DNA of 64,000 bases. Source: Gammaproteobacteria bacterium. GTDB lineage: Bacteria > Pseudomonadota > Gammaproteobacteria > CBDBNL01 > JAAOII01. The translations under genes and the position numbers were made by a program. Below, one piece after another: positions 1 to 64,000 of this stretch; positions within the stretch are counted from its first letter, which is position 1, and every line of letters starts with the position of its first letter. Below the pieces are notes generated by a model. It had not been told where the DNA came from and did no database searches. It saw nothing but the letters and a program-made list of their open reading frames with translations. The stretch spans positions 1,033,309 to 1,097,308 of the forward strand of contig OZ242292.1 in the NCBI GenBank assembly GCA_965207705.1. The letters run 5' to 3'.

Positions 1-478
1 TCCCTACCATCCGGAAGGAAGCTTCCTTTATAATTAATCCCATATGAGGATATACCTTCTATTTTTCCATCTGGATAGTCTATCCGTTGCACTTCATTTG
101 GATATGTGGTTAACTTCGTCCCATCTGAGGCTATGAACTCTTGCCTGCCGCTCGGGTAGTCAATCGCCTTCCCCCCATTTGCATATATGAGTTCCATCCT
201 TCCATCAGAGTACCTCCTTCCTCTATAATTAGTCCCGTCTGGGGATGTACCCTCTATCCTACCATCCGAGTATTGGGTCACCTTATGCCCATTTATCTCT
301 ACAGTCACGTTTATAAATCCCTGAGTTTCTACTTCATCGCTATCATAAGTGAATACAGGGATAGCATCTCTTTGTATGGTGTTTGCCCCATCATATCCAT
401 ATGTGGTAAAAGTACTGCAAGCACCAATAAAAAGCCCCGGTAAAATAGTTCCACATAAAAATATTGTTATTCTTTTCA
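1..478 (-). CDS. Octapeptide-repeat (x[YF]PDGxK; loosely MORN-variant-like) lipoprotein, N-terminal part only; the ORF runs off the window start
   Basis: Reverse-strand ATG at 478 gives MKRITIFLCGTILPGLFIGACS... (signal peptide with lipobox IGAC), followed by SDGR/YPDG/SDGT repeats. There is no stop before position 1, so it is absent from the ORF track, which needs an in-window stop. It is a paralogue of 966..1934. Confidence 0.6.
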
Positions 479-501
479 TATTATGATCTCCTGTAATCTA
501 T

Positions 502-855
502 CTATTCTACTCTGCCATCTGGGTAGATGGTTTTCTTGTTCCCGTTTGGAAATATGACCACTGTCTTGCCATCAGGGTGGCTGGTTTCCGTTTGCCCATC
601 TGGAAATACAATCTCTCCTCTACCATCTGGATATCTAGTTTGAGTTTGTCCATCCAGAAATGCGAGTACTCTCCTACCGTCGGGATAGGCAGTTAACTTT
701 CCTTTATCAGGATCTGCTCCAACACCCACCGCTTCTATAAGGTTTTGCAAACTATTGATTAACTTTTCCCCTGTATCTTCTACAGCATAAGCTTCATTAA
801 TAATACCCCCTCCTATTAACATAGTCGTTACCAAAATTTTTATTGCGTACTTCAT
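502..855 (-). CDS. Small secreted repeat protein of the same YPDG/FPDG octapeptide-repeat family
   Basis: 117-aa ORF with an N-terminal hydrophobic signal (MKYAIKILVTTMLIGGG) and a C-terminus of YPDGRRVLAFLDGQTQTRYPDGRGEIVFPDGQTETSHPDGKTVVIFPNGNKKTIYPDGR repeats. Confidence 0.5.
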   Translation of the reverse strand: MKYAIKILVTTMLIGGGIINEAYAVEDTGEKLINSLQNLIEAVGVGADPDKGKLTAYPDGRRVLAFLDGQTQTRYPDGRGEIVFPDGQTETSHPDGKTVVIFPNGNKKTIYPDGRVE

Positions 856-965
856 ATAAATATCTTTTTTTATTCTCGCCTAATATGTCTATTATCATAA
901 CATAATAACAAGTAATCCCCTGTAATTGTATTGCCAGCAAATAAACAGAAGCAATATTAATAATC

Positions 966-1934
966 TTATTTAACTTCTCGTCTCCCGTTTGGATATACCC
1001 ACTCCTTCCTGCCATCTGAATGTTCGGTTACCTTAGTTCCATCTGGGTATATAGCTTCTTTTCTCCCATCCGGATAGATCTTTCCTTTATAATTAGTGCC
1101 ATCTGGTAATATACCTTCTATCCTGCCATCTGGATATTCGGTTATCTTGTTTCCATCTGGGAGCTCAGTTACCTTAATTCCATTTAGAAATATGGTCTCC
1201 TTTCTTCCGCCTGGAAATACGGACTCCTTTTTTCCGTCTGGATATTCAGTTATCTTGCCTCCTTCTGGAAATATAGCCACTGTTTTACCATTTAGGTAGG
1301 TTATTAATTTATTGCCATCTGGATATTCGATCATCTTGCTCCCTCCTGGAAATATAGACACTTTCCTGCCGTCTGGGTAGGTGGTGGACCTTCCTACACC
1401 TGGAAGTATATGCACTTTCCTGCCGTCTGGGTAGGTGGTTAGCTCACCCACCTCTGAGGATATAAACTCTTTCTTGCCATTCGGAAAGGTTGTTAGCTTA
1501 CTCCCGTCTGAGGATATAGACTCTTTCCTGCCATTCGGAAAGGTTGTCAGTCTACCCCCATCTGGAGATGTAGTCTCCTTTTTTCCGTCTCGATATATAA
1601 TTACCGTTTTCCCATCTGGGAATATGGTATGTTCCCTGCCATCTGGGTAGGTGGTTTGTGTTTGCCCATCTGGGAATATGGTATGTTCCTTACCATCTGG
1701 GTAGGTGGTTTGCGTTTGCCCATCTGGGAATATGATCTGTTTCTTGCCGTCTGAGTAGGTAGTTAGCTTTCCTCTATCAGGGTCTTTTGCTTCATCACTC
1801 TCGTAAGTGAACACGGGTATAGGTTCTCTTGGTGTAGTATCTACCCTGTCATACCCGTTTGTAGGGAAAGTTCTGCAAGCGCTAATAAAACTCCCTATTA
1901 AAATGCCCACCAAAATTTTTATTATGATCTTCAT
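966..1934 (-). CDS. Octapeptide-repeat (x[YF]PDG[KR]xx) lipoprotein
   Basis: ORF 966..1958. The likely start is the internal ATG at 1934 (MKIIIKILVGILIGSFISAC, lipobox ISAC). About 30 consecutive 8-residue units such as TTYPDGKEHTIFPDGQTQ follow. The plus-strand ORFs 1096..1299 and 1435..1650 are antisense shadows of this repeat. Confidence 0.65.
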   Translation of the reverse strand: MKIIIKILVGILIGSFISACRTFPTNGYDRVDTTPREPIPVFTYESDEAKDPDRGKLTTYSDGKKQIIFPDGQTQTTYPDGKEHTIFPDGQTQTTYPDGREHTIFPDGKTVIIYRDGKKETTSPDGGRLTTFPNGRKESISSDGSKLTTFPNGKKEFISSEVGELTTYPDGRKVHILPGVGRSTTYPDGRKVSIFPGGSKMIEYPDGNKLITYLNGKTVAIFPEGGKITEYPDGKKESVFPGGRKETIFLNGIKVTELPDGNKITEYPDGRIEGILPDGTNYKGKIYPDGRKEAIYPDGTKVTEHSDGRKEWVYPNGRREVK

Positions 1935-2024
1935 ATAAATATCTCTGTATTCAATCAATTTAGAATTTCTATTATTATAGCATAAGAGTAAGTTGCCTCC
2001 CTTATTCTCGTTGGGGTTCTGGTT

Positions 2025-2291
2025 CTAGTAGCCTTTGCGGGGGTCTCCTCGCACAACAACACAATCTCTACTATATAAACCATCTGTTGTATACTCATTC
2101 TCACCATATTTTATCTCTATATTACATTGCCATCTGTTAAAAGAAGAAACCACGATATTTAGTGTTTGGGTGAATACAATAATAGTTAGTAATATCAGTA
2201 ATACCCTACCTATTAATTTAATGAACCTTCTATCATCCATACCCATATATATTTTCTCCTCTATTGACTTAATAATTTTTCTGGTGCTCAT
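2025..2291 (-). CDS. Hypothetical small membrane protein (88 aa)
   Basis: ORF with one predicted TM helix (VLLILLTIIVF). It overlaps a plus-strand ORF of similar size. No recognisable family. Confidence 0.3.
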   Translation of the reverse strand: MSTRKIIKSIEEKIYMGMDDRRFIKLIGRVLLILLTIIVFTQTLNIVVSSFNRWQCNIEIKYGENEYTTDGLYSRDCVVVRGDPRKGY

Positions 2292-2312
2292 ATATAATAT
2301 CCTCTAATTTAA

Positions 2313-2341
2313 TATAAAAAATGAGAACGAATTCGTTCTCC
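2313..2341 (-). terminator. Intrinsic-terminator-like hairpin
   Basis: Perfect 18-bp palindrome gagaacgaattcgttctc at 2323..2340, preceded on the plus strand by AAAAAA at 2315..2320. On the minus strand this reads as a stem-loop followed by a U-run. Confidence 0.45.
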
Positions 2342-2693
2342 CTACAATCTATCTATTCTATATGCTATAGGTGGATGGGTTTCAAACATCTTGGCTATGA
2401 ATCCCTCTAGAGGCTCTTCTAATACTTGCATTTTTTCTAAAAATGTATCCAGTAATTATAAGACATGCCTCCTCTTCTTAATTATCTCAGCAAAGTTTAT
2501 AGTGCGGTCTGGCTCATCACTCAGCGCCTCCTTAACATCGCTTTCCGCTATAGTGTTTATCTGGATAATTAGTGAGCTTATGTCTTTATCTTTAATCTCT
2601 TGAAGGACATCTATTGCCTCGCCTCTTTCTGCAGGCTCTTTATAACCGTGCCTTAGATAACAATCAGCGAGAGTTATAAAACTATAATAATTC

Positions 2694-3224
2694 TTACTCG
2701 AACTTACAACTTGCTTTCATCTTAGCTAATGCGGATTGGAATCCTATAAGGGAATAAGTAAACGTTATATCACCTATTGAGTAATAATTTATCCTTATTA
2801 AAAACTCATTCTGCTTTTTCATGTCTTCAAGTGCAGAATATTTATTACCACCCGTGAATAATAACCATCTTGAGTTCACTATTTTATAATATTGTCTCCC
2901 TGGCTCACCATGAGGTTTAAATATATGAGTGAGTATGACATCATTGCCATCCCTTCCAGTGGGATGAAGGTAATCAAAAGATAAATATATTGAATAATTG
3001 AGGTTTCCCGTTTGAGTATAGAAAAGTCTGGTGTCAATGTCTCTTTTGTTATTTTTACCCAAAGGGCTATAGACATGTCCGGTTATTTTCCCTGTTATTT
3101 CATCTTTATCGCAGCTATAATCCCAACCCTCAGCTTTTACTTCGATTGGTGCTAGGATTATAAGAGTAGTAAGTACCACTGAGAATAATGCACATAGCGT
3201 TTGTTTAATTTTATTTAGTTTCAT
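2694..3224 (-). CDS. Secreted hypothetical protein (176 aa)
   Basis: ORF with a typical Sec signal peptide (MKLNKIKQTLCALFSVVLTTLIILAPIEVKA). No recognisable domain. It lies in the AT-rich surface-protein cluster. Confidence 0.55.
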   Translation of the reverse strand: MKLNKIKQTLCALFSVVLTTLIILAPIEVKAEGWDYSCDKDEITGKITGHVYSPLGKNNKRDIDTRLFYTQTGNLNYSIYLSFDYLHPTGRDGNDVILTHIFKPHGEPGRQYYKIVNSRWLLFTGGNKYSALEDMKKQNEFLIRINYYSIGDITFTYSLIGFQSALAKMKASCKFE

Positions 3225-3302
3225 AGAGAGTTCCTTTTTATATATTTCTATTCTACATCATTTTAAATGGGATAAGAATACTTGAATTAATTATGGATGC
3301 AC

Positions 3303-3388
3303 TACGCGAGCATATCGATAGTACATCACAAGAGTTAGGCATCTTGCGGGCGGAGCGCAGCTCCGCCCCTACAACAGACCTGCGTAGT
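3303..3388. repeat. Hairpin repeat element, copy 1
   Basis: Stem gggcggagc (3348..3356), loop gca, stem gctccgccc (3360..3368), with conserved flanks gttaggcatcYtgcg and cctaca..gacctgcgt. Near-identical copy at 16024..16106 and a diverged copy at 37330..37400. All three lie just 3' of minus-strand genes. Confidence 0.7.
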
Positions 3389-3406
3389 CAGTTCAATCGC
3401 TTTACT

Positions 3407-5974
3407 TTATGGACGCTGGGCGGCTAAGCCACCGGGAGTGCAGGTGAGCGCGGGGTATTCGGAAGCAGTACCAAAGTCCCAAGCACGGGTCATGCCATCA
3501 GGACACGTTTCTGTTGTCCAATCTGCATAAATCATATCAGGCACAGCATTTGTTGAGTTCTGCAAGCCCTCGGTGCTTCTGCTTGCTTCTGGGTATAAAT
3601 CATTACTTCCTATTGTTTTTGTTACGCCGCTGGTCTCGTTATTCCAATAGGAGTTGGTGATGTTGGCTACCAGGTTTTTGGTGGTGGCTACCCCAAAGCC
3701 AACCAGACCACCATTATTCGGAGAACCACTAATAGACATGCTTGTAGCATAAGACGAGGTGATGGTACTCCCACGCCCATCACCAACCAGACCTCCAACA
3801 ATATCGTTTTTATTCTCGACACTCCCTATTGACGCATAAGACGAGGTAATCTCGCTCCCCGGCCCATTACCAACTAGACCTCCAACCGTCCCAAACCCTT
3901 TAACAATCCCGCCTGACGCATAAGACGAGGTAATCTCGCTCCCCGGCCCATTACCAACTAGACCTCCGACTGTAGTGCCCCCAATGACTCCTCCTACTGA
4001 CACATAAGACGAGAGGATGGTGGCATCCATCCCTCTACCAATCAAACCGCCGATACTTGAACCACTAGATTCAACCATAATCGTCCCCTCCGCGGAGCTA
4101 TTTATAATGCTCGCTCCATTGGCATGACCAGCCAACAGCCCTACATTTCTATTATTAGTGCCAGTAATGCTGGCAGAACGGATATGAACATTGCGCAACT
4201 GCACCCCCTCAGCAATCGCCCCAAACAGACCGACCGCATTTGCATAATCACCAGTAGGATTTGTTATAGTAAGATTGCTAATTACATAACCATTGCCGTT
4301 AAAAGTGCTACTGAAGAATACGGTTGTAGAAGTGCAAATACTAGAACTAACGGTGGAGCATCTGCCAATTGGCTGCCAGTTATCGCCATTATAGCCAGCA
4401 AGGGAGATGTTAGCGACAAGCTCATAGCCGCTGCATACTGTGATATCCTCGCCAGCCATGGTGCCATTGCCGCAGCCCTCGTCATTGCCAGCAGCGTCCG
4501 CAGTTGCTTTGAAGGATGTGCCTTGAAGGTTATGGCGGGTTTGGTTAAGCTCGTCCGCAGTGGTAATTTCTATTAATCCATCGCCGTCTTCATCCACATC
4601 CAGGAAATTAACTAAACCGTCTCCATCTAAATCAGGTCCAATAGCTACGGTAACGGTTTGTGGTATAGTTGCTTTGCCAGCATCGGTGCCGTTTAATGTC
4701 AAACTAACAATAAAATTATAGTATCCTTCCACATCTAGTCCATCTATGAATTCCTGCACCTCAATGCCACGGATTGTTTTGGCTGGGTCTATTATGGGGG
4801 GCAAGTCCACCAAAGAATCAGAACCTCTTTGGTAGCCTATGCTAATGCTCCCTATGTGCTCACCAGGATTAGTCCATATAAGAAGGGCACTCCTGTCGCC
4901 AGGTATCGCCCGTAACCCTATCACTGAAACAGCAGCGGTCGCGGTGATAAAAGGCGCAACACCTTCCCTGCCTGCATAGATGCCACCTAAGGTTAAACTA
5001 ACAGTGAAGGTATAGGATTGTCCGTTGGTTAATCCAGGTATAGTTTCTTCCACTCTAATATTAGGGTTTAGTTTAGCGCCGCTTGTTATACGAGTATTTT
5101 CTTCTTCATTAGTAATAGGATCTAAATAGCTTATGTCAATTGCTATTATATTATTTCCCACAGCGGGATTCATCCAGCTAAGCGTTATGCTTTCATGACC
5201 AAGAACCGCTTCTAATCCTATTACTGGGAATACGTTAGGAGTTGCCGTGGCAGTTGACGCAACAGGGTTTTCCCTGCCAGTATCAGTGCCGTTTAATGTC
5301 AAACTAACAGTGAAGGTATAGGATTGTCCGTTGGTTAATCCAGGTATAACTTGTTCCACGTTATTGCCATTGGTTAGTTGAGAGCTGCTTGTTATAGGAA
5401 AATTTCTCGTTACACCAGCAACAGTATCTGGGTAGCTTATGTCAATCCTTGCTATTTGCGCGGCAGGATTAGTCCAGCTAAGAGTCACATTGCCAGCGCC
5501 TGCAACTACAGCTAATCCTTCTACTGCAAAGATGTTAGGAGTTGCGGTGATAGATTGTACCGCGCCTTCCCTGCCAGCATCTGTGCCATTTAATGCCAAA
5601 GTAACATTGAAGGTATAAGATTGTCCGTTGGTTAATCCTGTTATGACTTGCTGGACGTTAGTTCTGCTGGTGTTTAGTTGAATGTCGTTTGTTATTACGA
5701 TTGGAGGTCTTGGGTTGGCAGAATTAGGTATTGGATTACTAGAATTGGTGATTCCGTAGTTTATGCTAATGTTTGCTATTGACGCGGCAGGATTATTCCA
5801 GCTAAGAGTTACATTGCCAGCGCCGGGGGCTGCTTGTAAATTCATTACTGTGAATTTGATGGGGGGAGTGGGAGGCACAGTAACTGAGACGCCATTGTTG
5901 ACGCCGCCTCCTTCACAAGCAGCGAGGAAAACTGTAAACGTAGTCATTATAAGAATCGTGTTAATATGTTTCAT
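3407..5974 (-). CDS. Large surface lipoprotein with repeated Fn3-like ~90-aa modules, then a Gly-rich C-terminal region of GGLVG-type (GLUG-like) repeats
   Basis: ORF 3407..6004. The likely start is the internal ATG (MKHINTILIMTTFTVFLAAC, lipobox LAAC). It has four to five degenerate modules (NVTLSWxNPAA...GLTNGQSYTFTVSLTLNGTDxGRE) and about seven C-terminal units (VGGLVGNGPGSEITSSYAS). Confidence 0.7.
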   Translation of the reverse strand: MKHINTILIMTTFTVFLAACEGGGVNNGVSVTVPPTPPIKFTVMNLQAAPGAGNVTLSWNNPAASIANISINYGITNSSNPIPNSANPRPPIVITNDIQLNTSRTNVQQVITGLTNGQSYTFNVTLALNGTDAGREGAVQSITATPNIFAVEGLAVVAGAGNVTLSWTNPAAQIARIDISYPDTVAGVTRNFPITSSSQLTNGNNVEQVIPGLTNGQSYTFTVSLTLNGTDTGRENPVASTATATPNVFPVIGLEAVLGHESITLSWMNPAVGNNIIAIDISYLDPITNEEENTRITSGAKLNPNIRVEETIPGLTNGQSYTFTVSLTLGGIYAGREGVAPFITATAAVSVIGLRAIPGDRSALLIWTNPGEHIGSISIGYQRGSDSLVDLPPIIDPAKTIRGIEVQEFIDGLDVEGYYNFIVSLTLNGTDAGKATIPQTVTVAIGPDLDGDGLVNFLDVDEDGDGLIEITTADELNQTRHNLQGTSFKATADAAGNDEGCGNGTMAGEDITVCSGYELVANISLAGYNGDNWQPIGRCSTVSSSICTSTTVFFSSTFNGNGYVISNLTITNPTGDYANAVGLFGAIAEGVQLRNVHIRSASITGTNNRNVGLLAGHANGASIINSSAEGTIMVESSGSSIGGLIGRGMDATILSSYVSVGGVIGGTTVGGLVGNGPGSEITSSYASGGIVKGFGTVGGLVGNGPGSEITSSYASIGSVENKNDIVGGLVGDGRGSTITSSYATSMSISGSPNNGGLVGFGVATTKNLVANITNSYWNNETSGVTKTIGSNDLYPEASRSTEGLQNSTNAVPDMIYADWTTETCPDGMTRAWDFGTASEYPALTCTPGGLAAQRP

Positions 5975-6101
5975 TACTTTGGTTGTTAATGTAAATACTG
6001 TCATAATTAATATCCTTTTGGTTTAAGTTCAATAGATATAATATTATATAACATAATTCAAGCAAATAATTATTAATAATAAACTGGTTTATAATTTCAT
6101 T

Positions 6102-8390
6102 ATGACTACATCACATGTTTTGGGGTTCCCGCGCTTGGGACCTGATAGAGAATATAAAAAAGCGCTTGAGAGCTATTGGAATGGCAAGATTGATGCCAAT
6201 AAATTGGAGGAATTAGGAGCTGAAATTCGCCGCCAGAATTGGCGCGCCCAGGAAAATGCCGGGTTAAGCTTTGTAACCGTTGGCGACTTTGCCTGGTATG
6301 ACCACATACTTAATGTATCGGCTATGATAAATGCCGTCCCAGCCCGTTTCACATATTCCAGCCCAGTAGATATAAACACAGTATTTCGCATGGCTCGTGG
6401 CCGCGCCCCTGTAGGCAAGGATGCTCATGCTTGCGAAATGACCAAATGGTTTGATACCAACTATCACTATATAGTTCCCGAGCTTCAGTCCGAGCAACAA
6501 TTTGCATTAACCTATTGCCCATTGTTTGAGCACATAAAAGAGGCGCAACAGCAAGGACATAGCGTGAAGGTTGTTCTGCCTGGTCCCGTTAGTTATTTGT
6601 GGCTTAGCAAGTGCGTTGGCGCTGAGTTTGACAAACTATCACTATTAGATGGTGTGGTTGCAGTTTATGAAGAAGTGCTCGCTAAAGTTAAGGATATGGA
6701 TGTGGAGTGGGTGCAGATTGATGAGCCCATTCTTACATTGGATTTACCCGATGATTGGCGCGCCGCTTACGCCACTGCTTATAAGCGGCTAAGCGCAAAG
6801 TCCCCCAAGATAATGCTTACCACTTATTTTGGTGGCATGGAAGAGAACTTTGCCGCAGTGAAGGATTTGCCCGTAGCTGGCTTGCATTTTGATGCAGTGC
6901 GTAGCGATGAATGGCAGCAGTTGGCGTCACAGTTACCACAAGACAAGGTGCTTTCATTAGGAGTAATTAATGGTAGAGATGTATGGCGCGCTAATTTGCA
7001 ACAAGTAGCAGACACGCTAAAACAAGCATCTTCATTACGCCCCTCTGGCAGCGAGCTATGGGTTGGTAGCTCTTGTTCCTTGATGCACTCTCCTGTTGAT
7101 TTAACCACTGAGACCAATCTGGACGATGAGTTAAAGCAATGGCTTGCTTTTGCCACGCAAAAATGCCAAGAAGTTGCTCTGTTGGCTAAAGTCCTGGATG
7201 ACGACCTAAATGCTGAAGACCAGCAAGCGCTTGCCGCCAGCACTGCCGCTGCTGAAGAACACAAGGTGTCGGAGCGTATTCATAAGCAAGAAGTTGCCTC
7301 AAGAGTTGCGGCGATAAACGCAGATATGGAAAAACGCGCTTCTCCTTTTACGCAACGAGCCGCTGCTCAAAAAGAGCATATTAATCTACCCGCGTTTCCC
7401 ACCACTACCATAGGTTCTTTCCCGCAAACTAGCGAAATTAGAGTGCTGCGTGGCAAGTTCAAACGTGGCGAAATTAACGAGGAGAGTTATGTAGCAGCAA
7501 TGAAAAAAGAAATTGCCCAAACGGTAGCCAAACAAGAAGAGATTGGTTTGGATGTGTTAGTTCACGGCGAGCCAGAACGCAATGATATGGTGGAGTATTT
7601 TGGCGAGCTGTTGGATGGAGTTGCAGTAACCTCAAATGGTTGGGTGCAGAGTTATGGCTCGCGCTGCGTTAAACCGCCCATTATTTATGGTGATGTTTCT
7701 CGTCCTGCCGCTATGACTGTGCCTTGGTCTGCTTATGCCAAAGAAGTTACAGATAAGCCGATGAAGGCAATGCTCACAGGTCCAGTTACCATCTTGTGCT
7801 GGTCTTTCGTGCGCGATGATATAAGCCGCGCTGCTGTGGCGAGGCAGATAGCCCTAACATTACGCGATGAAACAGTAGATTTAGAAAAAGCCGGCATGCA
7901 GATGATCCAAATTGATGAGCCAGCTTTACGTGAAGGTCTGCCTTTGAGGAGACGCAACTGGCAAGAATATCTTGGCTGGGCAGTGGAAGTGTTTCGCTTA
8001 TCATCCTGTGGAGTGAGAGATGAAACTCAGATTCACTCTCACATGTGCTACAGCGAATTCAATGACATCATAGAATCAATCGCGGCGTTGGATGCGGATG
8101 TCATTTCCATTGAATGCTCGCGCTCTAAGATGGAATTGCTGGATGTGTTTGATAAGTTTAACTATCCCAATGAGATAGGTCCTGGGGTATATGACATTCA
8201 TTCACCTTTAGTACCGCCAAGTGTAGAAATGGAAGAGTTGTTGGAAAAGGCAGCTAAACGGATACCTGCGGAAAGGTTATGGGTAAACCCCGATTGTGGT
8301 TTGAAAACCCGCGCCTGGCCCGAAACCACAGCAGCCCTTAAGAACATGGTGGCGGCTGCCATTACTATGCGTCAAAAACATAGTGCTTAG
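6102..8390 (+). CDS. metE: Cobalamin-independent methionine synthase (5-methyltetrahydropteroyltriglutamate--homocysteine methyltransferase)
   Basis: 762-aa ORF with the two-domain MetE layout and conserved blocks (MTTSHVLGFPRLGPDREYKKALESYW, C-terminal Zn-site region HSHMCYSEFNDI...IECSRS). Confidence 0.95.
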   Translation: MTTSHVLGFPRLGPDREYKKALESYWNGKIDANKLEELGAEIRRQNWRAQENAGLSFVTVGDFAWYDHILNVSAMINAVPARFTYSSPVDINTVFRMARGRAPVGKDAHACEMTKWFDTNYHYIVPELQSEQQFALTYCPLFEHIKEAQQQGHSVKVVLPGPVSYLWLSKCVGAEFDKLSLLDGVVAVYEEVLAKVKDMDVEWVQIDEPILTLDLPDDWRAAYATAYKRLSAKSPKIMLTTYFGGMEENFAAVKDLPVAGLHFDAVRSDEWQQLASQLPQDKVLSLGVINGRDVWRANLQQVADTLKQASSLRPSGSELWVGSSCSLMHSPVDLTTETNLDDELKQWLAFATQKCQEVALLAKVLDDDLNAEDQQALAASTAAAEEHKVSERIHKQEVASRVAAINADMEKRASPFTQRAAAQKEHINLPAFPTTTIGSFPQTSEIRVLRGKFKRGEINEESYVAAMKKEIAQTVAKQEEIGLDVLVHGEPERNDMVEYFGELLDGVAVTSNGWVQSYGSRCVKPPIIYGDVSRPAAMTVPWSAYAKEVTDKPMKAMLTGPVTILCWSFVRDDISRAAVARQIALTLRDETVDLEKAGMQMIQIDEPALREGLPLRRRNWQEYLGWAVEVFRLSSCGVRDETQIHSHMCYSEFNDIIESIAALDADVISIECSRSKMELLDVFDKFNYPNEIGPGVYDIHSPLVPPSVEMEELLEKAAKRIPAERLWVNPDCGLKTRAWPETTAALKNMVAAAITMRQKHSA

Positions 8391-8416
8391 GGGGGTATAA
8401 GAGACACATTATTTGA

Positions 8417-9295
8417 ATGAGCTTTAATAGGCAGTCCAACGGAGGCATTGGCTATAGCTTGGAGATATTCCCTCCACGCGACCCAGATAAACAGCTTAAC
8501 CACTGGCAAGCGGTTGCCGCATTTTCTCAGCTTAATCCTTCTTTTATAAGTGTAACCTGCGGGGCATTTGGCGGCGAAACCACAATGACGAAGGAAGTTG
8601 CCCTGCGCTTGCAGTCAATGGGAGTAGAACCAGCAGTCCACTTTACCTGCATGGGTAAAAGTGAGGCAGAAGTGCGTGAAATAATCCAGGATTACAAGAA
8701 GTGCAGCTTCAAATATCTCATAGCCCTGCGCGGTGACTACCCTATGAATAGCAGCAAAGAATCACTTAATCAATTAAAAAATAAACCAGGAACTCTCCAA
8801 TATGCTTATCAATTGGTTGAGGTATTAGCCGACATAGGTGGCTTTGATGTAACTGTAGCTGCCTACCCTGAAGGGCATCCCGAGTCCAAGTCATTGGATC
8901 AAGATATACAATATCTTAAAGCCAAACTTGATGCTGGCGCTGAACGCGCCATAACTCAATTCTTCTTTGACCCTGATGTGTTTCTTAGGTTTCGCGATAG
9001 GGCTGTCAAGCTTGGTATAACTAAACCAATAATTCCTGGCATTCTCCCTATTTTGAACATAGACAAAGTGACGCGCTTTGCTGGCAAATGCAAGGTGGAT
9101 GTTCCGCAGTTTTTACTCAATATGTATGAAGGAGTGCCGCGCCAATCCGCCGACCATAAAATATTGGCGATGAATATTCTGAGCCATCAGATTACCCGCC
9201 TAATCACAGAGGGAGTGGACTTTTTTCACTTTTATACTTTGAACGAAATTCCGCTTAATACTCATATTTGCCGTTGGCTTAAAGCTGGTTTTTAG
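8417..9295 (+). CDS. metF: 5,10-methylenetetrahydrofolate reductase
   Basis: 292-aa ORF 26 nt after metE. MetF-like blocks (SLEIFPPR, LNPSFISVTCGAFGG, AYPEGHPE). Confidence 0.9.
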   Translation: MSFNRQSNGGIGYSLEIFPPRDPDKQLNHWQAVAAFSQLNPSFISVTCGAFGGETTMTKEVALRLQSMGVEPAVHFTCMGKSEAEVREIIQDYKKCSFKYLIALRGDYPMNSSKESLNQLKNKPGTLQYAYQLVEVLADIGGFDVTVAAYPEGHPESKSLDQDIQYLKAKLDAGAERAITQFFFDPDVFLRFRDRAVKLGITKPIIPGILPILNIDKVTRFAGKCKVDVPQFLLNMYEGVPRQSADHKILAMNILSHQITRLITEGVDFFHFYTLNEIPLNTHICRWLKAGF

Positions 9296-9327
9296 TTAAA
9301 TCTTTCTTTAATTGTTATAATAGGTTA

Positions 9328-10593
9328 ATGGAGGAACCTAAAAATCTCATCTACGCTCAGTCGGGAGGAGCAACGGCAGTTATAAATGTAACTGCGCGTG
9401 CTCTTATCTTAGAAGCACAGAAACATCCAGAGAAAATTGGCAAAATATATGTAGCCAATGGCGGTATAACTGGAGTGCTGCAAGAAAAGATATTTGATGT
9501 AACTGGAGCAAGTGAAGAAGATGTTAACTCCATAGCTAATGAACCAGGAGCATTTTTTGGCACTTGCCGTTATAAGCTCACTGACCCACTTGAGAATGAT
9601 TTCCAATATAGGAGATTGTTTGATGTGTTTAAAGCCCATAACATAGGATATTTCTTTTATAACGGTGGCAATGATTCACAAGATACGACTAATCGTATAG
9701 CCCAATGGTGCGCGGAGCATGGGCATAATGTGCAATGCTTGGGTATTCCTAAAACGGTGGATAACGATCTGACACACACTGACTCTTGTCCGGGTTTTGG
9801 TTCTGTTGCCAAGTATATTGCGGTGTCTATTGCCGAAATTAATGCGGACTTACTTTCCATTTGCGGCTCCTCTACTAAGGTTTTTATTATGGAAACAATG
9901 GGCAGGGATGCAGGTTGGATTACCGCATCCGCGGGTTTAATCAAACGTCAAGAAGAAGACGCTCCTCACATTTTACTTTTACCTGAAATACCCCTGAAAC
10001 GGAAAGATTTTTTAGCAAGGGTTAAGCATTGCGTTGAAAATATAGGGTGTTGCGTTATAGTTGCATCCGAAGGATTGCGAGATGAAAATAATGAATATCT
10101 GGCAGCCAGCTCAGTGGTCATTGATAGTTTTGGTCATCAACAGTTGGGGGGCGTTGCTCCCATCTTAGCGGGAATAGTCAAACAAGAATTTGGCTATAAG
10201 TATCACTGGGCAGTCCCAGATTATATGCAACGGGCAGCCAAACATTTGGTGAGCGCCATGGATTATGAGCAAGCACAGGCGGTTGGCAAAGCAGCGGTCA
10301 CCTTCGCATTGCAAGGCAAGAATGCAGTTATGTCATGTATTGAAAGGATTAGCGACTCTCCCTATAAATGGAAAGTGGGATATGTGCCATTAGATAAAGT
10401 TGCTAATGCAGTTAAGGCGATGCCGCGTTCTTTTATTAGTGATGATGGTTATTCTCTAACTGATGAAGCGCGCGCCTATTATATGCCATTGATTGCAGGG
10501 GAAGTATATCCCTCTTATGATAGGGGGCTATTAAAGAAAGCATCTTTGCAGAAAAAAGAAATTTCCCCAAAACTAGCTGAATTTAAGATATAG
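9328..10593 (+). CDS. 6-phosphofructokinase family protein (divergent, possibly PPi-dependent type)
   Basis: 421-aa ORF with PFK blocks: NGGNDS (PFK GGDGS/GGDDS position), GIPKTVDNDL (PKTIDND motif), METMGRDAGW (MGR motif). Confidence 0.8.
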   Translation: MEEPKNLIYAQSGGATAVINVTARALILEAQKHPEKIGKIYVANGGITGVLQEKIFDVTGASEEDVNSIANEPGAFFGTCRYKLTDPLENDFQYRRLFDVFKAHNIGYFFYNGGNDSQDTTNRIAQWCAEHGHNVQCLGIPKTVDNDLTHTDSCPGFGSVAKYIAVSIAEINADLLSICGSSTKVFIMETMGRDAGWITASAGLIKRQEEDAPHILLLPEIPLKRKDFLARVKHCVENIGCCVIVASEGLRDENNEYLAASSVVIDSFGHQQLGGVAPILAGIVKQEFGYKYHWAVPDYMQRAAKHLVSAMDYEQAQAVGKAAVTFALQGKNAVMSCIERISDSPYKWKVGYVPLDKVANAVKAMPRSFISDDGYSLTDEARAYYMPLIAGEVYPSYDRGLLKKASLQKKEISPKLAEFKI

Positions 10594-10635
10594 GAATATT
10601 CCTATAATTTATTATTTAGCTCGGTTATATTAATT

Positions 10636-11940
10636 GTGAAGAATAGTTTGCTTGTAGCTTTTGTAACCTTTGTAACCCTTATAACTGTGGTTATGGCGCA
10701 AAACCTTTACGCTGCTCCTCAGATAGAAGTCAGCGGCAATAAAAGAACTAAAACCGCTTACATCCAAAAGTTAGCAAATATTTGTATTAATAACTTTGAT
10801 ACCGAAAAAATAAACAGTTATGGCTCAAGTGAGCTGATATCTCAAGCAAAAAAATTAGCACTAAGACAATGCATAAATAATTCAGGGTTGTTTAGTAGTG
10901 TGGTTGTTTATGATTTTAACGAAGAAATTATAAGCATTGCAGTTGCTGATAAATGGAGTTTCTTAGTGCTGCCAAGCTATAGCCAAGCCCAAGCGCGAGG
11001 AGAAACTGGTTGGGGGCTGCTGTTCTTTGACTTTAACTTTGTTGGCAGAGGGCAACTTTTCGGAGCAATCTTTAACCGCAAAGAACAGGATGAACTGGAC
11101 AGTTATTCCTTAATATACGATTTCCCATACATTGATAAACAAGGCAAGTATGGTTTTTCTGTCACAGCATTGAAACGCAAACTAAATTTTTATGAGTTTG
11201 TTGGCGATGATTGGGTATTTAGCACTCAAGAGGAGTTCAATTTTTTATGGTTTAGATTGAAGCACAGAATAACTTCTAAGTTCTCGTTAACCTATGGTTT
11301 AGCTCCTACATATTTGGGCTTTCGCAATGCAAGATATAGAAACGGAGACACGATTAAATCCGATATTCTGCCACCAGATATACAAAGTATGACCTTAAAC
11401 GCTGAGTGGAGTAACCTAGTAAAAAGATACTACTACGATAAAGGATTCCGCAGCGGCGCAACTCTTTTTCAACAGCTTAACAGTCATGGGGAGCAAAAAG
11501 AAATGCAAAGCGCTGTGTTACTTGAGATGTATGCAGGTGTCCCATCATACCAGCAACATGTATTTCAGTGGGGTTTATTAGGCGGCACAAGAAATAATAT
11601 AAAGCAATACGATACTTTTCGTATAGGAGGCGAGTTAGGAGCACGCGGCATACCTGCAGATGGCGCTTGGAATCAACAGTACCTAATAAGTAGTTTTTAT
11701 TACCAGTTACCCATAGCGCAAGGACGTTATGGTTATTGGAATATAGGACCTTTTGTTGATATTGGTCACTTATGGAATTTACCTCATCACCCTGAAAAAG
11801 AATTGAGCTACTATTCCACTGGAATTGCCAGTTATGTCCACCTTAGGCAGGTTAATGTGCCAGCATTTGGAGTATCTTTTAGCTCCAACAGCGAGTATCT
11901 GCAGGATTATTGGAGTTTATTTATCGGCTTTCGCTTGTAG
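10636..11940 (+). CDS. Outer-membrane beta-barrel protein, Omp85/D15 (bacterial surface antigen) family-like, with a single POTRA-like N-terminal domain
   Basis: 434-aa ORF, GTG start per the ORF track. Signal peptide. The POTRA-like segment is IEVSGNKRTKTAYIQKL...SGLFSSVVVYDF..IISIAVADKW. It has a Gly/aromatic-rich beta-strand pattern and a C-terminal FIGFRL. Confidence 0.55.
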   Translation: MKNSLLVAFVTFVTLITVVMAQNLYAAPQIEVSGNKRTKTAYIQKLANICINNFDTEKINSYGSSELISQAKKLALRQCINNSGLFSSVVVYDFNEEIISIAVADKWSFLVLPSYSQAQARGETGWGLLFFDFNFVGRGQLFGAIFNRKEQDELDSYSLIYDFPYIDKQGKYGFSVTALKRKLNFYEFVGDDWVFSTQEEFNFLWFRLKHRITSKFSLTYGLAPTYLGFRNARYRNGDTIKSDILPPDIQSMTLNAEWSNLVKRYYYDKGFRSGATLFQQLNSHGEQKEMQSAVLLEMYAGVPSYQQHVFQWGLLGGTRNNIKQYDTFRIGGELGARGIPADGAWNQQYLISSFYYQLPIAQGRYGYWNIGPFVDIGHLWNLPHHPEKELSYYSTGIASYVHLRQVNVPAFGVSFSSNSEYLQDYWSLFIGFRL

Positions 11941-11952
11941 TAGGGGGCTAGC

Positions 11953-13437
11953 TTACATTGTTGGCATCATAAACTCAGGATTTATTGAGCCCTTGGGCCA
12001 ACGCGAGGTTATGGCTTTTACCTTAGTATAAAATCTAACTGCCTCAGGTCCGTAAGCATGCATATCTCCGAATAAAGAATTCTTCCAACCACCAAAGCTA
12101 TGCGAAGCAACTGGCACTGGAATTGGCACATTAATCCCAACCATGCCAACTTGAACATTGTAAGAAAAATCTCGTGCTAAACCGCCATCGCGAGTAAAGA
12201 TTGAAGTACCGTTACCAAACTGATGTTCATTAATCAGCTTAATTCCGCTAGCATAATCTGGGACACGCACAATACATAACACTGGTCCAAAAATCTCTTC
12301 TTGATAAATACGCATACCAGGAGTGACATTGTCAAACAAGCAACCACCTAAGAAAAAACCTTTCTCATGTCCAGGTAGCTTAAAGTTGCGTCCGTCAACT
12401 TCTAAAGATGCGCCCTCTTCAACTCCAAGATCTACATATCCTTTGACCTTAGCAAGATGCTCGGCTGTGATGAGCGGACCCATGTCATCATCAGGGGCTA
12501 TGCCTATTTTAAGCTTCGCCACCAGTGGCTTTAATCTTGCCACTAATTCATCAGCTACCTTATCGCCAACCGCAACAACCACAGAAATCGCCATGCATCT
12601 TTCACCAGCCGAACCGTAACCGGAACCCAGGGCAGCGCTTTCAACTAAATTCATATCGGCATCGGGCATCACTAACATGTGATTTTTAGCGCCGCCTAAT
12701 GCTTGGACTCGCTTGCCTTGCTTGGCGCCTTCTTCATAAATGTAGCGAGCTATCGGCGTAGAACCAACAAAAGAAACCGACTTAACTCTTTCGTCACCCA
12801 ACAAAGTATTAACTGCATCCTTGCCGCCATTGACCACATTGAGCACTCCATCTGGCAGGCCCGCCTCTTTCAATAATTCCGCTAAGAAATATGCGGTTGA
12901 AGGATCTTTCTCTGAGGGCTTAAGCACAAAGCAGTTGCCGCAAGCAATCGCCATAGGAAACATCCATAAGGGCACCATTGCTGGAAAATTAAAAGGAGTT
13001 ATGCCAGCTGAAACCCCCAATGGCTGACGAATAGAAGTAACGTCTATACCAGTACCAGCATCTTCTGAGTATTCGCCTTTGAGTAATTGTGGAATGCTAC
13101 AAGCAAACTCTACAATTTCCAAACCGCGAGTTAATGAACCATGGGCATCGTTGAGAACCTTGCCATGTTCTGCAGAAACTAATTTGGCAATCTTATCTGC
13201 ATTTTTTTCAATCAGTTCTTTATACTTGAAAAAAATACGCGCCCTTTTTAAAGGAGTTAATGCGCGCCATTCAGGGAACTTGTCATGAGCCGCAGTAATA
13301 GCGGACTGGGTGTCCGCCTCATTCGCCATAGCAACCTCAGCGCTAACCTCTCCAGTAGTTGGATTATATACATTGTCAAAGTTGCCGCTGCTACCTTGAT
13401 ATTGTTTGCCGTTTATAAAGTGATGAATCTGTTTCAT
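11953..13437 (-). CDS. mmsA: Methylmalonate-semialdehyde dehydrogenase (CoA-acylating), aldehyde dehydrogenase family
   Basis: 494-aa ORF. ALDH catalytic blocks (ELGGKNH-like GGAKNHMLVM, catalytic Cys region FGSAGERCMA) and an MMSDH-like N-terminus (HFINGK). Confidence 0.9.
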   Translation of the reverse strand: MKQIHHFINGKQYQGSSGNFDNVYNPTTGEVSAEVAMANEADTQSAITAAHDKFPEWRALTPLKRARIFFKYKELIEKNADKIAKLVSAEHGKVLNDAHGSLTRGLEIVEFACSIPQLLKGEYSEDAGTGIDVTSIRQPLGVSAGITPFNFPAMVPLWMFPMAIACGNCFVLKPSEKDPSTAYFLAELLKEAGLPDGVLNVVNGGKDAVNTLLGDERVKSVSFVGSTPIARYIYEEGAKQGKRVQALGGAKNHMLVMPDADMNLVESAALGSGYGSAGERCMAISVVVAVGDKVADELVARLKPLVAKLKIGIAPDDDMGPLITAEHLAKVKGYVDLGVEEGASLEVDGRNFKLPGHEKGFFLGGCLFDNVTPGMRIYQEEIFGPVLCIVRVPDYASGIKLINEHQFGNGTSIFTRDGGLARDFSYNVQVGMVGINVPIPVPVASHSFGGWKNSLFGDMHAYGPEAVRFYTKVKAITSRWPKGSINPEFMMPTM

Positions 13438-13532
13438 AGTTTAGTATTATAAATTAATTAAAAGTTATTCTGTGTTGATGTGATTATGCATATTTGATTA
13501 CACATATATACAGTTATTATAGAACTATATAG

Positions 13533-14645
13533 TTAAGCGCCAGGGTAGGACCTCTCAGCAGGTCCGATGTATTCAGCGTTTGGCCTAATCAATCTATTAT
13601 CAGCCCGTTGTTCCATTATATGAGCCGCCCATCCCGAAGTGCGAGCACAAACAAATAGCGGAGTAAACAAAGCCCTTGGAATTCCCATATATCTATATGC
13701 GGAGGCACTGAAAAAATCTAAATTAGGAAAGAGCTTCTTTTCATCCCACATAACCTTTTCAATGGCTGCGGATATTTCAAACACTTTAGTGTCTCCATTG
13801 TCCTCACCCAAGCGGCGCGACCATTCTTTTATAACCTGATTGCGCGGGTCGGATATTTTATATACCGCATGACCAAATCCCATTATCTTATCTTTTCGTT
13901 CAAGCTTTTTATGAATTCCAGCAGTCGCCTCTTCCACTGTGGCAAATTCTTGAATTAGTTCATCAGCTTTTTCGTTAGCTCCACCATGTAAAGGTCCGCG
14001 CAATGCCCCTATGGCAGCTGTTATAGCGGAATAAATATCCGCCAAAGTGGCGGTTACCACGCGGGCGGTGAAAGTTGATGCATTGAACTCATGTTCTGCG
14101 TAAAGAATTAACGATACATCCATAGCCCGACGATGTAGCTCGCTTGGCTTTTTGCCGCTAATCAAATGAAGAATATGTCCAGCAATATTTTCATCATCTG
14201 TAACAGTGTCAATTTTTTCTCCTTGCGCAGTCCAGCGATACCAATAGCCCATAATTGAAGGAAACGCCGCCAACAGTCGCTCAGTTATTTCCATCTGTTG
14301 CTCAAAGGATTGCTCGGGTTCTATAACTCCAAGCATGGAACAGCCAGTTCTCATAACGTCCATCGGATGGGCATCTGCTGGAATGCGTTCCAATGTATCT
14401 TTAACCTGCTGCGGTAAGTCACGTTGCTGGCGCAATCTATCACAAAATGCTTCTAATTGTTGCTTGTTTGGCAGTTCGCCATGCAATAAAAGATAAGCGG
14501 TTTCTTCAAAAGTGGAATGCTCCGCCAATTCTAAAATATCATAACCATAGTAGGTTAGCCCTTTACCGCGCATGCCGCAGGTACATATTGCTGTTTGTCC
14601 AGCGCTTATGCCGCGCAAGCCAGCGGTGTTATCTTGTTTACTCAT
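13533..14645 (-). CDS. prpC: 2-methylcitrate synthase / citrate synthase family
   Basis: ORF 13533..14669. The likely start is the internal Met ([12 protein letters not shown]). Citrate-synthase blocks (GYGHAVY, catalytic His/Asp regions). The ~370-aa length and adjacency to prpB favour PrpC. Confidence 0.85.
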
Positions 14646-15561
14646 TATTATCTCCTTTAGTTTTATCATCCCCTATATTCTTATCTCCTCTATTCTTATC
14701 CCCCGGGGTATATAGTTTATCCAATTTATTTTCATAAGCATGATAGTCCAACACTTCATAAAGTTCGGTGCGGGTTTGCATGTTATCCAATAATTCTTTT
14801 TGGGTTTGTTGACTACGCAACTCTGTGTATATTCCTTCCGCCGCCTTGCTCATGGCGCGAAAAGCGCTAAGCGGATAAAGAGCCAAGGATACTCCAGCAC
14901 TCTTTAGCTCCTGAGTAGTAAATAAAGGCGTCTTGCCAAACTCAGTGATATTCGCCAAAATAGGCAAAGCGCTCCCATTAGCAAATGTTTGATATTCTTC
15001 AAGGGTGGCGACTGCCTCAGGGAAGAGCATGTCCGCGCCCGCCTCCTCATATAATTTACATCTTTCTAAAGCTCCCTCCAAACCCTCATTTGCCAAAGCA
15101 TCGGTGCGCGCCATTATAGTGAAGTTGTCATCAGTGCGCGCATCAACCGCAGCTTTAATTCTATCTACCATCTCTTCTTTTGATGCGATGCTTTTGCCTG
15201 GGCGATGTCCGCATCTTTTTTGCCCTGCTTGGTCTTCTATATGAATGCCAGAAGCGCCTGCGTTTACAAGCTCACGCACTGCGCGCGCTATGTTGAAAGC
15301 ACCTCCCCAACCAATATCGGCATCCACCAGTAAAGGTAAATCAACCCTACCAGTTATGCGGCGAGTATCCTCAGTCACATCAGCCAAAGTGGTAATGCCC
15401 AAATCAGGCAAACCGAAAGAAGCGTTGGCAACACCAGCACCCGACAGATATAAAGCTTTGAAGCCCGCGCGTTGCGCCAGCAAGGCGCTATAGGCATTGA
15501 TTGTTCCAACCACTTGTAAAGGAGTTTCCTCTTTGATGGCTTGTTTTAATGATAAAACCAT
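14638..15561 (-). CDS. prpB: 2-methylisocitrate lyase (PEP mutase/isocitrate lyase superfamily)
   Basis: 307-aa ORF. PrpB blocks (LYLSGAG, IEDQ..KRCGH, catalytic KRCGHRPGK). It overlaps the prpC start. Unusual Lys/Asp/Gly-rich C-terminal tail ([21 protein letters not shown]). Confidence 0.85.
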
Positions 15562-15655
15562 ACGCTAATTATAACATAGTGCAAATATTTGCAAGAAATT
15601 ATGCATCGCACATAAGTATAACGCGGCTCATTCCCATGGAAACATTGTTGTAAAT

Positions 15656-15994
15656 TTACAGTGTTTCCTGCCAATCTTGAATACGGGCGCGGATTTCTTC
15701 TATTTCTTTTTCCAATGCTGCTGCTTGTTGTAGTAGCAGCTCTCGCTTTTGCTGGAGTTCTTCAATTTCTTGACGCAACTGCGCCATTTCTACAGAATCT
15801 TTTCCATCAAAAGATGTCTCTTGTTTTTGGGTGGGTGGAATATTAATAGGGGGGATGTCTTTTTGTGAATAGATATAAAGTGCGCTCGCACCTATAACCA
15901 AAGCGATAAACAGGATAAAGATTATACGCCATTTTAGCCATCCTTTTTTGTTTAAGATTTTTGTTGGTTTTTGATTCATCTGTTTATTGGGCAT
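15656..15994 (-). CDS. Small bitopic coiled-coil membrane protein; possible truncated EnvC-like or FtsB-like protein
   Basis: 112 aa: basic N-terminus, one TM helix (IIFILFIALVIGASALYIY), C-terminal coiled coil (QLRQEIEELQQKRELLLQQAAALEKEIEEIRARIQDW). It sits where envC follows gpmI in enterobacteria. Its 5' end is duplicated by the insertion at 15987..16171. Confidence 0.45.
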   Translation of the reverse strand: MPNKQMNQKPTKILNKKGWLKWRIIFILFIALVIGASALYIYSQKDIPPINIPPTQKQETSFDGKDSVEMAQLRQEIEELQQKRELLLQQAAALEKEIEEIRARIQDWQETL

Positions 15995-16171
15995 CGCGAG
16001 AATTTATGCATCATATATAAGAACGACGCGAGCATGAAGATAGTTTGTCGCAAGTGTTAGGCATCCTGCGGGCGGAGCGCAGCTCCGCCCCTACAGACCT
16101 GCGTTGCAAGAATTTATGCATCATATATAAGAGCGATGCGAGCATGACGATGGTTTGTTGCGAGAATTTAT
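15987..16171. mobile_element. ~185-bp MITE-like insertion with internal ~60-bp direct repeats around a central hairpin, flanked by a 14-bp direct duplication
   Basis: gattcatctgttta occurs at 15973..15986 and 16172..16185. The second copy overlaps the gpmI stop and reconstitutes an ancestral ATGAATCAA start of the downstream gene. The interior holds two copies of a gaatttatgcatcatatataagaRcgaYgcgagcatgaMgat unit either side of the hairpin gggcggagc-gca-gctccgccc (16070..16090). Confidence 0.45.
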
Positions 16172-16182
16172 GATTCATCTGT

Positions 16183-17757
16183 TTAGCGGATTAGTGCTCT
16201 ACCACTCATTTCAGATGGCGGGAGTAATCCCATAAGTTTGAGCAAGGTAGGAGCAATATCTGCTAAGCCAGCTGGCTGGGTATCAAACTCAATCTGCATA
16301 TCTCCATAATACAATAATGGGACTGGATTTAAAGTGTGCGCAGTGTAAGGACTAACTCCGTCTGCAGCCAGCATCTCTTCGCAATTGCCATGGTCGGCAG
16401 TAATAAGGGCTTGGGCTCCATTTTTACGAATCACTGGCATGAGTTGACTTAAACTTTTGTCTATGTACTCAGCTGCTTTAATCGCGGCATCCAGTTTGCC
16501 GCTGTGTCCCACCATGTCGCCATTAGCATAATTACACAAAATAAAATCGTATTCCTGGCTTTCAAACGCCGCTACAAGTTCTGCAGTTATTTCAGGCGCT
16601 CTCATCTGTGGCGCCAAATCATAGGTTGCCACCTTCAAAGAAGGAATGAGCTTACGTTCCTCGTTAGCAAAAGGATCTTCTTTGCCGCCATTGAAAAAAT
16701 AAGTCACGTGGGCAAACTTTTCGGTTTCAGCAAGACGAAGCTGCTTTTTATTAAGGTCTGCCAAAACCTCACCTAAGCAATTGACAATTTTTTCACGCTC
16801 AAAGATAAAAGGCAGAGGGAGCGTTTCATCATAAGAGGTCATAGTCAGCAAAGATGATTTGGGCAGGACAAAAGGACGGTTAAATTCATCGAAGTTATCA
16901 GCGGCAAGAGCGGCGGTTATCTGCCTGACTCTGTCAGCGCGAAAATTTATGCAAATTATTGAATCATCAACAGAGATTACTCCATTATGAACATCCCCAC
17001 TTTCCTGTTTGCCTTGCTTGCCTTCATCGCCTTGGTCGGCTGAGCGCACAACAAGTGGCGGGATAAACTCATCGGTTATTTCTTTAGCGTAGTATTCTTC
17101 CAGTTTCTGATTCAGGTGTTTTGCATCATCTACAACTTCACCCTTACCGCTAACTAACAGGTCGTAAGCTTTTTGGGTTCGCTCCCATCTTTTATCGCGA
17201 TCCATTGCGTAATATCTACCAATTACACTGCTAATCCGCCCTACGCCCGTCTCTTTTAATTGTTGTTGAATAAAGTCAATGCAAGCAGGCGCCGAATTAG
17301 GCGCGCTGTCTCTTCCGTCAAGAAAAAGATGGAGTTCTATATTCTTAATTCCCTTAGCAGCTGCCAAACGTAAAACCGCAGCCAGATGTTCCTGATGGCT
17401 ATGTACCCCGCCATCGGATAGCAGACCCATGATGTGGAGCCGCGAGGAAGTGTTTTGCAAAAATGTGTTTAATGTTGGATGCTGTTGGATTGATTTATCA
17501 GCAATCGCCTTATTTATACGCAGTAGCGTTTGGTATACAATCCTTCCAGCACCTAAAATTAAATGTCCCACTTCGGAGTTGCCCATTTGCCCCTCAGGTA
17601 ATCCCACCTGCTCGCCGCAAGCAATAAGCTCGCGTTTGGGGCATTCCTGTAACAATTTATCCCAAGTTGGAGTTGCAGCAAGCTTAATAGCATTGCCAGG
17701 ATAATCCTTGCCCAGAGCCCAACCATCAAGGATTATTAGCGCAGTTGTTTTAGCCAT
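16183..17757 (-). CDS. gpmI: 2,3-bisphosphoglycerate-independent phosphoglycerate mutase
   Basis: 524-aa ORF with iPGM blocks (ILDGWALG, GNSEVGHL, TADHGNCE). Confidence 0.95.
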   Translation of the reverse strand: MAKTTALIILDGWALGKDYPGNAIKLAATPTWDKLLQECPKRELIACGEQVGLPEGQMGNSEVGHLILGAGRIVYQTLLRINKAIADKSIQQHPTLNTFLQNTSSRLHIMGLLSDGGVHSHQEHLAAVLRLAAAKGIKNIELHLFLDGRDSAPNSAPACIDFIQQQLKETGVGRISSVIGRYYAMDRDKRWERTQKAYDLLVSGKGEVVDDAKHLNQKLEEYYAKEITDEFIPPLVVRSADQGDEGKQGKQESGDVHNGVISVDDSIICINFRADRVRQITAALAADNFDEFNRPFVLPKSSLLTMTSYDETLPLPFIFEREKIVNCLGEVLADLNKKQLRLAETEKFAHVTYFFNGGKEDPFANEERKLIPSLKVATYDLAPQMRAPEITAELVAAFESQEYDFILCNYANGDMVGHSGKLDAAIKAAEYIDKSLSQLMPVIRKNGAQALITADHGNCEEMLAADGVSPYTAHTLNPVPLLYYGDMQIEFDTQPAGLADIAPTLLKLMGLLPPSEMSGRALIR

Positions 17758-18368
17758 TAGTCAATATAAAAGAAGAGCACCACCACTTCCTGCACTCCTT
17801 CTATGCGGCGAAACCTTCCAATCATTATTTCTGCCTCTTCCCTACTTACCAGCCCTATCAGGTAAACGCGACTTCTATCAACAAAATAATCTATACGAGT
17901 AGCGTCAAACTCTTTGACACCAGCCATAGCAAACCCAATTCGTGTGCGTAACAATAAATCATTAAATCCCTTATAGGGCGGTAAGGGATTAGCAACATCA
18001 ATGCGGTTGAACACTCTTTTTATTCCTTTCTTGCGAGCCGCGAGCACTTCTAATTTTTCTTTAGTGGCGGCATTTTCTGTTTCCCCCACCAGTAAAACAT
18101 TGTTATTGTATACTTGTACCTTTGCTCTTAATCGGGTTTTGTCTCCCAGAGTAATTATGTCTCTTCTTATAGATGCCTCATTTTTTTTATCAAGCGACGC
18201 CACAGAAGGAGAGCGGAATGGTTGTTGTTCACTATAAACATTTTCCCTAGTGGATACAGAAGAACAACCACTAACCACAAACAAGGATAACAAAAGAATA
18301 ATAAAAGGTTTTAGCGAGGACTTCAAGGTTAAGCGAATATTCTTTTTTCTACTAAATAGCAAAGGCAA
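17757..18368 (-). CDS. dolP: BON-domain outer-membrane lipoprotein, DolP/YraP family
   Basis: 203 aa, lipobox VVSGCS, two BON-like segments. Conserved position after yraN-diaA as in E. coli lpoA-yraN-diaA-dolP. Confidence 0.7.
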   Translation of the reverse strand: MPLLFSRKKNIRLTLKSSLKPFIILLLSLFVVSGCSSVSTRENVYSEQQPFRSPSVASLDKKNEASIRRDIITLGDKTRLRAKVQVYNNNVLLVGETENAATKEKLEVLAARKKGIKRVFNRIDVANPLPPYKGFNDLLLRTRIGFAMAGVKEFDATRIDYFVDRSRVYLIGLVSREEAEIMIGRFRRIEGVQEVVVLFFYID

Positions 18369-18913
18369 TGCAAAATTAGAATATGTACTTCTTGAATCCG
18401 TGCCGTGCTATCCGCTGGAACTCTCAGTTCCAATGCTCCATCTTCCAGAAGTTCTTTAAGTTTTCCGCCATCCTTACCACTTAGCACCAAAACCTCCATT
18501 TTCTTATTTTTTGCGCTTCTAACAGCTTCCAATATATTGGCAGAATAACCGCTGGTGGTAAGAACCACCAAAACATCTTTCTCTTCACCCAAAGCATCTA
18601 TTTGTTTGGAGAATATTTTTGTATAAGAATAATCATTTCCGATAGAGGTAATTACCGAGCAATCAGTTGTAAGGGCAAGCGCAGGTAAAGAAGGGCGTTC
18701 AATTTCAAAACGATTAATTAATTCTGCCGCAAAGTGTTGGGCATCCGCCGCCGACCCTCCATTACCGCATAGTAAAATTTTGCCGCCTTTCAGTAAGCAG
18801 TTGGTGAGGGTATTGCCTGCCTCAACTATTTTATCGCCTAATTGCTCTAAGCTTTTTTCTTTGGCTGCTATACTGCGATTAAAAATATCATTTATCTCTT
18901 CTCTTGCTTTCAT
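18329..18913 (-). CDS. diaA: SIS-domain protein of the DiaA / phosphoheptose isomerase GmhA family
   Basis: 194 aa with SIS blocks (GNGGSAADAQHFAAEL, LSTSG). diaA is preferred over gmhA only because of the conserved lpoA-yraN-diaA-dolP synteny. The paralogues cannot be separated by eye. Confidence 0.75.
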   Translation of the reverse strand: MKAREEINDIFNRSIAAKEKSLEQLGDKIVEAGNTLTNCLLKGGKILLCGNGGSAADAQHFAAELINRFEIERPSLPALALTTDCSVITSIGNDYSYTKIFSKQIDALGEEKDVLVVLTTSGYSANILEAVRSAKNKKMEVLVLSGKDGGKLKELLEDGALELRVPADSTARIQEVHILILHCLCYLVEKRIFA

Positions 18914-18955
18914 CTTGCTTTCATATAGTGCTTATGGATTTATTAACTTATGCTG

Positions 18956-19330
18956 TTAACTTATATTGTCAATCCAATGCAGTGTTTCACCTTCAATTGC
19001 CACCACGTCAATGCGGCAAATAGGGATGTTTGCGTCATTATAAAATTTTTGTACATAATGTTGGGCTGCCCGCTCAATCTTTTTCTGTTTGAAATAGTCA
19101 ATGCTTTCCAATGCTCCGCCATAAGCATTATATTTACGGAAACGAACTTCTACAAATACTAGCTCGTCTTTATCTTTCATTATCAAATCAATTTCACCCC
19201 ATCTGCAACGATAGTTTCTACATATAAGTTGCAGTCCTTTGGTGAGCAGGAATCTCTCAGCGCGGTTTTCTGCTTGTTTTCCTATCTCAATAGTTGATGG
19301 ACGCGGGCTGCTATTGGGTTGCCTATTCAT
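18956..19330 (-). CDS. yraN: YraN family (UPF0102) predicted endonuclease
   Basis: 124 aa. Conserved E..A..YL...G block (ENRAERFLLTKGLQLICRNYRCRWGEIDLIM..LVFVEVR). Synteny with lpoA and diaA. Confidence 0.8.
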   Translation of the reverse strand: MNRQPNSSPRPSTIEIGKQAENRAERFLLTKGLQLICRNYRCRWGEIDLIMKDKDELVFVEVRFRKYNAYGGALESIDYFKQKKIERAAQHYVQKFYNDANIPICRIDVVAIEGETLHWIDNIS

Positions 19331-19331
19331 T

Positions 19332-21517
19332 TTATTGAAAGATGCTGCGGTACTTAATGGAACGCGGACGCCCTGCAGAAAAATAAACCTCGCGTGGAAT
19401 GGTAATTATTTCTGAGTCGTTCATAAAAAGTAGTCCACTTTCTCCCAAAACATAATATTCTCCAGTGGTTTTATCGCCGCGTTTGGATGAATACCTTTCC
19501 CTGTGGTCTATAAAACGCGGTAGTGACTGCCCTATGATAAATGCGTCCCGCCCGCGCACATAAAAGCGCAAGGCAAAAATACTATCGGCTTGAAGCGACT
19601 CATCCCAATTACGCAACAATCCTAAAATTCCTGGCAACTCTCCATACCTTACCTGCTGTAAATCACGATAAGTGATGCTGCTAATATCACGGTCATATAA
19701 CAAGAAGGTGCCATAAACTGGAATATCATTGGCAAGATAAAAAGAAAGGTAGGGTCTAACTTGAACTGCCATTATGCTATCCATAGCCAAGAAGATACAG
19801 TCGGCATCAACTCTCTCGTAAGATGCTTGCATTTCGTGAAAAAATTATCAAGCAGCTCTTGAGTACTCACTTCTTCTTCTGTATCACCAGCGATTAGTTT
19901 TAGTTCTTCAAGTATCTCGGGGGTCAATGTACCAGCTGCATCTCTTTGTATTGTAGTGGTACGATTATAATTTTCTTTAGATAGTATAAAAACTTCTTGC
20001 TCACGCAATAATAATTGTATATCTTCATGTGGTAGTAGAATGGGGATATCTTCTTCTTGAGAAACCGTATTTAGTAGTTCATTTAATGTCTTTTCTTCCA
20101 ACCCGCGTTTACGTAATTGGAATAGATAGTTACGATATACTTCTTTACTTGCCTCAACTTCCTCGTTGGTGACCTCTACTATTTCAGAGACGGCTTCTAT
20201 AATCTTTTCTTCTGGGACAATTATTCTATTTTTTACAATCTTACCTCCTAAAGAACGCCATTCCTGCTCCACAGCAGCACTGGCTCTATCTCCCAGCTCA
20301 TTATCCTGTCTAATAATTATCATAGCGCGGCACTCATTCTTCCAAGCAGAACGAGCCGCGAATACTGCGTTTCTTTCAACATCAAGGTTATAACTAAAAA
20401 ATTTATCACGCTTGCCTCCTTTGGGTAGCGCATTAAAAGCCAATATAGGTATGGCAGGTCTTGACACTTCTCTATAAAGCCGCTTTACCTTTTCTTTACG
20501 TAAAGGACCTATTATTAAACTGTTTTTTTCTCTAACAGCTGTGTCATAAAGAGAGCGCACTGAGCTTTCTTGATTAGTATCATATCGTTTGACCTCTACT
20601 GTGGTGTAATGTTGTTTTGCTATGCCTATATAACCAGCTACTATTGCCTCTGAAAAAGATGCAAGCGGACCACTAAAGGGGAGCAAGAATGCAACGTGAA
20701 TGGAGTCACGGGCTGACGTAGAGGAAACTTGGATTAATTCGTCCTGCCTTGAATCAAGCACGGGGAAGTATCTTTCCCCCGGGTGCCGTGGATACGACTC
20801 GCGCCATAGCGAACGAGTGTTGGTTCGTGAATAACTAGGATCTATGTAACTTAGAAGGGCAAAATCATACCAGCCGCGCATGTAGGTATCAGGCGCCAAT
20901 CTTGCTTCATGCAGCAAAGTATCTGCGGATAGAGTATAAAGCATTCTAAGAATTTGTTTTTGGTTGGGAATACTATCCTTAGTGCTGAGTCGTTCATCCA
21001 TAAGAATTAGCATTCGTAAGGCGGTTTTGATATCCCCTCCTGCCTCTAAGGTTGCCGCATAAGATAAGAACCAATCCGTTTGAAAGGCAATGGAGCTGCC
21101 TCTTAGAACTTCATCTCCTACTGGAACTATTTCACGAAAAGCTAGGTTAGGTTTATCAACCAAAAGATAGTAGCGAACCTTTGCCAGTTGAAACCTGAGA
21201 AGCTGAGATACGTTTAGGTCTGCGGTTTTGACACCATTTAATTGGCGGCGCGCTCGGTTGCTATTGCCCTCTTTCAACGCTTCTTCTGCTTCTGCTAGTT
21301 TTACTTCCGCTTCTTCACTTAAGATACGAGCTTCCGCGCGAGTTACAATCGGCTTTTGTGCGACAGAAGGGGTTCTTTTTGAAGGGGCGGTTTGACAAGC
21401 TGCCAATACCAATAGCCCGCACAAGACGAGTAATTTTATTTCTATTCTTAGTTTATTCTTAACTAACACGGGGGCGCAAAACAAAGCGAATATCTTTGCC
21501 AAAAAATCTTTCATCAA
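19332..21517 (-). pseudogene. lpoA: Penicillin-binding protein activator LpoA, split by a 1-nt frameshift in a T6 (coding-strand) homopolymer into ORFs 19772..21517 (581 aa) and 19332..19832 (166 aa)
   Basis: The N-terminal ORF has lipobox VLAAC, TPR-like repeats and the start of the periplasmic-binding-protein-like domain (HVAFLLPFSG). The 166-aa ORF in another frame continues that domain (VDADCIFLAMDS...LQQVRYGELPGILG). Adding one T to the run at 19839..19844 fuses them: ...ELLDNFFHEMQASYERVDAD... A sequencing error at the homopolymer is equally possible. Confidence 0.65.
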
Positions 21518-22664
21518 TTATCTCAAATTTATAAGCATCTTTCATACTATCAACAGTAAGCTCCATTAAAGGAGCGGTCTTAGTTCCCATTATACAAGGG
21601 GAAATATAAAGAATGAACTCATCAACTAAATCTGCGGTTAAAAAAGCACCTGCCAGTCGGGCGCCACTTTCTACCATAAGCTCGTTAATGCCTCGTTGCA
21701 CCAATCTCTCCACCACGCTGGCTAATTGGATGCCGCTCTCACCCTTCCCATCCTTCTCGCCCTTTCCGTCATTCTCGCCTCTCTCGTTATGAGGCAAGGT
21801 AATAACTTCGGTTTCCGTGGGTGCAGTGGGCAGCGCCGCTTGATTCTTGTGATGTTCTTTATTATATTTGTTATCTTGATTGTCCGCTCCAATCCAAAGC
21901 TTAGTTCCTGGGGTAGTGAAAAAGGCGGCATCGGGAGATAGAGTGAAGTTGGTATCCAACACTATACGCAACGGCTGAGTTAGCGGCTGCAGCGAGGAAG
22001 TAGTTTCAAGACGAGCATTAAGACGAGAGTTGTCAGCATTCAAGGTTGCAGCGCCAGTTATCACTGCGCAGCTTTGGGCGCGCCAATAATGGACATCTTT
22101 TCTTGCCTCTTCACCAGTTATCCAACACGGAGAATCTGCTGCAGAAGTATCGGGGTTGGTATTGGAATTGGCATTGCGAAAGGCAGTTGCGCCGTCTAAA
22201 CTTTGCGCCATCTTTAACCTAATCCATGGTCTACCTTTTTTATGACGTTGGATAAAACCCTTATTAAGTTCTGCCGCTTCTTCTGCCAACATTCCAGTGT
22301 TAACTGCGATACCTGCTTGCTTTAATCTGGCAATCCCTTTGCCGTCAACTAATGGATTTGGATCACTTATGGCTATATAAACTTTTGCTACTTTGGCTTT
22401 GATGAGCGCTTCCGTACAGGGGGCTGTCTTGCCTTGATGGCAACAGGGCTCCAAGGTAATATATACATCCGCCCCTTCAGCTTTATCCCCTGCCTGATTA
22501 AGGGCAATTATCTCGGCGTGGGGTTCACCTGCCTTACTATGCCAACCACTTCCAACTTGTTGTCCATCGCGGATTATGATACAACCAACTCGCGGATTGG
22601 GGCTAGTAGAATAAAGCCCTTTCCTTGCCAAACGCAATGCCTCCTCCATTGGGGTCAAACCCAT
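21459..22664 (-). CDS. ribD: Bifunctional riboflavin biosynthesis protein RibD (diaminohydroxyphosphoribosylaminopyrimidine deaminase / 5-amino-6-(5-phosphoribosylamino)uracil reductase)
   Basis: 401 aa. CMP/dCMP-deaminase zinc motif (HAEIIAL...PCCHQGKTAPC) and a RibD reductase C-domain. Contains a Gly/Lys/Asp-rich low-complexity insert (NERGENDGKGEKDGKGESG). Confidence 0.9.
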   Translation of the reverse strand: MGLTPMEEALRLARKGLYSTSPNPRVGCIIIRDGQQVGSGWHSKAGEPHAEIIALNQAGDKAEGADVYITLEPCCHQGKTAPCTEALIKAKVAKVYIAISDPNPLVDGKGIARLKQAGIAVNTGMLAEEAAELNKGFIQRHKKGRPWIRLKMAQSLDGATAFRNANSNTNPDTSAADSPCWITGEEARKDVHYWRAQSCAVITGAATLNADNSRLNARLETTSSLQPLTQPLRIVLDTNFTLSPDAAFFTTPGTKLWIGADNQDNKYNKEHHKNQAALPTAPTETEVITLPHNERGENDGKGEKDGKGESGIQLASVVERLVQRGINELMVESGARLAGAFLTADLVDEFILYISPCIMGTKTAPLMELTVDSMKDAYKFEIIDERFFGKDIRFVLRPRVS

Positions 22665-22666
22665 CC

Positions 22667-25036
22667 CTATTGCTCTCGGCGCAAAATCAGTTCTTTCTTA
22701 TCCACTGATATGCGAATCACCCCGCCTTTCTTTTCAAGGCCACCAAACAGCATCATATCAGCTAGCGGCATTTTAATTTTCTCTTTAATTAAACGGATGA
22801 GCGGGCGGGCTCCCATGACTGCATCATAGCCGCGAGTGGCAAGCCATTTACGAGCAGCTGCATCTATCTCCAAGGTGATATTGCGCTCAATTACCTGCTC
22901 TTGCAATTCATCAATAAATTTAACCACCACCTGCTCCATAACTAACGGGGTTAGACCCTCAAACTGAATTATCGCATCTAATCGGTTGCGAAACTCGGGG
23001 CTAAAAGTACTGATAATTGCCTGAGAGCTATCATGAGGTTCGCCGCCAGTAAACCCGCTGGAACGTTGTTGTAACTTATCAGCGCCAGCATTAGTGGTAA
23101 CTATAACGATGGTGTTGCGAAAATCTGTCTTAACCCCGCTATTATCGGTAAGCGAAGCATAGTCCATTATCTGTAGCAGAATGTTATATATGTTGGGATG
23201 CGCTTTTTCCATTTCATCAAAAAGAACAATAGAGTGCGGCGCCTTCATCACTGCGGCAGTCAGCTGACTGCCATTATCAAAACCAACATAGCCGGGAGGC
23301 GCTCCCACCAGCCGAGCCACTGTATGGCTTTCGGAATATTCTGACATGTCAAATCTTATGAGATTAATCCCTGATAGTTGCGCCAATTTTAAACATACTT
23401 CTGTCTTGCCTACTCCTGTAGGACCTGCCAACATATAGCATCCTAATGGACGACCAGGTTGGTTAAGTTCTGCTCGCGACATCTTAATGGCGCTTACCAA
23501 TTGCTTAATTGCTGAGGTTTGTCCAAAAATATTTTGACATAACTCTTCTTCTAAATTTTTTAGCTGGAGGCGAGTATCATCAGTTAAACTCTCCAACGGT
23601 AAGCCAGTTACCTTCGCTACCGCCTGTTGTATCTCGTGTTTATCTATTAGAATCTTTTTTGCGCGGGCAGATTTATTATTGGATTTACCGCTGGGATAAT
23701 TGCCGATATTGGCTTTATAATTTTCTCCTATACCGCCAGCGCCGAAGCCGTTGCCTATCATAGATTTATTCTGCTCTATAATTTTTTGAAACGCTCCTGC
23801 CTCGTCTAGAATATCTATTGCCTTGTCTGGCTGATGCCTTGCGGTGATGTGCCGATCCGACAGAGTAATCGCTGCCTTCATCCCTTCCGCAGTGTAGCGC
23901 ACCTTATGGAAACTCTCCAGACGCGGCCTCACTCCTTCCAACACTCTATACGTCTCATCAAAATCAAGCTTACCAATCTCCACTGTCTGAAAGTGGCGAG
24001 ATAGAGTGTTATCCTTGCCTAATACCGAACGATAACTTTCGTAACTAGTTGACCCAATACAACGGATTGAGCCGCTGGAAATTGCTGGCTTAAATAACCC
24101 AGAAGCATCCACATTATCTGGTCCCGCCGCGCCAGCGCCTATTAGCGAATGTATGTCATCTATAAAGAGAATAGCGTTCTTTTTTTTCTTTAGTTGAGTA
24201 ATAACCGTCTTTACGCGTTTTTCAAAATCACCGCGATATCTTGTGCCTGCTAGTAAACTTCCTAAATCCAATGAGTATATTTCACAATTGGCAATGCTCT
24301 CCGGTACCTCACCTTCTTCTATTGCCATCGCCAGCCCGCGCACCATAGCCGTCTTGCCGACTCCTGGCTCTCCTATGAGCAGGGGATTGTTCTTGCGTTG
24401 GCGCGCTAAAACCTGTAATATGCGCTCCATAGCGTCTGCTCTGCCTACTAGAGGATCTGCTCCTTCCTTTATAACTTTTTCGTTAAGATTGAGCGCAAAG
24501 GTTTCAAGCACATTTTCGCCCTTGCCCGAAGGATAACCGAAAGTTGGCTGTGATTCAGGGTGCTTGGTGTGCGGTTGATAATAGGTGCCATCCAGAATAG
24601 GTTTGCTATATATATTTTGCAAGTAATCGTTAGCATCCTCTACATTAACCCCTTGATATTTCAGCAAATAAACCGCATTGCTGTCTTCCTCTTCAAACAT
24701 TGCGCGCAAAACCATATTACCTTTAACCGCATCTGTTGGATTTGGGGAAATGGCGATGGTCAGTGCCTCCGCTCGTTGCAATACCCGTTGCAGAGCAACC
24801 GTTGACTGAGCTTTGGCTCCTTTTTCGCTGGGAGAAATTTTATTCTCAGAGATAAACTCAGTAAGACGGGATTGTAGTTCTTTTATATCAACATTACAAA
24901 ATGATAATGCTTCTGCAGTATCTTTATCGCGACAAAGGGAAAACAGCAGGTACTCTAAAGTAACATAACCATTGTTGTGCCCGTTCGCCATTTTTTGCGC
25001 TTCCTGTAGGGCGAGTTGTAAATCCTTACTTAACAT
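22667..25036 (-). CDS. clpA: ATP-dependent Clp protease ATP-binding subunit ClpA
   Basis: 789 aa. Clp N-domain and two AAA+ modules with Walker A motifs (GEPGVGKTA and GPTGVGKTE). Downstream of clpS. Confidence 0.95.
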   Translation of the reverse strand: MLSKDLQLALQEAQKMANGHNNGYVTLEYLLFSLCRDKDTAEALSFCNVDIKELQSRLTEFISENKISPSEKGAKAQSTVALQRVLQRAEALTIAISPNPTDAVKGNMVLRAMFEEEDSNAVYLLKYQGVNVEDANDYLQNIYSKPILDGTYYQPHTKHPESQPTFGYPSGKGENVLETFALNLNEKVIKEGADPLVGRADAMERILQVLARQRKNNPLLIGEPGVGKTAMVRGLAMAIEEGEVPESIANCEIYSLDLGSLLAGTRYRGDFEKRVKTVITQLKKKKNAILFIDDIHSLIGAGAAGPDNVDASGLFKPAISSGSIRCIGSTSYESYRSVLGKDNTLSRHFQTVEIGKLDFDETYRVLEGVRPRLESFHKVRYTAEGMKAAITLSDRHITARHQPDKAIDILDEAGAFQKIIEQNKSMIGNGFGAGGIGENYKANIGNYPSGKSNNKSARAKKILIDKHEIQQAVAKVTGLPLESLTDDTRLQLKNLEEELCQNIFGQTSAIKQLVSAIKMSRAELNQPGRPLGCYMLAGPTGVGKTEVCLKLAQLSGINLIRFDMSEYSESHTVARLVGAPPGYVGFDNGSQLTAAVMKAPHSIVLFDEMEKAHPNIYNILLQIMDYASLTDNSGVKTDFRNTIVIVTTNAGADKLQQRSSGFTGGEPHDSSQAIISTFSPEFRNRLDAIIQFEGLTPLVMEQVVVKFIDELQEQVIERNITLEIDAAARKWLATRGYDAVMGARPLIRLIKEKIKMPLADMMLFGGLEKKGGVIRISVDKKELILRREQ

Positions 25037-25092
25037 CTTATGCTTTTACTTGCATGTATCCTGCATTTATATAGTCCCTGTTCTCTGTTCAG

Positions 25093-25422
25093 TTACTCTT
25101 GAATCCTTTCTATGACACACTCTAATAAACATTCGTTATCCGATGCCAGCTTTTCTACTTCTGATGCTTTGGTTTCAGCAATCTCTCGCACAAAGACGCC
25201 GCATGCTGCGCGCCCTTCTTTGCTCATCTGCGACATCATCTTGACAACCGAATTACGATCTAATCCAAAAACTCTTATCATAACCTGTTCAACGAAATCT
25301 GGCGGCGCCTTACTGTTGTGTATTACCACTACCCGATACTTAGACGGGGGTAAGGGATTGGCGCCAGAACGAGATCTACTTTCTGGTAGCGAACTAGCTG
25401 CGGGCTTATCATCAAATTTCAT
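25093..25422 (-). CDS. clpS: ATP-dependent Clp protease adaptor ClpS
   Basis: 109 aa, ClpS fold blocks (YRVVVIHNSKAPPDFVEQVMIRVF). Immediately upstream of clpA. Confidence 0.9.
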   Translation of the reverse strand: MKFDDKPAASSLPESRSRSGANPLPPSKYRVVVIHNSKAPPDFVEQVMIRVFGLDRNSVVKMMSQMSKEGRAACGVFVREIAETKASEVEKLASDNECLLECVIERIQE

Positions 25423-25555
25423 ACCTGTTATTATATAACTTTTTTATACTTTTGTTAAGTTTCATTAAAACTCTGTGTTTTTTTAATATGGCTGCTACCA
25501 GAAAGATTAATTGATGAAAAAAGAGATTTATGACATAAGTAACCTGGAAGAAATA

Positions 25556-26176
25556 TTAATTATTGCATTTGCTCCGTTTTGCTTTCTTTTTCCGATCAGA
25601 TTCGACTTGTTTCATCGCTTGCGCAGGATCATGTGGGCGTGAACCACTCGGCGGCTCTCTACTATATTTTTCATAATATGCTTGGAACACAAAATATGGA
25701 TATACATAATCCTTTACATAATCATATAAATTATCTGCATCAATATCAGTATGAAATGCCAAGCAGCACCAGCATATACCATTAAGTTTATTTAAATGCA
25801 CATCTCGCAACTCTTTACCTAATCTTTTTCTTGTCTTTTCAATCCTTCCTGATTTTTCGAAAACCATAGGGAAGCCCCATTGATCGCGGGCATCTTCATT
25901 ATTGCCAAGACGTATCTTAATTTTATATCCGGGTGGTTTATCGTCAACTAAATGCCTTAATTTGTTAGCATCTTCTCCTGGTTTTAATGGCCCAATACGC
26001 CATGGGCTTTTTGTACTTTCTCTAAAATACTTAACACGAAAATATAAATTCCCTTGTATAGTTTCATGTTTTGGATCGTATTCTAAATCAGGGAAAAATT
26101 TTTTTATCCGTTCGAAATGTTCTTTTGAATAAGCTATGCATAATCCTTTATTCAAATGGGCCGCTCTTAAATTCAA
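25556..26176 (-). CDS. Uncharacterised 206-aa protein, third gene of the patatin-nucleotidyltransferase operon
   Basis: ORF separated from the nucleotidyltransferase gene by only 12 nt. Cys/His cluster (GICWCCLAFH), basic C-terminal tail (KKKAKRSKCNN). AT-rich. No recognisable family. Confidence 0.5.
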   Translation of the reverse strand: MNLRAAHLNKGLCIAYSKEHFERIKKFFPDLEYDPKHETIQGNLYFRVKYFRESTKSPWRIGPLKPGEDANKLRHLVDDKPPGYKIKIRLGNNEDARDQWGFPMVFEKSGRIEKTRKRLGKELRDVHLNKLNGICWCCLAFHTDIDADNLYDYVKDYVYPYFVFQAYYEKYSREPPSGSRPHDPAQAMKQVESDRKKKAKRSKCNN

Positions 26177-26188
26177 AAGCTAGTTCTG

Positions 26189-27211
26189 TTATAAAGATAG
26201 CGCATAGGGCTTGACTGCATCAACAATTGGAATTGAGGCGGTTGCTGCTGGCGTTATTTTGCCTCCTGAATTATTATTAGAGGTGTCTCCATTTAATTTT
26301 CCGAACTTATCGCCGAAAATCTTTCTCCATTCTTTTACACATTCATCATGGTTCTCTGCTTTATAAGCATCATTAATGAAATTATTATAGTCATTAAATA
26401 TTTTTCTGAATTTAGAATAGCCGTCTTGATTCCATCTGTCTGCAAAATTTTCACTCTCAAGTATTGGATTTTGAATTCTGGGAAGAGCTTCATTCTGCTG
26501 TAAGTAATCGTTTATTCTATTGACAAGAGTTTTTAAGCAGGTAGGGAGATTAGCAAAATCCGCATCATCATACTCATCATCATCTTGCACCTGCGCCCCT
26601 ATGAGTGTAGTTAATATTATTGATTTAATATCAAATTTTTTACTATGGTCTCTAGAATACTTTAATAATCTTGTGACTTTACGAATAAGGTTCCCTCCAA
26701 TTTTTTTATTTTTTTCTACCAACCATTTTTTATAGCCATCGCCATCAGTTAGCTCATAGCATTTATCATTTGAATTACAAATATAATATAAATAATCATT
26801 CTCCCCATTAGCAACTCTTATACAAGGAACCAGATCGAGATGAAAATCTCCCGCATAATCTAGTGTGACGCATCTATTATTCTTTTCGACTATATCCTTA
26901 TAGTTTGCATCTGCACGAAATACTTCATATATATCATTCACATAATCTACAAATGTATTTGCATCAAACTCATCACCCTTTATCATTATTAATACATCAG
27001 CGTCAAATCCAGTATCAGCGTCAACTGGTTTAATTATAGTTTTTAATGCATAGGATCCTTGAGTTTCAAAAGTTCTATAGGGTACGTATTTATCTTTCAA
27101 ATAACTAGTGATGATATCAATTTTTGATTCCAATAGCGCTACGCGTGATTTATTGAGATTGACTTCGTCTTTAAGAAAGTCATCAAAATAACCTATAATT
27201 TCGTTAATCAT
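26189..27211 (-). CDS. Pol-beta-fold nucleotidyltransferase with cGAS/DncV-like (CD-NTase/SMODS-type) active-site pattern
   Basis: 340 aa. GS (res 52-53), then 10 residues, then D-A-D (KPVDADTGFDADV), and a downstream hDh strand (FHLDLVP), i.e. GS-x(n)-[DE]h[DE]...h[DE]h. Helical C-terminal half. Directly downstream (65 nt) of a patatin phospholipase gene. Confidence 0.55.
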   Translation of the reverse strand: MINEIIGYFDDFLKDEVNLNKSRVALLESKIDIITSYLKDKYVPYRTFETQGSYALKTIIKPVDADTGFDADVLIMIKGDEFDANTFVDYVNDIYEVFRADANYKDIVEKNNRCVTLDYAGDFHLDLVPCIRVANGENDYLYYICNSNDKCYELTDGDGYKKWLVEKNKKIGGNLIRKVTRLLKYSRDHSKKFDIKSIILTTLIGAQVQDDDEYDDADFANLPTCLKTLVNRINDYLQQNEALPRIQNPILESENFADRWNQDGYSKFRKIFNDYNNFINDAYKAENHDECVKEWRKIFGDKFGKLNGDTSNNNSGGKITPAATASIPIVDAVKPYALSL

Positions 27212-27276
27212 GGCTAGTTAATAGGGCTAGTATCTTAAATTTCAAGTACTATTATTCGTTTTAATTGAGAATCTAA

Positions 27277-28251
27277 TTATTTTGAGAAAAATTTCTTAAA
27301 ATCTTCTTTTTTACCCTTAAATTTTTCTTCCGCCCTTCTCTTAAGGGCGGGGATTACCTTAATGTCATCAAGAGATATTTTTTCAACAGTATAATCGACT
27401 CTCATATATCTATCTTTAAGCATCAATTCCAGTGAATTATGAGGGAAGTCTTTTTGGATATGCATAACAAAATCAATGAGTTTTTTATTCTTCCATCCCG
27501 TTAAAAAACCCCATTTCTTTGAAAAATCTTTCTGCTTATAACCTTCTCTCGACTTGCCTGTACCTAATGAAAGTAATTTTATATCAGCGTGCTGAGATTC
27601 AAAGTTACTTAATGCTTCGATATAGCCCACCAAAGCAGGATTATTAGCCCACAGCCCTCCATCACATAACAAGGCACCCTTAACCATGGTGGGGTCAAAG
27701 TAAGTTGGCGCACAACAAGAAGCTAAAACTGCCTGCCATAGAGGGATGCATCCATCGCGTGCATACCCTTTTTTTCCTCTTATTTTTTCCTGATAATTAG
27801 ATTTAAATACCTGAACCCCCCAATTAGAAATATTTACAGCATTTATAATCAAGGGTTTATCTATATCTTTTAATAATGTGCCTCCCATCTCCTTCTCTAA
27901 AAATTTTCTAAGAGAACTAGTTTTATATATAGAGGCACATAGCCCCTCCCCCAAAAGTTGTTCTAAAAATCTACAAAGTATATTATGGTTAGTTTTTTTA
28001 AAAATACCAGGGGAACTATTTTCAAATTGATCTATTAATCTATCTAAGGGGTATCCTATCGCAACAGCCGCTGCTACAATAGCTCCCGTGCTTGTTCCAA
28101 CAATTAAATCAAAATATTCCCTAATATCAATGCTCAGTTCCTTCTCTATTTTGTGAAGAATCATAGCCGGGTATATTCCACGAACCCCGCCGCCATCAAT
28201 TGTTAGAATTTTAATTTCACCCCTATAGCCCTTTAGTTTTTCCTTCATCAT
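27277..28251 (-). CDS. Patatin-like phospholipase (CapV-like effector)
   Basis: 324 aa. Oxyanion-hole motif DGGGVRG (res 19-25), GxSxG nucleophile motif GTSTG, catalytic-dyad Asp in LLCDGGLWANNP. Confidence 0.85.
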   Translation of the reverse strand: MMKEKLKGYRGEIKILTIDGGGVRGIYPAMILHKIEKELSIDIREYFDLIVGTSTGAIVAAAVAIGYPLDRLIDQFENSSPGIFKKTNHNILCRFLEQLLGEGLCASIYKTSSLRKFLEKEMGGTLLKDIDKPLIINAVNISNWGVQVFKSNYQEKIRGKKGYARDGCIPLWQAVLASCCAPTYFDPTMVKGALLCDGGLWANNPALVGYIEALSNFESQHADIKLLSLGTGKSREGYKQKDFSKKWGFLTGWKNKKLIDFVMHIQKDFPHNSLELMLKDRYMRVDYTVEKISLDDIKVIPALKRRAEEKFKGKKEDFKKFFSK

Positions 28252-28354
28252 TCAGATTAAGGTTATTTGTAGCAGCTCAATCTTTAAGCCCCATCTCCAT
28301 AAAATTCTTGAGTCATAGCGGCTAATCTCAACTTTCATTTTCTGTGCTGCGTAA

Positions 28355-29056
28355 TTACAGTTGTTCTGAATATAGCTTACTTATACTCGCTTTATCAAAT
28401 ATTCCTGGCAAAAATACTATAAAGCCATTATCAAGACGTTTTAGTTTGCCTTTCCATTCTTCTTGCCAACGGGCAAATGGTACCGATGGTTGTTTTTTTA
28501 TAAGTGTAAAAGGATCACCTTTAGGAATGTCATAAGTTATATTAATAATAATTTTCTTTCTCTTGGTAATCGGGCGAGGTACTCGCTCTTCGCGACTTAA
28601 AGTTTCTTTCTTTATTTGAATAGGTATTATCTGCTTCCCGTTACTTACTTGCATGTCGATGCCTTGCCAATCGAGTTCTGCATTCATTTCTACTGTATCA
28701 AATATTTCTTCGGCAATGTAACCAGCATGAATTTGGGTAAGCAAGCTTGCCCAAGTACGATATATTCTGGCAGGAAGTCCTCTATGAAAAGTTTCATAGC
28801 TAAATTGAGATTTCCTTCTAAATTCTTCCAGTTCTGGCTTCAAATCTTTAGAATACTTTGCATAAAACTTCTCATAATTAAGATAGTTAGAATAATTATC
28901 CCAGTATGTTTGATAAATATGCTTAAGGGCTTGTATATTGCGAGGTAAATCAAGTTCTACTATTTTAATTCGGGAGTATTTCTCTCTATAAGCTGAGGTG
29001 TCTATTCCGGAGAGGAATTTCTCAAATTTCTCTACTGATCGCATTGTTGCAACCAA
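28355..29056 (-). CDS. Hypothetical 233-aa protein, candidate type II restriction endonuclease partner of the upstream methyltransferase
   Basis: Start overlaps the methyltransferase stop by 25 nt (translational coupling). AT-rich. Possible degenerate PD-(D/E)xK-like segment (QGIDMQVSNGKQIIPIQIKKE). No family recognisable by eye. Confidence 0.4.
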   Translation of the reverse strand: MVATMRSVEKFEKFLSGIDTSAYREKYSRIKIVELDLPRNIQALKHIYQTYWDNYSNYLNYEKFYAKYSKDLKPELEEFRRKSQFSYETFHRGLPARIYRTWASLLTQIHAGYIAEEIFDTVEMNAELDWQGIDMQVSNGKQIIPIQIKKETLSREERVPRPITKRKKIIINITYDIPKGDPFTLIKKQPSVPFARWQEEWKGKLKRLDNGFIVFLPGIFDKASISKLYSEQL

Positions 29057-30075
29057 CCATTTGCAAGGTTTATATAATCTTTATTTAGTTCTATCCCCAA
29101 ATAATTTACTCCCAATTGCTTTGCCGCCACACATTCAGAACCAGAACCAGCAAACGGCACTAATGCCGTCCCAACCTCTTCGCCTGCCACAGCAGATCTG
29201 ATGAGTTGCTGGGTTAAATATAATGGTTTTTGTGTGGGGTGTTTAATAACAGAATGCTCGCGATGATGTTTTAGCTCGGAAGGAGGGAATATCTGATTAT
29301 CGCAGGTTTGACATAGAAACCATCTCTCGCTCGCACCAGCGCCGCCTGCTAAAGCCGGATAATGCAATACGTCACGCGGCAAGGCGCCGCGTGGATGCAC
29401 ATTGTAAACTGTATCTTTGTTTTGATTGTTATAACGGCAGGGCACGCTCAAACGCTTCTTGCCGCCAAGTTTTTTATAACTCTCGGTATAAGGAATACGG
29501 ATCTCATCAATGTTGATAATTGGGCGTTTGCCTTTCCAAAAACAAATTATGGTTTCATGGCTTCTCTGCCAAAACTTGGATGAAGGAACTGCCTTGTTCG
29601 TGTAGTGCCAAGCCAGCCACCTTTGTTTATCCAAGGGAAAGCGCACTGCCAAGTGCGCAATTATTTCGCTCAAGCCATATACATAAACGGGCTTGCCCTG
29701 CTTAACTAAGCGTAAGCATTCGTGCAACCATTGCTCACACCACGAGATATATTCATCGATATGAAGATTGTCGTCATCAATTTTGTTGCCAAAATCCTTG
29801 CCAATGTTGTAGGGCGGATCTGCAATGATAACGTCAAATAAATCATTTTGTTTTATATTTTGCAATACCTTGAGTGCATCTCCACAGATTATGGAGTTTA
29901 ATGGAGGTAATTCAGGCGATTGGTTATCTTTTGGTTTAATTGGATTTAAAAATATTTCTTTTTGTTGCAGAGGATTATAATCCTTGGCGGTAACTCCCTC
30001 CCGCGCAGTCTCCCGTGCAGTATCCGAGCGGAGATTATTCTGTTGGAGTTTCAATGTTCGCGTTGCGTTTGCCAA
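29032..30075 (-). CDS. DNA methyltransferase, beta-class amino-methyltransferase (motif IV DPPY before motif I FAGSG); N6-adenine or N4-cytosine specific
   Basis: 347 aa. IIADPPYNIG (motif IV, res ~85) precedes the C-terminal AdoMet-binding VPFAGSGSECVAAKQLGVNYLGIELN (motif I). This is the circular permutation typical of beta-group N6A/N4C MTases. Confidence 0.85.
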   Translation of the reverse strand: MANATRTLKLQQNNLRSDTARETAREGVTAKDYNPLQQKEIFLNPIKPKDNQSPELPPLNSIICGDALKVLQNIKQNDLFDVIIADPPYNIGKDFGNKIDDDNLHIDEYISWCEQWLHECLRLVKQGKPVYVYGLSEIIAHLAVRFPLDKQRWLAWHYTNKAVPSSKFWQRSHETIICFWKGKRPIINIDEIRIPYTESYKKLGGKKRLSVPCRYNNQNKDTVYNVHPRGALPRDVLHYPALAGGAGASERWFLCQTCDNQIFPPSELKHHREHSVIKHPTQKPLYLTQQLIRSAVAGEEVGTALVPFAGSGSECVAAKQLGVNYLGIELNKDYINLANGWLQQCDQ

Positions 30076-30132
30076 AAGTAATATGCCAAGTTAATTATTA
30101 ATGTTAATATTATACTCGATTTACAAGGGGGG

Positions 30133-31074
30133 CTATGTGGTAAATAGTGGCTCCCCCATTTTGATGGGGGTGTTAGGGTTGGGGACAAGGGATAGGTCGC
30201 GGTTTTCCAATAGCATGACTACGGTGGAGCCCATTTCAAAGTATCCAAGTTCATCTCCTTTGTTAAATTTTTGTGGGGTAGTGCGCTTCTCGGCGGCAGA
30301 ACGGGCGTGATAAACTGATCCCCAAGCCGTCCCGATAGACGAAACAAATAAGGCGGCAACCATCACATAAGCCATCATTCCATATTCTGTTGCAAATACA
30401 CAAGACAAACGCTGATTATGAGCGTATAAAGAGGGGAATCGTTTCACGCTTTTTTCGTTCACCGAGTAAAGCTCGCCTGGAATGAAGTTGGCAAGAGTAA
30501 GCGTAGCGGCGCAGGGGACATGGACGCGATGATAGTTATGCGGCGCCAAATAGATAACCGTGCTTTGCCCGTTGCTGAGAGATTTAACGCGAGAGTCATC
30601 TTCTTCTAAACCAAGGAGTTCGCTAACCGAATAGTCCGCTCCCTTGATGTTGCGGATAATTGGTGACTGGGGTGGCGACTTAGATGGGGAGGGGGGCGGA
30701 GATGATGCGGCATGCGAAATTGTAGGCGTCGTTGCACCTGGGCTAGCGGAATCAGATATGCCTGCAGAACTCAAAGCGACGGTTGTCTTAGCTGATATTC
30801 TGCCATGCTGAATTATGCCGCCATTGGTTAAGGTTCCGTCTGCTGGAGATACAAACGCCGAGGCAGATAAAGGGCGGGCATTCGCTTTGAGGCGGCGCGT
30901 GAAAAAATCGTTGAAGCTAATATAATTGCGTAGCTGCGAATGTAACGCCTCTTGCATATTTGGCTTGTATATAAGTATAAACAGATAGATTAACAGATTC
31001 TTTAACCAACGAATACGACAGTCAGTTAAGGCGCGGGCGGCGGCGGATAAATTCTTTTTCAAGTTCATTCGCAC
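30133..31074 (-). CDS. psd: Phosphatidylserine decarboxylase proenzyme
   Basis: 313 aa. Psd blocks (YISFNDFFTRRL, YHRVHVPC, C-terminal self-cleavage region FEMGSTVVMLL). Carries a ~43-aa Ser/Pro-rich insert (res ~100-142). Confidence 0.85.
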   Translation of the reverse strand: MRMNLKKNLSAAARALTDCRIRWLKNLLIYLFILIYKPNMQEALHSQLRNYISFNDFFTRRLKANARPLSASAFVSPADGTLTNGGIIQHGRISAKTTVALSSAGISDSASPGATTPTISHAASSPPPSPSKSPPQSPIIRNIKGADYSVSELLGLEEDDSRVKSLSNGQSTVIYLAPHNYHRVHVPCAATLTLANFIPGELYSVNEKSVKRFPSLYAHNQRLSCVFATEYGMMAYVMVAALFVSSIGTAWGSVYHARSAAEKRTTPQKFNKGDELGYFEMGSTVVMLLENRDLSLVPNPNTPIKMGEPLFTT

Positions 31075-31910
31075 ACAATGTTATCAATAAGACGAGCTTT
31101 GCCAAGATATGCCGCTCCCAAAATAACAGGTTGTTTATCATCGGGACTTGCGGGCTGCAGGTCGCTTTGGCGACATATATGAATATAGTCAGGACGGAAT
31201 CCTATTTCTTGTAGGCGAGTTAATGCTTGTTCTTCCAGCTGTTGATAATCCTTGTTGCCTCCCTGAATGTCACTTGCCAGTTGTTGCAAAGTGGCATAAA
31301 ATTGTGGAGCTATGGCGCGCTGCTGTTTGGTCAGGTAGCGGTTGCGTGAGCTCAATGCCAAGCCATCATCGGCGCGTCCAGTATCCACCGCTATGATGTT
31401 CACAGGGAAGTGGAGTTCTTTTACCATTATCTGCACTAACCTTAATTGTTGAAAGTCCTTCTTGCCAAATGCCGCATGATGTGGCTTAACTAAATTAAAC
31501 AACAAAGCAACTATAGTCAGCACTCCGATAAAATGCGGCGGGCGGCTAACTCCGCAGTGTAGCCCTGTCATTGAGGAGATATTAACCTGAGTCAGCGGGT
31601 GCTTGCCAGTGACATAAATATCTTCGGCGCGTGGAATAAACACTGCCTTAGCTCCTGCTGTGGTGCAGATTTGCAAGTCCTGTTCCTCCGTGCGCGGGTA
31701 GGCATCAAGATCTTCCCCCTCAGCAAACTGAGTTGGATTAACAAAAATGCTAACCACTAAAACATCACAACAAGAACGGATGTTGTGCATGAGTTTGCTG
31801 TGTCCTTCGTGTAGATTGCCAAGGGTGGGGACAAAACCGATGGACTTGCCTTCTCGGCGAAGTTTATCAGCAAGCGCAGACATTTCCTGAGGCGAACGGA
31901 TTATTTGCAT
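31065..31910 (-). CDS. panC: Pantoate--beta-alanine ligase (pantothenate synthetase)
   Basis: 281 aa. HIGH-type motif LHEGHSKLM and PanC blocks (VVSIFVNPTQF, GKKDFQQL). Confidence 0.9.
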   Translation of the reverse strand: MQIIRSPQEMSALADKLRREGKSIGFVPTLGNLHEGHSKLMHNIRSCCDVLVVSIFVNPTQFAEGEDLDAYPRTEEQDLQICTTAGAKAVFIPRAEDIYVTGKHPLTQVNISSMTGLHCGVSRPPHFIGVLTIVALLFNLVKPHHAAFGKKDFQQLRLVQIMVKELHFPVNIIAVDTGRADDGLALSSRNRYLTKQQRAIAPQFYATLQQLASDIQGGNKDYQQLEEQALTRLQEIGFRPDYIHICRQSDLQPASPDDKQPVILGAAYLGKARLIDNIVCE

Positions 31911-31972
31911 GGTAGTATTATTTTAGCAATTCAGAAACTCAGATGCCAGAGTGACTCGCAGCACAAATAAGA

Positions 31973-32761
31973 TTAATTATAGCTGTGTTCAGCGCTTGGG
32001 AACTCGCCAGCAATGACCTGTTGGCGGAAAAGTCCGATTGCTTCTGCAATAGAATCTGTTGACTCTAAGAAGTTCTTGACAAAAGAAGGGGGGTTGGGGC
32101 TCAGCCCCAGCATATCATAAACAACCAGTACCTGAGCGTCTGTCCCCTTGCCACTGCCTATCCCTATGACTGGCACCTGCGCTTGCTTGGTGATCTGCTC
32201 AGCCACTTCGGCAACCACGCATTCCAACAACAGCATATCCGCGCCAGCATCCTCCGCTTGCTTTGCCAAATCCAACAGCTCGTTTACTTGTCCGTCATTG
32301 CGACCTTTTATGCGATAACCGCCTTCTTTTTCTGCTTGTTGCGGACGCAATCCTAAATGGGCGCAAAAAGATATTCCTTGGCGACTAACTTGATGGAGGG
32401 TAGGCATCATAGCGGCATCTGCTTCAAATTTTACAATCTCAGCTCCAGCGCGTCTCAACCTGAGACAAGAAGCAATTGCTATTGAAGTGTCGTAAGCACA
32501 GCCGATAGGAATATCCGCCATCAACAACGAAGTACTATTACCGCGTGCCACCATCTCGGTATGCCTGGCGATGTCCGCCAGCGAAACCAGTGAAGTTGAA
32601 CTATGTCCTTGAATTACCATGCCTAAGCTATCGCCAACTAAAATCACCTCCACTTGCTGCTCGGATATAATGCGAGAGAAAGTGGCATCATAAGCAGTAA
32701 GGCAAGCAAAGCGATTGCCTTTACGCACTGATTGTTTAATTTGTTGAAGTTTGTTCTTCAT
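31973..32761 (-). CDS. panB: 3-methyl-2-oxobutanoate hydroxymethyltransferase (ketopantoate hydroxymethyltransferase)
   Basis: 262 aa. PanB blocks (LTAYD, VGDSLGMV, HLGLRPQ). Upstream of panC. Confidence 0.9.
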   Translation of the reverse strand: MKNKLQQIKQSVRKGNRFACLTAYDATFSRIISEQQVEVILVGDSLGMVIQGHSSTSLVSLADIARHTEMVARGNSTSLLMADIPIGCAYDTSIAIASCLRLRRAGAEIVKFEADAAMMPTLHQVSRQGISFCAHLGLRPQQAEKEGGYRIKGRNDGQVNELLDLAKQAEDAGADMLLLECVVAEVAEQITKQAQVPVIGIGSGKGTDAQVLVVYDMLGLSPNPPSFVKNFLESTDSIAEAIGLFRQQVIAGEFPSAEHSYN

Positions 32762-32949
32762 AATAATATTTTACACCAAGCGGGGGCGGGTAACCAGAAG
32801 CTCTGTAGAAACCATATCGTGAATTCCAACAACTTAACACACCCCCTAACACCCCCCTTTAACAAATCCCCTTAACACCCTCCCCCCTTAACAAATATAA
32901 GGTTTGTTTGCTACAATATGGACTATATAAACTATATGAACACCTCTAT

Positions 32950-33951
32950 ATGAATAAATGGACTTTGCGCATTCCTGGCAGTAGCGGCAACATGGGCGCT
33001 GGCTTTGATTGTTTTGGTTTAGCGCTCAGCATATACAATGAGTTTTCATGGACACCCGCTGATGAGTATTCGCTATCATTTTCTGGTTCAGTGGAAATTG
33101 CCGCAGATTCACGTCAACTCAACAAAAATTATGTTGTCAAGGCATATAAGCATGCCTGCGATTTTCTTGACATTGCCGAACGTCCTTTTGCTATTCACAC
33201 AGAAGTAAATATTCCTTTGCGCGGCGGGATGGGTTCCAGTGGCACCGCAATTATAGCTGGCTGCGCTATTGCTTTCCTACAAAAGAAAGAGCAAGCCGGG
33301 GGAACAGGAGGAATAGAGGAAGCAGGGGGAACAGGGGGTATCCAAGAAGTATCTAACAAGCAGCTCTCATATATAGATAATGATTTGCGGCACCAGATTC
33401 TGCAGTTAGCAAGCGAATTAGAAAAACATCCAGACAATGCTGCCCCCAGCATTTATGGCGGCTTTGTAATAAGCACCGTAGCAAAAGAAGTACGTGCTTA
33501 TAAATTCCCGGTATCTTCAAAGATAAAGTGCTGGATTATTATGCCGCAAGCCGAAGTGTCCACCAACGAATCGCGCCTTAGCTTGCCGCCAGACGTGCCG
33601 CGGCAAGAAGCGGTGTTTAATATCTCCCATGGCGCGCTAACTGCTGTTGCCTTTGCCACGCAAAAATATGATTTACTTAAAAACGCGGTGATGGATAAAA
33701 TGCATGAAGCACAACGCGATAATATTTATAATTACCAAGACCTTAAACAGCTGCTGTTAAATGCGGGGGCGCTAAGCGTTTCGCTGAGTGGTAGCGGTCC
33801 TACCATGTTGGTGCTGGTGGAGGAGCTATCAGAAGAATTAAAAGCAACAGTAAATAAGCATTTCAATGGTGTTAAAATAGATTACAAGGAAACTTTAATG
33901 GAAGTGGACAACCAAGGAATGACGATTAACTGCGAAGCATTAAATAAATGA
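32950..33951 (+). CDS. thrB: Homoserine kinase (GHMP kinase family)
   Basis: ORF 32908..33951. The likely start is the internal Met (MNKWTLRIPGSSGNMGAGFDCFGLAL, the ThrB N-terminal motif). GHMP motif PLRGGMGSSGTA. Carries an in-frame 27-bp tandem duplication (GGTGGIEEA/GGTGGIQEV). Confidence 0.8.
   Translation: MNKWTLRIPGSSGNMGAGFDCFGLALSIYNEFSWTPADEYSLSFSGSVEIAADSRQLNKNYVVKAYKHACDFLDIAERPFAIHTEVNIPLRGGMGSSGTAIIAGCAIAFLQKKEQAGGTGGIEEAGGTGGIQEVSNKQLSYIDNDLRHQILQLASELEKHPDNAAPSIYGGFVISTVAKEVRAYKFPVSSKIKCWIIMPQAEVSTNESRLSLPPDVPRQEAVFNISHGALTAVAFATQKYDLLKNAVMDKMHEAQRDNIYNYQDLKQLLLNAGALSVSLSGSGPTMLVLVEELSEELKATVNKHFNGVKIDYKETLMEVDNQGMTINCEALNK
33295..33348 (+). repeat. 27-bp tandem duplication inside thrB
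   Basis: gccgggggaacaggaggaatagaggaa followed by gcagggggaacagggggtatccaagaa. It encodes a duplicated AGGTGGI(E/Q)E segment. Confidence 0.7.
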
Positions 33952-33958
33952 GGAACAA

Positions 33959-36646
33959 ATGAGTAAATCTTCTTTAATTTTGGTGGATACATCTGGGTAC
34001 ATCTTTCGCGCCCATCACGCTATGATGCATACGGGATTAACCTCACCAGACGGCAAGCCGACCCATGTTATAATGGGTGTTTTAAATATGCTGGAAAGAT
34101 TGCGCAAGCAATACCCCGATGGTTTATTGGTAACCGTGTTTGATTGCAAAGGTAACGGCGTTCGCGCCGACTGGGATGTCAACTATAAAGCTAACCGCCC
34201 CCCCACTCCACCAGAATTGTCCGAGCAAATACCACCGCTATTGGATATAGTTAAGGCGCGTGGCATCCCCTTAGTTAAAGAAGACAACTGGGAGGCGGAT
34301 GATGCTATCGCTTCTTTAGTGCGTGAGGCAAAAGGCAAATATTCTGACATATATATAGTGACACGCGATAAAGACCTGGCTCAGTTAGTTGACGATAAGG
34401 TGCGGATTATCGCAGACGATGCCAAAGGTGAGCTATGGGATAGCAAAGTAGTTGTAGAAAAATATGGCGTGGCGCCGCTCCAAATCCCGGACTATCTTAG
34501 TTTAATTGGAGACAAGGTAGATAATATACCTGGTGTTGATAAGGTTGGACCCAAGACCGCAGTTGAATGGATTAGTAAGTTTGGTTCATTACAGAAGATT
34601 ATTGACAATGCGGCGGATATTCCTGGCAAAGTGGGAGAGAATCTGCGTGCTGCCATCCCCCATCTGCCGTTGACGTTAAAGATGAACACTCTAATCCATG
34701 ATGCCAAACTTAAAACACCGTTATCCACGCTTAAGCAAACTGCGCCTGATACTGGCAAACTGCAAAAGATGTATATTGAGTTCGGGCTGCATAAGTTTTT
34801 GAATGAGCTACAAATAGAGGATACTACTAAGCGAGAGTACAAAATAATTCTGCAACAGCAGGAGTGGGATAAGCTGCTGAGCAGATTAAACACAAGCTCA
34901 TCTTTTGCCTTTGATTTGGAGACAGATGGACTTGATCATATCTCCTCTAAGATAGTTGGCTTTGCCTTTGCACTTAAAAAAAATGAAGGGTTTTATGTGC
35001 CGTGCGAGCATAGTTACATGGGAGCCCCCCTACAATTAAAAACTGCGGATATTTTGCGCGACATCAAGCCCTTGTTTGCAGATAAAAGTAAAACCATTGT
35101 TGCCCATAACATTAAATTTGATTGCCATATTCTTGCCAACCACGGACAAGAGTTTCCCGCTTGCTACGATGATACTATGTTGATGTCTTATGTTCATAAT
35201 TCCTCGGGACGCCACAATCTTACCTCTTTAGCAGAAAACTATCTGAAGTATAGTAAAAAAGATTTTACCGACTTGGCAGGTAAAGGTAAAAAACAACTCA
35301 CTTTTGACCTCATAGAAATTGATGCGGCTGGCGATTATGCCGCCGATGATGCTAATGCCTGCTTCTGCTTGCACAATATTTTTAACCAAAAGCTTAACGA
35401 GGAGAAGCAAGTGCGAGCGGTGTATGAAAAAATAGAACGTCCTTTGGTGAAAATATTGCTGGAAATGGAAAGGCACGGGGCGCTACTGGATATTGAGCAG
35501 TTGCGGCAGCAAAGCCAAAAACTGGCGAAGGGCATGGCAGAGATTGAAAAGAAGGTCTTCAAGCAGGCAGACAAGATTTTTAATATTAACTCACCAGCGC
35601 AGTTGAAAACAATTTTATTTGAAGAGATGGGTTTCACCGCCGATAAAAAGACCGCAGGCGGACAGCTATCCACTGCCGAGAATGTGCTAGCAGACCTTGC
35701 CAAAGAGCATGAATTCCCTCGCCTGATTTTAGATTATCGCACCTTGAGCAAACTGAAGAATACCTATACGGATACCCTGCCGCTGTTGGCAAAAGAGGGA
35801 ACTAATAGAGTGCATACTTCCTTTCATCAGGCGGTGGCAAGTACTGGACGACTTTCCTCGGTAAATCCCAATCTGCAAAATATTCCCATCCGCACTGCAG
35901 AAGGACGTAATATTCGCGGTGCATTTATTGCTCCACCTGGAATGGTGATAGCATCAGCTGATTATTCACAAATAGAACTGCGCATAATGGCACATTTATC
36001 TGGTGACAAAGCATTACTTAAAGCATTTGAGAAAGAACAGGATATTCATAGCGCCACTGCCGCTGAAGTATTTGGCGTAAAACTGGAGGAGGTTGACCAG
36101 GAGCAAAGAAGGCGCGCCAAGATGATTAACTTTGGCTTAATCTATGGTATGTCTGCCTTCGGGCTTGCCAAGCAGTTGTTGATAAGCAATAAAGAAGCAC
36201 AGGATTTTGTTAATCTATATTTTGAACGTTACCCAGGGGTATTGCAATATATGGAAGACACTCGCGCCAGCGCGGCAAAACTTGGCTGGGCGGAGACACT
36301 GAGCGGCAGACGAGTATATTTGCCGCAGATTAATAGCAGCAATTTTGCGGCAAAGCAAGGAGCTGTGCGTGCCGCCATCAATGCCCCAGTTCAAGGAAGC
36401 GCCGCTGATTTAATAAAATTGGCAATGATAAAGTTGCAACCGCAATTAAAAGAGAGTGATGGCGAGGCAACTATGATTTTGCAGGTTCACGATGAACTGC
36501 TCTTTGAGATAAAAGAAGACGCCCTTGATAAATACAAAAAGATTGTCTGTGATGTAATGGAATCCGTAGCGCCCTTAGATACAAAACTAAAGGTGCAATT
36601 GAAAGTGGATTTTGGTTACGGCGCCAACTGGAAAGTCGCCCACTAA
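33959..36646 (+). CDS. polA: DNA polymerase I
   Basis: 895 aa. 5'-3' exonuclease domain, 3'-5' exonuclease domain (FDLETDGLD) and polymerase domain (motif A DYSQIELRIMAHLS, motif B RRRAKMINFGLIYG, motif C VHDELLFE). Confidence 0.95.
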   Translation: MSKSSLILVDTSGYIFRAHHAMMHTGLTSPDGKPTHVIMGVLNMLERLRKQYPDGLLVTVFDCKGNGVRADWDVNYKANRPPTPPELSEQIPPLLDIVKARGIPLVKEDNWEADDAIASLVREAKGKYSDIYIVTRDKDLAQLVDDKVRIIADDAKGELWDSKVVVEKYGVAPLQIPDYLSLIGDKVDNIPGVDKVGPKTAVEWISKFGSLQKIIDNAADIPGKVGENLRAAIPHLPLTLKMNTLIHDAKLKTPLSTLKQTAPDTGKLQKMYIEFGLHKFLNELQIEDTTKREYKIILQQQEWDKLLSRLNTSSSFAFDLETDGLDHISSKIVGFAFALKKNEGFYVPCEHSYMGAPLQLKTADILRDIKPLFADKSKTIVAHNIKFDCHILANHGQEFPACYDDTMLMSYVHNSSGRHNLTSLAENYLKYSKKDFTDLAGKGKKQLTFDLIEIDAAGDYAADDANACFCLHNIFNQKLNEEKQVRAVYEKIERPLVKILLEMERHGALLDIEQLRQQSQKLAKGMAEIEKKVFKQADKIFNINSPAQLKTILFEEMGFTADKKTAGGQLSTAENVLADLAKEHEFPRLILDYRTLSKLKNTYTDTLPLLAKEGTNRVHTSFHQAVASTGRLSSVNPNLQNIPIRTAEGRNIRGAFIAPPGMVIASADYSQIELRIMAHLSGDKALLKAFEKEQDIHSATAAEVFGVKLEEVDQEQRRRAKMINFGLIYGMSAFGLAKQLLISNKEAQDFVNLYFERYPGVLQYMEDTRASAAKLGWAETLSGRRVYLPQINSSNFAAKQGAVRAAINAPVQGSAADLIKLAMIKLQPQLKESDGEATMILQVHDELLFEIKEDALDKYKKIVCDVMESVAPLDTKLKVQLKVDFGYGANWKVAH

Positions 36647-36654
36647 ATAAAAAA

Positions 36655-37221
36655 CTATTTAGTCGTGTGGCGCAAGATTCTCAAGCTTAATGTAGCCAAC
36701 ACAACTTTTAGCATATCTCCTATGATAAAAGGAGCAACGCCAGCAGTGAAAGCCGTCTTATAACCAATTAAGGCGCCCAACCAAATATAGCCGCATAAGT
36801 ATATAAGAGCGATTGCCGCACTCATCATAATAAGACAAGCAAAGTTCTTTCTATCTAACCCATACTTAACTCCATAACCAAGCAACAGTGCCGCCGCTAT
36901 AAAGCCAATCAAATAGCCGCCAGTGGGTCCAACCATATAGGCGATTCCTATGCCTAACTGAGGTGTGCCGGCAAAAACAGGTAATCCTGCAGCTCCCACC
37001 GCCAAATAAGCACCGATAGTCGCAACGCCCAAACGCAAGCCAGAAACAGCACAGATGACTAAGATAGCCAAGGTCTGCAATGTCATAGGAACTGGATAAA
37101 AGGGCACGGATATTTTAGCGGAAAGGGTTAATAAGCCCACTCCCAATAGAACAACCGCACTAGCGCGCGCCAACTGATAAGGGCGTTCAACCCATAATTT
37201 ATCTAAAATTGCTGTATTCAT
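36655..37221 (-). CDS. bioY: BioY family biotin transporter substrate-binding (S) component
   Basis: 188 aa, 5-6 TM helices, BioY-like block VPFYPVPMTLQTLAILVICAV. Confidence 0.75.
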   Translation of the reverse strand: MNTAILDKLWVERPYQLARASAVVLLGVGLLTLSAKISVPFYPVPMTLQTLAILVICAVSGLRLGVATIGAYLAVGAAGLPVFAGTPQLGIGIAYMVGPTGGYLIGFIAAALLLGYGVKYGLDRKNFACLIMMSAAIALIYLCGYIWLGALIGYKTAFTAGVAPFIIGDMLKVVLATLSLRILRHTTK

Positions 37222-37329
37222 AATTTATCTTTAATAGTTAATTCAAAAAATGTATAGAGGATATTATAAACAAACTTTACTGTTTTTAATACAAATTGCG
37301 AGCATACCGATGCATTATTCCAAGTATCA

Positions 37330-37400
37330 AACATTTAGCGGGCGGAGCAAGGGGGGTAAATAAAAGGGGGGATGAATATAAGCCCTCCGCCCCTACAGAA
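37330..37400. repeat. Diverged copy of the hairpin repeat element
   Basis: gcgggcggagc ... ~40-nt A/G-rich loop ... ccctccgcccctacagaaacg. It has the same gggcggag/ctccgccc arms and the cctacaga tail as the copies at 3303..3388 and 16024..16106. It sits between bioY and the ybbP-like gene. Confidence 0.55.
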
Positions 37401-37414
37401 ACGATGTCGTTTAT

Positions 37415-39925
37415 TTATGAGGTATTAATTCGGCGTAATAAATCGCGCGGTGGCACCATTATGGCGCGACGACTCCATATAAAACCTATAAGTCCAGCTA
37501 ATATAGTGCTTATCAACGGACAGAGTAGCCAAAAATAATAATGGGCAACAAAACTCTGTTGCAACAAATATTCATAAACTGCCCATACGATAATCTCACT
37601 CCCTAATACTGCTAAAATTCCCGCTATAAACCCGATAAAACAAAACTCCAATAAATTATGAATTAGCGCCTGGCGGCTGGTCTCGCCCAACAGACGTAAA
37701 GTGGCGGTGGTGGTAGAACGCGAATCAATGCTAACTTGCAAGGCGGCAACAAATACTGCTATGGCAGATAGCAAACTTAACAACAGCACCAGCTGCATCG
37801 CATTAGATACTAAAGCAAGGATTGACTCAAGCTGCGCCAGAATTCGTTCAACCGAGATAATTGAAAAAGTTGGGAAATCCCGCACCACGTTCAGCAGAAA
37901 ATCTTTTTGTTCGGAAGGCAGGAAAAAGCTGGTGATAAAAGTGCGCGGAAAATCCTGCAGCGCATCAGAAGGAAATAAAACATAAAAGTTGGGCTTGAAG
38001 TCGCCCCAATCCACGCGGCGCAAACTAGTGGCGATGCCGTAGATCTTTCTGCCGCCCACCACAAATTCAAGCTTCATGCCCAGTTCAATATCAAAGTCCT
38101 TAGCTATTTCTTCTTCAACAGATATGGGGAAGGTATCAACTGCGTCTGACTTTGCAGCGCCATCTTGCCACCAACTGCCTTCAATTAATTGATTATGCTC
38201 AGGCAATTCATCGCCCCAGCCCAGGTTAAATTCTCTTTCCGCTTCATTATCATAAGTGCCAAGTCGTTTAGTGCGTTCAATTAAGGGCTCATCTTCCACG
38301 TGGGTAAGTTTGCCGCGCACCATGCCGGCAAATACTCCTTGCTTAACATTGTTTTCATCTAATAGGTTTTGGATACCCTCGACTTTATTAGGCGCGATAT
38401 TCACTAAAAAATAATTAGGGGTGTCGGGCTGAATATCGTTTTGCCAGTCGCTGATAAATGATAATCTCATTATGGTAAGGACACCGATCAACATAAAAGC
38501 GGCAGCAAAAGAAAGAATCTGAAAGCTATTAATATTCCAAGAGCGGTACAAAGAAACTACTGCTATCTTAAGCGTTACTGAAGAAGAGTTGCGTCCAACT
38601 CTATCATGGAGTAATTTAAGCAAGGCGTAGCCAACCAAACCCATCAGCAAAATTAATCCTAAAACGGCTCCAAAGAGTCCCAATGAGATAACGATATCTC
38701 TGCTATAAAATAATAACAGCGCAAAGATGCCGACAAAAGCAATTATGGTTGGCATAATTCTGCCGCCACTTGATGCCGTGGAAGATGGACGCAGAATAAC
38801 AGCTGGTGGAAGGGCGGCAAGTTTCCATAAACTAGGCAAGGCAAAAGCAAGCAAGCAAATAACTGCGCTAACAGCGCTAATAAGGAAGGGGGTAATGGAC
38901 AAAACCTTTTCCGCTGGCGGCAGAATTGATTGTAAATAATAAGCCGATGCCTTATAGCCAAGCCAGCCACCCACACAACCTACAAGATATGCTATGACCG
39001 CAGGAGGGATGATGCGACTCCACAGGTAAAGTAAAGCCCGACGCGGAGTATAACCAATGGTCTTGAGCAATGCCACATACTTGCGGTTGCGCTCAATGAA
39101 ATGACGCATACAAAGTAGCAGGGCAAATGAAGTTAAAATGATGCACAACGAGCCGCTCAACAGCAAAAAAGCGCGCAAGCGGCGCAGTATGTCACTAAAG
39201 CTCGCGTCCTCATCATTTGCCTGAGTGATGCGTTGATTTACTTGCAATAAAGGTTTGATATTATCAAGATATTCATTCAATATTGCTGCATCACCACTCC
39301 ATAAATAGCGATATCTTAAACGGCTGCCAGCAATGGCAAGCCCGGTTGCCGAGATGTCCTGCAGATTTATCATGGCGCGCGGGGCGAAAGAGAAAAAAGA
39401 TGCTCGTCCAGGTTCTTGCACCAAATAGGCGCTGAACTTTAACTCAGCTTCACCCACTGCTATGCTATCTCCCAACTTGGCGTCCAGCAGTAACGCAAGA
39501 AACTCTTCTAACCAGATTTCTCCACGCTTTGGCGGCGACGATATTTGTGGCTCGCCCTCGCTGCTAAACTTAGCAAGCAAAACTCCTTTCAAAGGATAAA
39601 ACTCATCAACCGCCCTTAATCGCGCAAGTTGGAATTTTTCTGTGTCGGGCTTGACTATTATAGAAGTAGTTCTTAAAGAACGCGATTCTTTCAACCCGGC
39701 TTCACGGGCGGGCTGTAATAGTTCTTCATCTACCGCTACTGACGAAGAAAGTTCAGCGTCTGCTCCGAGCAAATCCACCGAGTAGGTCCTAACTCCGCTT
39801 TCAAGCCGCTCTGCCAACAGAGCTGGAGCGGTGATAGCGGCACTGCCAAGCGCCAAGGCAAAAAGAAATATTTGAATTTCGCGATTGCGTAGCTCGCGCC
39901 CTATTTTATTAATAAAGTTCATCAT
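37415..39925 (-). CDS. ybbP: ABC transporter permease with two FtsX-like domains (YbbP family)
   Basis: 836 aa. Two blocks of four TM helices, each preceded by a large periplasmic domain. Immediately downstream of a MacB/LolD-like ATPase gene, as in E. coli ybbA-ybbP. Confidence 0.8.
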   Translation of the reverse strand: MMNFINKIGRELRNREIQIFLFALALGSAAITAPALLAERLESGVRTYSVDLLGADAELSSSVAVDEELLQPAREAGLKESRSLRTTSIIVKPDTEKFQLARLRAVDEFYPLKGVLLAKFSSEGEPQISSPPKRGEIWLEEFLALLLDAKLGDSIAVGEAELKFSAYLVQEPGRASFFSFAPRAMINLQDISATGLAIAGSRLRYRYLWSGDAAILNEYLDNIKPLLQVNQRITQANDEDASFSDILRRLRAFLLLSGSLCIILTSFALLLCMRHFIERNRKYVALLKTIGYTPRRALLYLWSRIIPPAVIAYLVGCVGGWLGYKASAYYLQSILPPAEKVLSITPFLISAVSAVICLLAFALPSLWKLAALPPAVILRPSSTASSGGRIMPTIIAFVGIFALLLFYSRDIVISLGLFGAVLGLILLMGLVGYALLKLLHDRVGRNSSSVTLKIAVVSLYRSWNINSFQILSFAAAFMLIGVLTIMRLSFISDWQNDIQPDTPNYFLVNIAPNKVEGIQNLLDENNVKQGVFAGMVRGKLTHVEDEPLIERTKRLGTYDNEAEREFNLGWGDELPEHNQLIEGSWWQDGAAKSDAVDTFPISVEEEIAKDFDIELGMKLEFVVGGRKIYGIATSLRRVDWGDFKPNFYVLFPSDALQDFPRTFITSFFLPSEQKDFLLNVVRDFPTFSIISVERILAQLESILALVSNAMQLVLLLSLLSAIAVFVAALQVSIDSRSTTTATLRLLGETSRQALIHNLLEFCFIGFIAGILAVLGSEIIVWAVYEYLLQQSFVAHYYFWLLCPLISTILAGLIGFIWSRRAIMVPPRDLLRRINTS

Positions 39926-39997
39926 TATTCATCATTATGTATCATTATTTATCGTGGTATCAGGTGGGCTCGCCCATAAGGCGCCGCTGGCATAAGG

Positions 39998-40064
39998 GGG
40001 GATAGAATATATAGAGGGGATAGAATGTATAAGGGATAGAATGTATAAGGGATAGAATGTATAA
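39998..40064. repeat. Tandem 16-bp repeat (gggatagaatgtataa, ~4 copies) in the ybbA-ybbP intergenic spacer
   Basis: An 18-bp variant gggatagaatatatagag, then three copies of gggatagaatgtataa at 40016..40064. Preceded by an atcatta x3 microrepeat at 39926..39960. Confidence 0.75.
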
Positions 40065-40076
40065 GTAGATAAATAC

Positions 40077-40808
40077 TTATGAAGCTGCCTGGTTGTTAAT
40101 TGAGATTTTTGCCAACTTGCCTTCCTTAAGCTCGTAAGCGCTATCACACATAGCTGCAAGTTTCATATCATGAGTTACCAACAGTAAGGTGGTCTCATTC
40201 TCTTTGTTTAAATTAAACATTAAGGAAGATATTTGTCCTCCAGTGGCAAGGTCCAGATTACCGCTTGGCTCATCAGCAAACAACAACAATGGACGCGCCG
40301 CAAAGGCGCGCGCCAAAGCGGTGCGCTGCTGTTCTCCCCCTGATAATTGAGAGGGGTAATGGTTTTGCCGCTCTTCAAGCCCAACTTTTTTGAGTTCCTC
40401 GGATGCTCGGCTTGCGGCGTCTTTCACCCCGCGCATCTCCAGGGGAAGCATTACATTTTCTAATGCTGTCAGATGTGGCAACAGCATAAAGTCCTGAAAG
40501 ACGAAAGCCAATTTATTAGCGCGCATGATGCTACGCGCTGCCTCATTAAGTTTGGTTATATCTACGCCATCTATGCTTATTTCTCCGCTATCAGGCAGAT
40601 CAAGCCCTGCCAACAAAGATAGCAGAGTGCTTTTACCGCTGCCAGATACTCCCACTATGGCAACTGTTTCGCCTTTATGTATTTTTACGTTTAGTGAATC
40701 AAGAATACTTAAAGAAACTCCAGCGGAACTGGCACTGGATTTGTTAGCAAACTTTTTGGTTACTCCCACTGCCTCAAGTAGGACAGTTTTATCAGTTATT
40801 TTTCCCAT
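40077..40808 (-). CDS. ybbA: ABC transporter ATP-binding protein (YbbA/LolD-like)
   Basis: ORF 40077..40886. The likely start is the internal Met (MGKITDKTVLLEAVGVTKKF). Walker A GVSGSGKST, ABC signature LSGGEQQRTALARA, Walker B LLFADEPSGNLD. Confidence 0.85.
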   Translation of the reverse strand: MGKITDKTVLLEAVGVTKKFANKSSASSAGVSLSILDSLNVKIHKGETVAIVGVSGSGKSTLLSLLAGLDLPDSGEISIDGVDITKLNEAARSIMRANKLAFVFQDFMLLPHLTALENVMLPLEMRGVKDAASRASEELKKVGLEERQNHYPSQLSGGEQQRTALARAFAARPLLLFADEPSGNLDLATGGQISSLMFNLNKENETTLLLVTHDMKLAAMCDSAYELKEGKLAKISINNQAAS

Positions 40809-40980
40809 AGTAGTGTCATTATGCTGATTTGAATCATTATTAGGTTTCATATACAAAGCATTATACAAGAGTGTAGAAAAAATCAAGTTACAACCCCAAC
40901 TCGCTCCTTGTTATGTTAAAATTAAACCCTATATTTTTATTATGTTCTTTATTATCAATAATTCATATATGTTAGATTAA

Positions 40981-42231
40981 ATGATGAAAAAATCTTTATT
41001 TTATATATTCACAATAACTTGCGCTTTCACTTTAGGGGCTACCAGTGTTTTATGGGTGGATTCTATTAGAAATAGCTCTGATAGCGCATCACGAGGGTCC
41101 TCGGAGTCCGCAATACCTTTAGTGCCTACCATACCTTCCGCGCCTTCCTCTGAACAGGAGCCCACAGAAACGCCAATTACCGATACAGCAGAAAGGGCTA
41201 TCGTCCAAGAGATAAGTTCTTTTGCCCAGGCAGTGGAAATTGCCGCTCCCGCAGTAGTTAATGTATTTACTTCAAGGACAGAAACCAGGCAGCCGAATGT
41301 ATCGCCATTTTTTGAAGCTCCGTTTAATAACCCCTTCTTTGATAATTTCTTCGGACAGCAACGCGGCGCGCCAGAAGAAAGAATTATGCGTAGTTTGGGC
41401 TCGGGGGTTGTTATTGAAAGTAATGGGTTAATCGTAACTAATAATCACGTAATCACCAACGCCGATGATATTTTAGTGGCGCTGCGCGATGGACGTGAAG
41501 CCAGGGCTGAGGTAATCGGCGTAGATCCTGAAACTGATATAGCGGTCTTGCAAATTGAAATGAGCGATCTTCCCTCATTGAAATTTGGCGATATTGAAGA
41601 TGTCCGAGTGGGGGACTTAGTTCTTGCCATAGGCAACCCTTATGCCGTAGGGCAAACAGTTACTCAAGGAATAATCAGCGCCATAGGACGTAGCGATGTA
41701 GGAATAGCCACCTTTGAGAACTTCTTGCAAACAGACGCCGCCATTAACCCTGGTAATTCAGGGGGCGCTCTTATAAACACCAAAGGCGAGTTATGGGGCA
41801 TTAATACAGCTATCTTCTCAAGAAGCGGCGGTTCACAAGGGATTGGCTTTGCTATTCCAGTGGATTTGGTGCTGGAGATTGTGGAACAAATCAGAACTGG
41901 AGGGAAAGTAGACCGTGGTTGGATGGGCTTGTATCTTAGAGATGTCTATGAGGATGAAGGAAATAATAACAACCAAGGCGCTGCACCAAAAAAAGAAAAG
42001 TCGCAAATATATGTGGCAGGCGTTTACCGCCAGAGTCCCGCTTTTGATGCCGGCATAATGACGGGCGATGAAATTATTAATATAGATAGCCAGTATTTCG
42101 CTGATACCAAAGAGTTGGTGCGTTATGTGGCTAATAAATCACCAGGCGAAGTTATCAATGCTACTATTAGGCGCGGAGAAAGTGAGATTGACATTATCAT
42201 CACTCTGAGTTCTCGCCCCAACGCAGAATAG
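40981..42231 (+). CDS. Periplasmic trypsin-like serine endoprotease of the HtrA family (DegS/DegQ-like), one PDZ domain
   Basis: 416 aa. N-terminal membrane anchor or signal, Ser/Pro-rich linker, catalytic triad context (HVITNADD, D in DIAVLQI, GNSGGAL), C-terminal PDZ-like region. Confidence 0.8.
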   Translation: MMKKSLFYIFTITCAFTLGATSVLWVDSIRNSSDSASRGSSESAIPLVPTIPSAPSSEQEPTETPITDTAERAIVQEISSFAQAVEIAAPAVVNVFTSRTETRQPNVSPFFEAPFNNPFFDNFFGQQRGAPEERIMRSLGSGVVIESNGLIVTNNHVITNADDILVALRDGREARAEVIGVDPETDIAVLQIEMSDLPSLKFGDIEDVRVGDLVLAIGNPYAVGQTVTQGIISAIGRSDVGIATFENFLQTDAAINPGNSGGALINTKGELWGINTAIFSRSGGSQGIGFAIPVDLVLEIVEQIRTGGKVDRGWMGLYLRDVYEDEGNNNNQGAAPKKEKSQIYVAGVYRQSPAFDAGIMTGDEIINIDSQYFADTKELVRYVANKSPGEVINATIRRGESEIDIIITLSSRPNAE

Positions 42232-42280
42232 ATAACGCCTGTCACTTCAGGTACTACTACCCAAAAACCCAATTAACCCA

Positions 42281-43552
42281 GTGAGGAGCAAAATTGAAGC
42301 TGTGCGCGGAATGCCCGTGCTTCCGCCGCCACATAGCGACAAGCGGCGGCGAATTGAAGATACTCTTATTCGTATCCTGCTGAATTTTGGTTATGCCGAA
42401 ATGCGTGTGCCTATAATTGAGAGGACCGAACTTTTTAAACGTTCCATTGGCGACACAACCGACATCGTAGAAAAAGAGATGTATGAGTTTGCCGACAAAA
42501 AAGGGCTTTCCATCTGCCTGAGACCCGAAGCAACCGCTGGTATGATGCGTGGAGGTATTGGTTTGGGGATGTTTGCAGAAACACAAAGGATTTGGTGCTT
42601 GGGACCTATGTTCCGCTATGAGAGACCACAAAGTGGCAGAGCGCGTCAATTTGACCAATTAGATGTGGAGGCGGTTGGTTTTAGCAGCCCTAGCATAGAT
42701 GCCGAGTTAATCTGGCTATCATCGCTACTATGGGAAGCATTAAATATTACACCGCGTCCTATATTACAGATAAATGCCCTGGGTTCTGTGGAAACACGAC
42801 AAATCTATTCCGCGGAATTAAAATCATATTTAGAAAAGCATCGCAGTAAATTAGATGAAGATTCCCAACGGCGTCTTAATTCATCTCCTTTGCGCATAAT
42901 GGACTCCAAAAGCCCGGAAACCCAATCCGTTCTGCGCGACGCCCCAGTAATCTCCTCCTATTGGGATGATGAAACCCGCGCGCATATCAACGGAGTGACA
43001 AATATTTTGGATTCTTTGGGCATACCTTATGAAATGAATAATAAATTAGTGCGTGGATTGGACTATTATGACAAAATGGTGTTTGAATGGGTTAGTGGAG
43101 ATTTGGGAGCACAGAATACCGTTTGTGCCGGAGGACGTTATGATGGCCTTATCAAACAGCTTGGTGGTAAAGAGACCCCAGCGGTAGGTTTTGCTTTGGG
43201 AATGGAGCGGCTAATGCTGTTGTTAGAGGGCGAGGGAAATCAGGACTCCCAGCAACAAGATGATGAGAAACATAACCATTTATCTTTGCTTGCTTTAACA
43301 GATGATGTTCAGATTTTTACATTACTGCAAAAACTAAGGGGTAATTTACCCAATTTTGTTATAGAATGTGATTTTAGCGTTGGAAGTTTAAAAAGCAAGC
43401 TAAAAAGAGCTTCAAAAAAAGGGGTTTCTTATGTGCTGATAGTTGGCGATGACGAATTAGCAGCACAACAACTTACGTTAAGAGATATGCGTCAAGGGCA
43501 ACAAGAAACATTGGAGTATAAGGATTTAATTAACAAACTTATAAACGTATAA
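42281..43552 (+). CDS. hisS: Histidine--tRNA ligase
   Basis: 423 aa. Class II aaRS motifs. N-terminus matches the HisS pattern (AVRGM...LP, RIEDTL, EVTDIVEKEMY, LRPEATAG). Confidence 0.95.
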   Translation: MRSKIEAVRGMPVLPPPHSDKRRRIEDTLIRILLNFGYAEMRVPIIERTELFKRSIGDTTDIVEKEMYEFADKKGLSICLRPEATAGMMRGGIGLGMFAETQRIWCLGPMFRYERPQSGRARQFDQLDVEAVGFSSPSIDAELIWLSSLLWEALNITPRPILQINALGSVETRQIYSAELKSYLEKHRSKLDEDSQRRLNSSPLRIMDSKSPETQSVLRDAPVISSYWDDETRAHINGVTNILDSLGIPYEMNNKLVRGLDYYDKMVFEWVSGDLGAQNTVCAGGRYDGLIKQLGGKETPAVGFALGMERLMLLLEGEGNQDSQQQDDEKHNHLSLLALTDDVQIFTLLQKLRGNLPNFVIECDFSVGSLKSKLKRASKKGVSYVLIVGDDELAAQQLTLRDMRQGQQETLEYKDLINKLINV

Positions 43553-43560
43553 TAAGGAAT

Positions 43561-44340
43561 ATGGTACTTAATCAGCAGGAACAGGAAATATTTGATAAGA
43601 TAAAGCATTTTTTGCGCTCTTATGGCTTGCCCTTAGGGCTAGGATTGACGATTAGCTTGGGTTCCGTTTTAGCATGGAACGGTTACAGCTATTACCAAAT
43701 AAAGCAAAGAGGGTTGGCAACTAACGTATATCAACGCTTTTTACAAATTGATGATGCCTATAAAGAAGTGCAAGCAGAAATTGATGTTAGTTCTTTGAAT
43801 GAAGCACTATCAAGTAATAGTCCAACGGACTTTGGCGCCACGGACATCAATAGCGCGACTCCTGGGGCAACATTTAATGCAAGCAATGAAGTCAGCGCAA
43901 CGTCTATAGGATTCTTGTATAACAACATGTTAGAAATAGCAGACGTATTAAAAGAGGATTTCCCCCGCCAAAGCTATACGGGCTTTGCTGCTATGCGCAT
44001 GGCTGCGCTTGATGCAATGAATGGCAATGTAACTTCAGCAACTAATCAACTACAGTGGGTGGTCAAAAATGTTGCCAGTGATCGCATTGCGTCTTTGGCT
44101 TCTGTTATGCTTAGCCGCTCTTTGTTAGCTGAGAAAAAGTATGATGAAGCATTGGCAATCTTATCTAGCAACAAAGTTCAACGTATAGAGTTGGCGGAGA
44201 TAAGCGAAATACGGGGTGATATTTATTATGCAAGCGGCGACTATCAAGAAGCCCGTACCGCTTATGAAGATGCTGCGACTCGTGGAGGAGAGAACCCTCG
44301 CCTTAAATACAAGCTGTTACGTTTGCCTGCCACTGAATGA
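43561..44340 (+). CDS. yfgM: YfgM family ancillary SecYEG translocon subunit (UPF0070), N-terminal TM plus TPR-like domain
   Basis: 259 aa. Architecture and N-terminus match YfgM (QEIFDKIKHFLRSYGLPLGLGLTISLGSVLAW). Conserved position between hisS and bamB. Confidence 0.7.
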   Translation: MVLNQQEQEIFDKIKHFLRSYGLPLGLGLTISLGSVLAWNGYSYYQIKQRGLATNVYQRFLQIDDAYKEVQAEIDVSSLNEALSSNSPTDFGATDINSATPGATFNASNEVSATSIGFLYNNMLEIADVLKEDFPRQSYTGFAAMRMAALDAMNGNVTSATNQLQWVVKNVASDRIASLASVMLSRSLLAEKKYDEALAILSSNKVQRIELAEISEIRGDIYYASGDYQEARTAYEDAATRGGENPRLKYKLLRLPATE

Positions 44341-45551
44341 TGCTCAACCCTGGGCAGATTTTAGCTGGCTTTAGCCGTTTATCAATGCAAATCTTTTTTT
44401 GCCTGCGTTCGCAGCAACTATTCCTACTTCTTCCTATCCTGGCTATCCTGTTGATAGCAAGTTGCGCCCAAAATGCCGTCAAATTATCCCCTCTGCCCAA
44501 ATATGAAAAAGAAGTTGCGGTTAAGCTTAATTGGCGAGTTAATTTAGGTAGGGGATCTCGTCTACAATTGCGTCATCAGTCGCCAGCAGAAGTGGGCGAT
44601 GTTGTATACCTATGTGACTGGCGCAGATTAATTGCCCTTGATCTCACAAACGGCAAACGATTGTGGCGCAAAAAACTCGGCGCGCCCATAAGCGGTTGCT
44701 TGGCTCATTTTGGTGAGCGGATTTATCTAAGCGATGAAGATGGAGTAGTATATGCAATTAATGCCGAAAATGGAGATGTTCTTTGGCAAAAACAACTGGA
44801 TGCTGATAGTGTTACCCCTCCAACTGCCAACGAGAGTATAGTTTTAATCCAAACAGTTAGTGAAAAATTATATGCCCTTAACGCCAATGATGGCACCCAG
44901 CTTTGGAGCTATAGCGCCTATAATCCAGGATTAACTCTTTTTGGCTCCTTTCATCCTATTATTATTGGCAATATTGCCATTAGCGGTTTTGCCGATGGTT
45001 CAGTAGTAGTGTTTGATTGGAGCAGCGGCAACCCAGTTAGCTTTAGACAAATTTCCGTCCCACAAGGACAAAGTGATATTGAAAGGTTGGTAGATATAGA
45101 TGCAACCGCTATTTTTGATGAAGGACAATTATACATGTCTTCTTATGGCGGGACCACTTTAGGGCTTGATTTACGCAGCGGCACAGAGATATGGCGCAAT
45201 GATATAGGGAGTTTCTTAACTATGGCTGAGGATAGCGAGCGCCTGTTTGTAGTTGATAAAGATAATCGCATTTATGCTATCAAGAAAAGCGACGGTGAAA
45301 TTATCTGGCAAAGAGAAGATTATCTTTATCGCGGACTAACTGCGCCAGTTTTGTTTGATGACTATCTAGCAATGGGGGATAGAAACGGTCAGCTACACGT
45401 TTTTTCCAGTGAAGATGGATCTTCTATAGGGCGTAGAAAAATGGGATTAAAAGATATTATTAATTTCATGGTTGCAACATCGGAAGGTCTATTATTAATT
45501 GATAAAGAGGGTTTTGTTAATATGTTGCAAATTGAAGAAAAATCTCAATGA
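44337..45551 (+). CDS. bamB: Outer-membrane protein assembly factor BamB (PQQ-like beta-propeller lipoprotein)
   Basis: 404 aa. Lipobox LIASC. Repeated PQQ-type blade motifs (LWR/LWQ, A.N..G..LW). Synteny hisS-yfgM-bamB-der. An alternative start at 44385 (MQIFF) is possible. Confidence 0.8.
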   Translation: MMLNPGQILAGFSRLSMQIFFCLRSQQLFLLLPILAILLIASCAQNAVKLSPLPKYEKEVAVKLNWRVNLGRGSRLQLRHQSPAEVGDVVYLCDWRRLIALDLTNGKRLWRKKLGAPISGCLAHFGERIYLSDEDGVVYAINAENGDVLWQKQLDADSVTPPTANESIVLIQTVSEKLYALNANDGTQLWSYSAYNPGLTLFGSFHPIIIGNIAISGFADGSVVVFDWSSGNPVSFRQISVPQGQSDIERLVDIDATAIFDEGQLYMSSYGGTTLGLDLRSGTEIWRNDIGSFLTMAEDSERLFVVDKDNRIYAIKKSDGEIIWQREDYLYRGLTAPVLFDDYLAMGDRNGQLHVFSSEDGSSIGRRKMGLKDIINFMVATSEGLLLIDKEGFVNMLQIEEKSQ

Positions 45552-45610
45552 TAGCATCAATAATTTTGCTAGTGATTTTGCCAATAAAGGTTTATACTTA
45601 ACTTATCACT

Positions 45611-47116
45611 ATGCTTTTTCAAGTTGCCCTAGCTGGTAGAACTAATGTCGGGAAATCTTCTCTATTCAATCGTCTATGTAAAAGTGCTCCTCCCCGCAGG
45701 GGTAAGCACACGGAGGAAGATGCAGCAAACCCTGCTGCTCCTGCGCGCACGCAACCATACTCAAGCCGCTCACAACGCAAGGCGATAGTTGCAAACTCTG
45801 ATGGAGTAACCCGTGACTTGCTGTGCGGAGTTGTCCCAAGCGCCCATGGCGACTTTATCCTAATTGACAGTCCTGGACAGATGATGGACAACGAAGCATT
45901 GCATAAGTTAATGGAAGAACAAGCGCGCAAGGCATATACAATGGCGGACTTATTATTATTTGTCTGTGATGGGAAAGAAGGGCTGACTGCCGCAGATGAA
46001 AGAATTGCCACAGAAATTCATGCCAGTAATAAAAACTGCATTTTATTGGTGAATAAAATGGACCATAATGCGGATGAAGGGGCGATAGCGGACTTCTATC
46101 GTTTTGGTTTCCCCGTTATCGGAGTATCGGCAAAGAGCAGTTTAGGTATAAAAGATTTACGCAACGAGATAGAACGGCAAATTGCTAAAAAAGAAGCAGC
46201 AAACGAAGTGGATGATAATTTACCACCGTCAACCGGTGGTACTGATGCTGATGATACGGCAACTCCAACGCCAAAAGCGCATATTCCCGCCATCGCTCTG
46301 CTCGGCTGCCCTAATGTTGGCAAGTCAACTCTTGCCAATCTGCTACTAAAAGAAGAGCGGCAACTGGTGCATGACAAACCTGGCTCTACTCGCGACAGCG
46401 TTCTCTTGCCTTTCACTATGGATAAATCTACCAAAGAGGGAACCAGCAAAGAGGATTGGATGTTAATTGATACTGCAGGCATAAGACGCAAGAGTAGAGT
46501 CAATGAAAGCTTAGAGCAGCTCATGGTAACCTCAGCAATTCATGCTATATATGACAGCGATGTTGTTATTTATATAGTTGATGCCACTGAAGGACTGAGG
46601 CATCAGGATAGCGCCTTATTGCATTTAGCGGAAAGAGCCGGCAAGGGTCTGGTTATAGCTGTGAATAAAGCTGACCTGCTTGACGAACAACAAAGGAAGG
46701 ACTTAAAGGGGCTATTGGAATGGGACTTGGCTTTTATTGATTACGCTCCTTGTCATTTTATTTCTGCCGCCAAGAATAAAGGTATAAAGGAATTACTAAA
46801 GTCGGTGCAGTTGGCGCGCCGTTCTGCAGAAACTAGCTGGGACACCACCGCCTTGAATCGTGTTTTACAAGCATTACTTAATAATCATCCTCCTCCTTTG
46901 AGGCAAGGAATGCGCAGCAACCTGCGCTACGCAAATCAAATTCACGATAAGCCCCCTCATCTTGTGATTCACGGCAAGCGGCTACAGCAATTACCTAACG
47001 GATATAAGAAGTATTTACAAAAAAGCTTTTCACGGGAAATGAAGTTACAGGGCGCTCCCCTTAAAATTTCCTACAAAACTGACGATAATCCTTATGGTGG
47101 CTCACGCCAGCGTTAG
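45611..47116 (+). CDS. der: Ribosome-biogenesis GTPase Der (EngA), two tandem GTPase domains plus KH-like C-domain
   Basis: 501 aa. G1 motifs GRTNVGKSS and GCPNVGKST, DTAG motifs, NKxD motifs (NKMD, NKAD). A ~28-aa basic/Pro-rich insert lies between the P-loop and switch I of domain 1. Confidence 0.9.
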   Translation: MLFQVALAGRTNVGKSSLFNRLCKSAPPRRGKHTEEDAANPAAPARTQPYSSRSQRKAIVANSDGVTRDLLCGVVPSAHGDFILIDSPGQMMDNEALHKLMEEQARKAYTMADLLLFVCDGKEGLTAADERIATEIHASNKNCILLVNKMDHNADEGAIADFYRFGFPVIGVSAKSSLGIKDLRNEIERQIAKKEAANEVDDNLPPSTGGTDADDTATPTPKAHIPAIALLGCPNVGKSTLANLLLKEERQLVHDKPGSTRDSVLLPFTMDKSTKEGTSKEDWMLIDTAGIRRKSRVNESLEQLMVTSAIHAIYDSDVVIYIVDATEGLRHQDSALLHLAERAGKGLVIAVNKADLLDEQQRKDLKGLLEWDLAFIDYAPCHFISAAKNKGIKELLKSVQLARRSAETSWDTTALNRVLQALLNNHPPPLRQGMRSNLRYANQIHDKPPHLVIHGKRLQQLPNGYKKYLQKSFSREMKLQGAPLKISYKTDDNPYGGSRQR

Positions 47117-47191
47117 TTAGCGCATTCATCTTTTCCTTAATCTCCTCTAACAATAAAAATAATTACTCTTGGCTGTATGCCAGCGAGAATA

Positions 47192-48886
47192 TTATCTCTC
47201 AATAATATAGATATTATCCTGCTCTGTTGTCTGCAGATATTTAGGGTAGTGGGTTATTTTTTGCATTTGTTCTCCATACTTCTCATACAACCTCCCCCAT
47301 TCATCATCAGGGATGCCTGAACGATGAAATATCACTATATCATAATCACTCAAGATAAATTCATCAACTAGTAAACAACGAAAGTGCTTAGGGATGTAGT
47401 TTTGGTGAGCTAAATTGCAACTATCAATAAAATAAAGATTAAAAGGAGTTTCTTCAGTAGCTATTTTATGCGTAAGGGCAAAGGGTAGCACAGCACTTAT
47501 GCTGTCTCTTAGCTCATAGACAAATATATTCGTAACTTGATTTTCCTTTAGTTTGATATTAGTTTTATGGGCGTAGAATTGATATTCACGAGTTTTATAC
47601 TCCTGGAAATCGGATATGGTGGTCGGAATGCTAAAGAATAAATAAAATAATATGAACACGGGAACAAATAATCTTAATGCCGTTGTTGAGCTTTTACCCT
47701 TCAGATAAAAACATGCCGCGAGTATAAGGGCAAACTCAGGAATGCAATAATAATATCGTTGCGTAAACTTAAAAAATAATATCGCCATTATGTAAAGAAT
47801 CCCTCCAGCAAAAAGCATAATGGAAAACCTATGTCGTTGCAGCTTATTAATATCTTTGATATAACAAGCCACCATGATTAAAATAAGGGGAAAGAGCGGG
47901 TATGTGATAAATAACCCATATATAAAAGATAAATACTTGAAGTTATAACTTACTCCATAAACATATTTGCTTACAATTATAAAAAAGTGGAATGTCGCAT
48001 ACATCACTACAAAAAATAATGGCGCCAGTAGGATTCCTATTTCCAAAGGATTATTCTTAACAAAGGTAAGTGGTTTACGCAGGGCATTAACAATTGTAGT
48101 ATTGCTGTCAATCATGCGGAAAATTAACGCAGTGAGAGCAAATCCGCCAAAAAACACAAACATCGGCTCTTTAAAGTAAATCGCCGTATGCGCCAACGTC
48201 AAAGCAAAAATAAGATATCGGGTTTTATTGGTCTTATAAAATTGAATAACCGTATAAAGAAAAAGAACTGTGAGGAATATGGTGTTTCTTTCAGGAATTA
48301 CTAGAGTTGAAACAGGGATTAAGAAAGAGGCGTTTAATCCTATGAATAAAATTACTAATACTCGTTGCCATAACCGCACAAACGGAATAATTTTATTTAA
48401 GAAATATGCTGTGGCTAAAAACTCTATGAAAGTAACCGCATAAAGAAAATAATAAGAACAGTTTAGCCAATGGAATGGCAATGCCAGAAAACTTAAATCT
48501 TGATGCATAAAAGGGCCGAACCTATATCCCCAAGTAATCAATGGAGCCAAAAGATGCTTATTACATAGATATACATCTATATATAAAGGTTCTTCTCCAC
48601 GTTTAGGGCTGGCAAGATAAAAGTTATTCCAAAATAGAAAAATAGCATAAAGCCCCAGCAAGAACAAGGCAAGATAATCAGCTGGCGAACGCCCTTTCCA
48701 TGCCTGGTTGCTGTTAGGATGATTTACAAATAAAGCCTTTTCTTTTTCATAAGACCATTGCTGACTATAGCGTGTCACCCACAAACAATAAATGGTAAGT
48801 AAAGTGAAAGCAAGCACTAAAGCAATCGCTAAAATTAAGAACTCGGGATGTTGAGGCAATTTAGCAAAATTATCATAAAGAGACAT
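47192..48886 (-). CDS. Polytopic membrane protein, paralogue A of a three-member family (~12 TM plus ~150-aa C-terminal soluble domain); possibly a GT-C-like glycosyltransferase
   Basis: 564 aa. About 70% identical by eye to 50683..52383 and 52383..54089. Shared blocks: MSLYDNFAKL, HPNSNQAWKGR, NNFYLA, FYKTNKTRYL, EFILSDYD, YGEQMQKIT, NIYIIE. Confidence 0.7.
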   Translation of the reverse strand: MSLYDNFAKLPQHPEFLILAIALVLAFTLLTIYCLWVTRYSQQWSYEKEKALFVNHPNSNQAWKGRSPADYLALFLLGLYAIFLFWNNFYLASPKRGEEPLYIDVYLCNKHLLAPLITWGYRFGPFMHQDLSFLALPFHWLNCSYYFLYAVTFIEFLATAYFLNKIIPFVRLWQRVLVILFIGLNASFLIPVSTLVIPERNTIFLTVLFLYTVIQFYKTNKTRYLIFALTLAHTAIYFKEPMFVFFGGFALTALIFRMIDSNTTIVNALRKPLTFVKNNPLEIGILLAPLFFVVMYATFHFFIIVSKYVYGVSYNFKYLSFIYGLFITYPLFPLILIMVACYIKDINKLQRHRFSIMLFAGGILYIMAILFFKFTQRYYYCIPEFALILAACFYLKGKSSTTALRLFVPVFILFYLFFSIPTTISDFQEYKTREYQFYAHKTNIKLKENQVTNIFVYELRDSISAVLPFALTHKIATEETPFNLYFIDSCNLAHQNYIPKHFRCLLVDEFILSDYDIVIFHRSGIPDDEWGRLYEKYGEQMQKITHYPKYLQTTEQDNIYIIER

Positions 48887-49054
48887 TACCTCATCCTCTC
48901 AGTTGGATTCATGATTCTGCTAAGTATCATCATTCTCAACAGCGGGTTTTTACATCAAAACCATATATTCTGGTTCTATATTTTTGTGGCATAAATAACA
49001 TATTGAATATTATAATGTTATTATGAATAGAAAGAAACACAAACGTAACATCTA

Positions 49055-50596
49055 ATGGATCAATCAGGAATAGACCCTTCTTTACAAGGCGCGCAAGGAA
49101 GCATACTTTGGTATGACATAGAGACATACGGCAGCAACCCTGCTTCATCACCGCTAGTTCAATTTGGCGCAGTGCGCACTGATACCCAACTAAACGTCCT
49201 TGATGAGATAAACTTGTTATGTAAACCGCCGGCGGATATGTTAATTGACCCAGAAACTGTAACCATCCATAATATAAGCCCACTTACCGCGCAAAATGAG
49301 GGACTGCCCGAAGCGGAGTTCGCGCGCCGTATATACTCTGAAATTAACCAGCCGAATACCTGTAGTGTCGGCTATAACTCTGTTTCCTTTGATAATGAGT
49401 TTATACGCTTTCTTTTTTTCCGTAATCTATTGCCAGCTTATTGGCACGAATATAAGGATGGGTGCAGCAAATGGGATTTGTTAGATGTAGTGCGGCTTAT
49501 CTCGGTAATAGAACCTGCAGCAATAAAAGCGCCCATCATTGATGATAAAGCATCTTATAAATTAGCAAATATTGCCAAAGAAAATGATATTGCTGAGCAT
49601 CAACCACACGATGCCTTTGGCGATGTAGAAATATTACTCACTTTGGCGCAACAGATTAAACAAGCAGCGCCACAACTCTATAATTTTTGCTTTAACTCTC
49701 GCGGCAAGAACATCGCCCAAGATCTTATGCGTAAAGGAGAGGTTTTGCTAAATTTTTCTTCCAGGTTTTCTGGCGCTTATCACGGCGGTGGTATTATATG
49801 TCCTATTGCGCCCCATCCGACACAAAAAAACTCTTATATATGTTTTGATATTCGCTATTCTCCACAGGATTTATTGCAACTTTCAGCTGACGAGATGCGC
49901 TCTCGTCATTTTCAGTCCAAAAACCCGGCAACTCCTGATCCCGCTGCGGCTCCAGCTACATCTCCTGCAGCGACGAATCATCCTCCTACAGGGATCAAGG
50001 TCATAAGATTAAATCACTGTCCAGCGTTAATGCCATGGGACAGCAATTGGGACGAGAGCAAAACTAATGAGATTTTCTCTATGCTACAACTTGATAGAGG
50101 CATAGCTCGTTCACACCTAAAACAACTCAAAGAAAATCGCGCCGCAATTGTCAATAAAATAGCTGCAATATATGATGAAGAATTTGATAATAGTCATAAC
50201 AATAATGAACTTAACGGGGATAAGGAGATTAGCGCCGAACAATCGCTTTATGGCGGTGGATTCATCAGCGATAAAGATTTACAAGTGGGGCAACAGGTTC
50301 ATCAGATGAATGCTGACGAGCTAAAAAATCTACATGCCACAGACGCTCCTTTTATGGATAAACGGCTTAATGAGATTTTAGTAAGATTTAAAGGACGTAA
50401 TTTATCTGATTCTCTGTCCCCTAATGAAATGACGATATGGCAAGAACATTGCGCCAAAATCCATGATGAAGGCCTGCCGCCTCTCATCGCCACAACCCAG
50501 CAACTAATTGCAGCCCATAAAGACAACCCGCAACTGGCTCAGTCCTTAGCAGAAACTCTTAGCTATTTAGAGAATCTGCGACAGATAAAACAGTAA
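49055..50596 (+). CDS. sbcB: Exodeoxyribonuclease I
   Basis: 513 aa. DnaQ-like exonuclease motifs (ILWYDIETYGSNP, YNSVSFDNEF, HDAFGDV) plus SH3-like and helical C-domains. Has a Pro/Ala-rich insert (NPATPDPAAAPATSPAATNHPPTG). Confidence 0.9.
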   Translation: MDQSGIDPSLQGAQGSILWYDIETYGSNPASSPLVQFGAVRTDTQLNVLDEINLLCKPPADMLIDPETVTIHNISPLTAQNEGLPEAEFARRIYSEINQPNTCSVGYNSVSFDNEFIRFLFFRNLLPAYWHEYKDGCSKWDLLDVVRLISVIEPAAIKAPIIDDKASYKLANIAKENDIAEHQPHDAFGDVEILLTLAQQIKQAAPQLYNFCFNSRGKNIAQDLMRKGEVLLNFSSRFSGAYHGGGIICPIAPHPTQKNSYICFDIRYSPQDLLQLSADEMRSRHFQSKNPATPDPAAAPATSPAATNHPPTGIKVIRLNHCPALMPWDSNWDESKTNEIFSMLQLDRGIARSHLKQLKENRAAIVNKIAAIYDEEFDNSHNNNELNGDKEISAEQSLYGGGFISDKDLQVGQQVHQMNADELKNLHATDAPFMDKRLNEILVRFKGRNLSDSLSPNEMTIWQEHCAKIHDEGLPPLIATTQQLIAAHKDNPQLAQSLAETLSYLENLRQIKQ

Positions 50597-50682
50597 TTAT
50601 TATTGCTAATTATCTTTTTCAATAATCAGGGATAGCAAAGAATTCAACAAGGGCGGAACTTGACTATACACTAACGAGAATA

Positions 50683-52383
50683 TTATTTCTCAATAATATA
50701 GATGTTATCCCGCTCTGATGTCTGTAGATATTTAGGGAAGTGAGTTATTTTTTGCATTTGCGCTCCGTATTGTTCATACAAATTTACCCATTCCTCCTCA
50801 GAGATGCCTGGGCGCCAAAAAATCACTATATCATAATCACTCAAGATAAATTCATCGGCAGGAAGGCAACGAAATTGCTTAGATGCTTCCCCTCGCTGCT
50901 CTAAATCACAACCATCAAAAAGATGAAGATCAAAAGGCGTTTCTTTAGTAGCGATTCTTTGCAGCAGAACAAAAGGGAATGGAATGCTGTTAAGGCTAAG
51001 CCCTGAATCGTAAGCAAATACTTTAGTAATCTGATTTTCTTTGAGTTTGATGTTTGTTTTATAAGCGTAGGATTGATATTCACGGATTTTATGTAGCTGG
51101 AAATCTAATATGGTCGCCGGAATGCTAAAGAATAAATAAAATAATATGAACACAGGAACAAATATCCTTAATGCTGCCGTCGAACTTTTATCCTTCAGAT
51201 AAAAACATACCGCCAGTATAAGGGCAAACTCAGGAATGCAATAATAATATCTTTGTCCAAACCCAAAAAACAATAACACCATTATGTAGAGAACCCCTCC
51301 AGAAAAAAGCATAATAGAAAAGCAATGTCGTTGCAGCTTATTAATATCTTTGACATAACAAGCCGCCATTATTAAAATAAGCGAAAAGAGTGGATATGTG
51401 ATAAAGAGTTTATATAAAATAAATAGAACATTTTCCCTACGAACCGGAGCAACATAAATATACGTACTTTCAACTACAAAAAGCTGAAATGTCGTATACA
51501 TAACCACAAAAAATAATGGCGCCAGTAGGATTCCTATTTCTAAAGGATTATTCTTAGCAAAGTTAAATGGTTTGCGCAGGGCATCAACAATTGAGGTGTT
51601 GCTATCAACCATACGGAAAATTAACGCGGTGAGAGCAAATCCGCCAAAAAATAAAAACATAGGCTCTTTAAAGTAAATCGCCGTATGCGCCAACGTCAAA
51701 GCAAAAACAAGATATCGGGTTTTATTGGTCTTATAAAATTGAATAACCGCATAAAGAAAAAGAACAGTGAAGAATATGGCATTTCTTTCAGCAATAACTA
51801 AAGTTGAAACAGGAATTAAGAAAGAAGCATTTAATGCTATGAATAAAATTACTAGCACTCGTTGCCATAACCGCGCTAACGGAATGATTTTATTTAGGAA
51901 ATATACTGTAGCTAAAAACTCTAAGAAAGTAACCGCATAAAGCAAATAATGAGAACAATTTAGCCAATAAAATGGCAAAGCTAGGAGGTTTAAATCTTGA
52001 TGGCCAAAAACCAAAAATCTATGCCCCCAAGTAATCAGTGGAGCCAAAAGATGCATATTACATACATATACATCTATATATAAAATTTCATCATATCTTT
52101 TAAGTTCAGCAAGATAAAAATTATTCCAAAATAGGAAAATAACATAAAGACCCAACAATAACAAGGCAAGGTAATCGGCGGACGAGCGCCCTTTCCATGC
52201 CTGGTTGCTATTAGGATGCTTTACAAATAAAGCGTTTTCTTTTTCATAAGACCATTGATTACTATAGCGCGTCACCCACAAACAATAAATGGCAAGTAAA
52301 GTGAAAGCAAGCGCTAAAGATAAAGCTAAAATTAAGAACTCAGGATTCTGAGATACTTTAGCAAAATTATCATAAATAGACAT
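50683..52383 (-). CDS. Polytopic membrane protein, paralogue B
   Basis: 566 aa. Same conserved blocks as 47192..48886. Its start overlaps the stop of paralogue C at 52383. Confidence 0.7.
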   Translation of the reverse strand: MSIYDNFAKVSQNPEFLILALSLALAFTLLAIYCLWVTRYSNQWSYEKENALFVKHPNSNQAWKGRSSADYLALLLLGLYVIFLFWNNFYLAELKRYDEILYIDVYVCNMHLLAPLITWGHRFLVFGHQDLNLLALPFYWLNCSHYLLYAVTFLEFLATVYFLNKIIPLARLWQRVLVILFIALNASFLIPVSTLVIAERNAIFFTVLFLYAVIQFYKTNKTRYLVFALTLAHTAIYFKEPMFLFFGGFALTALIFRMVDSNTSIVDALRKPFNFAKNNPLEIGILLAPLFFVVMYTTFQLFVVESTYIYVAPVRRENVLFILYKLFITYPLFSLILIMAACYVKDINKLQRHCFSIMLFSGGVLYIMVLLFFGFGQRYYYCIPEFALILAVCFYLKDKSSTAALRIFVPVFILFYLFFSIPATILDFQLHKIREYQSYAYKTNIKLKENQITKVFAYDSGLSLNSIPFPFVLLQRIATKETPFDLHLFDGCDLEQRGEASKQFRCLPADEFILSDYDIVIFWRPGISEEEWVNLYEQYGAQMQKITHFPKYLQTSERDNIYIIEK

Positions 52384-54089
52384 TATCTTGTTCTCTCAAT
52401 AATATAGATATTGTCCTGCTCTGATGCCTGCAGATATTTGGGAAAATCAGTTATTTTTTGCATTTGTTCTCCATATTGTTCATATAATTTTTTCCATTCA
52501 TCATCAGGGATGGCTGAGCGCCAAAAAATTACTAGGTCGTAATCACTTAAGATAAATTCATCCACCTGCAGACAACGGAACTGCTCCGGCACTCTTCCCG
52601 CTGACTTTAAAGCACAATCAGCAAAAAGATGAAGAACAAAAGGCGTTTCTTTTGTAGCTATTCTTTGAAGAAGGACGAATTGCATTGGCAGGGGACCAAG
52701 TTCACCTCCTTGCCCATAAGAGAATACCTTATTAACCTGATTTTCTTTTAGCTTTATGTTTGTTTTATGACTGTAGAATTTATATTCATTAATTTTATAC
52801 CGCTGAAAATCGGATATGGTTGTTGGGATACTAAAGAACAAATAAAATAATATGAACGCAGGAACAAATATTCTTAATGCCGTTGTTGAGCTTTTACCCT
52901 TCAGATAAAAACATGCCGCCAATATAAGGACAAGCTCAGGAAGACAATAATAATATCTGCTGCCAAACCTAAAATATATTAGCGCCATTATGTAGAGAAC
53001 GCCTCCGGCAAAAAGCATAATGGAAAATCTATGCCGCTGCAGCTTATTAATATCTTTAACATAACAAGCCACCATGATTAAAATAAGCGGAAAGAGCGGG
53101 TATGTGATAAATAATCCATATACAACAGATATACGGCTTGCTTCACTGAATATTAGACCATAAACCCAACTGCTTTCAACTATAAAAAGTTGGAATGTTG
53201 CATACATAACCACAAAAAATAATGGCGCCAATAGGACTCCTATCTCCAAAGGATTTTTCTTAACAAAATCAAAGGGTCGGCGCAGGGCATCAACAATTGT
53301 AGTATTGCTGTCAATCATACGGAAAATTAACGCAGTAAGAGCAAATCCGCCAAAAAATAAGAATGTTGGCTCTTTAAAGTAAATAGCTATATGCGCCAAC
53401 GCTAAAGCAAAGATAAGATATTGATTCTTATTGGTTTTATAAAATTCAATAATCGCATAAAGAAAGAGAACCGTGAAGAATGTGGTGTTTCTGTCAGGGA
53501 TAACAAAGTTCGAAAAAGGAATTAAGAACGAAGCATTTAATACTATGAATAAAATCACTAACGCTCGTTGCCATAACCACACCAACGGAATAATTTTATT
53601 CAGAAAATATACCGTGACTAAAAACTCCAAAAAAGTAGCCAAATAATAAAAATAATAGGGGTTTTTTAGCCAATAGGATAGCAAACCTAAGATATTTAAA
53701 TCTTGATGCATAAAAGGCGCAAATCTCCGCCCCCAACTAATCCATGGTGGCACCAAATGTAAGTTGCGCGAATATACATCTATAAATAGAGGATCTTCAT
53801 TTCTTTTGGGTCCCGCTAAATAAAAGTTATTCCAAAACATAAAAATAACATAGAGTCCCAACAATAATAAGGCAAGATAATCAGCTGGGTTACGTCCTTT
53901 CCATGCCTGGTTACTGTTAGGGTGATTTATGAATAAAGCATTTTCTTTTTCATAAGACCATTGCTGACTATAGCGCGTCACCCAAAAACAATAAACGGCA
54001 AATAAAGTGAAAGCAAGAGTTAAAGCAAAAGCTAAAAGTAAGTACTGAGGATGCTCAGACAATTTAGCAAAATTATCATAAAGAGACAT
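52383..54089 (-). CDS. Polytopic membrane protein, paralogue C
   Basis: 568 aa. Same family, tandem with paralogue B. Confidence 0.7.
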   Translation of the reverse strand: MSLYDNFAKLSEHPQYLLLAFALTLAFTLFAVYCFWVTRYSQQWSYEKENALFINHPNSNQAWKGRNPADYLALLLLGLYVIFMFWNNFYLAGPKRNEDPLFIDVYSRNLHLVPPWISWGRRFAPFMHQDLNILGLLSYWLKNPYYFYYLATFLEFLVTVYFLNKIIPLVWLWQRALVILFIVLNASFLIPFSNFVIPDRNTTFFTVLFLYAIIEFYKTNKNQYLIFALALAHIAIYFKEPTFLFFGGFALTALIFRMIDSNTTIVDALRRPFDFVKKNPLEIGVLLAPLFFVVMYATFQLFIVESSWVYGLIFSEASRISVVYGLFITYPLFPLILIMVACYVKDINKLQRHRFSIMLFAGGVLYIMALIYFRFGSRYYYCLPELVLILAACFYLKGKSSTTALRIFVPAFILFYLFFSIPTTISDFQRYKINEYKFYSHKTNIKLKENQVNKVFSYGQGGELGPLPMQFVLLQRIATKETPFVLHLFADCALKSAGRVPEQFRCLQVDEFILSDYDLVIFWRSAIPDDEWKKLYEQYGEQMQKITDFPKYLQASEQDNIYIIERTR

Positions 54090-54149
54090 TATCTTGCTCT
54101 CTCAGTTAGGTTCATTACTCCACCAGGCATAATTACTTAAACGGCTAAT

Positions 54150-56642
<2,493 letters not shown>

Positions 56643-56773
56643 TTAATTTCACTACTTATTTATATAAGTTTGCATATAAATTTTGTATACAAGTTTGTTA
56701 TACAAACCTTGACTTATATAACATTATTTACTATCCCTTCTTTATTCACCCCTCCTTTATTCATCCCCTTGTA

Positions 56774-57961
56774 TTATCCATTTTTTACTATCTGTTCTTC
56801 ACAGACAACCCAATGGGTAAAACCTTCTTTCTTGCTCCATTTTAGCAGATTTTCATCTGGTACGGAAGTAATAAACACCTGATTTTCGTGTTCTAGAAGA
56901 TGCTGTAGCAACAAACTTTGGTTGGCCGCATCAAGCTGGGTAATCACATCATCCAACAATAAAATCACTGATATTGCGAATTTTTCCTGCAAAATGAGCC
57001 GCGCTGCGCAGAAAAATGCTAATGATAGCATTTTTTGCTGTCCCAAGGATAACACTTTCCCTGCATCTCTTTGATTAATCCCGATGATTAAATCAGCGCG
57101 ATGACAACCACAAGAAGAGAAACCGCGCCCAATATCCCGCTCAAAGTTATTCTGTAATGCCCTTGCCAAAGAAATACCCTCTTGCCAGCCGCGATAATAG
57201 TCAATCTGGGCGCTCGCTAAATTAAATTGCTCCAAAATATCTGTGACTGGCTTCATAAACAAAGGGATAAGTTCCCGCCGCCCCATTTCTATTTTCTCTC
57301 CAAGTTCTGCCAGCTTCATATCCCAGGAAGCAAGGGCATCATAATTAGAAGGTTTAGCTAACAAAATCTTATTCCTTTGCCGCAGACATCGCTCATAGTT
57401 CTTGTATGTAGAGCTTAATTCTGGCTTGTGATGAAACATAATAGCATCTAAAAAGGAGCGGCGCTGTGTGGGACTTGCCTCAATAAGATTGATATTATGA
57501 GGGGCAGCAAACACCAAAGGGAGCCGGCACGCCAATTGCATAATTGAATTAACTTGTTTGTCCTCTAATAAAGCACTTTTCCCCCCTTTACTATCCAAAC
57601 GAATTTGGGCATTCCACACGGGTGGGGACGCGGATGTAATATTGGCTTTTGAGGGAGAGGGGTCTGCTTCAGGCGAGGCGCCGCCAGTGCCTGGCGAGGT
57701 TTGCTCATTGTTATCCCCAAATGACGTGAATTCGCTAAAAGAGGCGCGGATAACTGCATTGCTATGGTTATGATTAATTACATCTTGATGACGTGAAGCC
57801 CTAAACGAGCGCCCGCGCCCAATGTAATAAATTGCCTCTAACAGGCCTGACTTGCCTACCCCATTGCCCCCTATAATAAAGTTTATTCTATCCTGTGGCT
57901 GCCATGACAGGCGAGAGAAGTTGCGAAATTGATTAAGTTCTAAGCTGCGCAACCAAGGCAC
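56774..57961 (-). CDS. recF: DNA replication and repair protein RecF
   Basis: 395 aa. Walker A GGNGVGKSG, signature LSLGQQKML, Walker B LLLDD. Has a Pro/Ser-rich insert (EQTSPGTGGASPEADPSPSKANITSASPP). Confidence 0.9.
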   Translation of the reverse strand: MPWLRSLELNQFRNFSRLSWQPQDRINFIIGGNGVGKSGLLEAIYYIGRGRSFRASRHQDVINHNHSNAVIRASFSEFTSFGDNNEQTSPGTGGASPEADPSPSKANITSASPPVWNAQIRLDSKGGKSALLEDKQVNSIMQLACRLPLVFAAPHNINLIEASPTQRRSFLDAIMFHHKPELSSTYKNYERCLRQRNKILLAKPSNYDALASWDMKLAELGEKIEMGRRELIPLFMKPVTDILEQFNLASAQIDYYRGWQEGISLARALQNNFERDIGRGFSSCGCHRADLIIGINQRDAGKVLSLGQQKMLSLAFFCAARLILQEKFAISVILLLDDVITQLDAANQSLLLQHLLEHENQVFITSVPDENLLKWSKKEGFTHWVVCEEQIVKNG

Positions 57962-57964
57962 AAC

Positions 57965-59086
57965 TTAGATTTTCATCGGCATTACAACAAACTGGGTATC
58001 GTTGTCATCTTGTTTTTGAATAAGAGCGCTTGAATTTGCGTCTGTGAGCTTAATTGATAATGCTCCTTCTTTCAAAACACTGAGAATGTCCAGTAAATAA
58101 AAAACATTGAACTTTAGAGTTAGCTCATCGCCCGAATACTGAATATCTATATTCTCATTAACCTTTTCTTCTGTCTTGTTGGTAGAAAAAAGGCGCATGT
58201 TATTGTTGCTAAAAGAAAGTTCAACCTTATGATGCTTTTCTCCTGTATCCTGTCCCAATATAGCACAACGTTGCAAGGCATTGCGCCAGGTTGCGATGTC
58301 AATAACTGCCTCACTTTTAGTATCAGACGGTATTACACGCGTATAATCTGGAAAAGGAGCATCTATAAGCTTACAACTATAAGAAAAGAATTCACCGGAT
58401 ATTTGCAGAAAGTTGGAGTAAAAAATCAACTCGGCTTTATCTTTAATACCCCCGATAAGGCGCATCATTTCAGATATCCCCTTATGCGGAACAATACATT
58501 TAATTTTCTCCTGAGTTAGTTGTGGAGTATTATGGCGAGAAATAGCCAGGCGATGGCCATCAGTCGCAACCAAAGACAAGCCGTCGGCGGAAAAATCAAA
58601 CAAAATGCCATTCAGGTAAAAACGGACATCCTGACGAGCCATACACGACATAGTGGTGGTTAGATGACTCAGCAATTCAGATTTATCTATAGAGAAACGT
58701 ATCTTACGGTCTCCTTCATCTGGCGCCTCCATAATAGGGAACTCCTCAGGTGGCAATGAGCTTAATTCAGAGTTGCTGTTTCCACAAGAGATTTGAAAAT
58801 GATTATTCTCGTAGTTTATACTAATCATACTATCAGCTGGGAATAATCTACAGATGTTAAGGAACTTGCGTGCCGGGATAGTGCCTTCCATATCAGGACT
58901 TTCTCCTTCCAGTGGCAGATAACCAGTAATTTCTACCTCTGTATCAGTACCTATAAAGGTTATGCGGTTATTTTTAACGCGAAAATAGAGATAAGACAGA
59001 ATTGGCATCACCTGCTTCTTTTCCGCAACACTGGCAACTATTGCCAATGCTTCTAATAGTTTCCCATTGTTAATTAATACTTTCAT
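57965..59086 (-). CDS. dnaN: DNA polymerase III beta sliding clamp
   Basis: 373 aa. Three-domain beta-clamp pattern. Position between dnaA and recF. Confidence 0.95.
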   Translation of the reverse strand: MKVLINNGKLLEALAIVASVAEKKQVMPILSYLYFRVKNNRITFIGTDTEVEITGYLPLEGESPDMEGTIPARKFLNICRLFPADSMISINYENNHFQISCGNSNSELSSLPPEEFPIMEAPDEGDRKIRFSIDKSELLSHLTTTMSCMARQDVRFYLNGILFDFSADGLSLVATDGHRLAISRHNTPQLTQEKIKCIVPHKGISEMMRLIGGIKDKAELIFYSNFLQISGEFFSYSCKLIDAPFPDYTRVIPSDTKSEAVIDIATWRNALQRCAILGQDTGEKHHKVELSFSNNNMRLFSTNKTEEKVNENIDIQYSGDELTLKFNVFYLLDILSVLKEGALSIKLTDANSSALIQKQDDNDTQFVVMPMKI

Positions 59087-59311
59087 ATTATCCTCATAAT
59101 TAATTCTAATAATTGCTTATAGCTTTATCTGCATAGTATCCTCTATAGCATCTAATATCCTATAGAATACACCATATTTTCCTTCCTCATCCATTCTTCT
59201 CTGCATCCTTTCCCTTTCGGCGCATAAGCAGTTTAATTCTTACAAACGCTTTGCGTAAATTATACGCCGCTTTAATCTATTTGAGTATATTTATCCTTTT
59301 TTTTAGAGTTT

Positions 59312-60817
59312 TTATTGGGATATCTCCAACCCTCCCCTCAACTTATTTTTTATGCTGTTATATCTCTCGCGTACTTCATTATCCTGTTTGATTTTCTTAT
59401 AAAAATTAGTGCAGGAGTATAAAACTGTTGAATGATTCTTGCCGCCAAAGCTGAGCCCTATTTCCGTAGTGCTTTTTGAAGTTAGTTCACGGCACAAACA
59501 CATAGCCATCTGGCGAGCGGCAGTTATAGAGCGGCTTCTGCCTTGAGAAGTTAAATCAGAGATTTGTATGCCAAAGCTATCCGCAACCGCTTTTTGAATT
59601 TGTTTCACAGATGCCTTGTGATCTTGCTGAGGAAGAATATCTTTTAATGTCTGCCTTATTAATGTCAGGTTTGGGGGCATATTGTGCGTTTTAGCGTAAA
59701 AAACAACCATCTTAACCGCCCCCTCCAGATCACGCACGCTGCGGTTTATCCGTTCCGCTATATAAGTGGCGCAATTATCATCAAAAACCACCTTAAAGGC
59801 GGCCCCTTTGTTTTTAATTATCGCTATTCTAGTTGCGAGGTCTGGCTTATCAATCGCTGCCATTACACCCATAGCAAGACGGGTTTTTAGTCGGTTGTGA
59901 ATTCCATTTATTTTATGGGGAGGTTGGTCGCAAGAAATAACCATATTTTTGCCAGCATCAAGGAAATGATTAAAAATATGGAAAAACTCGGTTTGGGTTT
60001 TTTCTTTACCTGCAAAAAAATGAATGTCGTCTATAAGCAATAAATCGGCGCTCTTGTATGCAGCTTTAAAATCATCCATTTTTTTAGCGATGATACTTTT
60101 TGTCATCATGGTTAAAAAATGGTCTGCTGTGACATACATGGCTTTAATGTTACTTGTCTTCGTTACATTATTCATTAACCCTTGCAACAAATGTGTTTTC
60201 CCGATTCCACTATCTCCATAAATAATAAAGTGCTCCCCTTTAATGTTTGCTTGAATGTTTGCTTGAGTATTTGTTTGAGTATTTGTTTGAGTGTTTGTTT
60301 GAGTGTTTGTTTGGATTCCCGCTTTCTCACCAAGGGTTTTTCCTTTTGTGTCTGATATATTTTTTAACAAACTAATAATTAATTCCTTTGCCATTTTATT
60401 GGACTCCCCTACAACGAAAGATTCAAGGGAGGTGGCGGGATTAACAAAAGAACAATGCGGTGATGCCTTCGCTCCTTTGATTCGGGAAGGTGTGTTCCCC
60501 CTATGTTGCGATATTTTCTTTTTTGGTTGCTCTTTTAAATAGCTGTACTTAACATTAAGGTTATTTATTTTTGGGGATCCTTGTAATTTAACCAACGCCC
60601 CCTTTATGCTTACCCCATATTTATCCTTAACCCATTTCATCTTATAATAGTTTTCAGCCACCACAAGAAAACTCGCATCTCCCTTCGCCCCCGACTTCAC
60701 TGCCACCTCATTCCTCTCAAGGATTAATGGCAACAACCACTTATTGAAATCCTCAGCAGGAATATCCTTCTGCAGAATATCACAGACATCGTGCCAAATT
60801 ACGTCTTTTTTACGCAC
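59312..60817 (-). CDS. dnaA: Chromosomal replication initiator DnaA
   Basis: 501 aa. AAA+ Walker A GDSGIGKTHL, sensor motifs, C-terminal DNA-binding domain (SRSITAARQMAMCLCRELT). Domain II has a (TNTQ)n low-complexity insert from a 12-bp microsatellite. Confidence 0.95.
   Translation of the reverse strand: MRKKDVIWHDVCDILQKDIPAEDFNKWLLPLILERNEVAVKSGAKGDASFLVVAENYYKMKWVKDKYGVSIKGALVKLQGSPKINNLNVKYSYLKEQPKKKISQHRGNTPSRIKGAKASPHCSFVNPATSLESFVVGESNKMAKELIISLLKNISDTKGKTLGEKAGIQTNTQTNTQTNTQTNTQANIQANIKGEHFIIYGDSGIGKTHLLQGLMNNVTKTSNIKAMYVTADHFLTMMTKSIIAKKMDDFKAAYKSADLLLIDDIHFFAGKEKTQTEFFHIFNHFLDAGKNMVISCDQPPHKINGIHNRLKTRLAMGVMAAIDKPDLATRIAIIKNKGAAFKVVFDDNCATYIAERINRSVRDLEGAVKMVVFYAKTHNMPPNLTLIRQTLKDILPQQDHKASVKQIQKAVADSFGIQISDLTSQGRSRSITAARQMAMCLCRELTSKSTTEIGLSFGGKNHSTVLYSCTNFYKKIKQDNEVRERYNSIKNKLRGGLEISQ
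60244..60315 (-). repeat. 12-bp microsatellite (6 units, tgtttgYttgaR/tRtttgtttgag) inside the dnaA linker (domain II)
   Basis: Six head-to-tail 12-bp units. On the coding (minus) strand they encode TNTQTNTQTNTQTNTQANIQANI. Confidence 0.8.
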
Positions 60818-61105
60818 AGGAAATAAATAAGGTTATTATGTTATATAAATAAATGTTCAAAGCAAAAGTTAAATTAGTGTTAATGTTTTATACCAAACAG
60901 AAAAGGAATAATGAAAATAAATCATAGAAAAGATTTGATTAATAATAAAAAAGTCGTCCGACAAATTTTATGAACAAGAAGTTAACAGGTTTCCAAAAAT
61001 AAAACCAAGCATTCACAAGAGCAAAAAAAGAAACAAACAAAACAAACAACCTAATAATAATAAAGGGGATAACCCATTTCATTAATTAACACCCTTTAGC
61101 GTTAG

Positions 61106-62413
61106 TTGTCAACAAAGGATATAATAAAAGACATGTTATTAAACTTCATTTTGTTATTCTTTCTTTTCAGTGTTGTTTCCGCTTTCTTTTCCTCTGCCGA
61201 AACAGCTTTTATAAGTGTGAATAAACACAACCTTGCTGCAGATGCTAATGAGAACAATAGAGGTGCGTATCTAGCCCTTAAATTATTAAAAGACCCAACC
61301 AAACTTTTGAGTTTGGTGTTGTTGGGTAATAATCTTGTGAACGTTGGTATATCAGCCCTCGTAACCCTTCTTACTATCCGCTTGTTTGGCGATGGCGCTG
61401 TGTTTGCAGCCACCCTGTTAGTTACTTTGTTTATTTTACTTTTTTGTGAAACAATTCCAAAAGCGTTTGCTGTTCGTTATTCTCATAAAATGGTTATTGT
61501 TTTTTCTTATATTTTATACCCTTTTCAAATTGTGGCTGCTCCTATTGTCGCAGCAATTAATTATATTGTTTTTATCTTAGATAAAATTATTTTTAGGGGA
61601 AGTAAAAACATTCGTGAAGAAGAGGAACATAACCTTGAGCGCTTGCGGGGCGCTGTCTCCGATGCGCGAACCATATTACACAAGTCACATGGGGATATGT
61701 TGCTTGGTATATTAGATTTAGATAAAATTAAAGTCGATGAAGCGATGACCCCTTTGAGCGCCCTTGAAGGAATTAATCTGGAGGATGACGTTAATCGTAT
61801 TTATGAAAACATAAAGAAGTCAGAACATAGTCATTTAGTTGCTTATGAAAAAGAGATAAGTAACTGCCTTGGTTTTATAAACGTTAAAAGGGCTTTGTTG
61901 TTATTTAATTTAAAAGACGTTAGTAAAAACAAAATAAAATCTATTGTGGATGAAGGGGAGTTTATACCTGACACAGTTAATCTACTTAATCTTATGGGGG
62001 AGTTTACTGAAAGAAGAGAAAACCGCGCCTTTGTTGTTGACGAGTACGGAGCAACCCAAGGCATAGTTACCTTGCGAGATATAATGGTTAAAGCAATTGG
62101 TAAAATAAGTTCATTGCTTATGCAGGAAATTTCACCTGGGGTTTTTAGGGTTAACACCAATCTACCAATAAGAGAGATTAACAACCGTACTGGCTGGAAT
62201 ATTGAGGGCGGGCAAGCATCAACCATAAGAGGGCTCATTCAAGAGAACATTGAATCGTTACCTGAGGGGGGCGTTTGTTTTGAAGTTGGTGATTATAGGA
62301 TTGAGGCCGAACTAAATGATTATAAAAAAGGAGGTAATTTAACATCATCTGCTAAAATATGGGTTCATGCCAGGGAGGCAGGTAAACAAAAGGGCAGGAA
62401 AGACCTTGCCTAG
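61106..62413 (+). CDS. HlyC/CorC family transporter (DUF21 membrane domain + CBS pair + CorC_HlyC C-domain)
   Basis: 435 aa. N-terminal 4-TM DUF21-like region, CBS-like segments (AFVVDEYGATQGIVTLRDI), C-terminal transporter-associated domain. The true start may be an internal Met. Confidence 0.75.
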   Translation: MSTKDIIKDMLLNFILLFFLFSVVSAFFSSAETAFISVNKHNLAADANENNRGAYLALKLLKDPTKLLSLVLLGNNLVNVGISALVTLLTIRLFGDGAVFAATLLVTLFILLFCETIPKAFAVRYSHKMVIVFSYILYPFQIVAAPIVAAINYIVFILDKIIFRGSKNIREEEEHNLERLRGAVSDARTILHKSHGDMLLGILDLDKIKVDEAMTPLSALEGINLEDDVNRIYENIKKSEHSHLVAYEKEISNCLGFINVKRALLLFNLKDVSKNKIKSIVDEGEFIPDTVNLLNLMGEFTERRENRAFVVDEYGATQGIVTLRDIMVKAIGKISSLLMQEISPGVFRVNTNLPIREINNRTGWNIEGGQASTIRGLIQENIESLPEGGVCFEVGDYRIEAELNDYKKGGNLTSSAKIWVHAREAGKQKGRKDLA

Positions 62414-62480
62414 AGAAGCAAAGTAAAAAGAAGTTAATGTTAGAATTCACACAAAATAAATTAGAGAGTAAACCAAAGTA

Positions 62481-63749
62481 ATGATTTCATTAAAAGCAAA
62501 AGTAAACGCCTTTTTCCACTCGGACAGTTCTATTGGAGTAATGTTGTTTTCCGCCACAATACTTGCAATTATTTTAGAGAACTCCCCCTTTGTTGATTTG
62601 TATCATTTTATTAAAGAGTTCCACGTGGAACTTTCTCTGGGCTCTATCAAACTTGACCATGATTTGCATTACTGGGTTAATGAAACACTCATGGCTCTAT
62701 TCTTTTTATTAGTGGGACTTGAAATAAAACGGGAGATACTGATAGGTCAACTAGCAAGCATACATTATGTTATTTTGCCAGCGGTTGCTGCAATAGGGGG
62801 GATAGTCGCCCCAGCAATGTTCTTTTGGTTTTTTAACGGGGGCGAAGCCAGTATTGTTGGTTGGGCTGTTCCCACTGCCACCGATATTGCCTTCGCTGTT
62901 GGAGTTATTGCCCTTTTTGGTAGCAGGTTGCCACATAATGTGAAATTATTCATATTAACTCTGGCGGTAATTGATGATATAGGCGCAGTTTTTATTATTG
63001 CGGTTTTTTACTCAGAGAGCATAAATATCCAAATGTTGCTTTATGCTTTTTTGTGTGGTTTGATTATGGGTGGGTTTAACTGGATTAATGTTCGTTCCTT
63101 AACGCCCTATATGCTAATGGGCGCGTTAACCTGGTTTTTTATGTTTAAAACAGGAATTCACCCCACTTTAGCGGGAGTCGTCATTGCCTTTTGTGTGCCA
63201 TTGAGAGTTAAGCAGGATCCTCGCTTGCCCCATGCTTTTGGCATGGACTTGGGGCAGACGCGGCTGGGATATGTCTCCCCCGCAATAAAGCTTGAAGCCA
63301 GCTTGCACCGCAGCGTGAGTTTTGGAATTTTACCCTTATTTGCTTTTATGAACTCTGGGGTTGATTTTTCTGCAATTATGTCTCAAGGAACTCTAATCTC
63401 CACTGTTTTTTCGGGGGTAACCGCTGGAGTATTTTTGGGGTTATTTTTTGGCAAGCCGTTGGGTATGATGGCGGGAGCTATTGCCTGGAAGCTATTGTCA
63501 CGCAAAGATTTCCCATCACAAATAGATTACTTAAATCTGTTAGGGATGGGCTTTATTTGCGGCATTGGCTACACCATGAGCATACTTATTAGCACAATCG
63601 CTTTTGAAGGTAACGATTTATTTATAAATAGAGCCCTTGTGGGGATTTTACTTGGTTCTTTCTGCTCGGCTCTTGCTGGCAGCGCGGTTTTTGTTTATTG
63701 GTTGCGGCGGCAAAAACTATCCGTCGTGCCAAGCGCAGATAAGACTTAG
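62481..63749 (+). CDS. nhaA: Na+/H+ antiporter NhaA
   Basis: 422 aa, 11-12 TM helices. NhaA signature blocks (ETLMALFFLLVGLEIKRE, the two crossing-helix Asp/Lys regions, AVIDDIGAV). Confidence 0.9.
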   Translation: MISLKAKVNAFFHSDSSIGVMLFSATILAIILENSPFVDLYHFIKEFHVELSLGSIKLDHDLHYWVNETLMALFFLLVGLEIKREILIGQLASIHYVILPAVAAIGGIVAPAMFFWFFNGGEASIVGWAVPTATDIAFAVGVIALFGSRLPHNVKLFILTLAVIDDIGAVFIIAVFYSESINIQMLLYAFLCGLIMGGFNWINVRSLTPYMLMGALTWFFMFKTGIHPTLAGVVIAFCVPLRVKQDPRLPHAFGMDLGQTRLGYVSPAIKLEASLHRSVSFGILPLFAFMNSGVDFSAIMSQGTLISTVFSGVTAGVFLGLFFGKPLGMMAGAIAWKLLSRKDFPSQIDYLNLLGMGFICGIGYTMSILISTIAFEGNDLFINRALVGILLGSFCSALAGSAVFVYWLRRQKLSVVPSADKT

Positions 63750-64000
63750 CACAATATAAAGAAGAGCTAAGCAAAGGCATCTTACCTAACAAAGCCCTTC
63801 GGTTTTCTGCTCCCTCCCCCTTCTCCTCAATGTTCCACGTAGAACAATTAATGCCATCACATCCCACATATTCCCGCCCCCCAATAAGAAGGTTTCGTTT
63901 ATAATACTTCTATGATTCAATGCTCCCGTTCGTTTCCAAACACTATTTTATGAGCAATAAGAAACCAGTTTTGGTGGTTATTTATAACCACAAGTATCTG

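Follow-up and report, generated by a model that had tools for sequence, protein, structure and literature searches.

The junction between gpmI and the gene downstream of it carries an insert that is very probably a lineage-specific, REP-type mosaic repeat, acquired at this site with a 15-bp duplication of the junction and remodelled afterwards. Sequence comparison with related strains indicates that this is a genuine insertion, old and fairly ordinary, and that both flanking genes are intact. Throughout, the window denotes the whole 64-kb stretch of DNA that we analysed.

A duplicated stop-start junction brackets the insert

On the minus strand of the window, gpmI (16183..17757; 2,3-bisphosphoglycerate-independent phosphoglycerate mutase, 524 aa in the ORF list, with homologues carrying PF06415 and PF01676) is followed by a small gene at 15656..15979. 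The original prediction held that a 14-mer, GATTCATCTGTTTA, is duplicated on either side of an insert between the two, and we could confirm this: the 14-mer has two exact occurrences in the window, at 15973-15986 and 16172-16185, and two matches to it were found in 0/100 shuffles. The exact repeat extends to 15 bp (TGATTCATCTGTTTA, at 15972-15986 and 16171-16185 and nowhere else in the window), and to 19 bp if one mismatch is allowed.

Read on the minus strand, the upstream copy of the 15-bp junction, TAAACAGATGAATCA (16171..16185), contains the gpmI stop codon TAA (16185-16183) and, after 4 nt of spacer, a duplicated ATG at 16178-16176, and the downstream copy (15972..15986) contains a duplicated TAA and the conserved ATG of the small gene (15979-15977). 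The ancestral junction reads TAA-ACAG-ATG. The right copy had been predicted to overlap the gpmI stop, and it does; the spacer from that stop to the ATG is 4 nt rather than the 5 nt proposed, and the copy continues into ATGAATCAT, not into CAA as had been claimed. The insert between the repeats is equally real, with a length of 184 bp (15987-16170) and not the approximately 185 bp first assigned to 15987..16171.

Empty and filled alleles in relatives

The related strain L005 has an empty site of the kind the original prediction had proposed to look for, reading ...CCGC-TAA-ACAG-ATGAATCAAAAACC (...CCGCTAAACAGATGAATCAAAAACC), and the outgroup L063, from a sponge metagenome, has a 23-nt gap at the junction with no trace of a repeat unit. 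The window allele and nine others (L001-L004, L006-L008, L041 and L062) are filled at the identical point, with inserts of 76-255 bp, meaning that the insert is present in 10 of the 11 ingroup alleles despite heavy remodelling. A single REP is usual in the gpmI insert, and two direct REPs occur in L062. Given that the L005 allele comes from contig ctg3055 of sample ERZ25069764, at 2x coverage, and is nested among filled lineages (its closest relative is L001, at 96%), its emptiness could reflect a secondary, precise deletion between the repeats and not the ancestral state. A scan of JGI metagenome contigs for the empty-site pattern ATCCGMTAAAYADATGAATCAA returned four matches, all of them unrelated chance occurrences. 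Taken with the dispersed copies described below, L005 and L063 uphold the central proposal, that an element which is small, non-coding and present in multiple copies entered precisely at the gpmI stop/downstream start and duplicated its target.

The insert is a mosaic of REP-type units

The sequence of the insert (15987..16170, minus strand; absent from this site in L005) could be read directly, and in gene sense it begins with TAAATTCTCGC... and ends with ...GCCCAA. Between these ends it runs through a partial L-arm (16170-16157), a distal R-arm (16156-16135), an L-arm (16134-16103) followed by GCAGGTCT and then by the REP, a proximal R-arm (16068-16047), a second distal R-arm (16046-16025) and a last L-arm (16024-15993), before the terminal GCCCAA (15992-15987). 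The window form is therefore one full unit plus one REP-less unit plus one extra L-arm. Family-profile matches in the insert (nhmmer) cover 16011-16131 (E 2e-32) and 16122-16168.

The REP core, GTAGGGGCGGAGC-TGC-GCTCCGCCCG (16069..16094, minus strand), has a GTAG head, a GC-rich 9-bp stem and a 3-nt loop. Its palindrome, GGGCGGAGC-TGC-GCTCCGCCC, folds as DNA at -14.4 kcal/mol (z = -2.9), and the hairpin is also present in the RNA fold. Two direct repeats of 59 bp, each an L-arm plus a distal R-arm, stand on either side of this hairpin (15996..16054 and 16106..16164 on the plus strand, 88% identical); these are the two interior units of about 60 bp that had been predicted around a hairpin recurring near 3348, and the hairpin does recur at 3347-3372.

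A dispersed GTAG-REP family and a linked transposase gene

REPs are defined by a GTAG (or GTGG) head together with a palindrome and by their association with RAYT (PMC2817692, PMC3733652). The palindrome of a REP is imperfect, measures 20-40 nt and folds into a GC-rich stem-loop. The window insert belongs to a lineage-specific, dispersed family of GTAG-headed REPs, whose unit of approximately 110 nt consists of an L-arm (..TATGATGCATAAATTCTTGCRAC), a GGTCT spacer, the REP and an R-arm (CAARATGCCTAACACTTGCGAC-AAACYATCNNNATGCTCGCRAC), with three TYGCRAY boxes per unit and conserved arms of roughly 30 nt and 45 nt. A profile search found three copies in the window. The second, at 3292..3415 (minus strand; REP core 3347-3372), lies between co-directional minus-strand genes, and across 3301-3385 it shares the hairpin of the gpmI insert together with some 85 bp of flanking sequence, 85% identical. 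The third, at 37285..37399 (minus strand), is a variant with about 31 nt in the REP loop as against the usual 3 nt, and an isolated L-arm remnant of the family sits at 15588..15625 (minus strand), between the small gene and prpB.

We counted approximately 70 family-profile matches in 27 loci and 37 exact GTAG-REP hairpin cores in OZ242303.1, a relative with a genome of 1.86 Mb. The REP core of the window is the commonest among 53 copies from the window and related loci, and GTAG precedes the stem in 52/53 short-loop cores, both short-loop copies of the window included, when two substitutions are allowed. Family blocks lie inside long ORFs in 3 of 43 cases, and the rest are mostly between genes, often a few nucleotides from gene ends. 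Tandem arrays (L040, L047, L035) run head-to-tail with a period of 110-111 nt; in this the family differs from BIMEs and REPINs, with units that are direct and tandem and neither inverted REP doublets nor alternating arrays among them. Matches to the REP pattern in Gemmatimonadota, Hymenobacter, Thermoanaerobaculia and others were judged to be unrelated GTAG-type hairpins.

Relatives also carry a RAYT-like gene that has REP units in inverted orientation on its two sides. In L010 this Y1 transposase gene (1919-2518, minus strand) lies between units of opposite orientation at 1807-1918(+) and 2504-2636(-). Its ORF matches Pfam Y1_Tnp at 31.2 bits (cut-off 23), and its best NCBIfam match is REP_Tyr_transpos (E 3e-17; 62.9 bits, below the equivalog cut-off of 80). 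A PDB search with the L010 ORF as a single sequence gave no meaningful match; a profile of the ORF and its homologues matched the PDB at 4ER8, 'TnpArep', and nowhere else (E 2e-5). The HxH and YY residues are invariant in the RAYT-like proteins, and the gene is present in one copy per genome in four related genomes. No RAYT was found in the 64-kb window: tblastn with an approximate E. coli RAYT sequence returned nothing there and only a weak match in L010, which led to the RAYT-like ORF. The RAYT cluster has 12 members, none of them on the 2,057,196-bp contig that carries a protein identical to the small gene of the window; in this genome the RAYT may be absent, diverged or uncalled.

These features resemble known REP/RAYT systems (PMC2817692, PMC3733652, PMC3116915) in the GTAG head, the short GC-rich palindrome, the tens of copies per genome, the mostly extragenic positions that often abut gene 3' ends, the embedding of REPs in larger mosaics and tandem arrays, and, in related genomes, the single-copy Y1 (HUH) transposase gene between inverted REPs. 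They depart from such systems in the long target duplications of the gpmI copy and of L057 (15 and 23 bp), and in a RAYT-like gene that scores below the equivalog cut-off and was found in relatives but not for the genome of the window.

A possible translated relay between gpmI and the small gene

Closer inspection of the junction revealed an ORF of 55 codons that starts at the duplicated ATG and passes through the element to a TGA (16011..16178, minus strand). In seven of the ten filled alleles (L001, L003, L004, L006, L007, L008 and L041) the equivalent relay ORF opens at the duplicated ATG and closes at the duplicated TAA, 0-4 nt upstream of the gene ATG. The relay is broken in the window allele, where the TGA falls 16 nt upstream of an ATG at 15994 and 31 nt short of the MNQ ATG, as well as in L002 (31 nt) and L062 (102 nt before the gene ATG). 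Counted by architecture, the frame is open in 4/6 cases at gpmI versus 6/36 other family blocks (Fisher p = 0.02, for alleles that are not independent).

Mycobacterial interspersed repetitive units (MIRUs) offer a precedent: the ends of their internal ORF are coupled to the genes on either side, which leaves downstream translation little affected (PMC12548453; PMC3184786). The gpmI insert shares with them short repeats in variable unit number between co-directional operon genes and, in the seven alleles named, a predicted ORF between the duplicated ATG and the duplicated TAA. It differs from them in sequence, phylum and hairpin core, in a coupling by a duplicated TAA-N4-ATG module and not by a -4 overlap, and in that the open frame is a property of this locus and not of the family, broken moreover in the window allele. 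Rickettsia palindromic elements (RPEs) and in-ORF REPs are likewise palindromic repeats readable in one frame without stops (PMC3733652); unlike RPEs, the gpmI repeat is no part of a functional protein and would at most form an independent mini-ORF between genes. That REP units insert by a route duplicating 15-23 bp, and that the duplicated junction creates a selected, translated relay mini-ORF which maintains coupling to gpmI, making the insert a gammaproteobacterial, REP-based counterpart of MIRUs, is a tentative proposal that we consider rather unlikely to hold as a whole.

A related possibility is that the insert is a selected regulatory module and not a selfish element that is tolerated; the hairpin and arms would set the ratio of gpmI to downstream expression through mRNA 3' protection, attenuation or the translated relay ORF. 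Its retention in nearly all ingroup alleles through heavy remodelling, the predominance of sense over antisense units between co-directional genes (14 vs 4), the enrichment of the open relay frame with the same limit of dependent alleles, and the MIRU precedent of an internal ORF coupled to a neighbouring gene (PMC12548453) are all consistent with such a role. The relay is nevertheless broken in three alleles, and a terminator and promoter scan of 15500-16400 placed no site inside 15987-16170 on either strand; the sequence after the REP hairpin, CAGGATGCC, lacks the T-run of an intrinsic terminator. Rfam returned no family for the whole window at gathering thresholds or for 15900-16260 at E<=1, and the empty allele argues that the junction works without the insert. 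On this balance a selected regulatory function appears doubtful, if conceivable.

Weighing other origins for the insert

The original prediction described the element as MITE-like. A classical MITE derives by deletion from a DDE insertion sequence; it has inverted repeats at its termini, is moved in trans and leaves a duplication of fixed length. The insert does have much in common with MITEs such as Correia, ERIC and RUP: it is small, non-coding and non-autonomous, multi-copy, intergenic, flanked by direct repeats, polymorphic for empty and filled sites, and presumably co-transcribed with its neighbours. Terminal inverted repeats are absent, however; the first and last 40 nt show a best ungapped complementarity of 39%, the inverted repeats listed for the window include no pair at the termini, and the ends are instead direct repeats of each other (70%). 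Without terminal inverted repeats the insert is not a classical MITE. MITE target duplications are typically 2-10 bp and of fixed length, and the 15 bp at gpmI is much longer, as well as variable when set against the 23 bp at L057. A palindrome with a GTAG head, as in the core, is typical of REPs, the enzyme gene linked to the units in relatives is of the Y1 RAYT-like and not the DDE type, and no insertion sequence, let alone a related DDE one, was seen in the window or beside units in the related loci retrieved. The MITE designation is accordingly improbable, and we do not retain it.

A purely local origin, in which the intergenic region grew by slippage or tandem duplication without help from a mobile element, would accommodate the internal repetition of the insert in 59-bp units and its minisatellite-like length variation among strains. 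It is refuted as an origin by the dispersed copies, given that the window has units at two further sites, that a relative has them at dozens of unrelated loci, and that the 23-nt outgroup junction bears no unit trace. Local expansion accounts for the later variation and not for the origin; as the latter it is very improbable, and it is valid for secondary remodelling only. Site-specific integration, in which the direct repeats would be attL/attR cores and not a target duplication, fits the use of exactly one site in all filled alleles and a repeat that is long for a transposon duplication, but is scarcely credible when the 15-mer TAAACAGATGAATCA is absent from all other family copies, the L057 repeats are a completely different 23 bp from that locus's own gene junction, and one ancestral event explains the single shared site.

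Proposed route of insertion and remodelling

Our preferred reading remains the acquisition and remodelling of a REP-type unit. An ancestor of the clade would have acquired the unit precisely after the gpmI stop and ahead of the next start, at the junction TAA-ACAG-ATG, in an event that duplicated the 15 bp of that junction. With the junction duplicated, the stop of gpmI would have been preserved, and the downstream gene would still start at its own ATG, 4 nt from a stop. Half-units could then have been gained and lost, with the change junctions at TYGCRAY boxes, to give the range of inserts from 76 to 255 bp, among them the 184-bp form seen here. The family may spread, or may formerly have spread, with the help of the RAYT seen in relatives.

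Transposition of the IS200/IS605 (Y1) type is described as making no larger target duplications (PMC2817692), and the 15-bp repeat therefore misfits the mechanism usually assumed for REPs. We looked for direct repeats flanking each of the 52 family blocks, against a mismatched-pair null (95th percentile score 10.4). Beyond the gpmI alleles, only L057 was convincing, with a 23-bp duplication containing 3 mismatches at another stop/start overlap, whose sequence is entirely unlike the 15-mer and derives from L057's own gene junction. A comparable flanking repeat was thus found in one of approximately 40 other family blocks, and most other copies have none; candidates at L056 and L039 proved to be short or internal family sequence. 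We suggest that a repair- or replication-type event, and not a staggered cut at a fixed spacing, may have produced the long duplication. One candidate event is template switching at microhomologies: ATGAATCA in the target is similar to ATGATGCA in the L-arm, and TAAAC in the target to CAAAC in the unit.

Within the operon, the element would be transcribed in sense as part of the shared mRNA. The insert may be tolerated through the duplicated stop-ATG, which could let ribosomes proceed from gpmI to the short element ORF and on to the downstream gene, and the REP hairpin may also make the gpmI message upstream of it more stable, an effect that REPs have elsewhere. How REPs and their mosaic arrays spread is still debated. 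Few pairs of filled and empty sites have clear junctions, which makes the insertion of a REP unit at gpmI, with its empty site and long duplication, informative for this question. It also illustrates how a repeat can enter a tightly coupled operon junction harmlessly for both genes, by way of a duplicated stop-spacer-start module. If the mini-ORF is truly translated, the MIRU principle of a repeat with its own coupling ORF would extend to REP elements.

The start codon of the downstream gene

The original prediction further held that the element had rebuilt the start codon of the small gene, a claim that the alleles contradict. The longest mechanical ORF of this gene encodes 112 aa (MPNKQ...) from an element-supplied ATG at 15994, and that ATG is confined to the window allele and L002, the other filled alleles having no ATG there. 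The original ATG at 15979-15977 survives in the left duplicate, kept because the junction was duplicated. The protein matches no Pfam or NCBIfam family above cut-off. The 107-aa product, predicted to have a membrane anchor and a coiled coil, begins MNQKPTK; the MNQ... start is common to 9/9 homologues, and the database gene call of a 100%-identical protein is likewise 107 aa with its start at MNQ. The longest-ORF start at 15994 is probably wrong for annotation, the conserved start being the ATG at 15979.

A duplicated stop/start junction brackets an insertion downstream of gpmI

In the ORF list, gpmI (16183-17757, minus strand, 524 aa) is followed by a small ORF (15656-15994, minus strand) and then by prpB and prpC, with all of the relevant genes here on the minus strand. 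The original prediction placed a target duplication at this junction, and we observed exactly two occurrences of the 14-mer GATTCATCTGTTTA in the 64 kb (15973-15986 and 16172-16185), with two matches in 0 of 100 shuffles. The exact direct repeat reaches 15 bp (15972-15986 and 16171-16185), or 19 bp if one mismatch is allowed, and in gene sense it reads TAAACAGATGAATCA, comprising the gpmI stop codon, a 4-nt spacer, and ATG followed by AATCA. Between the copies lie 184 bp (15987-16170) containing two 59-bp units, 88% identical, on either side of a 9-bp-stem hairpin that is present again with ~85 bp of its context at 3301-3385. The predicted duplication and hairpin recurrence were thus confirmed, while the spacer is 4 nt rather than 5 and the insert length is corrected to 184 bp. 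The upstream operon (16183-18368) is densely packed; a BON-domain lipoprotein ORF (17757-18368) and gpmI have base 17757 in common, which points to a stop/start overlap, so that translational coupling appears to be the norm along this gene string.

The small protein has just nine database homologues (81-100% identical), and we compared their loci along with one closer gpmI relative and one outgroup. One strain (L005) carries an empty junction, ...CCGC-TAA-ACAG-ATGAATCAAAAACC, and the sponge-metagenome outgroup L063 (gpmI 68% identical) has the orthologous small gene 23 nt past gpmI without the repeat. All other ingroup alleles (the window, L001-L004, L006-L008, L041, and L062) carry an insert at the identical point, bounded by the same duplicated junction, with lengths of 76, 76, 76, 102, 121, 151, 151, 184, 184, and 255 bp across the ten filled alleles. 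Together, these alleles show a genuine insertion and uphold the predicted small mobile element with target duplication. The repeat copies have diverged somewhat within genomes (in L004, TAAATAT.. upstream versus TAAACAG.. downstream), so the duplication is older than the split of the filled lineages, whose flanking DNA is 92-97% identical. The closest allele to L005 is the filled L001 (96%), and the empty state, seen on a contig with a coverage of only 2x, may be an ancestral polymorphism or else a precise deletion between the repeats.

The insert is a mosaic of a dispersed REP family

Classification of the element as a MITE was not borne out. We found no terminal inverted repeats in the element, the best end-to-end complementarity being 39%, and its ends instead match one another as direct repeats, making it a REP-type mosaic rather than a MITE in the strict sense. 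By published definition, REPs have a GTAG head preceding a GC-rich palindrome and are partnered by RAYTs, Y1 transposases encoded between inverted REPs (PMC2817692, PMC3733652); the element has the GTAG palindrome, and a RAYT-like gene is found in relatives.

When one genome per species was scanned for the hairpin pattern, 37 exact matches were found in OZ242303.1, a 1.86-Mb uncultured gammaproteobacterium ~93% identical in shared regions. A family profile built from these copies matched three minus-strand units in the window (3292-3415; 16011-16168, the gpmI insert; and 37285-37399), and gave ~70 matches in loci of OZ242303.1. The ~110-nt unit consists, in order, of an L-arm (..TATGRTGCATAAATTCTTGCRAC), GGTCT, the REP GTAGGGGCGGAGC-NNN-GCTCCGCCCG, and an R-arm (CAARATGCCTAACACTTGCGAC-AAACYATCNNNATGCTCGCRAC), and occurs singly, partially, or in head-to-tail arrays with a 110-111-nt period. 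Units are mostly intergenic, many touching gene ends, with 14 sense versus 4 antisense between co-directional genes, and are probably transcribed within operon mRNAs.

In gene sense, the gpmI copy reads TAAATTCTCGCAAC (a partial L-arm), AAACCATCGTCATGCTCGCATC (a distal R-arm), a complete L-arm, REP, and R-arm, one further L-arm, and GCCCAA. The REP and proximal R-arm expected between TAAATTCTCGCAAC and AAACCATCGTCATGCTCGCATC are missing, the join falling at a TYGCRAC box. The shortest alleles (L006, L008, and L041) hold only a partial L-arm, REP, proximal R-arm, and ACCCAA; L001, L004, and L007 carry one or two 30-nt L-arm variants, and the L062 insert has two REPs. Breakpoints between architectures coincide with TYGCRAY boxes, as would fit remodeling in which these short direct repeats recombine unequally or slip.

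A sub-family of REPs has its 3-nt loop replaced by 16-31 nt containing TTATATTCATCCCCCC. These long-loop variants were seen at 37285-37399 in the window (REP core ~37343-37399, minus strand), L004:3379, L010:2540-2590, L022:5856, L036, L047, and L056. The motif seems to be repeated in the window unit and one L056 copy and is reversed in L022, and the loop sequence looks like a tiny secondary insertion targeting the REP loop.

A RAYT-like gene accompanies the family in related genomes

Locus L010 of OZ242303.1 holds a RAYT-like Y1 transposase gene (1919-2518, minus strand), identified through Pfam, NCBIfam, and PDB profile matches. Its Pfam Y1_Tnp score exceeds the cut-off, its top NCBIfam match is 'REP-associated tyrosine transposase' (E 3e-17, under the equivalog cut-off), and a profile of the protein and its homologues has 4ER8, 'TnpArep', as its sole PDB match; the HxH and YY residues are invariant. 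Family units, among them a long-loop REP variant, lie on both sides of the gene in opposite orientations. Near-identical copies (protein cluster P0130) occur once apiece on four related genomes. In a 1,793,685-bp genome the gene is broken into fragments of 91 aa and 58 aa, making it a probable pseudogene. No RAYT was found in the 64-kb window, and no cluster member was seen for the 2,057,196-bp contig holding the window's gene. The element represents a new member, specific to this lineage, of the REP/RAYT kind, and its position is informative; the long duplication and the ORF running through the insert are the parts that merit follow-up.

Both visible duplications lie at coupled junctions

IS200/IS605-type transposition is described as lacking larger target duplications (PMC2817692), and flanking duplications are absent from most family copies. 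A second case was found at L057:7485-7602 in OZ242303.1, where a single unit sits between 23-bp repeat copies, GCRYRACCATTTTRCTGCCTTGA, that match with 3 mismatches. What has been duplicated there is the stop/start overlap (TTGA) between a quinone-oxidoreductase-like gene and one for an aldehyde dehydrogenase. Within this insertion (L057:7470-7625, flanking repeats included), the orientation of the unit is antisense to the genes on either side. Both visible duplications (15 bp at gpmI, 23 bp at L057) thus fall at tightly coupled gene junctions, where duplication is the sole way to leave both genes intact and both copies are under selection. At each site the target bases beside the element resemble the L-arm bases that usually precede that point (ATGAATCA and ATGATGCA at gpmI; ATGGT and ATGGTG at L057), and at the opposite end of the gpmI insert TAAAC in the target is similar to CAAAC in the unit. 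Given the varying duplication length and the microhomology at the junctions, insertion by template switching or repair would, judging from these two cases, be likelier than a fixed staggered cut.

A putative relay ORF spans the insert in most filled alleles

The duplicated ATG in the upstream repeat copy opens an ORF running into the element. This putative relay ORF is open across the entire insert in seven of the ten filled alleles (28-53 codons), with its stop 0-4 nt before the small gene's ATG. The duplicated TAA serves as this stop in six of the seven, and L003 uses a TAA that arises from the repeat variant TAAATAAATG and directly abuts that ATG. The open alleles thereby restore the ancestral termination-reinitiation geometry, and the element may relay translational coupling in most alleles. 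The seven represent four architectures (repeat spacings 91, 117, 136, and 166 nt), compared with 6/36 other family blocks open in the relay frame and 9/38 open in any frame; counted by architecture, Fisher p = 0.02, although the alleles are not independent. In the window and L002 an additional L-arm brings a TGA, such that the window's 55-codon ORF (16178-16011) terminates 31 nt ahead of the small gene's ATG and 16 nt ahead of an ATG at 15994; the L062 ORF terminates 102 nt ahead of the small gene's ATG. Mycobacterial MIRUs insert at start codons and carry their own ORF coupled to the neighboring gene (PMC12548453, PMC3184786), an arrangement that the putative relay ORF resembles.

The insertion had further been proposed to rebuild the small gene's start codon, which the homologues do not support. 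MNQ... is the N-terminus of all of them, the database calls a 107-aa protein, identical to that of the window, from the MNQ ATG, and this ATG (15979-15977), inside the left repeat copy, is the original start, kept through the duplication. The in-frame upstream ATG at 15994, made by the final element bases (..GCG-ATG-CCC-AA), occurs only in the window allele and L002, so the element would at most provide two alleles with an alternative start.

A promoter/terminator scan gave neither a promoter-like nor a terminator-like site in the insert, no Rfam match was obtained for the element, and no Rfam family reached the gathering threshold across the whole 64-kb window. We read the element as a putatively tolerated selfish insertion whose cost would be neutralized by the junction duplication; it may also protect the upstream message, a secondary effect typical of REPs.

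Variation downstream of the small gene

The 15568-15625 region, immediately upstream of prpB, contains an isolated L-arm remnant. Read on the minus strand, the TTGCAA box of this remnant (15589-15594) and a perfect TATAAT (15573-15568) are 15 nt apart, the latter ending just 6 nt short of the prpB ATG (15561). The pair may constitute a repeat-derived promoter and yield a nearly leaderless prpB mRNA; the promoter scan was silent on the pair because of its 15-nt spacer. Gene content after the small gene (window 15562-15655) varies by strain: prpB follows directly in the window, L003, L007, and L008, whereas L001, L005, and L006 have an inserted glycosyltransferase-2 gene. The genes that come next are unrelated in L002 and L062, where a pentapeptide-repeat protein is encoded, and in L004, where the gene is on the opposite strand and without a Pfam family; the L004 breakpoint carries a family unit (3344-3458). 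The prpB 3' end (14638-14720) encodes a low-complexity tail and overlaps the prpC start by 32 nt; prpB ranges from 288 to 311 aa among relatives, and the tail is therefore variable.

What the first reader, a model, noticed from the sequence alone, without database searches (positions are those of the whole stretch)
25423..30132. AT-rich defence island between clpS and psd: a type II R-M module plus a CBASS-like patatin/nucleotidyltransferase operon
Five co-directional minus-strand genes interrupt an otherwise housekeeping stretch, with clpS-clpA upstream and psd-panC-panB downstream. They are a DPPY methyltransferase, a 233-aa ORF, a patatin phospholipase, a Pol-beta nucleotidyltransferase and a 206-aa ORF. 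By eye the 25.5-29 kb part is much more AT-rich than its flanks, which suggests horizontal acquisition. No tRNA, integrase, transposase or obvious flanking direct repeats were seen, so the way it was acquired is unclear. An R-M system stacked with an abortive-infection-type system is the usual pattern of defence islands.
Basis: partly seen in the sequence, partly recalled or inferred. Interest (0 to 1): 0.8.

Follow-up and report, generated by a model that had tools for sequence, protein, structure and literature searches.

The report
R-M plus E2-CBASS defence hotspot
Between the housekeeping genes psd and clpS sit two ordinary anti-phage systems, an older restriction-modification pair and a recently added three-gene CBASS suicide-signalling cassette, at a site that related strains carry empty or filled with other cargo.

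Summary
Five intact minus-strand genes lie between psd and clpS, four of them clearly AT-rich. No tRNA, integrase or flanking repeats are present.

This makes the locus a type II R-M module plus an E2-only (type II-short) CBASS.

Nine contigs of the same uncultured lineage show four states at this site:
- empty (4 contigs)
- a lone D12 methyltransferase (2)
- the R-M module alone (1)
- R-M plus CBASS (2)

So the island is nested. The R-M module (28248-30131) is about as diverged between clades as the core genome (94.6%). The CBASS cassette (25490-28247) is 99.8% identical between its two carriers, and its TCGA density is about 15 times that of the TCGA-depleted rest of the window.

It begins at the patatin start codon and brings no upstream DNA of its own.

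The cyclase-E2 pair differs from the studied Serratia system. Its tail is short and predicted disordered, it ends in KPYA rather than Gly, and this E2 lacks the SEC-C motif usual in its family.

Verdict: a well-resolved but ordinary defence hotspot, made of new members of known kinds.

The parts
29032..30075 (-). Beta-class N6_N4 DNA methyltransferase (347 aa), probably N6-adenine. It carries DPPY (IIADPPYNIG) and a C-terminal FAGSGS motif.
   Evidence: PF01555 at 4.3e-36. PADLOC MTase_II at 4.9e-42. The nearest solved relatives are MboIIA, RsrI and CcrM. It is 96.5% identical to the L092 copy and 62.5% identical to the MTase paired with a TaqI-family REase in the unrelated locus L093. GC3 is 0.419, which is host-like.
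28355..29044 (-). TaqI-family type II restriction endonuclease (229 aa from the ATG; 233 aa from the TTG at 29056). It overlaps the 3' end of the MTase gene.
   Evidence: PF09573 RE_TaqI at 1.7e-38, covering profile positions 2-217 of 229. PADLOC REase_II at 2.8e-33. There are 698 homologues, and the sources name them 'TaqI family restriction endonuclease'. It keeps all 30 family-invariant residues.
28248..30131 (-). The R-M module as a unit: its own 5' leader, the MTase, the REase and the 103-bp 3' spacer.
   Evidence: The whole segment is present without CBASS in L092 at 94.6% identity (window 30668..28248 = L092 8389..10797).
28252..28354 (-). REase-patatin spacer. It belongs to the R-M module and is the only non-coding DNA upstream of the CBASS genes.
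   Evidence: It is conserved in the R-M-only allele L092, right up to the patatin ATG. Promoter-like matches here are no more frequent than chance.
25490..28247 (-). CBASS cassette (capV, CD-NTase, E2; 2,758 bp). It replaces 34 bp of the R-M-only allele.
   Evidence: Breakpoints come from blastn against L092. The cassette is 99.8% identical between the window and L002, while their flanks are 92-98% identical. GC3 is 0.25-0.30. TCGA density is 2.9 per kb, against 0.2 per kb in the rest of the window.
27277..28251 (-). CapV-type patatin phospholipase effector (324 aa). GGGVRG, GTSTG and DGG motifs are present.
   Evidence: NCBIfam NF041079 CBASS_lipase scores 229.1 bits against a cut-off of 200. 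PADLOC Effector/Phospholipase at 2.3e-85. PDB relatives are CapV and the cGAMP- and cUMP-AMP-activated phospholipases.
26189..27211 (-). CD-NTase (cGAS/DncV-like cyclase, 340 aa). The family-invariant active-site residues G52, S53, D70, D72 and D126 are present.
   Evidence: SMODS at 1.1e-25. PADLOC Cyclase at 1.2e-108. The AF2 model has pLDDT 89.6. All top Foldseek hits are CD-NTases.
26189..26278 (-). Predicted disordered C-terminal tail of the cyclase (residues 312-340). It carries the conserved KPYA motif (residues 334-337, window 26201-26212) followed by LSL.
   Evidence: pLDDT is below 50 for residues 312-340. KP[YFW][AGS] is conserved in 79 of 120 relatives. It is followed by 1-7 residues in 61 of the 65 free-standing proteins that carry the motif, and by a linker plus an E2 domain in the fusions.
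25556..26176 (-). E2-only CBASS accessory protein (206 aa, UBC fold). The putative active site is H127 ... C137-C138 (window 25763-25768). It has no SEC-C zinc knuckle.
25423..25489 (-). Conserved clpS leader with a strong sigma-70-like match (25458-25430). It marks the right edge of the hotspot in every allele.
   Evidence: Homology to all alleles resumes at 25489. The promoter match scores 11 of 12 positions.
30133..30135 (-). psd stop codon, which marks the left edge of the hotspot. It is TAG (ACCACATAG) in the window, L002 and the D12 alleles, and TAA (ACCATTTAA) in the empty and R-M-only alleles.
   Evidence: The junction sequences were read directly.

Best explanation
The region is a composite anti-phage locus in a variable intergenic hotspot between psd and clpS. 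It has two layers.

Layer 1 (28248-30131) is a type II restriction-modification operon. A beta-class adenine methyltransferase is translationally coupled to a TaqI-family endonuclease. The methyltransferase most likely protects TCGA sites in host DNA and the endonuclease most likely cuts unmethylated TCGA in incoming DNA.

Layer 2 (25490-28247) is an E2-only (type II-short) CBASS with three genes. On infection the CD-NTase makes a cyclic nucleotide signal. That signal activates the CapV-type patatin phospholipase, which degrades the membrane and kills the cell before phage are released. The small UBC-fold E2 regulates the cyclase. By analogy with the Serratia system, it trims the flexible cyclase tail after the conserved KPYA alanine, takes the new C-terminus onto its active-site cysteine (C137 or C138), and passes it to lysines, which primes or activates the cyclase.

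The R-M module is an old resident of this site in the lineage. The CBASS cassette was added recently, directly downstream of the endonuclease gene and starting at its own start codon. It therefore probably depends on transcription from the R-M module. The combined block then moved between strains by homologous recombination through the flanking core genes.

Shown here: gene identities, folds, conserved catalytic residues, allele states, breakpoints and relative ages.

Inferred: TCGA specificity, the identity of the cyclic nucleotide, the E2 chemistry, co-transcription, and that gain rather than loss explains the CBASS difference.
For: Gene identities come from Pfam, PADLOC and NCBIfam.

CapV scores above the equivalog cut-off.

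Cyclase: the active-site residues are invariant, the model is confident and the fold matches are all CD-NTases.

Gene-fusion evidence links the cyclase and E2. Proteins of about 530 aa join a 50%-identical cyclase to an ORF5-like domain. The closest free-standing cyclases are each followed by a gene of about 195 aa that carries a SEC-C motif.

The reference mechanism for E2-CBASS is in bioRxiv 10.1101/2022.05.25.493364 and PMC12948482.

Hotspot states: empty in L001, L004, L090 and L091; D12 MTase in L003 and L005; R-M only in L092; R-M plus CBASS in the window and L002.

Ages: R-M is 94.6% identical between clades, against about 93-94.5% for the core. The island is 99.8% identical between the window and L002, against 92-98% for their flanks, and the near-identical tract runs from 24794 to 30153.

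TCGA: observed/expected is 0.16 outside the island and 1.27 inside it. In L002 all 12 sites lie inside the island. The unrelated genome L093, which carries a homologous M-R pair, has 0 sites where 17.3 are expected.
Against: - No experiment supports any activity.
- TCGA avoidance is equally strong in strains that lack the R-M module, so it does not tie the specificity to this enzyme. The R-M genes themselves keep 4 TCGA sites.
- The methyltransferase is beta-class. From my own knowledge, M.TaqI is gamma-class, and no M.TaqI structure appeared among the PDB hits.
- The cyclase lacks two features reported for E2-CBASS cyclases: the conserved C-terminal Gly and the structured helix/sheet E2-recruiting domain (against PMC12948482).
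- This E2 lacks the SEC-C motif found in 23 of 29 relatives and has PPSG in place of PPCG, so it could be impaired.
- The direction of change (CBASS gain, or loss in L092) is not proven. L092 carries an unexplained 34-bp filler.
- Promoter and terminator scans are at chance level.
Confidence: 0.85

Rival explanations
1. The five genes arrived together in one horizontal transfer, as a single pre-assembled R-M plus CBASS island.
For: The five genes are contiguous and co-directional. The whole block is nearly identical between the window and L002.
Against: L092 carries the R-M module alone at the same site. Homology stops exactly at the patatin start codon. R-M divergence between clades (94.6%) matches the core genome. 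The homologous M-R pair occurs without CBASS in an unrelated genome. The closest cyclase-E2 pairs sit in other contexts, with SAVED effectors and no R-M.
Confidence: 0.08
2. R-M plus CBASS is the ancestral occupied state, and L092 lost the CBASS cassette by deletion. On this view CBASS is not a recent addition.
For: Defence cassettes are often lost. The right-hand junction (ATATT|AAAAAAAC) is shared by L092 and the window. Only one R-M-only contig was seen.
Against: CBASS is seen in only two clade-A strains, at 99.8% identity. It has far lower GC3 than the host. It is not depleted of TCGA (2.9 sites per kb, against 0.2 per kb in the rest of the window), which argues against long residence. L092 has a unique 34-bp filler rather than a clean deletion scar.
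Confidence: 0.15
3. The E2-like ORF5 is a decayed remnant, so the system now works as a minimal two-gene (type I-like) CBASS, or does not work at all.
For: ORF5 ends at the first cysteine of the family's SEC-C motif. It has PPSG where the family has PPCG, and a 2-residue insertion next to the catalytic CC. It is only about 36-43% identical to its nearest relatives.
Against: The ORF is intact and 100% identical in L002. It keeps the invariant H127, C138, P175 and H182. It folds confidently as a UBC domain. Six of 29 relatives, and the fusions P0080 and P0097, also lack SEC-C, so the motif is dispensable in part of the family.
Confidence: 0.12
4. The insert is the cargo of a self-mobile element, such as an integrative element, transposon or phage satellite.
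For: The region is foreign in composition and variable between strains.
Against: There is no integrase, transposase or recombinase among the five genes. There is no tRNA, and no target-site duplication or terminal inverted repeats. Nothing similar is found on known plasmids or phages beyond 130 bp of capV. Four different contents share the same core-gene borders, which fits recombination through the flanks.
Confidence: 0.05

Closest known systems
E2-CBASS (type II-short CBASS), studied in Serratia marcescens as SmCdnG-SmE2 (Yan et al., bioRxiv 10.1101/2022.05.25.493364; Xiao et al. 2026, PMC12948482; PDB 8hsb, 8yjy)
   Different: The cyclase is short (340 aa, against about 400). Its tail is predicted to be disordered, where SmCdnG has a structured helix plus three-stranded sheet. 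The conserved tail residue is Ala (KPYA), not Gly. The cyclase clade cannot be assigned, and the best TM-scores are to clade D, not G. Most E2s of this subfamily carry a C-terminal SEC-C zinc knuckle, which this copy lacks. The effector here is a patatin lipase. The preprint describes the Serratia operon as also encoding a putative exonuclease.
Vibrio cholerae capV-dncV-cap2-cap3 (type II CBASS with an E1-E2 fusion and a JAB peptidase)
   Same: The gene order begins with capV followed by the cyclase. The effector is a CapV-type patatin that meets the NCBIfam equivalog. The cyclase has a flexible C-terminal tail that is the conjugation substrate.
   Different: There is no E1/adenylation domain and no Cap3/JAB here. 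The cyclase is only distantly related to DncV (Foldseek E about 4e-10, TM about 0.6).
TaqI / M.TaqI type II restriction-modification system (TCGA)
   Same: The endonuclease is a full-length member of Pfam RE_TaqI. The host core genome is strongly depleted of TCGA. The partner methyltransferase is predicted to be adenine-specific, which would fit TCG(m6A).
   Different: The methyltransferase is beta-class (N6_N4, DPPY). From my own knowledge, M.TaqI is gamma-class. The specificity is untested.
Core-genome defence hotspots, meaning variable defence cargo between conserved core genes (my own knowledge of the literature on E. coli, Pseudomonas and Vibrio; no paper on this was read here)
   Same: Different defence cargos, or none, occupy the same site between the same two core genes in closely related strains. 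The cargo carries no mobility genes. Exchange by flanking homologous recombination is inferred from a near-identical tract ending inside the flanking genes.
   Different: Here the hotspot is a single short intergenic spacer (73 bp when empty) in a small (about 1.8-2.2 Mb) genome of an uncultured lineage. The step-wise nesting (R-M alone, then R-M plus CBASS) is directly visible.

Membership tests
CBASS (any type) | CD-NTase with an intact GS...DxD...D active site | tested here: met
   SMODS at 1.1e-25 and PADLOC Cyclase at 1.2e-108. G52, S53, D70, D72 and D126 are invariant across 56 sequences. All top Foldseek hits are CD-NTases.
CBASS (any type) | An adjacent effector gene that responds to a cyclic nucleotide | tested here: met
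   The patatin gene lies 65 bp upstream of the cyclase gene. NCBIfam CBASS_lipase scores 229 bits against a cut-off of 200. Activation by a nucleotide was not tested.
E2-CBASS / type II-short CBASS | A free-standing E2 (UBC fold with a catalytic Cys) encoded next to the cyclase | tested here: met
E2-CBASS / type II-short CBASS | No E1/adenylation domain and no JAB peptidase in the operon | tested here: met
   Only five ORFs of 60 aa or more lie on the coding strand of the insert. None of them hits ThiF or Prok-JAB.
E2-CBASS / type II-short CBASS | Conserved C-terminal glycine on the cyclase as the conjugation site (Yan et al.; Xiao et al.) | tested here: not met
   The conserved residue in this subfamily is Ala: KPYA 63, KPYS 8, KPWA 4, KPYG 3 and KPFA 1, with no such motif in the other 41 of 120 relatives. 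The window has VKPYALSL.
E2-CBASS / type II-short CBASS | Structured C-terminal helix plus three-stranded sheet on the cyclase that recruits the E2 (PMC12948482) | tested here: not met
   In the AF2 model the last helix ends at residue 299, and residues 312-340 have pLDDT below 50.
E2-CBASS / type II-short CBASS | Clade G cyclase (73.65% of E2-CBASS cyclases per PMC12948482). This is typical rather than defining. | tested here: inconclusive
   PDB sequence hits are spread over BcCdnD, SmCdnG, BfCdnB and BdCdnG. Foldseek E-values are similar for clades C, G, D and B, and the best TM-scores are to clade D.
E2-CBASS / type II-short CBASS | Covalent cyclase-E2 thioester or isopeptide, and poly-cGASylation | not testable with these tools
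   This needs biochemistry. Cyclase-E2 gene fusions in the family are only indirect support.
CapV (CBASS patatin phospholipase) | Equivalog-level sequence match, plus GGGxRG, GxSxG and DGG motifs | tested here: met
   NF041079 scores 229.1 bits against a cut-off of 200. GGGVRG, GTSTG and CDGG can be read in the translation. The match to solved CapV structures is at 3e-26.
Type II restriction-modification system | Separate MTase and REase genes that are adjacent and co-oriented | tested here: met
   PF01555 and PF09573 both score above their gathering cut-offs. The two genes overlap by 13-25 nt. The same pairing recurs in L092 and in the unrelated loci L093 and L094, with matching divergence of the two genes (62.5% and 62.0%).
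TaqI isoschizomer (TCGA specificity) | Cleavage of TCGA, blocked by m6A methylation | tested here: inconclusive
   Support is circumstantial only: membership of the family, TCGA observed/expected of 0.16 in the host core, and 0 of 17.3 expected sites in L093. The avoidance is also seen in strains without the module.
TaqI isoschizomer (TCGA specificity) | An M.TaqI-like gamma-class methyltransferase partner | tested here: not met
   The partner is PF01555 (beta-class, DPPY near the N-terminus and FxGxG near the C-terminus). No M.TaqI structure is among the PDB hits.
Horizontally acquired genomic island | Presence/absence polymorphism among close relatives, plus deviant composition | tested here: met
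   Four states were seen in nine contigs. GC3 is 2.4-3.7 sd below the reference mean for four of the five genes. The MTase is not deviant.
Horizontally acquired genomic island | Mobility hallmarks: integrase or transposase, a tRNA target, direct repeats | tested here: not met

The most novel reading that the evidence does not exclude
The cyclase-E2 pair may represent a mechanistically distinct branch of E2-CBASS. In this branch a short, disordered cyclase tail ending in KPYA-x(1-7) would be the substrate, in place of the ubiquitin-like folded C-terminal domain and glycine of SmCdnG. Conjugation would go through alanine. The E2 would normally use a SEC-C zinc knuckle, perhaps for targeting or dimerisation, which this copy has dispensed with. 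The natural cyclase-E2 fusions would then be self-processing precursors. A second element of this reading is that the promoterless CBASS cassette is driven by the R-M operon, which would couple a first-line and a last-line defence in one transcript.
Probability: 0.3. Interest if true: 0.45.

Novelty: new member of a known kind. Interest (0 to 1): 0.3.

Why it matters
This locus is a naturally resolved example of how a defence island is built step by step. One 73-bp intergenic site in a single uncultured lineage is seen empty, with an orphan methyltransferase, with an R-M module, and with R-M plus CBASS. The breakpoints are known to the base, and no mobility genes are involved.

It also points to a large but unstudied subfamily of E2-CBASS, defined by a KPYA-tailed cyclase, an E2 with a SEC-C motif, and frequent cyclase-E2 fusions. 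That subfamily fails two features reported as conserved in the one characterised system, so it would be a useful second model for how a lone E2 controls a bacterial cGAS.

None of this changes what is known about R-M or CBASS in principle.

Tried and rejected
- ORF5, word-index search.
- Host identity. The cluster look-up gave no protein names. A paper search for the run accession found nothing.
- Flanking repeats or target-site duplication. Only short pairs at chance level were found. A perfect 12-nt inverted repeat (25379-25390 and 25494-25505) is about what chance predicts for this span (my own estimate).
- Promoter and terminator scan. It was at chance level, so co-transcription of R-M and CBASS remains an inference from the breakpoint position.
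- Plasmid or phage origin. There was no meaningful DNA match.
- Cyclase clade and signal molecule. These could not be resolved.
- GC-skew sign change near 29.7 kb. No clear signal appeared at the scale of the whole window, so I dropped it.
- Separate origin of the MTase. I first read its host-like GC as a sign of this. I rejected that because the homologous pair in L093 shows the same offset, with the REase more AT-rich than the MTase, and the two genes co-diverge.

Full report
**Observation.** Five minus-strand ORFs fill the space between clpS (25093-25422) and psd (30133-31074). GC drops to 31-37% over 25.25-29.25 kb, against 43-50% in the flanks. By gene, GC3 is 0.254 (ORF5), 0.248 (cyclase), 0.300 (patatin) and 0.267 (REase). 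The 34 reference ORFs in the window have a mean of 0.390 (sd 0.038, minimum 0.312). The methyltransferase, at 0.419, is host-like. The window has no tRNA and no Rfam family, and the region has no convincing flanking repeats.

**Gene identities.**
- ORF1 is a beta-class N6_N4 methyltransferase: PF01555 at 4e-36, PADLOC MTase_II at 5e-42, with nearest solved relatives MboIIA, RsrI and CcrM.
It has 698 homologues and keeps all 30 family-invariant residues.
- ORF3 is a CapV-type patatin. It scores 229 bits against the NCBIfam CBASS_lipase equivalog, above the cut-off of 200, and matches solved CapV structures.
- ORF4 is a CD-NTase: SMODS at 1e-25 and PADLOC Cyclase at 1e-108. Its active-site residues G52, S53, D70, D72 and D126 are invariant across 56 sequences. 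The AF2 model has pLDDT 89.6, and every top Foldseek hit is a CD-NTase.

**The 206-aa ORF5.** ORF5 had no Pfam, NCBIfam or PDB sequence match, and the word-index search returned only itself. An exhaustive HMMER search found 69 relatives. They are free-standing proteins of 190-250 aa, and also the C-terminal domain of proteins of about 530 aa whose N-terminal part is a cyclase about 50% identical to ORF4.

The family consensus is DLHL..D.S.CCLG ... VYPYFVWQAYY ... PPCGEY.H, followed by a SEC-C zinc knuckle. H127 and C138 are invariant, and C137 is nearly so. All 29 aligned members hit PADLOC CBASS E2 models, the best at 1.5e-27, and 23 of 29 carry PF02810 SEC-C.

ORF5 is therefore the E2 of an E2-only (type II-short) CBASS. 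The closest free-standing cyclase relatives (53-54% identity) are each followed by a gene of about 195 aa carrying a SEC-C motif, but they use Saf_2TM-SAVED effectors and an HTH plus M78 peptidase pair. The cyclase-E2 pair is thus the conserved core, and the effector is interchangeable.

**Comparison with the characterised E2-CBASS.** In the Serratia system the E2 acts as a cysteine protease that removes the residue after a conserved C-terminal Gly. It then forms a thioester to C101 and an isopeptide to K159, and builds poly-cGAS chains that activate the enzyme (bioRxiv 10.1101/2022.05.25.493364). Cyclases of this class are reported as long, mostly clade G, and equipped with a C-terminal helix plus three-stranded sheet that recruits the E2 (PMC12948482).

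The cyclase here is 340 aa. Its folded core ends near residue 300, and residues 312-340 are predicted to be disordered. The conserved tail motif is (T/V)(K/R)PYA followed by 1-7 residues, and the window has VKPYALSL. The clade cannot be assigned.

So the system works like an E2-CBASS and meets the architectural definition. It fails two features described as conserved in the studied example.

The window's E2 is also atypical within its own family:
- It stops at the first SEC-C cysteine.
- It has PPSG where the family has PPCG.
- It has a 2-residue insertion before the CC.

SEC-C-less relatives do exist.

**Synteny and history.** Contigs from long-read metagenome assemblies (ENA ERZ25069759-64) that encode a 100% identical ClpS, or a ClpA from the same 90%-identity cluster, show four states of the psd-clpS spacer:

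| State | Contigs |
|---|---|
| Empty (psd directly followed by clpS; 73 bp of allele-specific spacer in L001/L004) | L001, L004, L090, L091 |
| One opposite-strand D12-class methyltransferase | L003, L005 |
| MTase plus REase only | L092 |
| All five genes | window, L002 (L007 is a 100% identical 4.7-kb Logan contig) |

Homology to the empty alleles ends at 25489 and at about 30132-30138. Homology to the R-M-only allele runs from psd through the REase and the whole 103-bp spacer. It stops at the patatin start codon (28248) and resumes at 25489. L092 has a unique 34-bp filler in between. There are no target-site duplications.

Flank identities define two clades:
- Clade A (window, L002, L001, L003, L004) is 97-98.6% identical within itself.
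- Clade B (L090, L091, L092) is 95.5-97% identical within itself.
- The two clades are about 93% identical to each other.

The R-M module occurs in both clades and is 94.6% identical between them, which is about the core divergence. The empty spacer is also conserved in both clades. By contrast, the whole island differs at only 10 of about 4,640 positions between the window and L002, while their flanking genes are 92.5-98.3% identical. The near-identical tract runs from about 24794 in clpA to about 30153 in psd.

The simplest reading has three steps. The R-M module is an old, segregating occupant of the hotspot. The CBASS cassette was added recently. The block then spread by homologous recombination through the flanks. 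Loss of CBASS in L092 cannot be excluded.

**Specificity clues.** TCGA is strongly avoided in the host core, with observed/expected of 0.16 outside the island and 1.27 inside. Half of the window's 24 sites lie in the 4.6-kb island. In L002 all 12 sites in 20 kb are inside the island. L093, an unrelated genome with a homologous M-R pair (62.5% and 62.0% identity), has 0 TCGA sites where 17.3 are expected.

This fits a TCGA-specific system, and it fits CBASS being a newcomer. But strains without the module avoid TCGA equally, and GGCC, GATC, CCGG and CTAG are also depleted. The evidence is therefore circumstantial.

The REase is more AT-rich than its MTase in both lineages, so the mixed composition within the R-M module is a property of the pair and not a sign of separate origins.

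**Origin.** Nothing similar occurs on known plasmids or phages, apart from 130 bp inside another capV gene. The nearest cyclase is only 53-54% identical, so the donor is unknown. The host itself is poorly represented: the best ClpA among GTDB species representatives is 46% identical.

**Verdict.** The systems are standard (type II R-M and type II-short CBASS with a CapV effector), so the novelty is that of new members of known kinds. The modest extra interest lies in the cleanly resolved, nested four-state hotspot and in the unstudied KPYA/SEC-C branch of E2-CBASS.

Noticed in passing
L003:8737-9834 and L005:8737-9834 (same psd|clpS site, opposite strand): In two clade-A strains the hotspot holds a lone D12-class (Dam-like) methyltransferase of 365 aa and nothing else. 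The gene is very AT-rich (GC 0.297), and the two copies are 97.5% identical. No partner endonuclease gene is present. GATC is strongly avoided in the lineage, with observed/expected of 0.17-0.28.
   Followed up: partly
window, whole (1-64000): Several 4-bp palindromes are strongly under-represented by a Markov-2 expectation: GGCC 0.12, GATC 0.29, TCGA 0.29, CCGG 0.36 and CTAG 0.43. This suggests long exposure of the lineage to several R-M systems. Other loci of the lineage carry further R-M genes, for example N6_N4 MTase plus DUF6996/6997 in L001, and N6_N4 MTase plus an NgoFVII-like REase in L005.
   Followed up: partly
window 966-6004: A second cluster of TCGA sites (6 sites between 1327 and 3816) coincides with eukaryote-like repeat proteins. 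These are a 330-aa protein made of Tcp10_C repeats (966-1958) and an 865-aa fn3/GLUG protein (3407-6004). This is probably another foreign or fast-evolving segment. Such proteins are typical of host-associated bacteria (my own knowledge).
   Followed up: partly
window 47192-48886, 50683-52383, 52383-54089: Three similarly sized ORFs (564, 566 and 568 aa, all on the minus strand) in a low-GC stretch (about 34-36%) have no Pfam match at all. Whether they are paralogues was not tested.
   Followed up: no
window 59312-60817 and the adjacent 60818-61105: dnaA is encoded here, next to an AT-rich intergenic stretch and a local minimum of cumulative GC skew. This is probably the replication origin, about 30 kb from the defence hotspot.
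   Followed up: no
window 30675-30713 (inside psd) and 33300-33400 (inside the GHMP-kinase ORF 32908-33951): psd carries a Ser/Pro-rich low-complexity insert that is hypervariable between strains: 24 gap positions and 92.5% identity between the window and L002, with psd lengths from 283 to 313 aa. The GHMP-kinase-like ORF (thrB by my label; Pfam GHMP_kinases in relatives) contains a tandem GGTGGI(E/Q)E duplication that also varies in length.
   Followed up: no
P0041, P0067, P0023, P0036, P0123 and others (proteins of about 510-560 aa): There are many natural fusions of a CD-NTase to an ORF5-like E2 domain and a terminal SEC-C zinc knuckle. The KPYA motif sits at the domain junction. If the E2 trims after KPYA, as SmE2 trims after Gly, these would be self-processing precursors. 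Such fusions are mentioned in PMC12948482, but I found no mention of the SEC-C feature in what I read.
   Followed up: partly
L089:1540-9582: One metagenomic contig carries two CBASS systems side by side. The first is a full type II system (cyclase, ThiF-type E1-E2, JAB, SAVED effector). The second is the E2-only type related to the window's system, separated from the first by an HTH plus M78 peptidase pair.
   Followed up: no
window 26687-26694 (inside the CD-NTase gene): Four of the ten window/L002 differences in the island cluster within 8 bp. This looks like a single multi-base event rather than independent point mutations.
   Followed up: no
window 22667-25036 (clpA) and loci L008-L087: The best ClpA match among 185,579 GTDB species representatives was only 46% identical. 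Either the host lineage has no close representative there, or the pattern-based scan missed it. The genomes are small (1.8-2.2 Mb, some as single contigs).
   Followed up: partly

Follow-up and report, generated by a model that had tools for sequence, protein, structure and literature searches.

A probable stand-alone E2 regulator in a three-gene type II-short CBASS operon of a gammaproteobacterium

CBASS systems that carry an E2 alone, named 'type II short' or 'E2-CBASS', are a described class with representatives in 616 genomes. The stand-alone E2 of the Serratia marcescens system (SmE2; PDB 8HSB, 8YJY and 9KKB) works without an E1 (Yan et al., bioRxiv 10.1101/2022.05.25.493364; Xiao et al. 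2026, PMC12948482). Cys101 and His87 remove the cyclase residue that follows Gly406, and a thioester forms. The cyclase is then transferred to Lys159 or Lys151 of the SmE2 C-terminal loop, giving an inhibited adduct, or to other cyclase molecules ('poly-cGASylation'), which is activating, and His152 tunes the interconversion. Deletion of the E2 and the C101A or H87A mutations abolish defence, whereas without the C-terminal loop more chains form and more cGAMP is made. Cyclases associated with E2s have, as published hallmarks, a conjugated Gly, a folded E2-binding motif built from a C-terminal helix together with a beta-sheet of three strands, and a length of ~400 aa, mostly in clade G. Canonical type II CBASS contains Cap2, an E1-E2 fusion, and Cap3, a JAB peptidase (PDB 7TO3; Ledvina et al., bioRxiv 10.1101/2022.03.31.486616).

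The locus compared here lies in a 64,000-nt stretch of gammaproteobacterial DNA (the window) and comprises three genes on the minus strand. The first gene (27277..28251) encodes a CapV-like patatin phospholipase (Pfam Patatin, 2.6e-29; PADLOC phospholipase effector, 2.3e-85) that scores 229 bits against the NCBIfam model CBASS_lipase, whose cutoff is 200, and is predicted from its sequence to be the nucleotide-activated effector of the operon. The second (26189..27211) encodes a CD-NTase of 340 aa (Pfam SMODS, 1.1e-25; PADLOC cyclase, 1.2e-108), the signal-producing cyclase and predicted E2 substrate. The third (25556..26176), the subject of this analysis, very probably encodes the stand-alone E2 that regulates the operon, an anti-phage E2-CBASS of the type II-short class with three genes. 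The coding strand between the three genes shows neither a terminator-like site nor a good promoter-like site. A strong promoter-like site (11/12 matches) is located only past the E2 stop, ahead of clpS. According to the ORF list and family scans, the upstream neighbours of the operon are a TaqI-like restriction enzyme and its methylase, and the downstream ones are clpS and clpA. The operon has neither of the Cap2 and Cap3 components: no E1 adenylation domain and no JAB/Cap3 peptidase were found in it with the ORF list, Pfam, PADLOC and NCBIfam, and the match of the PADLOC E1-E2 profile PDLC00833 (222 positions) is confined to the E2 core of the third protein, residues 102-171. A first-pass annotation from sequence had already judged this protein too small for Cap2 and free of JAB motifs, which agrees with its 206 aa and with the lack of any E1 or JAB family match. 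Since an E1 adenylation domain is absent, the operon is without ATP-dependent activation. By analogy with SmE2, the window E2 must presumably expose and activate the cyclase C-terminus by proteolysis.

The ORF list places the third ORF on the minus strand, which the first-pass annotation had left unstated. The product has 206 aa when translation starts from the TTG at 26176, or 199 aa from a second TTG at codon 8 (26153-26155), which is preceded by an AAGAG Shine-Dalgarno-like element 7 nt on its 5' side. An in-frame search of the 5' end revealed no nearby ATG. Alignments of the homologues start at approximately window residue 13, and the first 11 residues are disordered in the model of the protein. 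The CD-NTase gene ends with TAA (26189-26191), and a 12-nt spacer (26177..26188, minus strand) containing an in-frame TAG leads to the TTG, so that both the length and the spacing given by the first-pass annotation are correct. The two ORFs lie in one common reading frame with TAA-CAG-AAC-TAG between them, and reading through the junction gives ...KPYALSL-stop-QN-stop-LLNLRAAHLNKGLCIAYSKE... The E2 ORF is presumably translationally coupled to the CD-NTase gene. An open frame of 206 codons in ~35% GC DNA, with 69 homologues at E<=1e-3, is far beyond chance.

A PADLOC scan of the ORF showed matches to five CBASS E2 or E1-E2 profiles, the best being PDLC00872 (E 1.8e-9, residues 84-184). The Pfam and NCBIfam scans yielded only sub-threshold noise (DUF2442, 0.057; rSAM_RumMC, 0.012), and a word-indexed search of 5.8 billion proteins with the E2 query returned only the protein itself, which is why the first reading of the sequence saw no family. 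When 1.84 billion cluster representatives were scanned exhaustively with HMMER, 69 relatives passed E<=1e-3 and 25 also passed E<=1e-10, with identities of at most 43%; with the PADLOC E2 profiles, these proteins in turn give matches as good as 1.5e-27. In structure comparison, the modelled protein is closest to the E2 from the CdnG-E2 complex of S. marcescens, to which it is 15% identical in the structural alignment. SmE2 itself was not reached in PDB searches by phmmer, with the window E2 or its short homologue P0052, or by the profiles of alignments A1 and A3; these searches gave only SEC-C motif matches (SecA, YchJ) and a weak UBC match, 2h2y, at E ~0.1. Thus, the statement of the first-pass annotation that no known CBASS accessory family fits does not hold, as the CBASS E2 profiles match and E2-only CBASS has already been described; its more general suggestion of an accessory component stands, the ORF being an accessory or regulatory component of the operon. 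For one homologue (P0075), a precomputed annotation lists Pfam PF26395.1, an assignment that a local Pfam scan at E<=0.1 did not reproduce; PF26395.1 may be a newer Pfam model for the E2 family of this protein.

The modelled protein has the elements of the UBC fold, namely an N-terminal helix, a four-stranded meander, a Cys-bearing loop and a crossover helix. Among 58 aligned homologues, only two columns are invariant, His127 and Cys138, in keeping with the invariant catalytic Cys that UBC/E2 proteins carry ~8-14 residues past an HPN-like His. The segment H127-LNKLNGICW-C137-C138 (25763..25798, minus strand) resembles the UBC 'HPN...G.IC' motif, and Cys138 and His127 are predicted from the sequence to be the catalytic cysteine and the general base, respectively. 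The family motif DLHLxxDGSCCLG, which lies in the same register as the UBC 'HPN...G.ICL', reads DVHLNKLNGICWCCLA in the window E2, with a two-residue 'CW' insertion relative to the consensus. An hhalign comparison of the family profile with human UBE2D2, used for the motif register only, placed His127 on His75 of HPN and Cys138 on Cys85, an insignificant alignment with a probability of 6.6%. Six further positions are conserved in at least 90% of the 58 homologues: His182, Gly42, Val105, Glu107, Leu139 and Cys204. His182 (25631..25633, minus strand) belongs to a PP(C/S)GxxxH motif, is invariant in alignments A1 and A2, and is predicted to correspond to His152, the second histidine in the SmE2 active site. 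The window E2 retains His...Cys...His at a spacing similar to that in SmE2, together with a Lys-rich flexible tail, and the putative equivalence of His127, Cys138, His182 and the tail lysines to His87, Cys101, His152 and K151/K159 of SmE2 is one of order and spacing, not of superposition. Compared with the eukaryotic UBC-fold E2s (UBE2D2, UFC1) and UEV/RWD proteins, the window family involves no ubiquitin, E1 or E3, and its members have an extra conserved His and a PPxG motif, most of them with a zinc knuckle as well. The Cys/His cluster pointed out in the first-pass annotation is present, GICWCCLAFH at residues 133-142 and HTDIDAD at 142-148; however, it is the E2 active-site motif (His127...Cys138) and not a metal cluster.

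The closest sequence homologues are CBASS E2s bearing a SEC-C motif (PDLC00872; P0002-P0027 and P0070-P0076), with 30-43% identity over ~170-190 residues. They share with the window E2 the motifs FPxLxY, DLHLxxDGSCCLG, VYPYFVWQAYYEKY and PPCGEYxH (alignments A1, A2 and A3), the operon order patatin, CD-NTase, E2, the same cyclase subfamily and the same KPYA tail. The third of these core motifs, YPYFVWQAYYEKY in the subfamily, is YPYFVFQAYYEKY in the window E2, and the second and fourth appear as the variants GICWCCLA and PPSGSRPH. The subfamily ends with a C.CGSGKKYK.CC knuckle, whereas the window E2 does not and has diverged more than average. This SEC-C zinc knuckle (PF02810, C-x-C-x-S-G-K-K-Y-K-x-C-C) is present at the C-terminus of 50 of the 58 relatives and is absent from SmE2. 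A literature search found no paper tying SEC-C motifs to CBASS E2s.

The C-terminal tail of the window E2 (K189...RKKKAKRSKC204NN; 25559..25612, minus strand) is rich in lysines (189, 196-198, 200 and 203), which are candidate acceptors. In alignment A1, Cys204 falls on the first Cys of C.CGSGKKYK.CC, and the protein ends (...RSKC204NN-stop) two residues past it. A search downstream of the ORF in every frame found no remnant of the knuckle. What remains as the basic tail is therefore the former lead-in to a zinc knuckle that has been lost: the very basic stretch described by the first-pass annotation (RKKKAKRSKCNN, residues 195-206) is there, with an identity assigned by alignment A1 to the SEC-C lead-in. 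Other short members of the family (P0035, P0052, P0057 and P0060) are naturally knuckle-less. The window E2 also has an extra loop, LRHLVDDKPP (approximately residues 73-82), compared with its relatives, and PPSGS in place of PPCGE. With its TTG start, the two-residue insertion beside the catalytic Cys and the missing SEC-C motif, it reads from the sequence as an atypical member of the family.

The cyclase and the E2 are strictly linked in related genomes. A locus scan covering one genome per species, with a peptide pattern of the FVWQ type from which the window E2 itself (FVFQ) is excluded, found 20 loci (L003-L022). In all 20, one of them cut by a contig end, the E2 homologue either directly follows a CD-NTase gene or is fused to it, and in 15 a window-like patatin precedes the cyclase in the gene order of the window. 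These results bear out the first-pass annotation's view of patatin, nucleotidyltransferase and ORF as one operon. They also answer the co-occurrence search it had proposed, as the E2 homologues in all 20 loci lie beside or within a CD-NTase gene, clearly contrary to its refuting scenario of homologues in unrelated contexts only. The layout comprises separate genes in 13 loci and fusions in six, the remaining one (L010) being the locus at the contig end. Several relatives of ~530 aa (fusions include P0004, P0007, P0008, P0016 and P0025) have an N-terminal CD-NTase and a C-terminal E2 domain; such fusions indicate that the cyclase and the E2 work together. Fusions of 495-560 aa account for 24 of the 120 best relatives found for the window CD-NTase; a SEC-C Pfam match is present in 21 of these fusions, and the source names in this set are only 'hypothetical protein', 'nucleotidyltransferase' and 'SEC-C domain-containing protein'. 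In the genome scan, the members are mainly MAGs of Arenicellales, Latescibacterota, Bdellovibrionales, Rhodothermales and other Gammaproteobacteria. In two fusions from Arenicellales/Rhodothermales MAG loci, the E2 domain is truncated at the conserved His (L015, where the fusion ends at ~6441) or changes frame after ...YFEKF, ahead of the PPCG motif (L016). If the two are not artefacts of assembly, the E2 C-terminus has been lost or has decayed repeatedly in the family.

The AF2 model of the window CD-NTase has a pLDDT of 89.2, and its top Foldseek match is SmCdnG (8yjy_A, E 5e-15), the top matches being CD-NTase structures. CdnG, CdnC, CdnD and CdnB structures in the PDB fit about equally well, with no single clade favoured. 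The C-terminal tail, residues 311-340 (26192..26281, minus strand), is disordered, with pLDDT <50 and no predicted secondary structure. It contains a KPYA motif, K334-P-Y-A337 (26201-26212, minus strand), followed by L-S-L, that is conserved in the relatives. Of 60 scorable cyclase relatives, 53 have the pattern [KR]P[YW]A, after which they continue for 1-7 residues, most often three, and the same motif forms the linker in the CD-NTase-E2 fusions. The residue at the predicted conjugated position is Ala in 53 of the 60 relatives, Ser in four and Gly in three; in the window it is Ala337. The tail with KPYA is predicted to be the site of E2 recognition, cleavage and conjugation. At its end, an aromatic residue is followed by a small one and then by a short extension. 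SmCdnG has 407 aa and a helix plus three-stranded sheet with a ...YG-E end, whereas the window cyclase has 340 aa and a disordered KPYA-LSL tail. The published hallmarks are thus lacking: Ala replaces Gly, residues 311-340 form neither helix nor sheet (AF2), and the protein is short, as are its relatives (316-342 aa, median 328 aa). The effectors differ as well, 2TM-SAVED in Serratia and patatin in the window. A short acidic surface stretch of the CD-NTase at approximately residues 205-220 (window 26550-26610, QVQDDDEYDDADFANLP) is modelled with high confidence. CD-NTases of clades A, D and G have a protease-sensing 'activation loop' at roughly that position (Hobbs and Kranzusch 2026, PMC12991175); judging from its shortness and the confident model, the acidic stretch is probably not such a loop.

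By analogy with the Serratia system, the E2 most probably becomes covalently linked, by its own action, to the tail of the cyclase encoded next to it and thereby controls the cyclase. The E2 would bind the disordered CD-NTase tail at ...AVKPYA, and Cys138, helped by His127, would remove L338-S-L340 and form a thioester with the new Ala337 carboxylate, with neither E1 nor ATP. Transfer of the cyclase to a lysine of the Lys-rich tail of the E2 would give a covalent, restrained cyclase-E2 adduct. Alternatively, transfer to a lysine on another cyclase molecule would give chains that activate synthesis of the nucleotide signal. The signal would then activate the CapV-like patatin, which would destroy the membrane and abort the infection. 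The analysis itself establishes the CBASS E2 homology, a UBC-like fold, the invariant His and Cys, the strict linkage to and fusion with the cyclase, and the conserved disordered KPYA tail. We infer the cleavage site, the acceptor lysines, the net effect (restraint or activation) and the nucleotide signal.

The E2 ORF could instead be a decaying, non-functional remnant, leaving a two-gene, type I-like CBASS of patatin and CD-NTase, possibly after a fusion was split by nonsense mutations. This explanation is unlikely, yet it draws on much of what makes the window E2 atypical. The ORF starts with TTG and no ATG, shares one frame with the cyclase across only TAA-CAG-AAC-TAG, and stops right past the first Cys of a knuckle that most relatives have. 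It carries an insertion at the catalytic Cys and two changes in conserved motifs (Phe for the conserved Trp164, W164F, and C177S). Its core is 39% identical to those of relatives, compared with 55% for pairs with equally diverged cyclases (n=8), a divergence beyond the cyclase-based expectation, and E2 domains are truncated or frameshifted in the two other loci described above. However, the 206 codons stay open in AT-rich DNA, and every invariant or near-invariant catalytic position is kept, with His127, Cys137, Cys138, Pro175, Pro176, Gly178 and His182 all retained. Short members without SEC-C occur naturally, and in SmE2 deletion of the C-terminal tail raises activity rather than abolishing it. 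Catalytic positions that are intact and natural short, knuckle-less members make the window E2 more likely functional than dead. As for the origin from a split fusion, the shared frame is as expected, but 22 codons separate KPYA from the E2 core, compared with 9-12 in real fusions, so a simple nonsense split is unlikely; moreover, the cyclase keeps KPYA plus the three-residue extension typical of unfused systems.

The first-pass annotation had favoured a new regulator or sensor, or else a non-canonical CBASS. A sensor unrelated to ubiquitin-like conjugation, for example a Cys/His metal-binding phage sensor, would be consistent with the lack of significant Pfam and NCBIfam matches, the lone self-match in the word-indexed search and a negative Foldseek search against the PDB. 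It is very improbable given the PADLOC profile matches, the cyclase fusions and the structural match, which identify the ORF as the E2 of the known E2-only class. Least probable of all is a small basic DNA-binding or nucleoid-type protein beside the operon by chance, for which only the basic C-terminal 12 residues (RKKKAKRSK tail) speak, as this stretch aligns with the SEC-C lead-in of E2 homologues, no DNA-binding family was matched in Pfam or NCBIfam, and the homologues in the 20 loci are never found away from a CD-NTase.

The operon (25556-28251) is part of a low-GC stretch between psd and clpS. The region 25400-29000, containing the CBASS genes and the restriction enzyme, has a GC content of 30-37%, compared with 44-49% in the flanks and 41.7% in the whole window. 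The TaqI-like type II restriction enzyme (28355-29056) adjoins the operon, and the methylase of the pair lies at 29032-30075. A second strain (L001, ENA ERZ25069764 contig) is 97.75% identical to the window overall. Comparison of the two strains showed only 10 differences in 4983 nt from clpS to the methylase (25093-30075), compared with 86 in 942 nt for psd and 40 in 2370 nt for clpA. Four of the differences are clustered at 26687-26694, inside the CD-NTase, and none falls in the E2 ORF. Because the ORF is identical and the island nearly identical in both strains, the second strain, the only other one, is uninformative on selection on the E2 ORF. The low GC relative to the flanks and the near-identity between strains point to an acquired defence island, which, from the near-identity, seems to have been recently transferred, recombined or swept. 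Elsewhere in the window, low-complexity insertions are present in RibD (21459-22664, GENDGKGEKDGKGESG) and Psd (30133-31074, SSPPPSPSKSPPQSP), and an Rfam scan of the window gave no match.

The operon is therefore a recognisable yet uncharacterised branch of a known defence system, and the lead of a CBASS with a new sensor is removed. The potential for real novelty lies only in how the branch presents its cyclase tail, which is unlike the Serratia system. It is possible, though on balance doubtful, that the branch is a mechanistically distinct E2-CBASS, whose CD-NTases are short and end with a disordered tail of [KR]P[YW]A plus ~3 residues, whose E2s usually carry SEC-C, and in which the cyclase and the E2 are frequently fused. 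The E2 would then read a linear motif instead of a ubiquitin-like folded module and conjugate through Ala instead of Gly, and the knuckle would perhaps be regulatory or sensing. If so, the window E2 would be a natural knuckle-less variant and, by analogy with SmE2 lacking K151-R162, could favour cyclase-cyclase conjugation and a more easily triggered system. General annotation overlooks this E2 family, since Pfam and NCBIfam are silent and NCBI names the fusions 'SEC-C domain-containing protein' or 'hypothetical'. The loci and relatives described here make up a large branch of E2-CBASS, mostly metagenomic, in which the published hallmarks of E2-associated cyclases fail, and this branch provides a comparison set for how an E1-free E2 recognises and activates its substrate.

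Follow-up and report, generated by a model that had tools for sequence, protein, structure and literature searches.

The Serratia marcescens SmCdnG–SmE2 system (PDB 8HSB, 8YJY and 9KKB) is the exemplar of type II-short CBASS, or E2-CBASS (Yan et al., bioRxiv 10.1101/2022.05.25.493364; Xiao et al., mLife 2026, PMC12948482). Clade G CD-NTases account for ~74% of E2-CBASS. The attachment residue of SmCdnG is G406, in Y405-G406-E407. This Gly is described as "highly conserved" in E2-CBASS, G406A is tolerated, and SmE2 removes whatever stands after the attachment residue. A C-terminal helix and three-stranded sheet are reported to recruit the E2 and to be conserved in E2-CBASS cyclases (mLife 2026, PMC12948482), and SmE2 residues H87, C101 and H152 are called by the authors conserved only in E2-CBASS E2s. 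In the Vibrio cholerae capV-dncV-cap2-cap3 system, a patatin phospholipase effector is activated by the cyclase product, and the cyclase is subject to ubiquitin-like regulation.

Here we describe a locus in a 64-kb window (the whole stretch of DNA that was analysed), which we assign, with a probability of about 0.85, as a three-gene type II-short (E2-CBASS) abortive-infection operon encoding a patatin effector, a CD-NTase and an E2 (Table 1). Like SmCdnG–SmE2, it combines an effector, a CD-NTase and a stand-alone E2 without E1 or JAB. It shares the effector-then-cyclase order with V. cholerae capV-dncV, as had been pointed out in the original prediction, but unlike that full type II system it lacks both an E1 (adenylation) domain and Cap3/JAB. 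The Serratia effector is not known to be a patatin.

Table 1. Features of the CBASS locus and the surrounding islet (positions in the window).
Feature	Position	Strand	Evidence
CapV-like patatin phospholipase effector, 324 aa	27277..28251	-	Pfam, PADLOC, NCBIfam, PDB matches
CD-NTase (cGAS/DncV-like cyclase), 340 aa	26189..27211	-	Pfam SMODS, PADLOC Cyclase, motifs
Disordered CD-NTase C-terminal tail, residues 311-340	26192..26281	-	pLDDT <50; KPYA motif
E2-only (Cap2-like) regulator, 206 aa, TTG start	25556..26176	-	PADLOC E2 models, HMMER relatives, fold search
TaqI-family type II restriction endonuclease (REase)	28355..29056	-	Pfam RE_TaqI 1.7e-38; PADLOC REase_II 2.8e-33
N6/N4 DNA methyltransferase (MTase; DPPY motif), REase partner	29032..30075	-	Pfam N6_N4_Mtase 4.3e-36; PADLOC MTase_II 4.9e-42
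Strain-variable low-GC defence islet (R-M + CBASS)	25490..30137	.	between psd and clpS

Patatin effector and CD-NTase

The original prediction proposed that a CapV-like patatin and the nucleotidyltransferase that follows it form a CBASS core, and this assignment stands. The coordinates, lengths and strand given for the two ORFs were confirmed, with the patatin gene adjoining the cyclase gene on its upstream side across a 65-nt gap. All three patatin hallmarks named in the prediction were located: DGGGVRG at residues 19-25 (oxyanion GGGxRG at 20-25), GTSTG at 52-56 (nucleophile Ser54), and DGG as part of CDGG at 196-199 (Asp197), inside LLCDGGLWANNP. The motifs go beyond chance, the protein being matched by Pfam Patatin (2.6e-29), the PADLOC CBASS Effector model PDLC00758 (2.3e-85) and NCBIfam NF041079 CBASS_lipase (229.1 bits, cutoff 200). 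The best matches in a PDB search were CBASS cGAMP- and cUMP-AMP-activated phospholipases (3e-26 to 2e-22), compared with 1e-7 for a plant patatin structure. The 324-aa protein groups with CBASS phospholipases rather than with housekeeping lipases, and is a predicted CapV-type CBASS phospholipase.

The 340-aa protein is the CD-NTase of the CBASS core, with matches to Pfam SMODS (1.1e-25) and PADLOC CBASS Cyclase (1.2e-108). It has the Pol-beta catalytic set GS...[DE]x[DE]...[DE] and the two-lobed cGAS/DncV fold. The active-site pattern described previously was present, with GS (G52-S53), DAD ten residues on (V63-D64-A65-D66) and FHLDLVP at 123-129, but the catalytic DxD proved to be D70/D72 and not D64/D66. 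Across 53 sequences, the invariant acidic residues are D70 and D72 (in FDADVLI, 16 residues past GS) and D126, and G52-S53 is invariant too, whereas the D64/D66 site reads RDND, QNDD or AEND in homologues, so that this acidic pair is not conserved. The cyclase is not a member of clade A, unlike that of the V. cholerae system, because the NCBIfam cGAS equivalog scored 83 bits, below its cutoff of 150. The closest solved proteins were BcCdnD (1.7e-13), then VcCdnG, SmCdnG and BfCdnB by sequence, and EcCdnD02, then BfCdnB by structure, all at most 21% identical. None of the outcomes named in the original prediction as refuting it was observed, for the cyclase or for the patatin.

A stand-alone E2 gene downstream of the cyclase

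The CBASS operon extends to 25556, one gene past the 26189 limit of the original prediction, which saw neither a Cap2- nor a Cap3-like gene and concluded that the system would be a minimal or atypical variant. The locus indeed lacks an E1 domain and a Cap3/JAB gene, but it contains an E2-only, Cap2-like ORF 12 nt from the cyclase gene, which makes it type II-short and not a minimal type I system. The ORF has no ATG start, and the TTG at codon 8 (26155) may be the true start. Its 206-aa product was assigned to no family in Pfam or NCBIfam, phmmer against the PDB gave nothing meaningful, and a word-indexed homology search retrieved nothing beyond the query. Five PADLOC E2 or E1-E2 models matched it, however, and an exhaustive HMMER search found 69 relatives, including CD-NTase fusions to whose C-terminal domain it is homologous. 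Its predicted model is a confident UBC fold with the Serratia CBASS E2 (SmE2) as the best structural match. The same E2 sequence was found in independent assemblies.

The E2 carries H127-x-N129, C137-C138 and H182. H127, C138 and H182 are invariant in 31 E2 sequences, with H127 11 residues before C138 and H182 44 residues after it, and appear to mirror SmE2 H87, C101 and H152, being matched by order and spacing and not by residue-level structural alignment. The window E2 has 206 aa compared with 159 aa for SmE2, and the two proteins are only 12% identical.

The locus has a stand-alone UBC-fold E2 with a catalytic Cys beside the cyclase, the two flanking His reported as E2-CBASS-specific, and a recognised CBASS effector class adjoining the cyclase, without an E1 adenylation domain or JAB/Cap3. 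A type I system would consist of cyclase and effector only, and a full type II system would include a Cap2 E1-E2 and Cap3, while here the E2 of 206 aa has no E1 domain and no JAB gene accompanies it. Because the E2 gene is present and syntenic, we classify the locus as type II-short (E2-CBASS) and not type I.

The relatives of the window E2 normally have a C-terminal SEC-C zinc motif, which occurs in 58 of 65 partner E2s and resembles the zinc peptides of SecA and YchJ (matches at 1e-6). The window E2 lacks this tag. It stops at ...KRSKCNN where its relatives go on CxCGSGKKYKKCC, and no SEC-C remnant was found downstream of the stop in any frame. In some relatives, too, the protein ends ahead of the SEC-C position or inside it (e.g. 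P0070, P0087 and P0135). Loss of the motif via truncation at the islet junction was considered and rejected, as the junction lies ~66 nt past the stop with no motif remnant between. No mention of a SEC-C zinc motif linked to CBASS E2s was found in the searchable literature.

The cyclase C-terminal tail

Comparison of the window cyclase with SmCdnG shows that it is shorter (340 compared with ~407 aa, at most 19% identical) and differs at its C-terminus. The ordered part of the predicted model stops at helix 288-299, and residues 311-340 have pLDDT values of 33-41. The structured helix and three-stranded sheet that dock SmE2 in SmCdnG are absent from the predicted cyclase model; therefore, E2 recruitment may differ.

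The tail ends in K334-P-Y-A337 followed by the three residues LSL. Most of 96 unfused homologues have the motif [KR]P[YW][AGS] with 1-9 residues between it and the C-terminus, and most of 24 CD-NTase-E2 fusions keep it at the domain junction. The fourth position is mostly Ala. As in SmCdnG, an aromatic and a small residue stand a few positions before the C-terminus (Y-A-LSL here, Y-G-E in SmCdnG), but the small residue is Ala where SmCdnG has the conserved Gly. The predominance of Ala would be consistent with the tolerance of SmCdnG for G406A, and Ala337 is, by this analogy, a candidate site of E2 processing and attachment.

Genomic setting

The CBASS operon lies on the minus strand together with a restriction-modification (R-M) pair, whose REase and MTase genes overlap by 25 nt. 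These five genes (MTase, REase, patatin, cyclase and E2) make up a 4.6-kb insert with a GC content of 36.3% (34.2% for the CBASS genes), compared with 43.5-45.1% for the flanks. Homology stops at ~30137 and ~25490. Among genomes with identical ClpS, psd directly adjoins clpS in two (L083, L086), and a single D12 methyltransferase occupies the site in another two (L085, L087). The empty or differently filled site in sister strains shows that the CBASS locus is a recently exchanged defence cassette; it is accessory and strain-variable. The TaqI-like REase is a neighbour of CBASS within the islet and stands outside CBASS itself, and the R-M pair may act as an independent first-line defence.

Neither ThiF (E1) nor JAB/Cap3 was matched among the five islet genes in the ORF list, Pfam or PADLOC, and no integrase or transposase was found in the islet by ORF list or Pfam. 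A repeat search at the islet ends for a mobility signature gave only short, low-identity repeats, probably due to chance. A promoter/terminator scan gave a number no different from that expected of shuffled sequence (22 compared with 18.8), and is uninformative on operon structure. Rfam showed no RNA family match across the whole window. Phage records gave no match, while homologues in plasmid records were 32-40% identical, those in the two neighbourhoods examined (H1 and H3) being proteins of ~480 aa. The source genome is small (~2 Mb), divergent gammaproteobacterial as judged from relatives of its ClpA, and probably host-associated, and the window also encodes a eukaryote-like Tcp10_C repeat protein.

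Related loci

The gene order is widely conserved. Of 80 related loci, 64 have a patatin gene immediately before the cyclase, 65, across many phyla, have the E2 immediately after the cyclase or fused to it, and 56 show the complete patatin-cyclase-E2 order (49 with a separate E2 and 7 with a cyclase-E2 fusion). Relatives are encoded in at least 208 stretches of species-representative genomes. Judged from the taxon names of the carrier genomes, the sub-family appears to have spread through many phyla, mainly among symbionts of marine sponges and invertebrates.

The closest relatives of the window cyclase and E2 are CD-NTase-E2-SEC-C fusions of 510-560 aa (e.g. P0009, P0013, P0057 and P0113), whose annotation goes no further than 'SEC-C domain-containing protein'. 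The occurrence of natural cyclase-E2 fusions in the family is a feature in common with SmCdnG–SmE2. Identity of the fusions to the window proteins is 49-54% across the cyclase and 36-43% across the E2, and both the KPYA junction motif and the signature DLH..CCLG..VYPYFVWQAY..PPxGE..H are common to them. In the window, by contrast, the two domains are separate genes, and the terminal zinc motif is lacking.

Discussion

The identities of the three proteins, their intact catalytic residues and the synteny across many genomes are established here, and the locus belongs to a known CBASS type and is no new kind of system. It is atypical in its class in having a short cyclase with a disordered KPYA tail and an E2 without SEC-C.

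We infer the attachment site, product nucleotide and direction of regulation by analogy, mainly with SmCdnG–SmE2. The E2 would act without E1 and, in contrast to the V. cholerae system, must do so without ATP-dependent activation. Cys138, helped by His127, would attack the cyclase tail after Ala337, freeing the last three residues and giving a thioester, which would then be converted to an isopeptide on a lysine of the E2 or of another CD-NTase. His182 may be the counterpart of the histidine governing thioester/isopeptide interconversion. Conjugation would set or prime cyclase activity. Upon phage infection, the CD-NTase would make a cyclic oligonucleotide that activates the patatin lipase, leading to degradation of membrane phospholipids and cell death before phage release.

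The E2 could instead follow a different logic, serving as a covalent safety catch that restrains the cyclase until infection, or conjugating the cyclase to other cell or phage targets as Cap2 does; the trigger might be phage-protease cleavage of a surface loop. We consider this unlikely, but it is the most serious of the alternatives. Because the predicted cyclase model has no ubiquitin-like docking module, the SmCdnG interfaces cannot all apply, and the natural cyclase-E2 fusions imply a tethered resting state. CD-NTases of clades A, D and G are reported to have prohead-protease activation loops. Against this, the sole E2-only biochemistry available reports activation by poly-cGASylation.

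There is a still smaller chance that the locus is a decaying or inactive remnant, horizontally acquired, whose E2 has lost the SEC-C module and whose defence function is gone. The abrupt end of the E2 without a downstream remnant, the retention of SEC-C in most partner E2s, the TTG start and the sister strains without the islet would fit such a history. However, all three ORFs are full-length with every catalytic residue intact, the identical E2 sequence recurs in independent assemblies, some relatives likewise stop ahead of the SEC-C motif or inside it, and the characterised SmE2 has no SEC-C reported.

A minimal two-gene (type I) system, with the 206-aa ORF unrelated or spurious, might be suspected from the missing ATG, the lack of a Pfam or NCBIfam family or a sequence-level PDB match, and the word-indexed search. 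This reading is effectively refuted by the five PADLOC models, the HMMER relatives with their cyclase fusions, the UBC-fold model closest to the Serratia CBASS E2, and the position of its relatives, fused to or directly downstream of the cyclase. Least probable of all is a host-directed or housekeeping role for the patatin (as in the secreted effectors ExoU and VipD), with its place next to a nucleotidyltransferase due to chance: the small, host-associated-looking genome and the Tcp10_C repeat protein could suggest it, but CBASS_lipase scores above cutoff while the model of the T4SS effector VpdC reaches just 17 bits, all the nearest solved structures are those of CBASS lipases, and the position of the patatin immediately before the cyclase is conserved across phyla.

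Within the E2-CBASS assignment, we tentatively raise the possibility, which we hold to be somewhat less probable than its opposite, that the locus represents a distinct branch, characterised by a short cyclase that has a disordered KPYA tail (conjugation would be through Ala) and lacks a ubiquitin-like docking module, and by a larger, normally SEC-C-tagged E2 that is often fused to the cyclase. In that case, the mechanism of E2 recruitment and the part played by the zinc motif would depart from the Serratia paradigm, and the window copy would be a natural SEC-C-less variant.

With its defined boundaries, the locus adds a clean case of E2-only CBASS from a gammaproteobacterial genome that is small and divergent, and its comparison with related loci reveals a populous E2-CBASS sub-family. 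This sub-family contradicts two Serratia-based generalisations, that E2-CBASS cyclases are long proteins whose C-terminus forms a structured ubiquitin-like module and, with Ala as the candidate residue, that attachment is through Gly. In addition, it links CBASS E2s with a SEC-C zinc motif, and provides useful leads on the origin of ubiquitin-like conjugation.

A patatin effector and a CD-NTase in a low-GC islet

Inspection of the ORF listing showed two adjacent genes whose coordinates, lengths and 65-nt separation match exactly those of the original prediction, a patatin and a nucleotidyltransferase forming a candidate CBASS core. All the genes of interest lie on the minus strand.

Genes of the islet and other features of the window
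Feature	Position	Strand	Description
N6_N4 methyltransferase (beta-class)	29032-30075	-	Type II R-M pair (Pfam, PADLOC)
TaqI-family endonuclease	28355-29056	-	Pfam RE_TaqI 1.7e-38; PADLOC
Patatin	27277-28251	-	324-aa ORF
Cyclase (CD-NTase)	26189-27211	-	340-aa ORF
Window E2	25556-26176	-	206-aa ORF; TTG start, 12 nt past cyclase stop
psd-clpS intergenic site	25423-30132		Strain-variable
Tcp10_C repeat protein	966-1958	-	330 aa; six Tcp10_C (CPAP/TCP10 G-box) repeats, Pfam 1.2e-61
Three ~565-aa ORFs	47192-48886; 50683-52383; 52383-54089	-	Low-GC (34-39%) stretch
dnaA	59312-60817	-	
dnaA and following low-GC intergenic region	59312-61105		Probable replication origin

The previously quoted motifs were found in both proteins. 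The patatin contains DGGGVRG (residues 19-25), GTSTG (52-56) and CDGG (196-199), and matches Pfam Patatin (2.6e-29), the PADLOC CBASS phospholipase effector model (2.3e-85) and the NCBIfam equivalog "CBASS cGAMP-activated phospholipase" (229 bits, above the 200-bit cutoff). Its nearest solved structures are all CBASS lipases (3e-26 to 2e-22), with iPLA2-beta and plant patatin ranking far below. The CBASS phospholipase models and the closest solved lipases thus agree with the proposed CapV-like effector.

The 340-aa protein contains G52-S53, V63-DAD-66, F69-DAD-72 and FHLDLVP (123-129). Its assignment as a CD-NTase is borne out by matches to Pfam SMODS (1.1e-25), DncV-like_NTFase and cyclase models of PADLOC (best 1.2e-108), and by the invariance of G52, S53, D70, D72 and D126 across 53 aligned homologues. 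Because D70 and D72 are invariant, the catalytic pair is the second DAD (FDADVLI); the first (VDAD, 63-66), originally taken as the active-site pair, is not conserved in this alignment. The nearest solved cyclase is B. cereus CdnD by sequence (1.7e-13), and E. cloacae CdnD02 and B. fragilis CdnB by structure, with identities of at most 21%.

An E2 regulator encoded by the third gene

The third ORF gave no match in Pfam or NCBIfam, and is matched by five PADLOC E2 or E1-E2 models (best 1.8e-9). Translation may instead start at another in-frame TTG, at codon 8; the model has low confidence over residues 1-9, and homologues start near residue 13. An exhaustive HMMER search revealed 69 relatives at E<=1e-3. 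Some of these make up the last ~190 residues of larger proteins (510-560 aa) that carry, in their first 330 residues, the window cyclase's closest homologues; by sequence, such proteins are natural cyclase-E2 fusions.

The E2 family alignment shows the signature DLH..CCLG..VYPYFVWQAY..PPxGE..H, with H127, C138 and H182 invariant and C137 near-invariant. In the characterised Serratia marcescens E2 (SmE2), C101 is the catalytic cysteine, H87 is needed for cleavage and linkage, and H152 governs isopeptide-thioester interconversion; H87 and H152 are reported to be conserved solely in E2-CBASS E2s. The H127, C138 and H182 of the window E2 mirror this H87-C101-H152 pattern in order and spacing. The three-part architecture is present at the locus, with all catalytic residues.

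No E1 or JAB gene was found within the islet (ORF listing and Pfam). Given an E2 without these, the system is type II-short (E2-CBASS), a known class reported from 616 genomes. Its earlier description as a minimal system without Cap2 is therefore wrong, owing to the E2-type gene; the stated lack of Cap3/JAB holds.

The cyclase tail and the SEC-C motif

According to a study of the Serratia system (mLife 2026, PMC12948482), the cyclases of E2-CBASS exceed other type II cyclases in length, and recruit the E2 through a conserved C-terminal helix and three-stranded sheet. In contrast, the window cyclase has just 340 residues, and its tail is of low confidence where the paradigm has the helix and sheet: helix 288-299 is the last ordered element of the model, and pLDDT is 33-41 over residues 311-340. 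The tail terminates in K334-P-Y-A337-LSL. A motif of the form [KR]P[YW][AGS], with 1-9 residues after it, is present in most of the 96 unfused homologues, and is kept at the domain junction in most of 24 cyclase-E2 fusions. In the Serratia cyclase SmCdnG, the attachment residue is G406 in Y405-G406-E407 (G406A is tolerated), and SmE2 removes whatever lies beyond it. This precedent and the conserved motif suggest that Ala337 is the putative attachment site, and that LSL would be cleaved off.

A SEC-C zinc motif (CxCGSGKKYKKCC) terminates 58 of the 65 partner E2s among the retrieved loci, and the E2 family profile matches SecA and YchJ zinc peptides (~1e-6). The window E2 (C-terminus at 25556-25570) ends in KRSKCNN, stopping at the first cysteine of the motif in the family alignment, and no SEC-C remnant was found downstream. 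Our literature search found no paper linking SEC-C to CBASS E2s, and the link appears to be undescribed in the searchable literature.

Occurrence of the cassette in other genomes

To investigate its occurrence, species-representative genomes were scanned, yielding 208 stretches with cyclase relatives; 80 loci were retrieved, and HMMs of the window family were run against their ORFs. The order patatin-cyclase-E2 was present in 49 loci, and a patatin followed by a cyclase-E2 fusion in 7. A further 9 contained cyclase and E2 with no patatin directly upstream, 8 contained patatin and cyclase with no E2 detected, and 7 had neither partner. A second, more distant cyclase-E2 pair lies nearby in several loci (for example L013, L021, L023, L028 and L029).

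The carriers (L003-L082) are almost all MAGs from about ten phyla, including Poribacteria, Latescibacterota, Arenicellales, Dehalococcoidia/SAR202, Caldilineaceae, Bdellovibrionales, Nitrospirales, "Ca. Spongiihabitans", "Porisulfidus", AqS3 and a Bathymodiolus gill symbiont. Judged by taxon names alone, they would largely be sponge or invertebrate symbionts. Such names across about ten phyla suggest habitat-wide horizontal spread of the cyclase homologues, in most cases as part of the complete cassette.

Genomic setting

GC content is 34.2% over the CBASS genes and 36.3% over the islet as a whole, compared with 43.5-45.1% in the flanking DNA. The R-M pair, whose genes overlap by 25 nt, lies immediately upstream in the same orientation. 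The islet is flanked by psd and clpS, with junctions placed by alignment at the psd stop codon (~30137) and ~67 nt before the start of clpS (~25490); the insert takes the place of ~70 nt of the spacer present at the empty site. Among contigs encoding an identical ClpS, psd directly adjoins clpS in two (L083, L086; 1.3-2.1 Mb), a single orphan D12 methyltransferase occupies the site in two (L085, L087), and L084 shares the R-M and CBASS islet with the window. All three states are present in one sample, ERZ25069764, and the site is a strain-variable hot spot. Neither flanking repeats nor mobility genes were found at the islet. The longest contig with the E2 is 2.06 Mb. Judging from sequence, the host is a divergent gammaproteobacterium (its ClpA shares only 46-47% identity with named proteins from Cellvibrionaceae, Microbulbifer and Pseudomonadales).

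Elsewhere in the window, the Tcp10_C protein contains a eukaryote-like repeat type, as met in host-associated bacteria. The three ~565-aa ORFs have no Pfam match and may be paralogues. The replication origin is probably near dnaA, because the cumulative GC skew minimum lies near 61 kb. No Rfam family reached its gathering score over the 64-kb window, which therefore contains no tRNA, rRNA or riboswitch.

Proposed mechanism

In CapV-type CBASS, a cyclic-nucleotide-activated phospholipase causes abortive infection. Phage infection would likewise lead here to a cyclic nucleotide, phospholipase activation and abortive infection. From the Serratia work and the conserved motif, we infer that the E2 would process the cyclase tail and conjugate it independently of E1, with removal of LSL and attachment at Ala337. 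The CBASS interpretation of the locus is supported, and the operon is a further example of the E2-CBASS class; some of its sub-family features are atypical and deserve biochemical attention.
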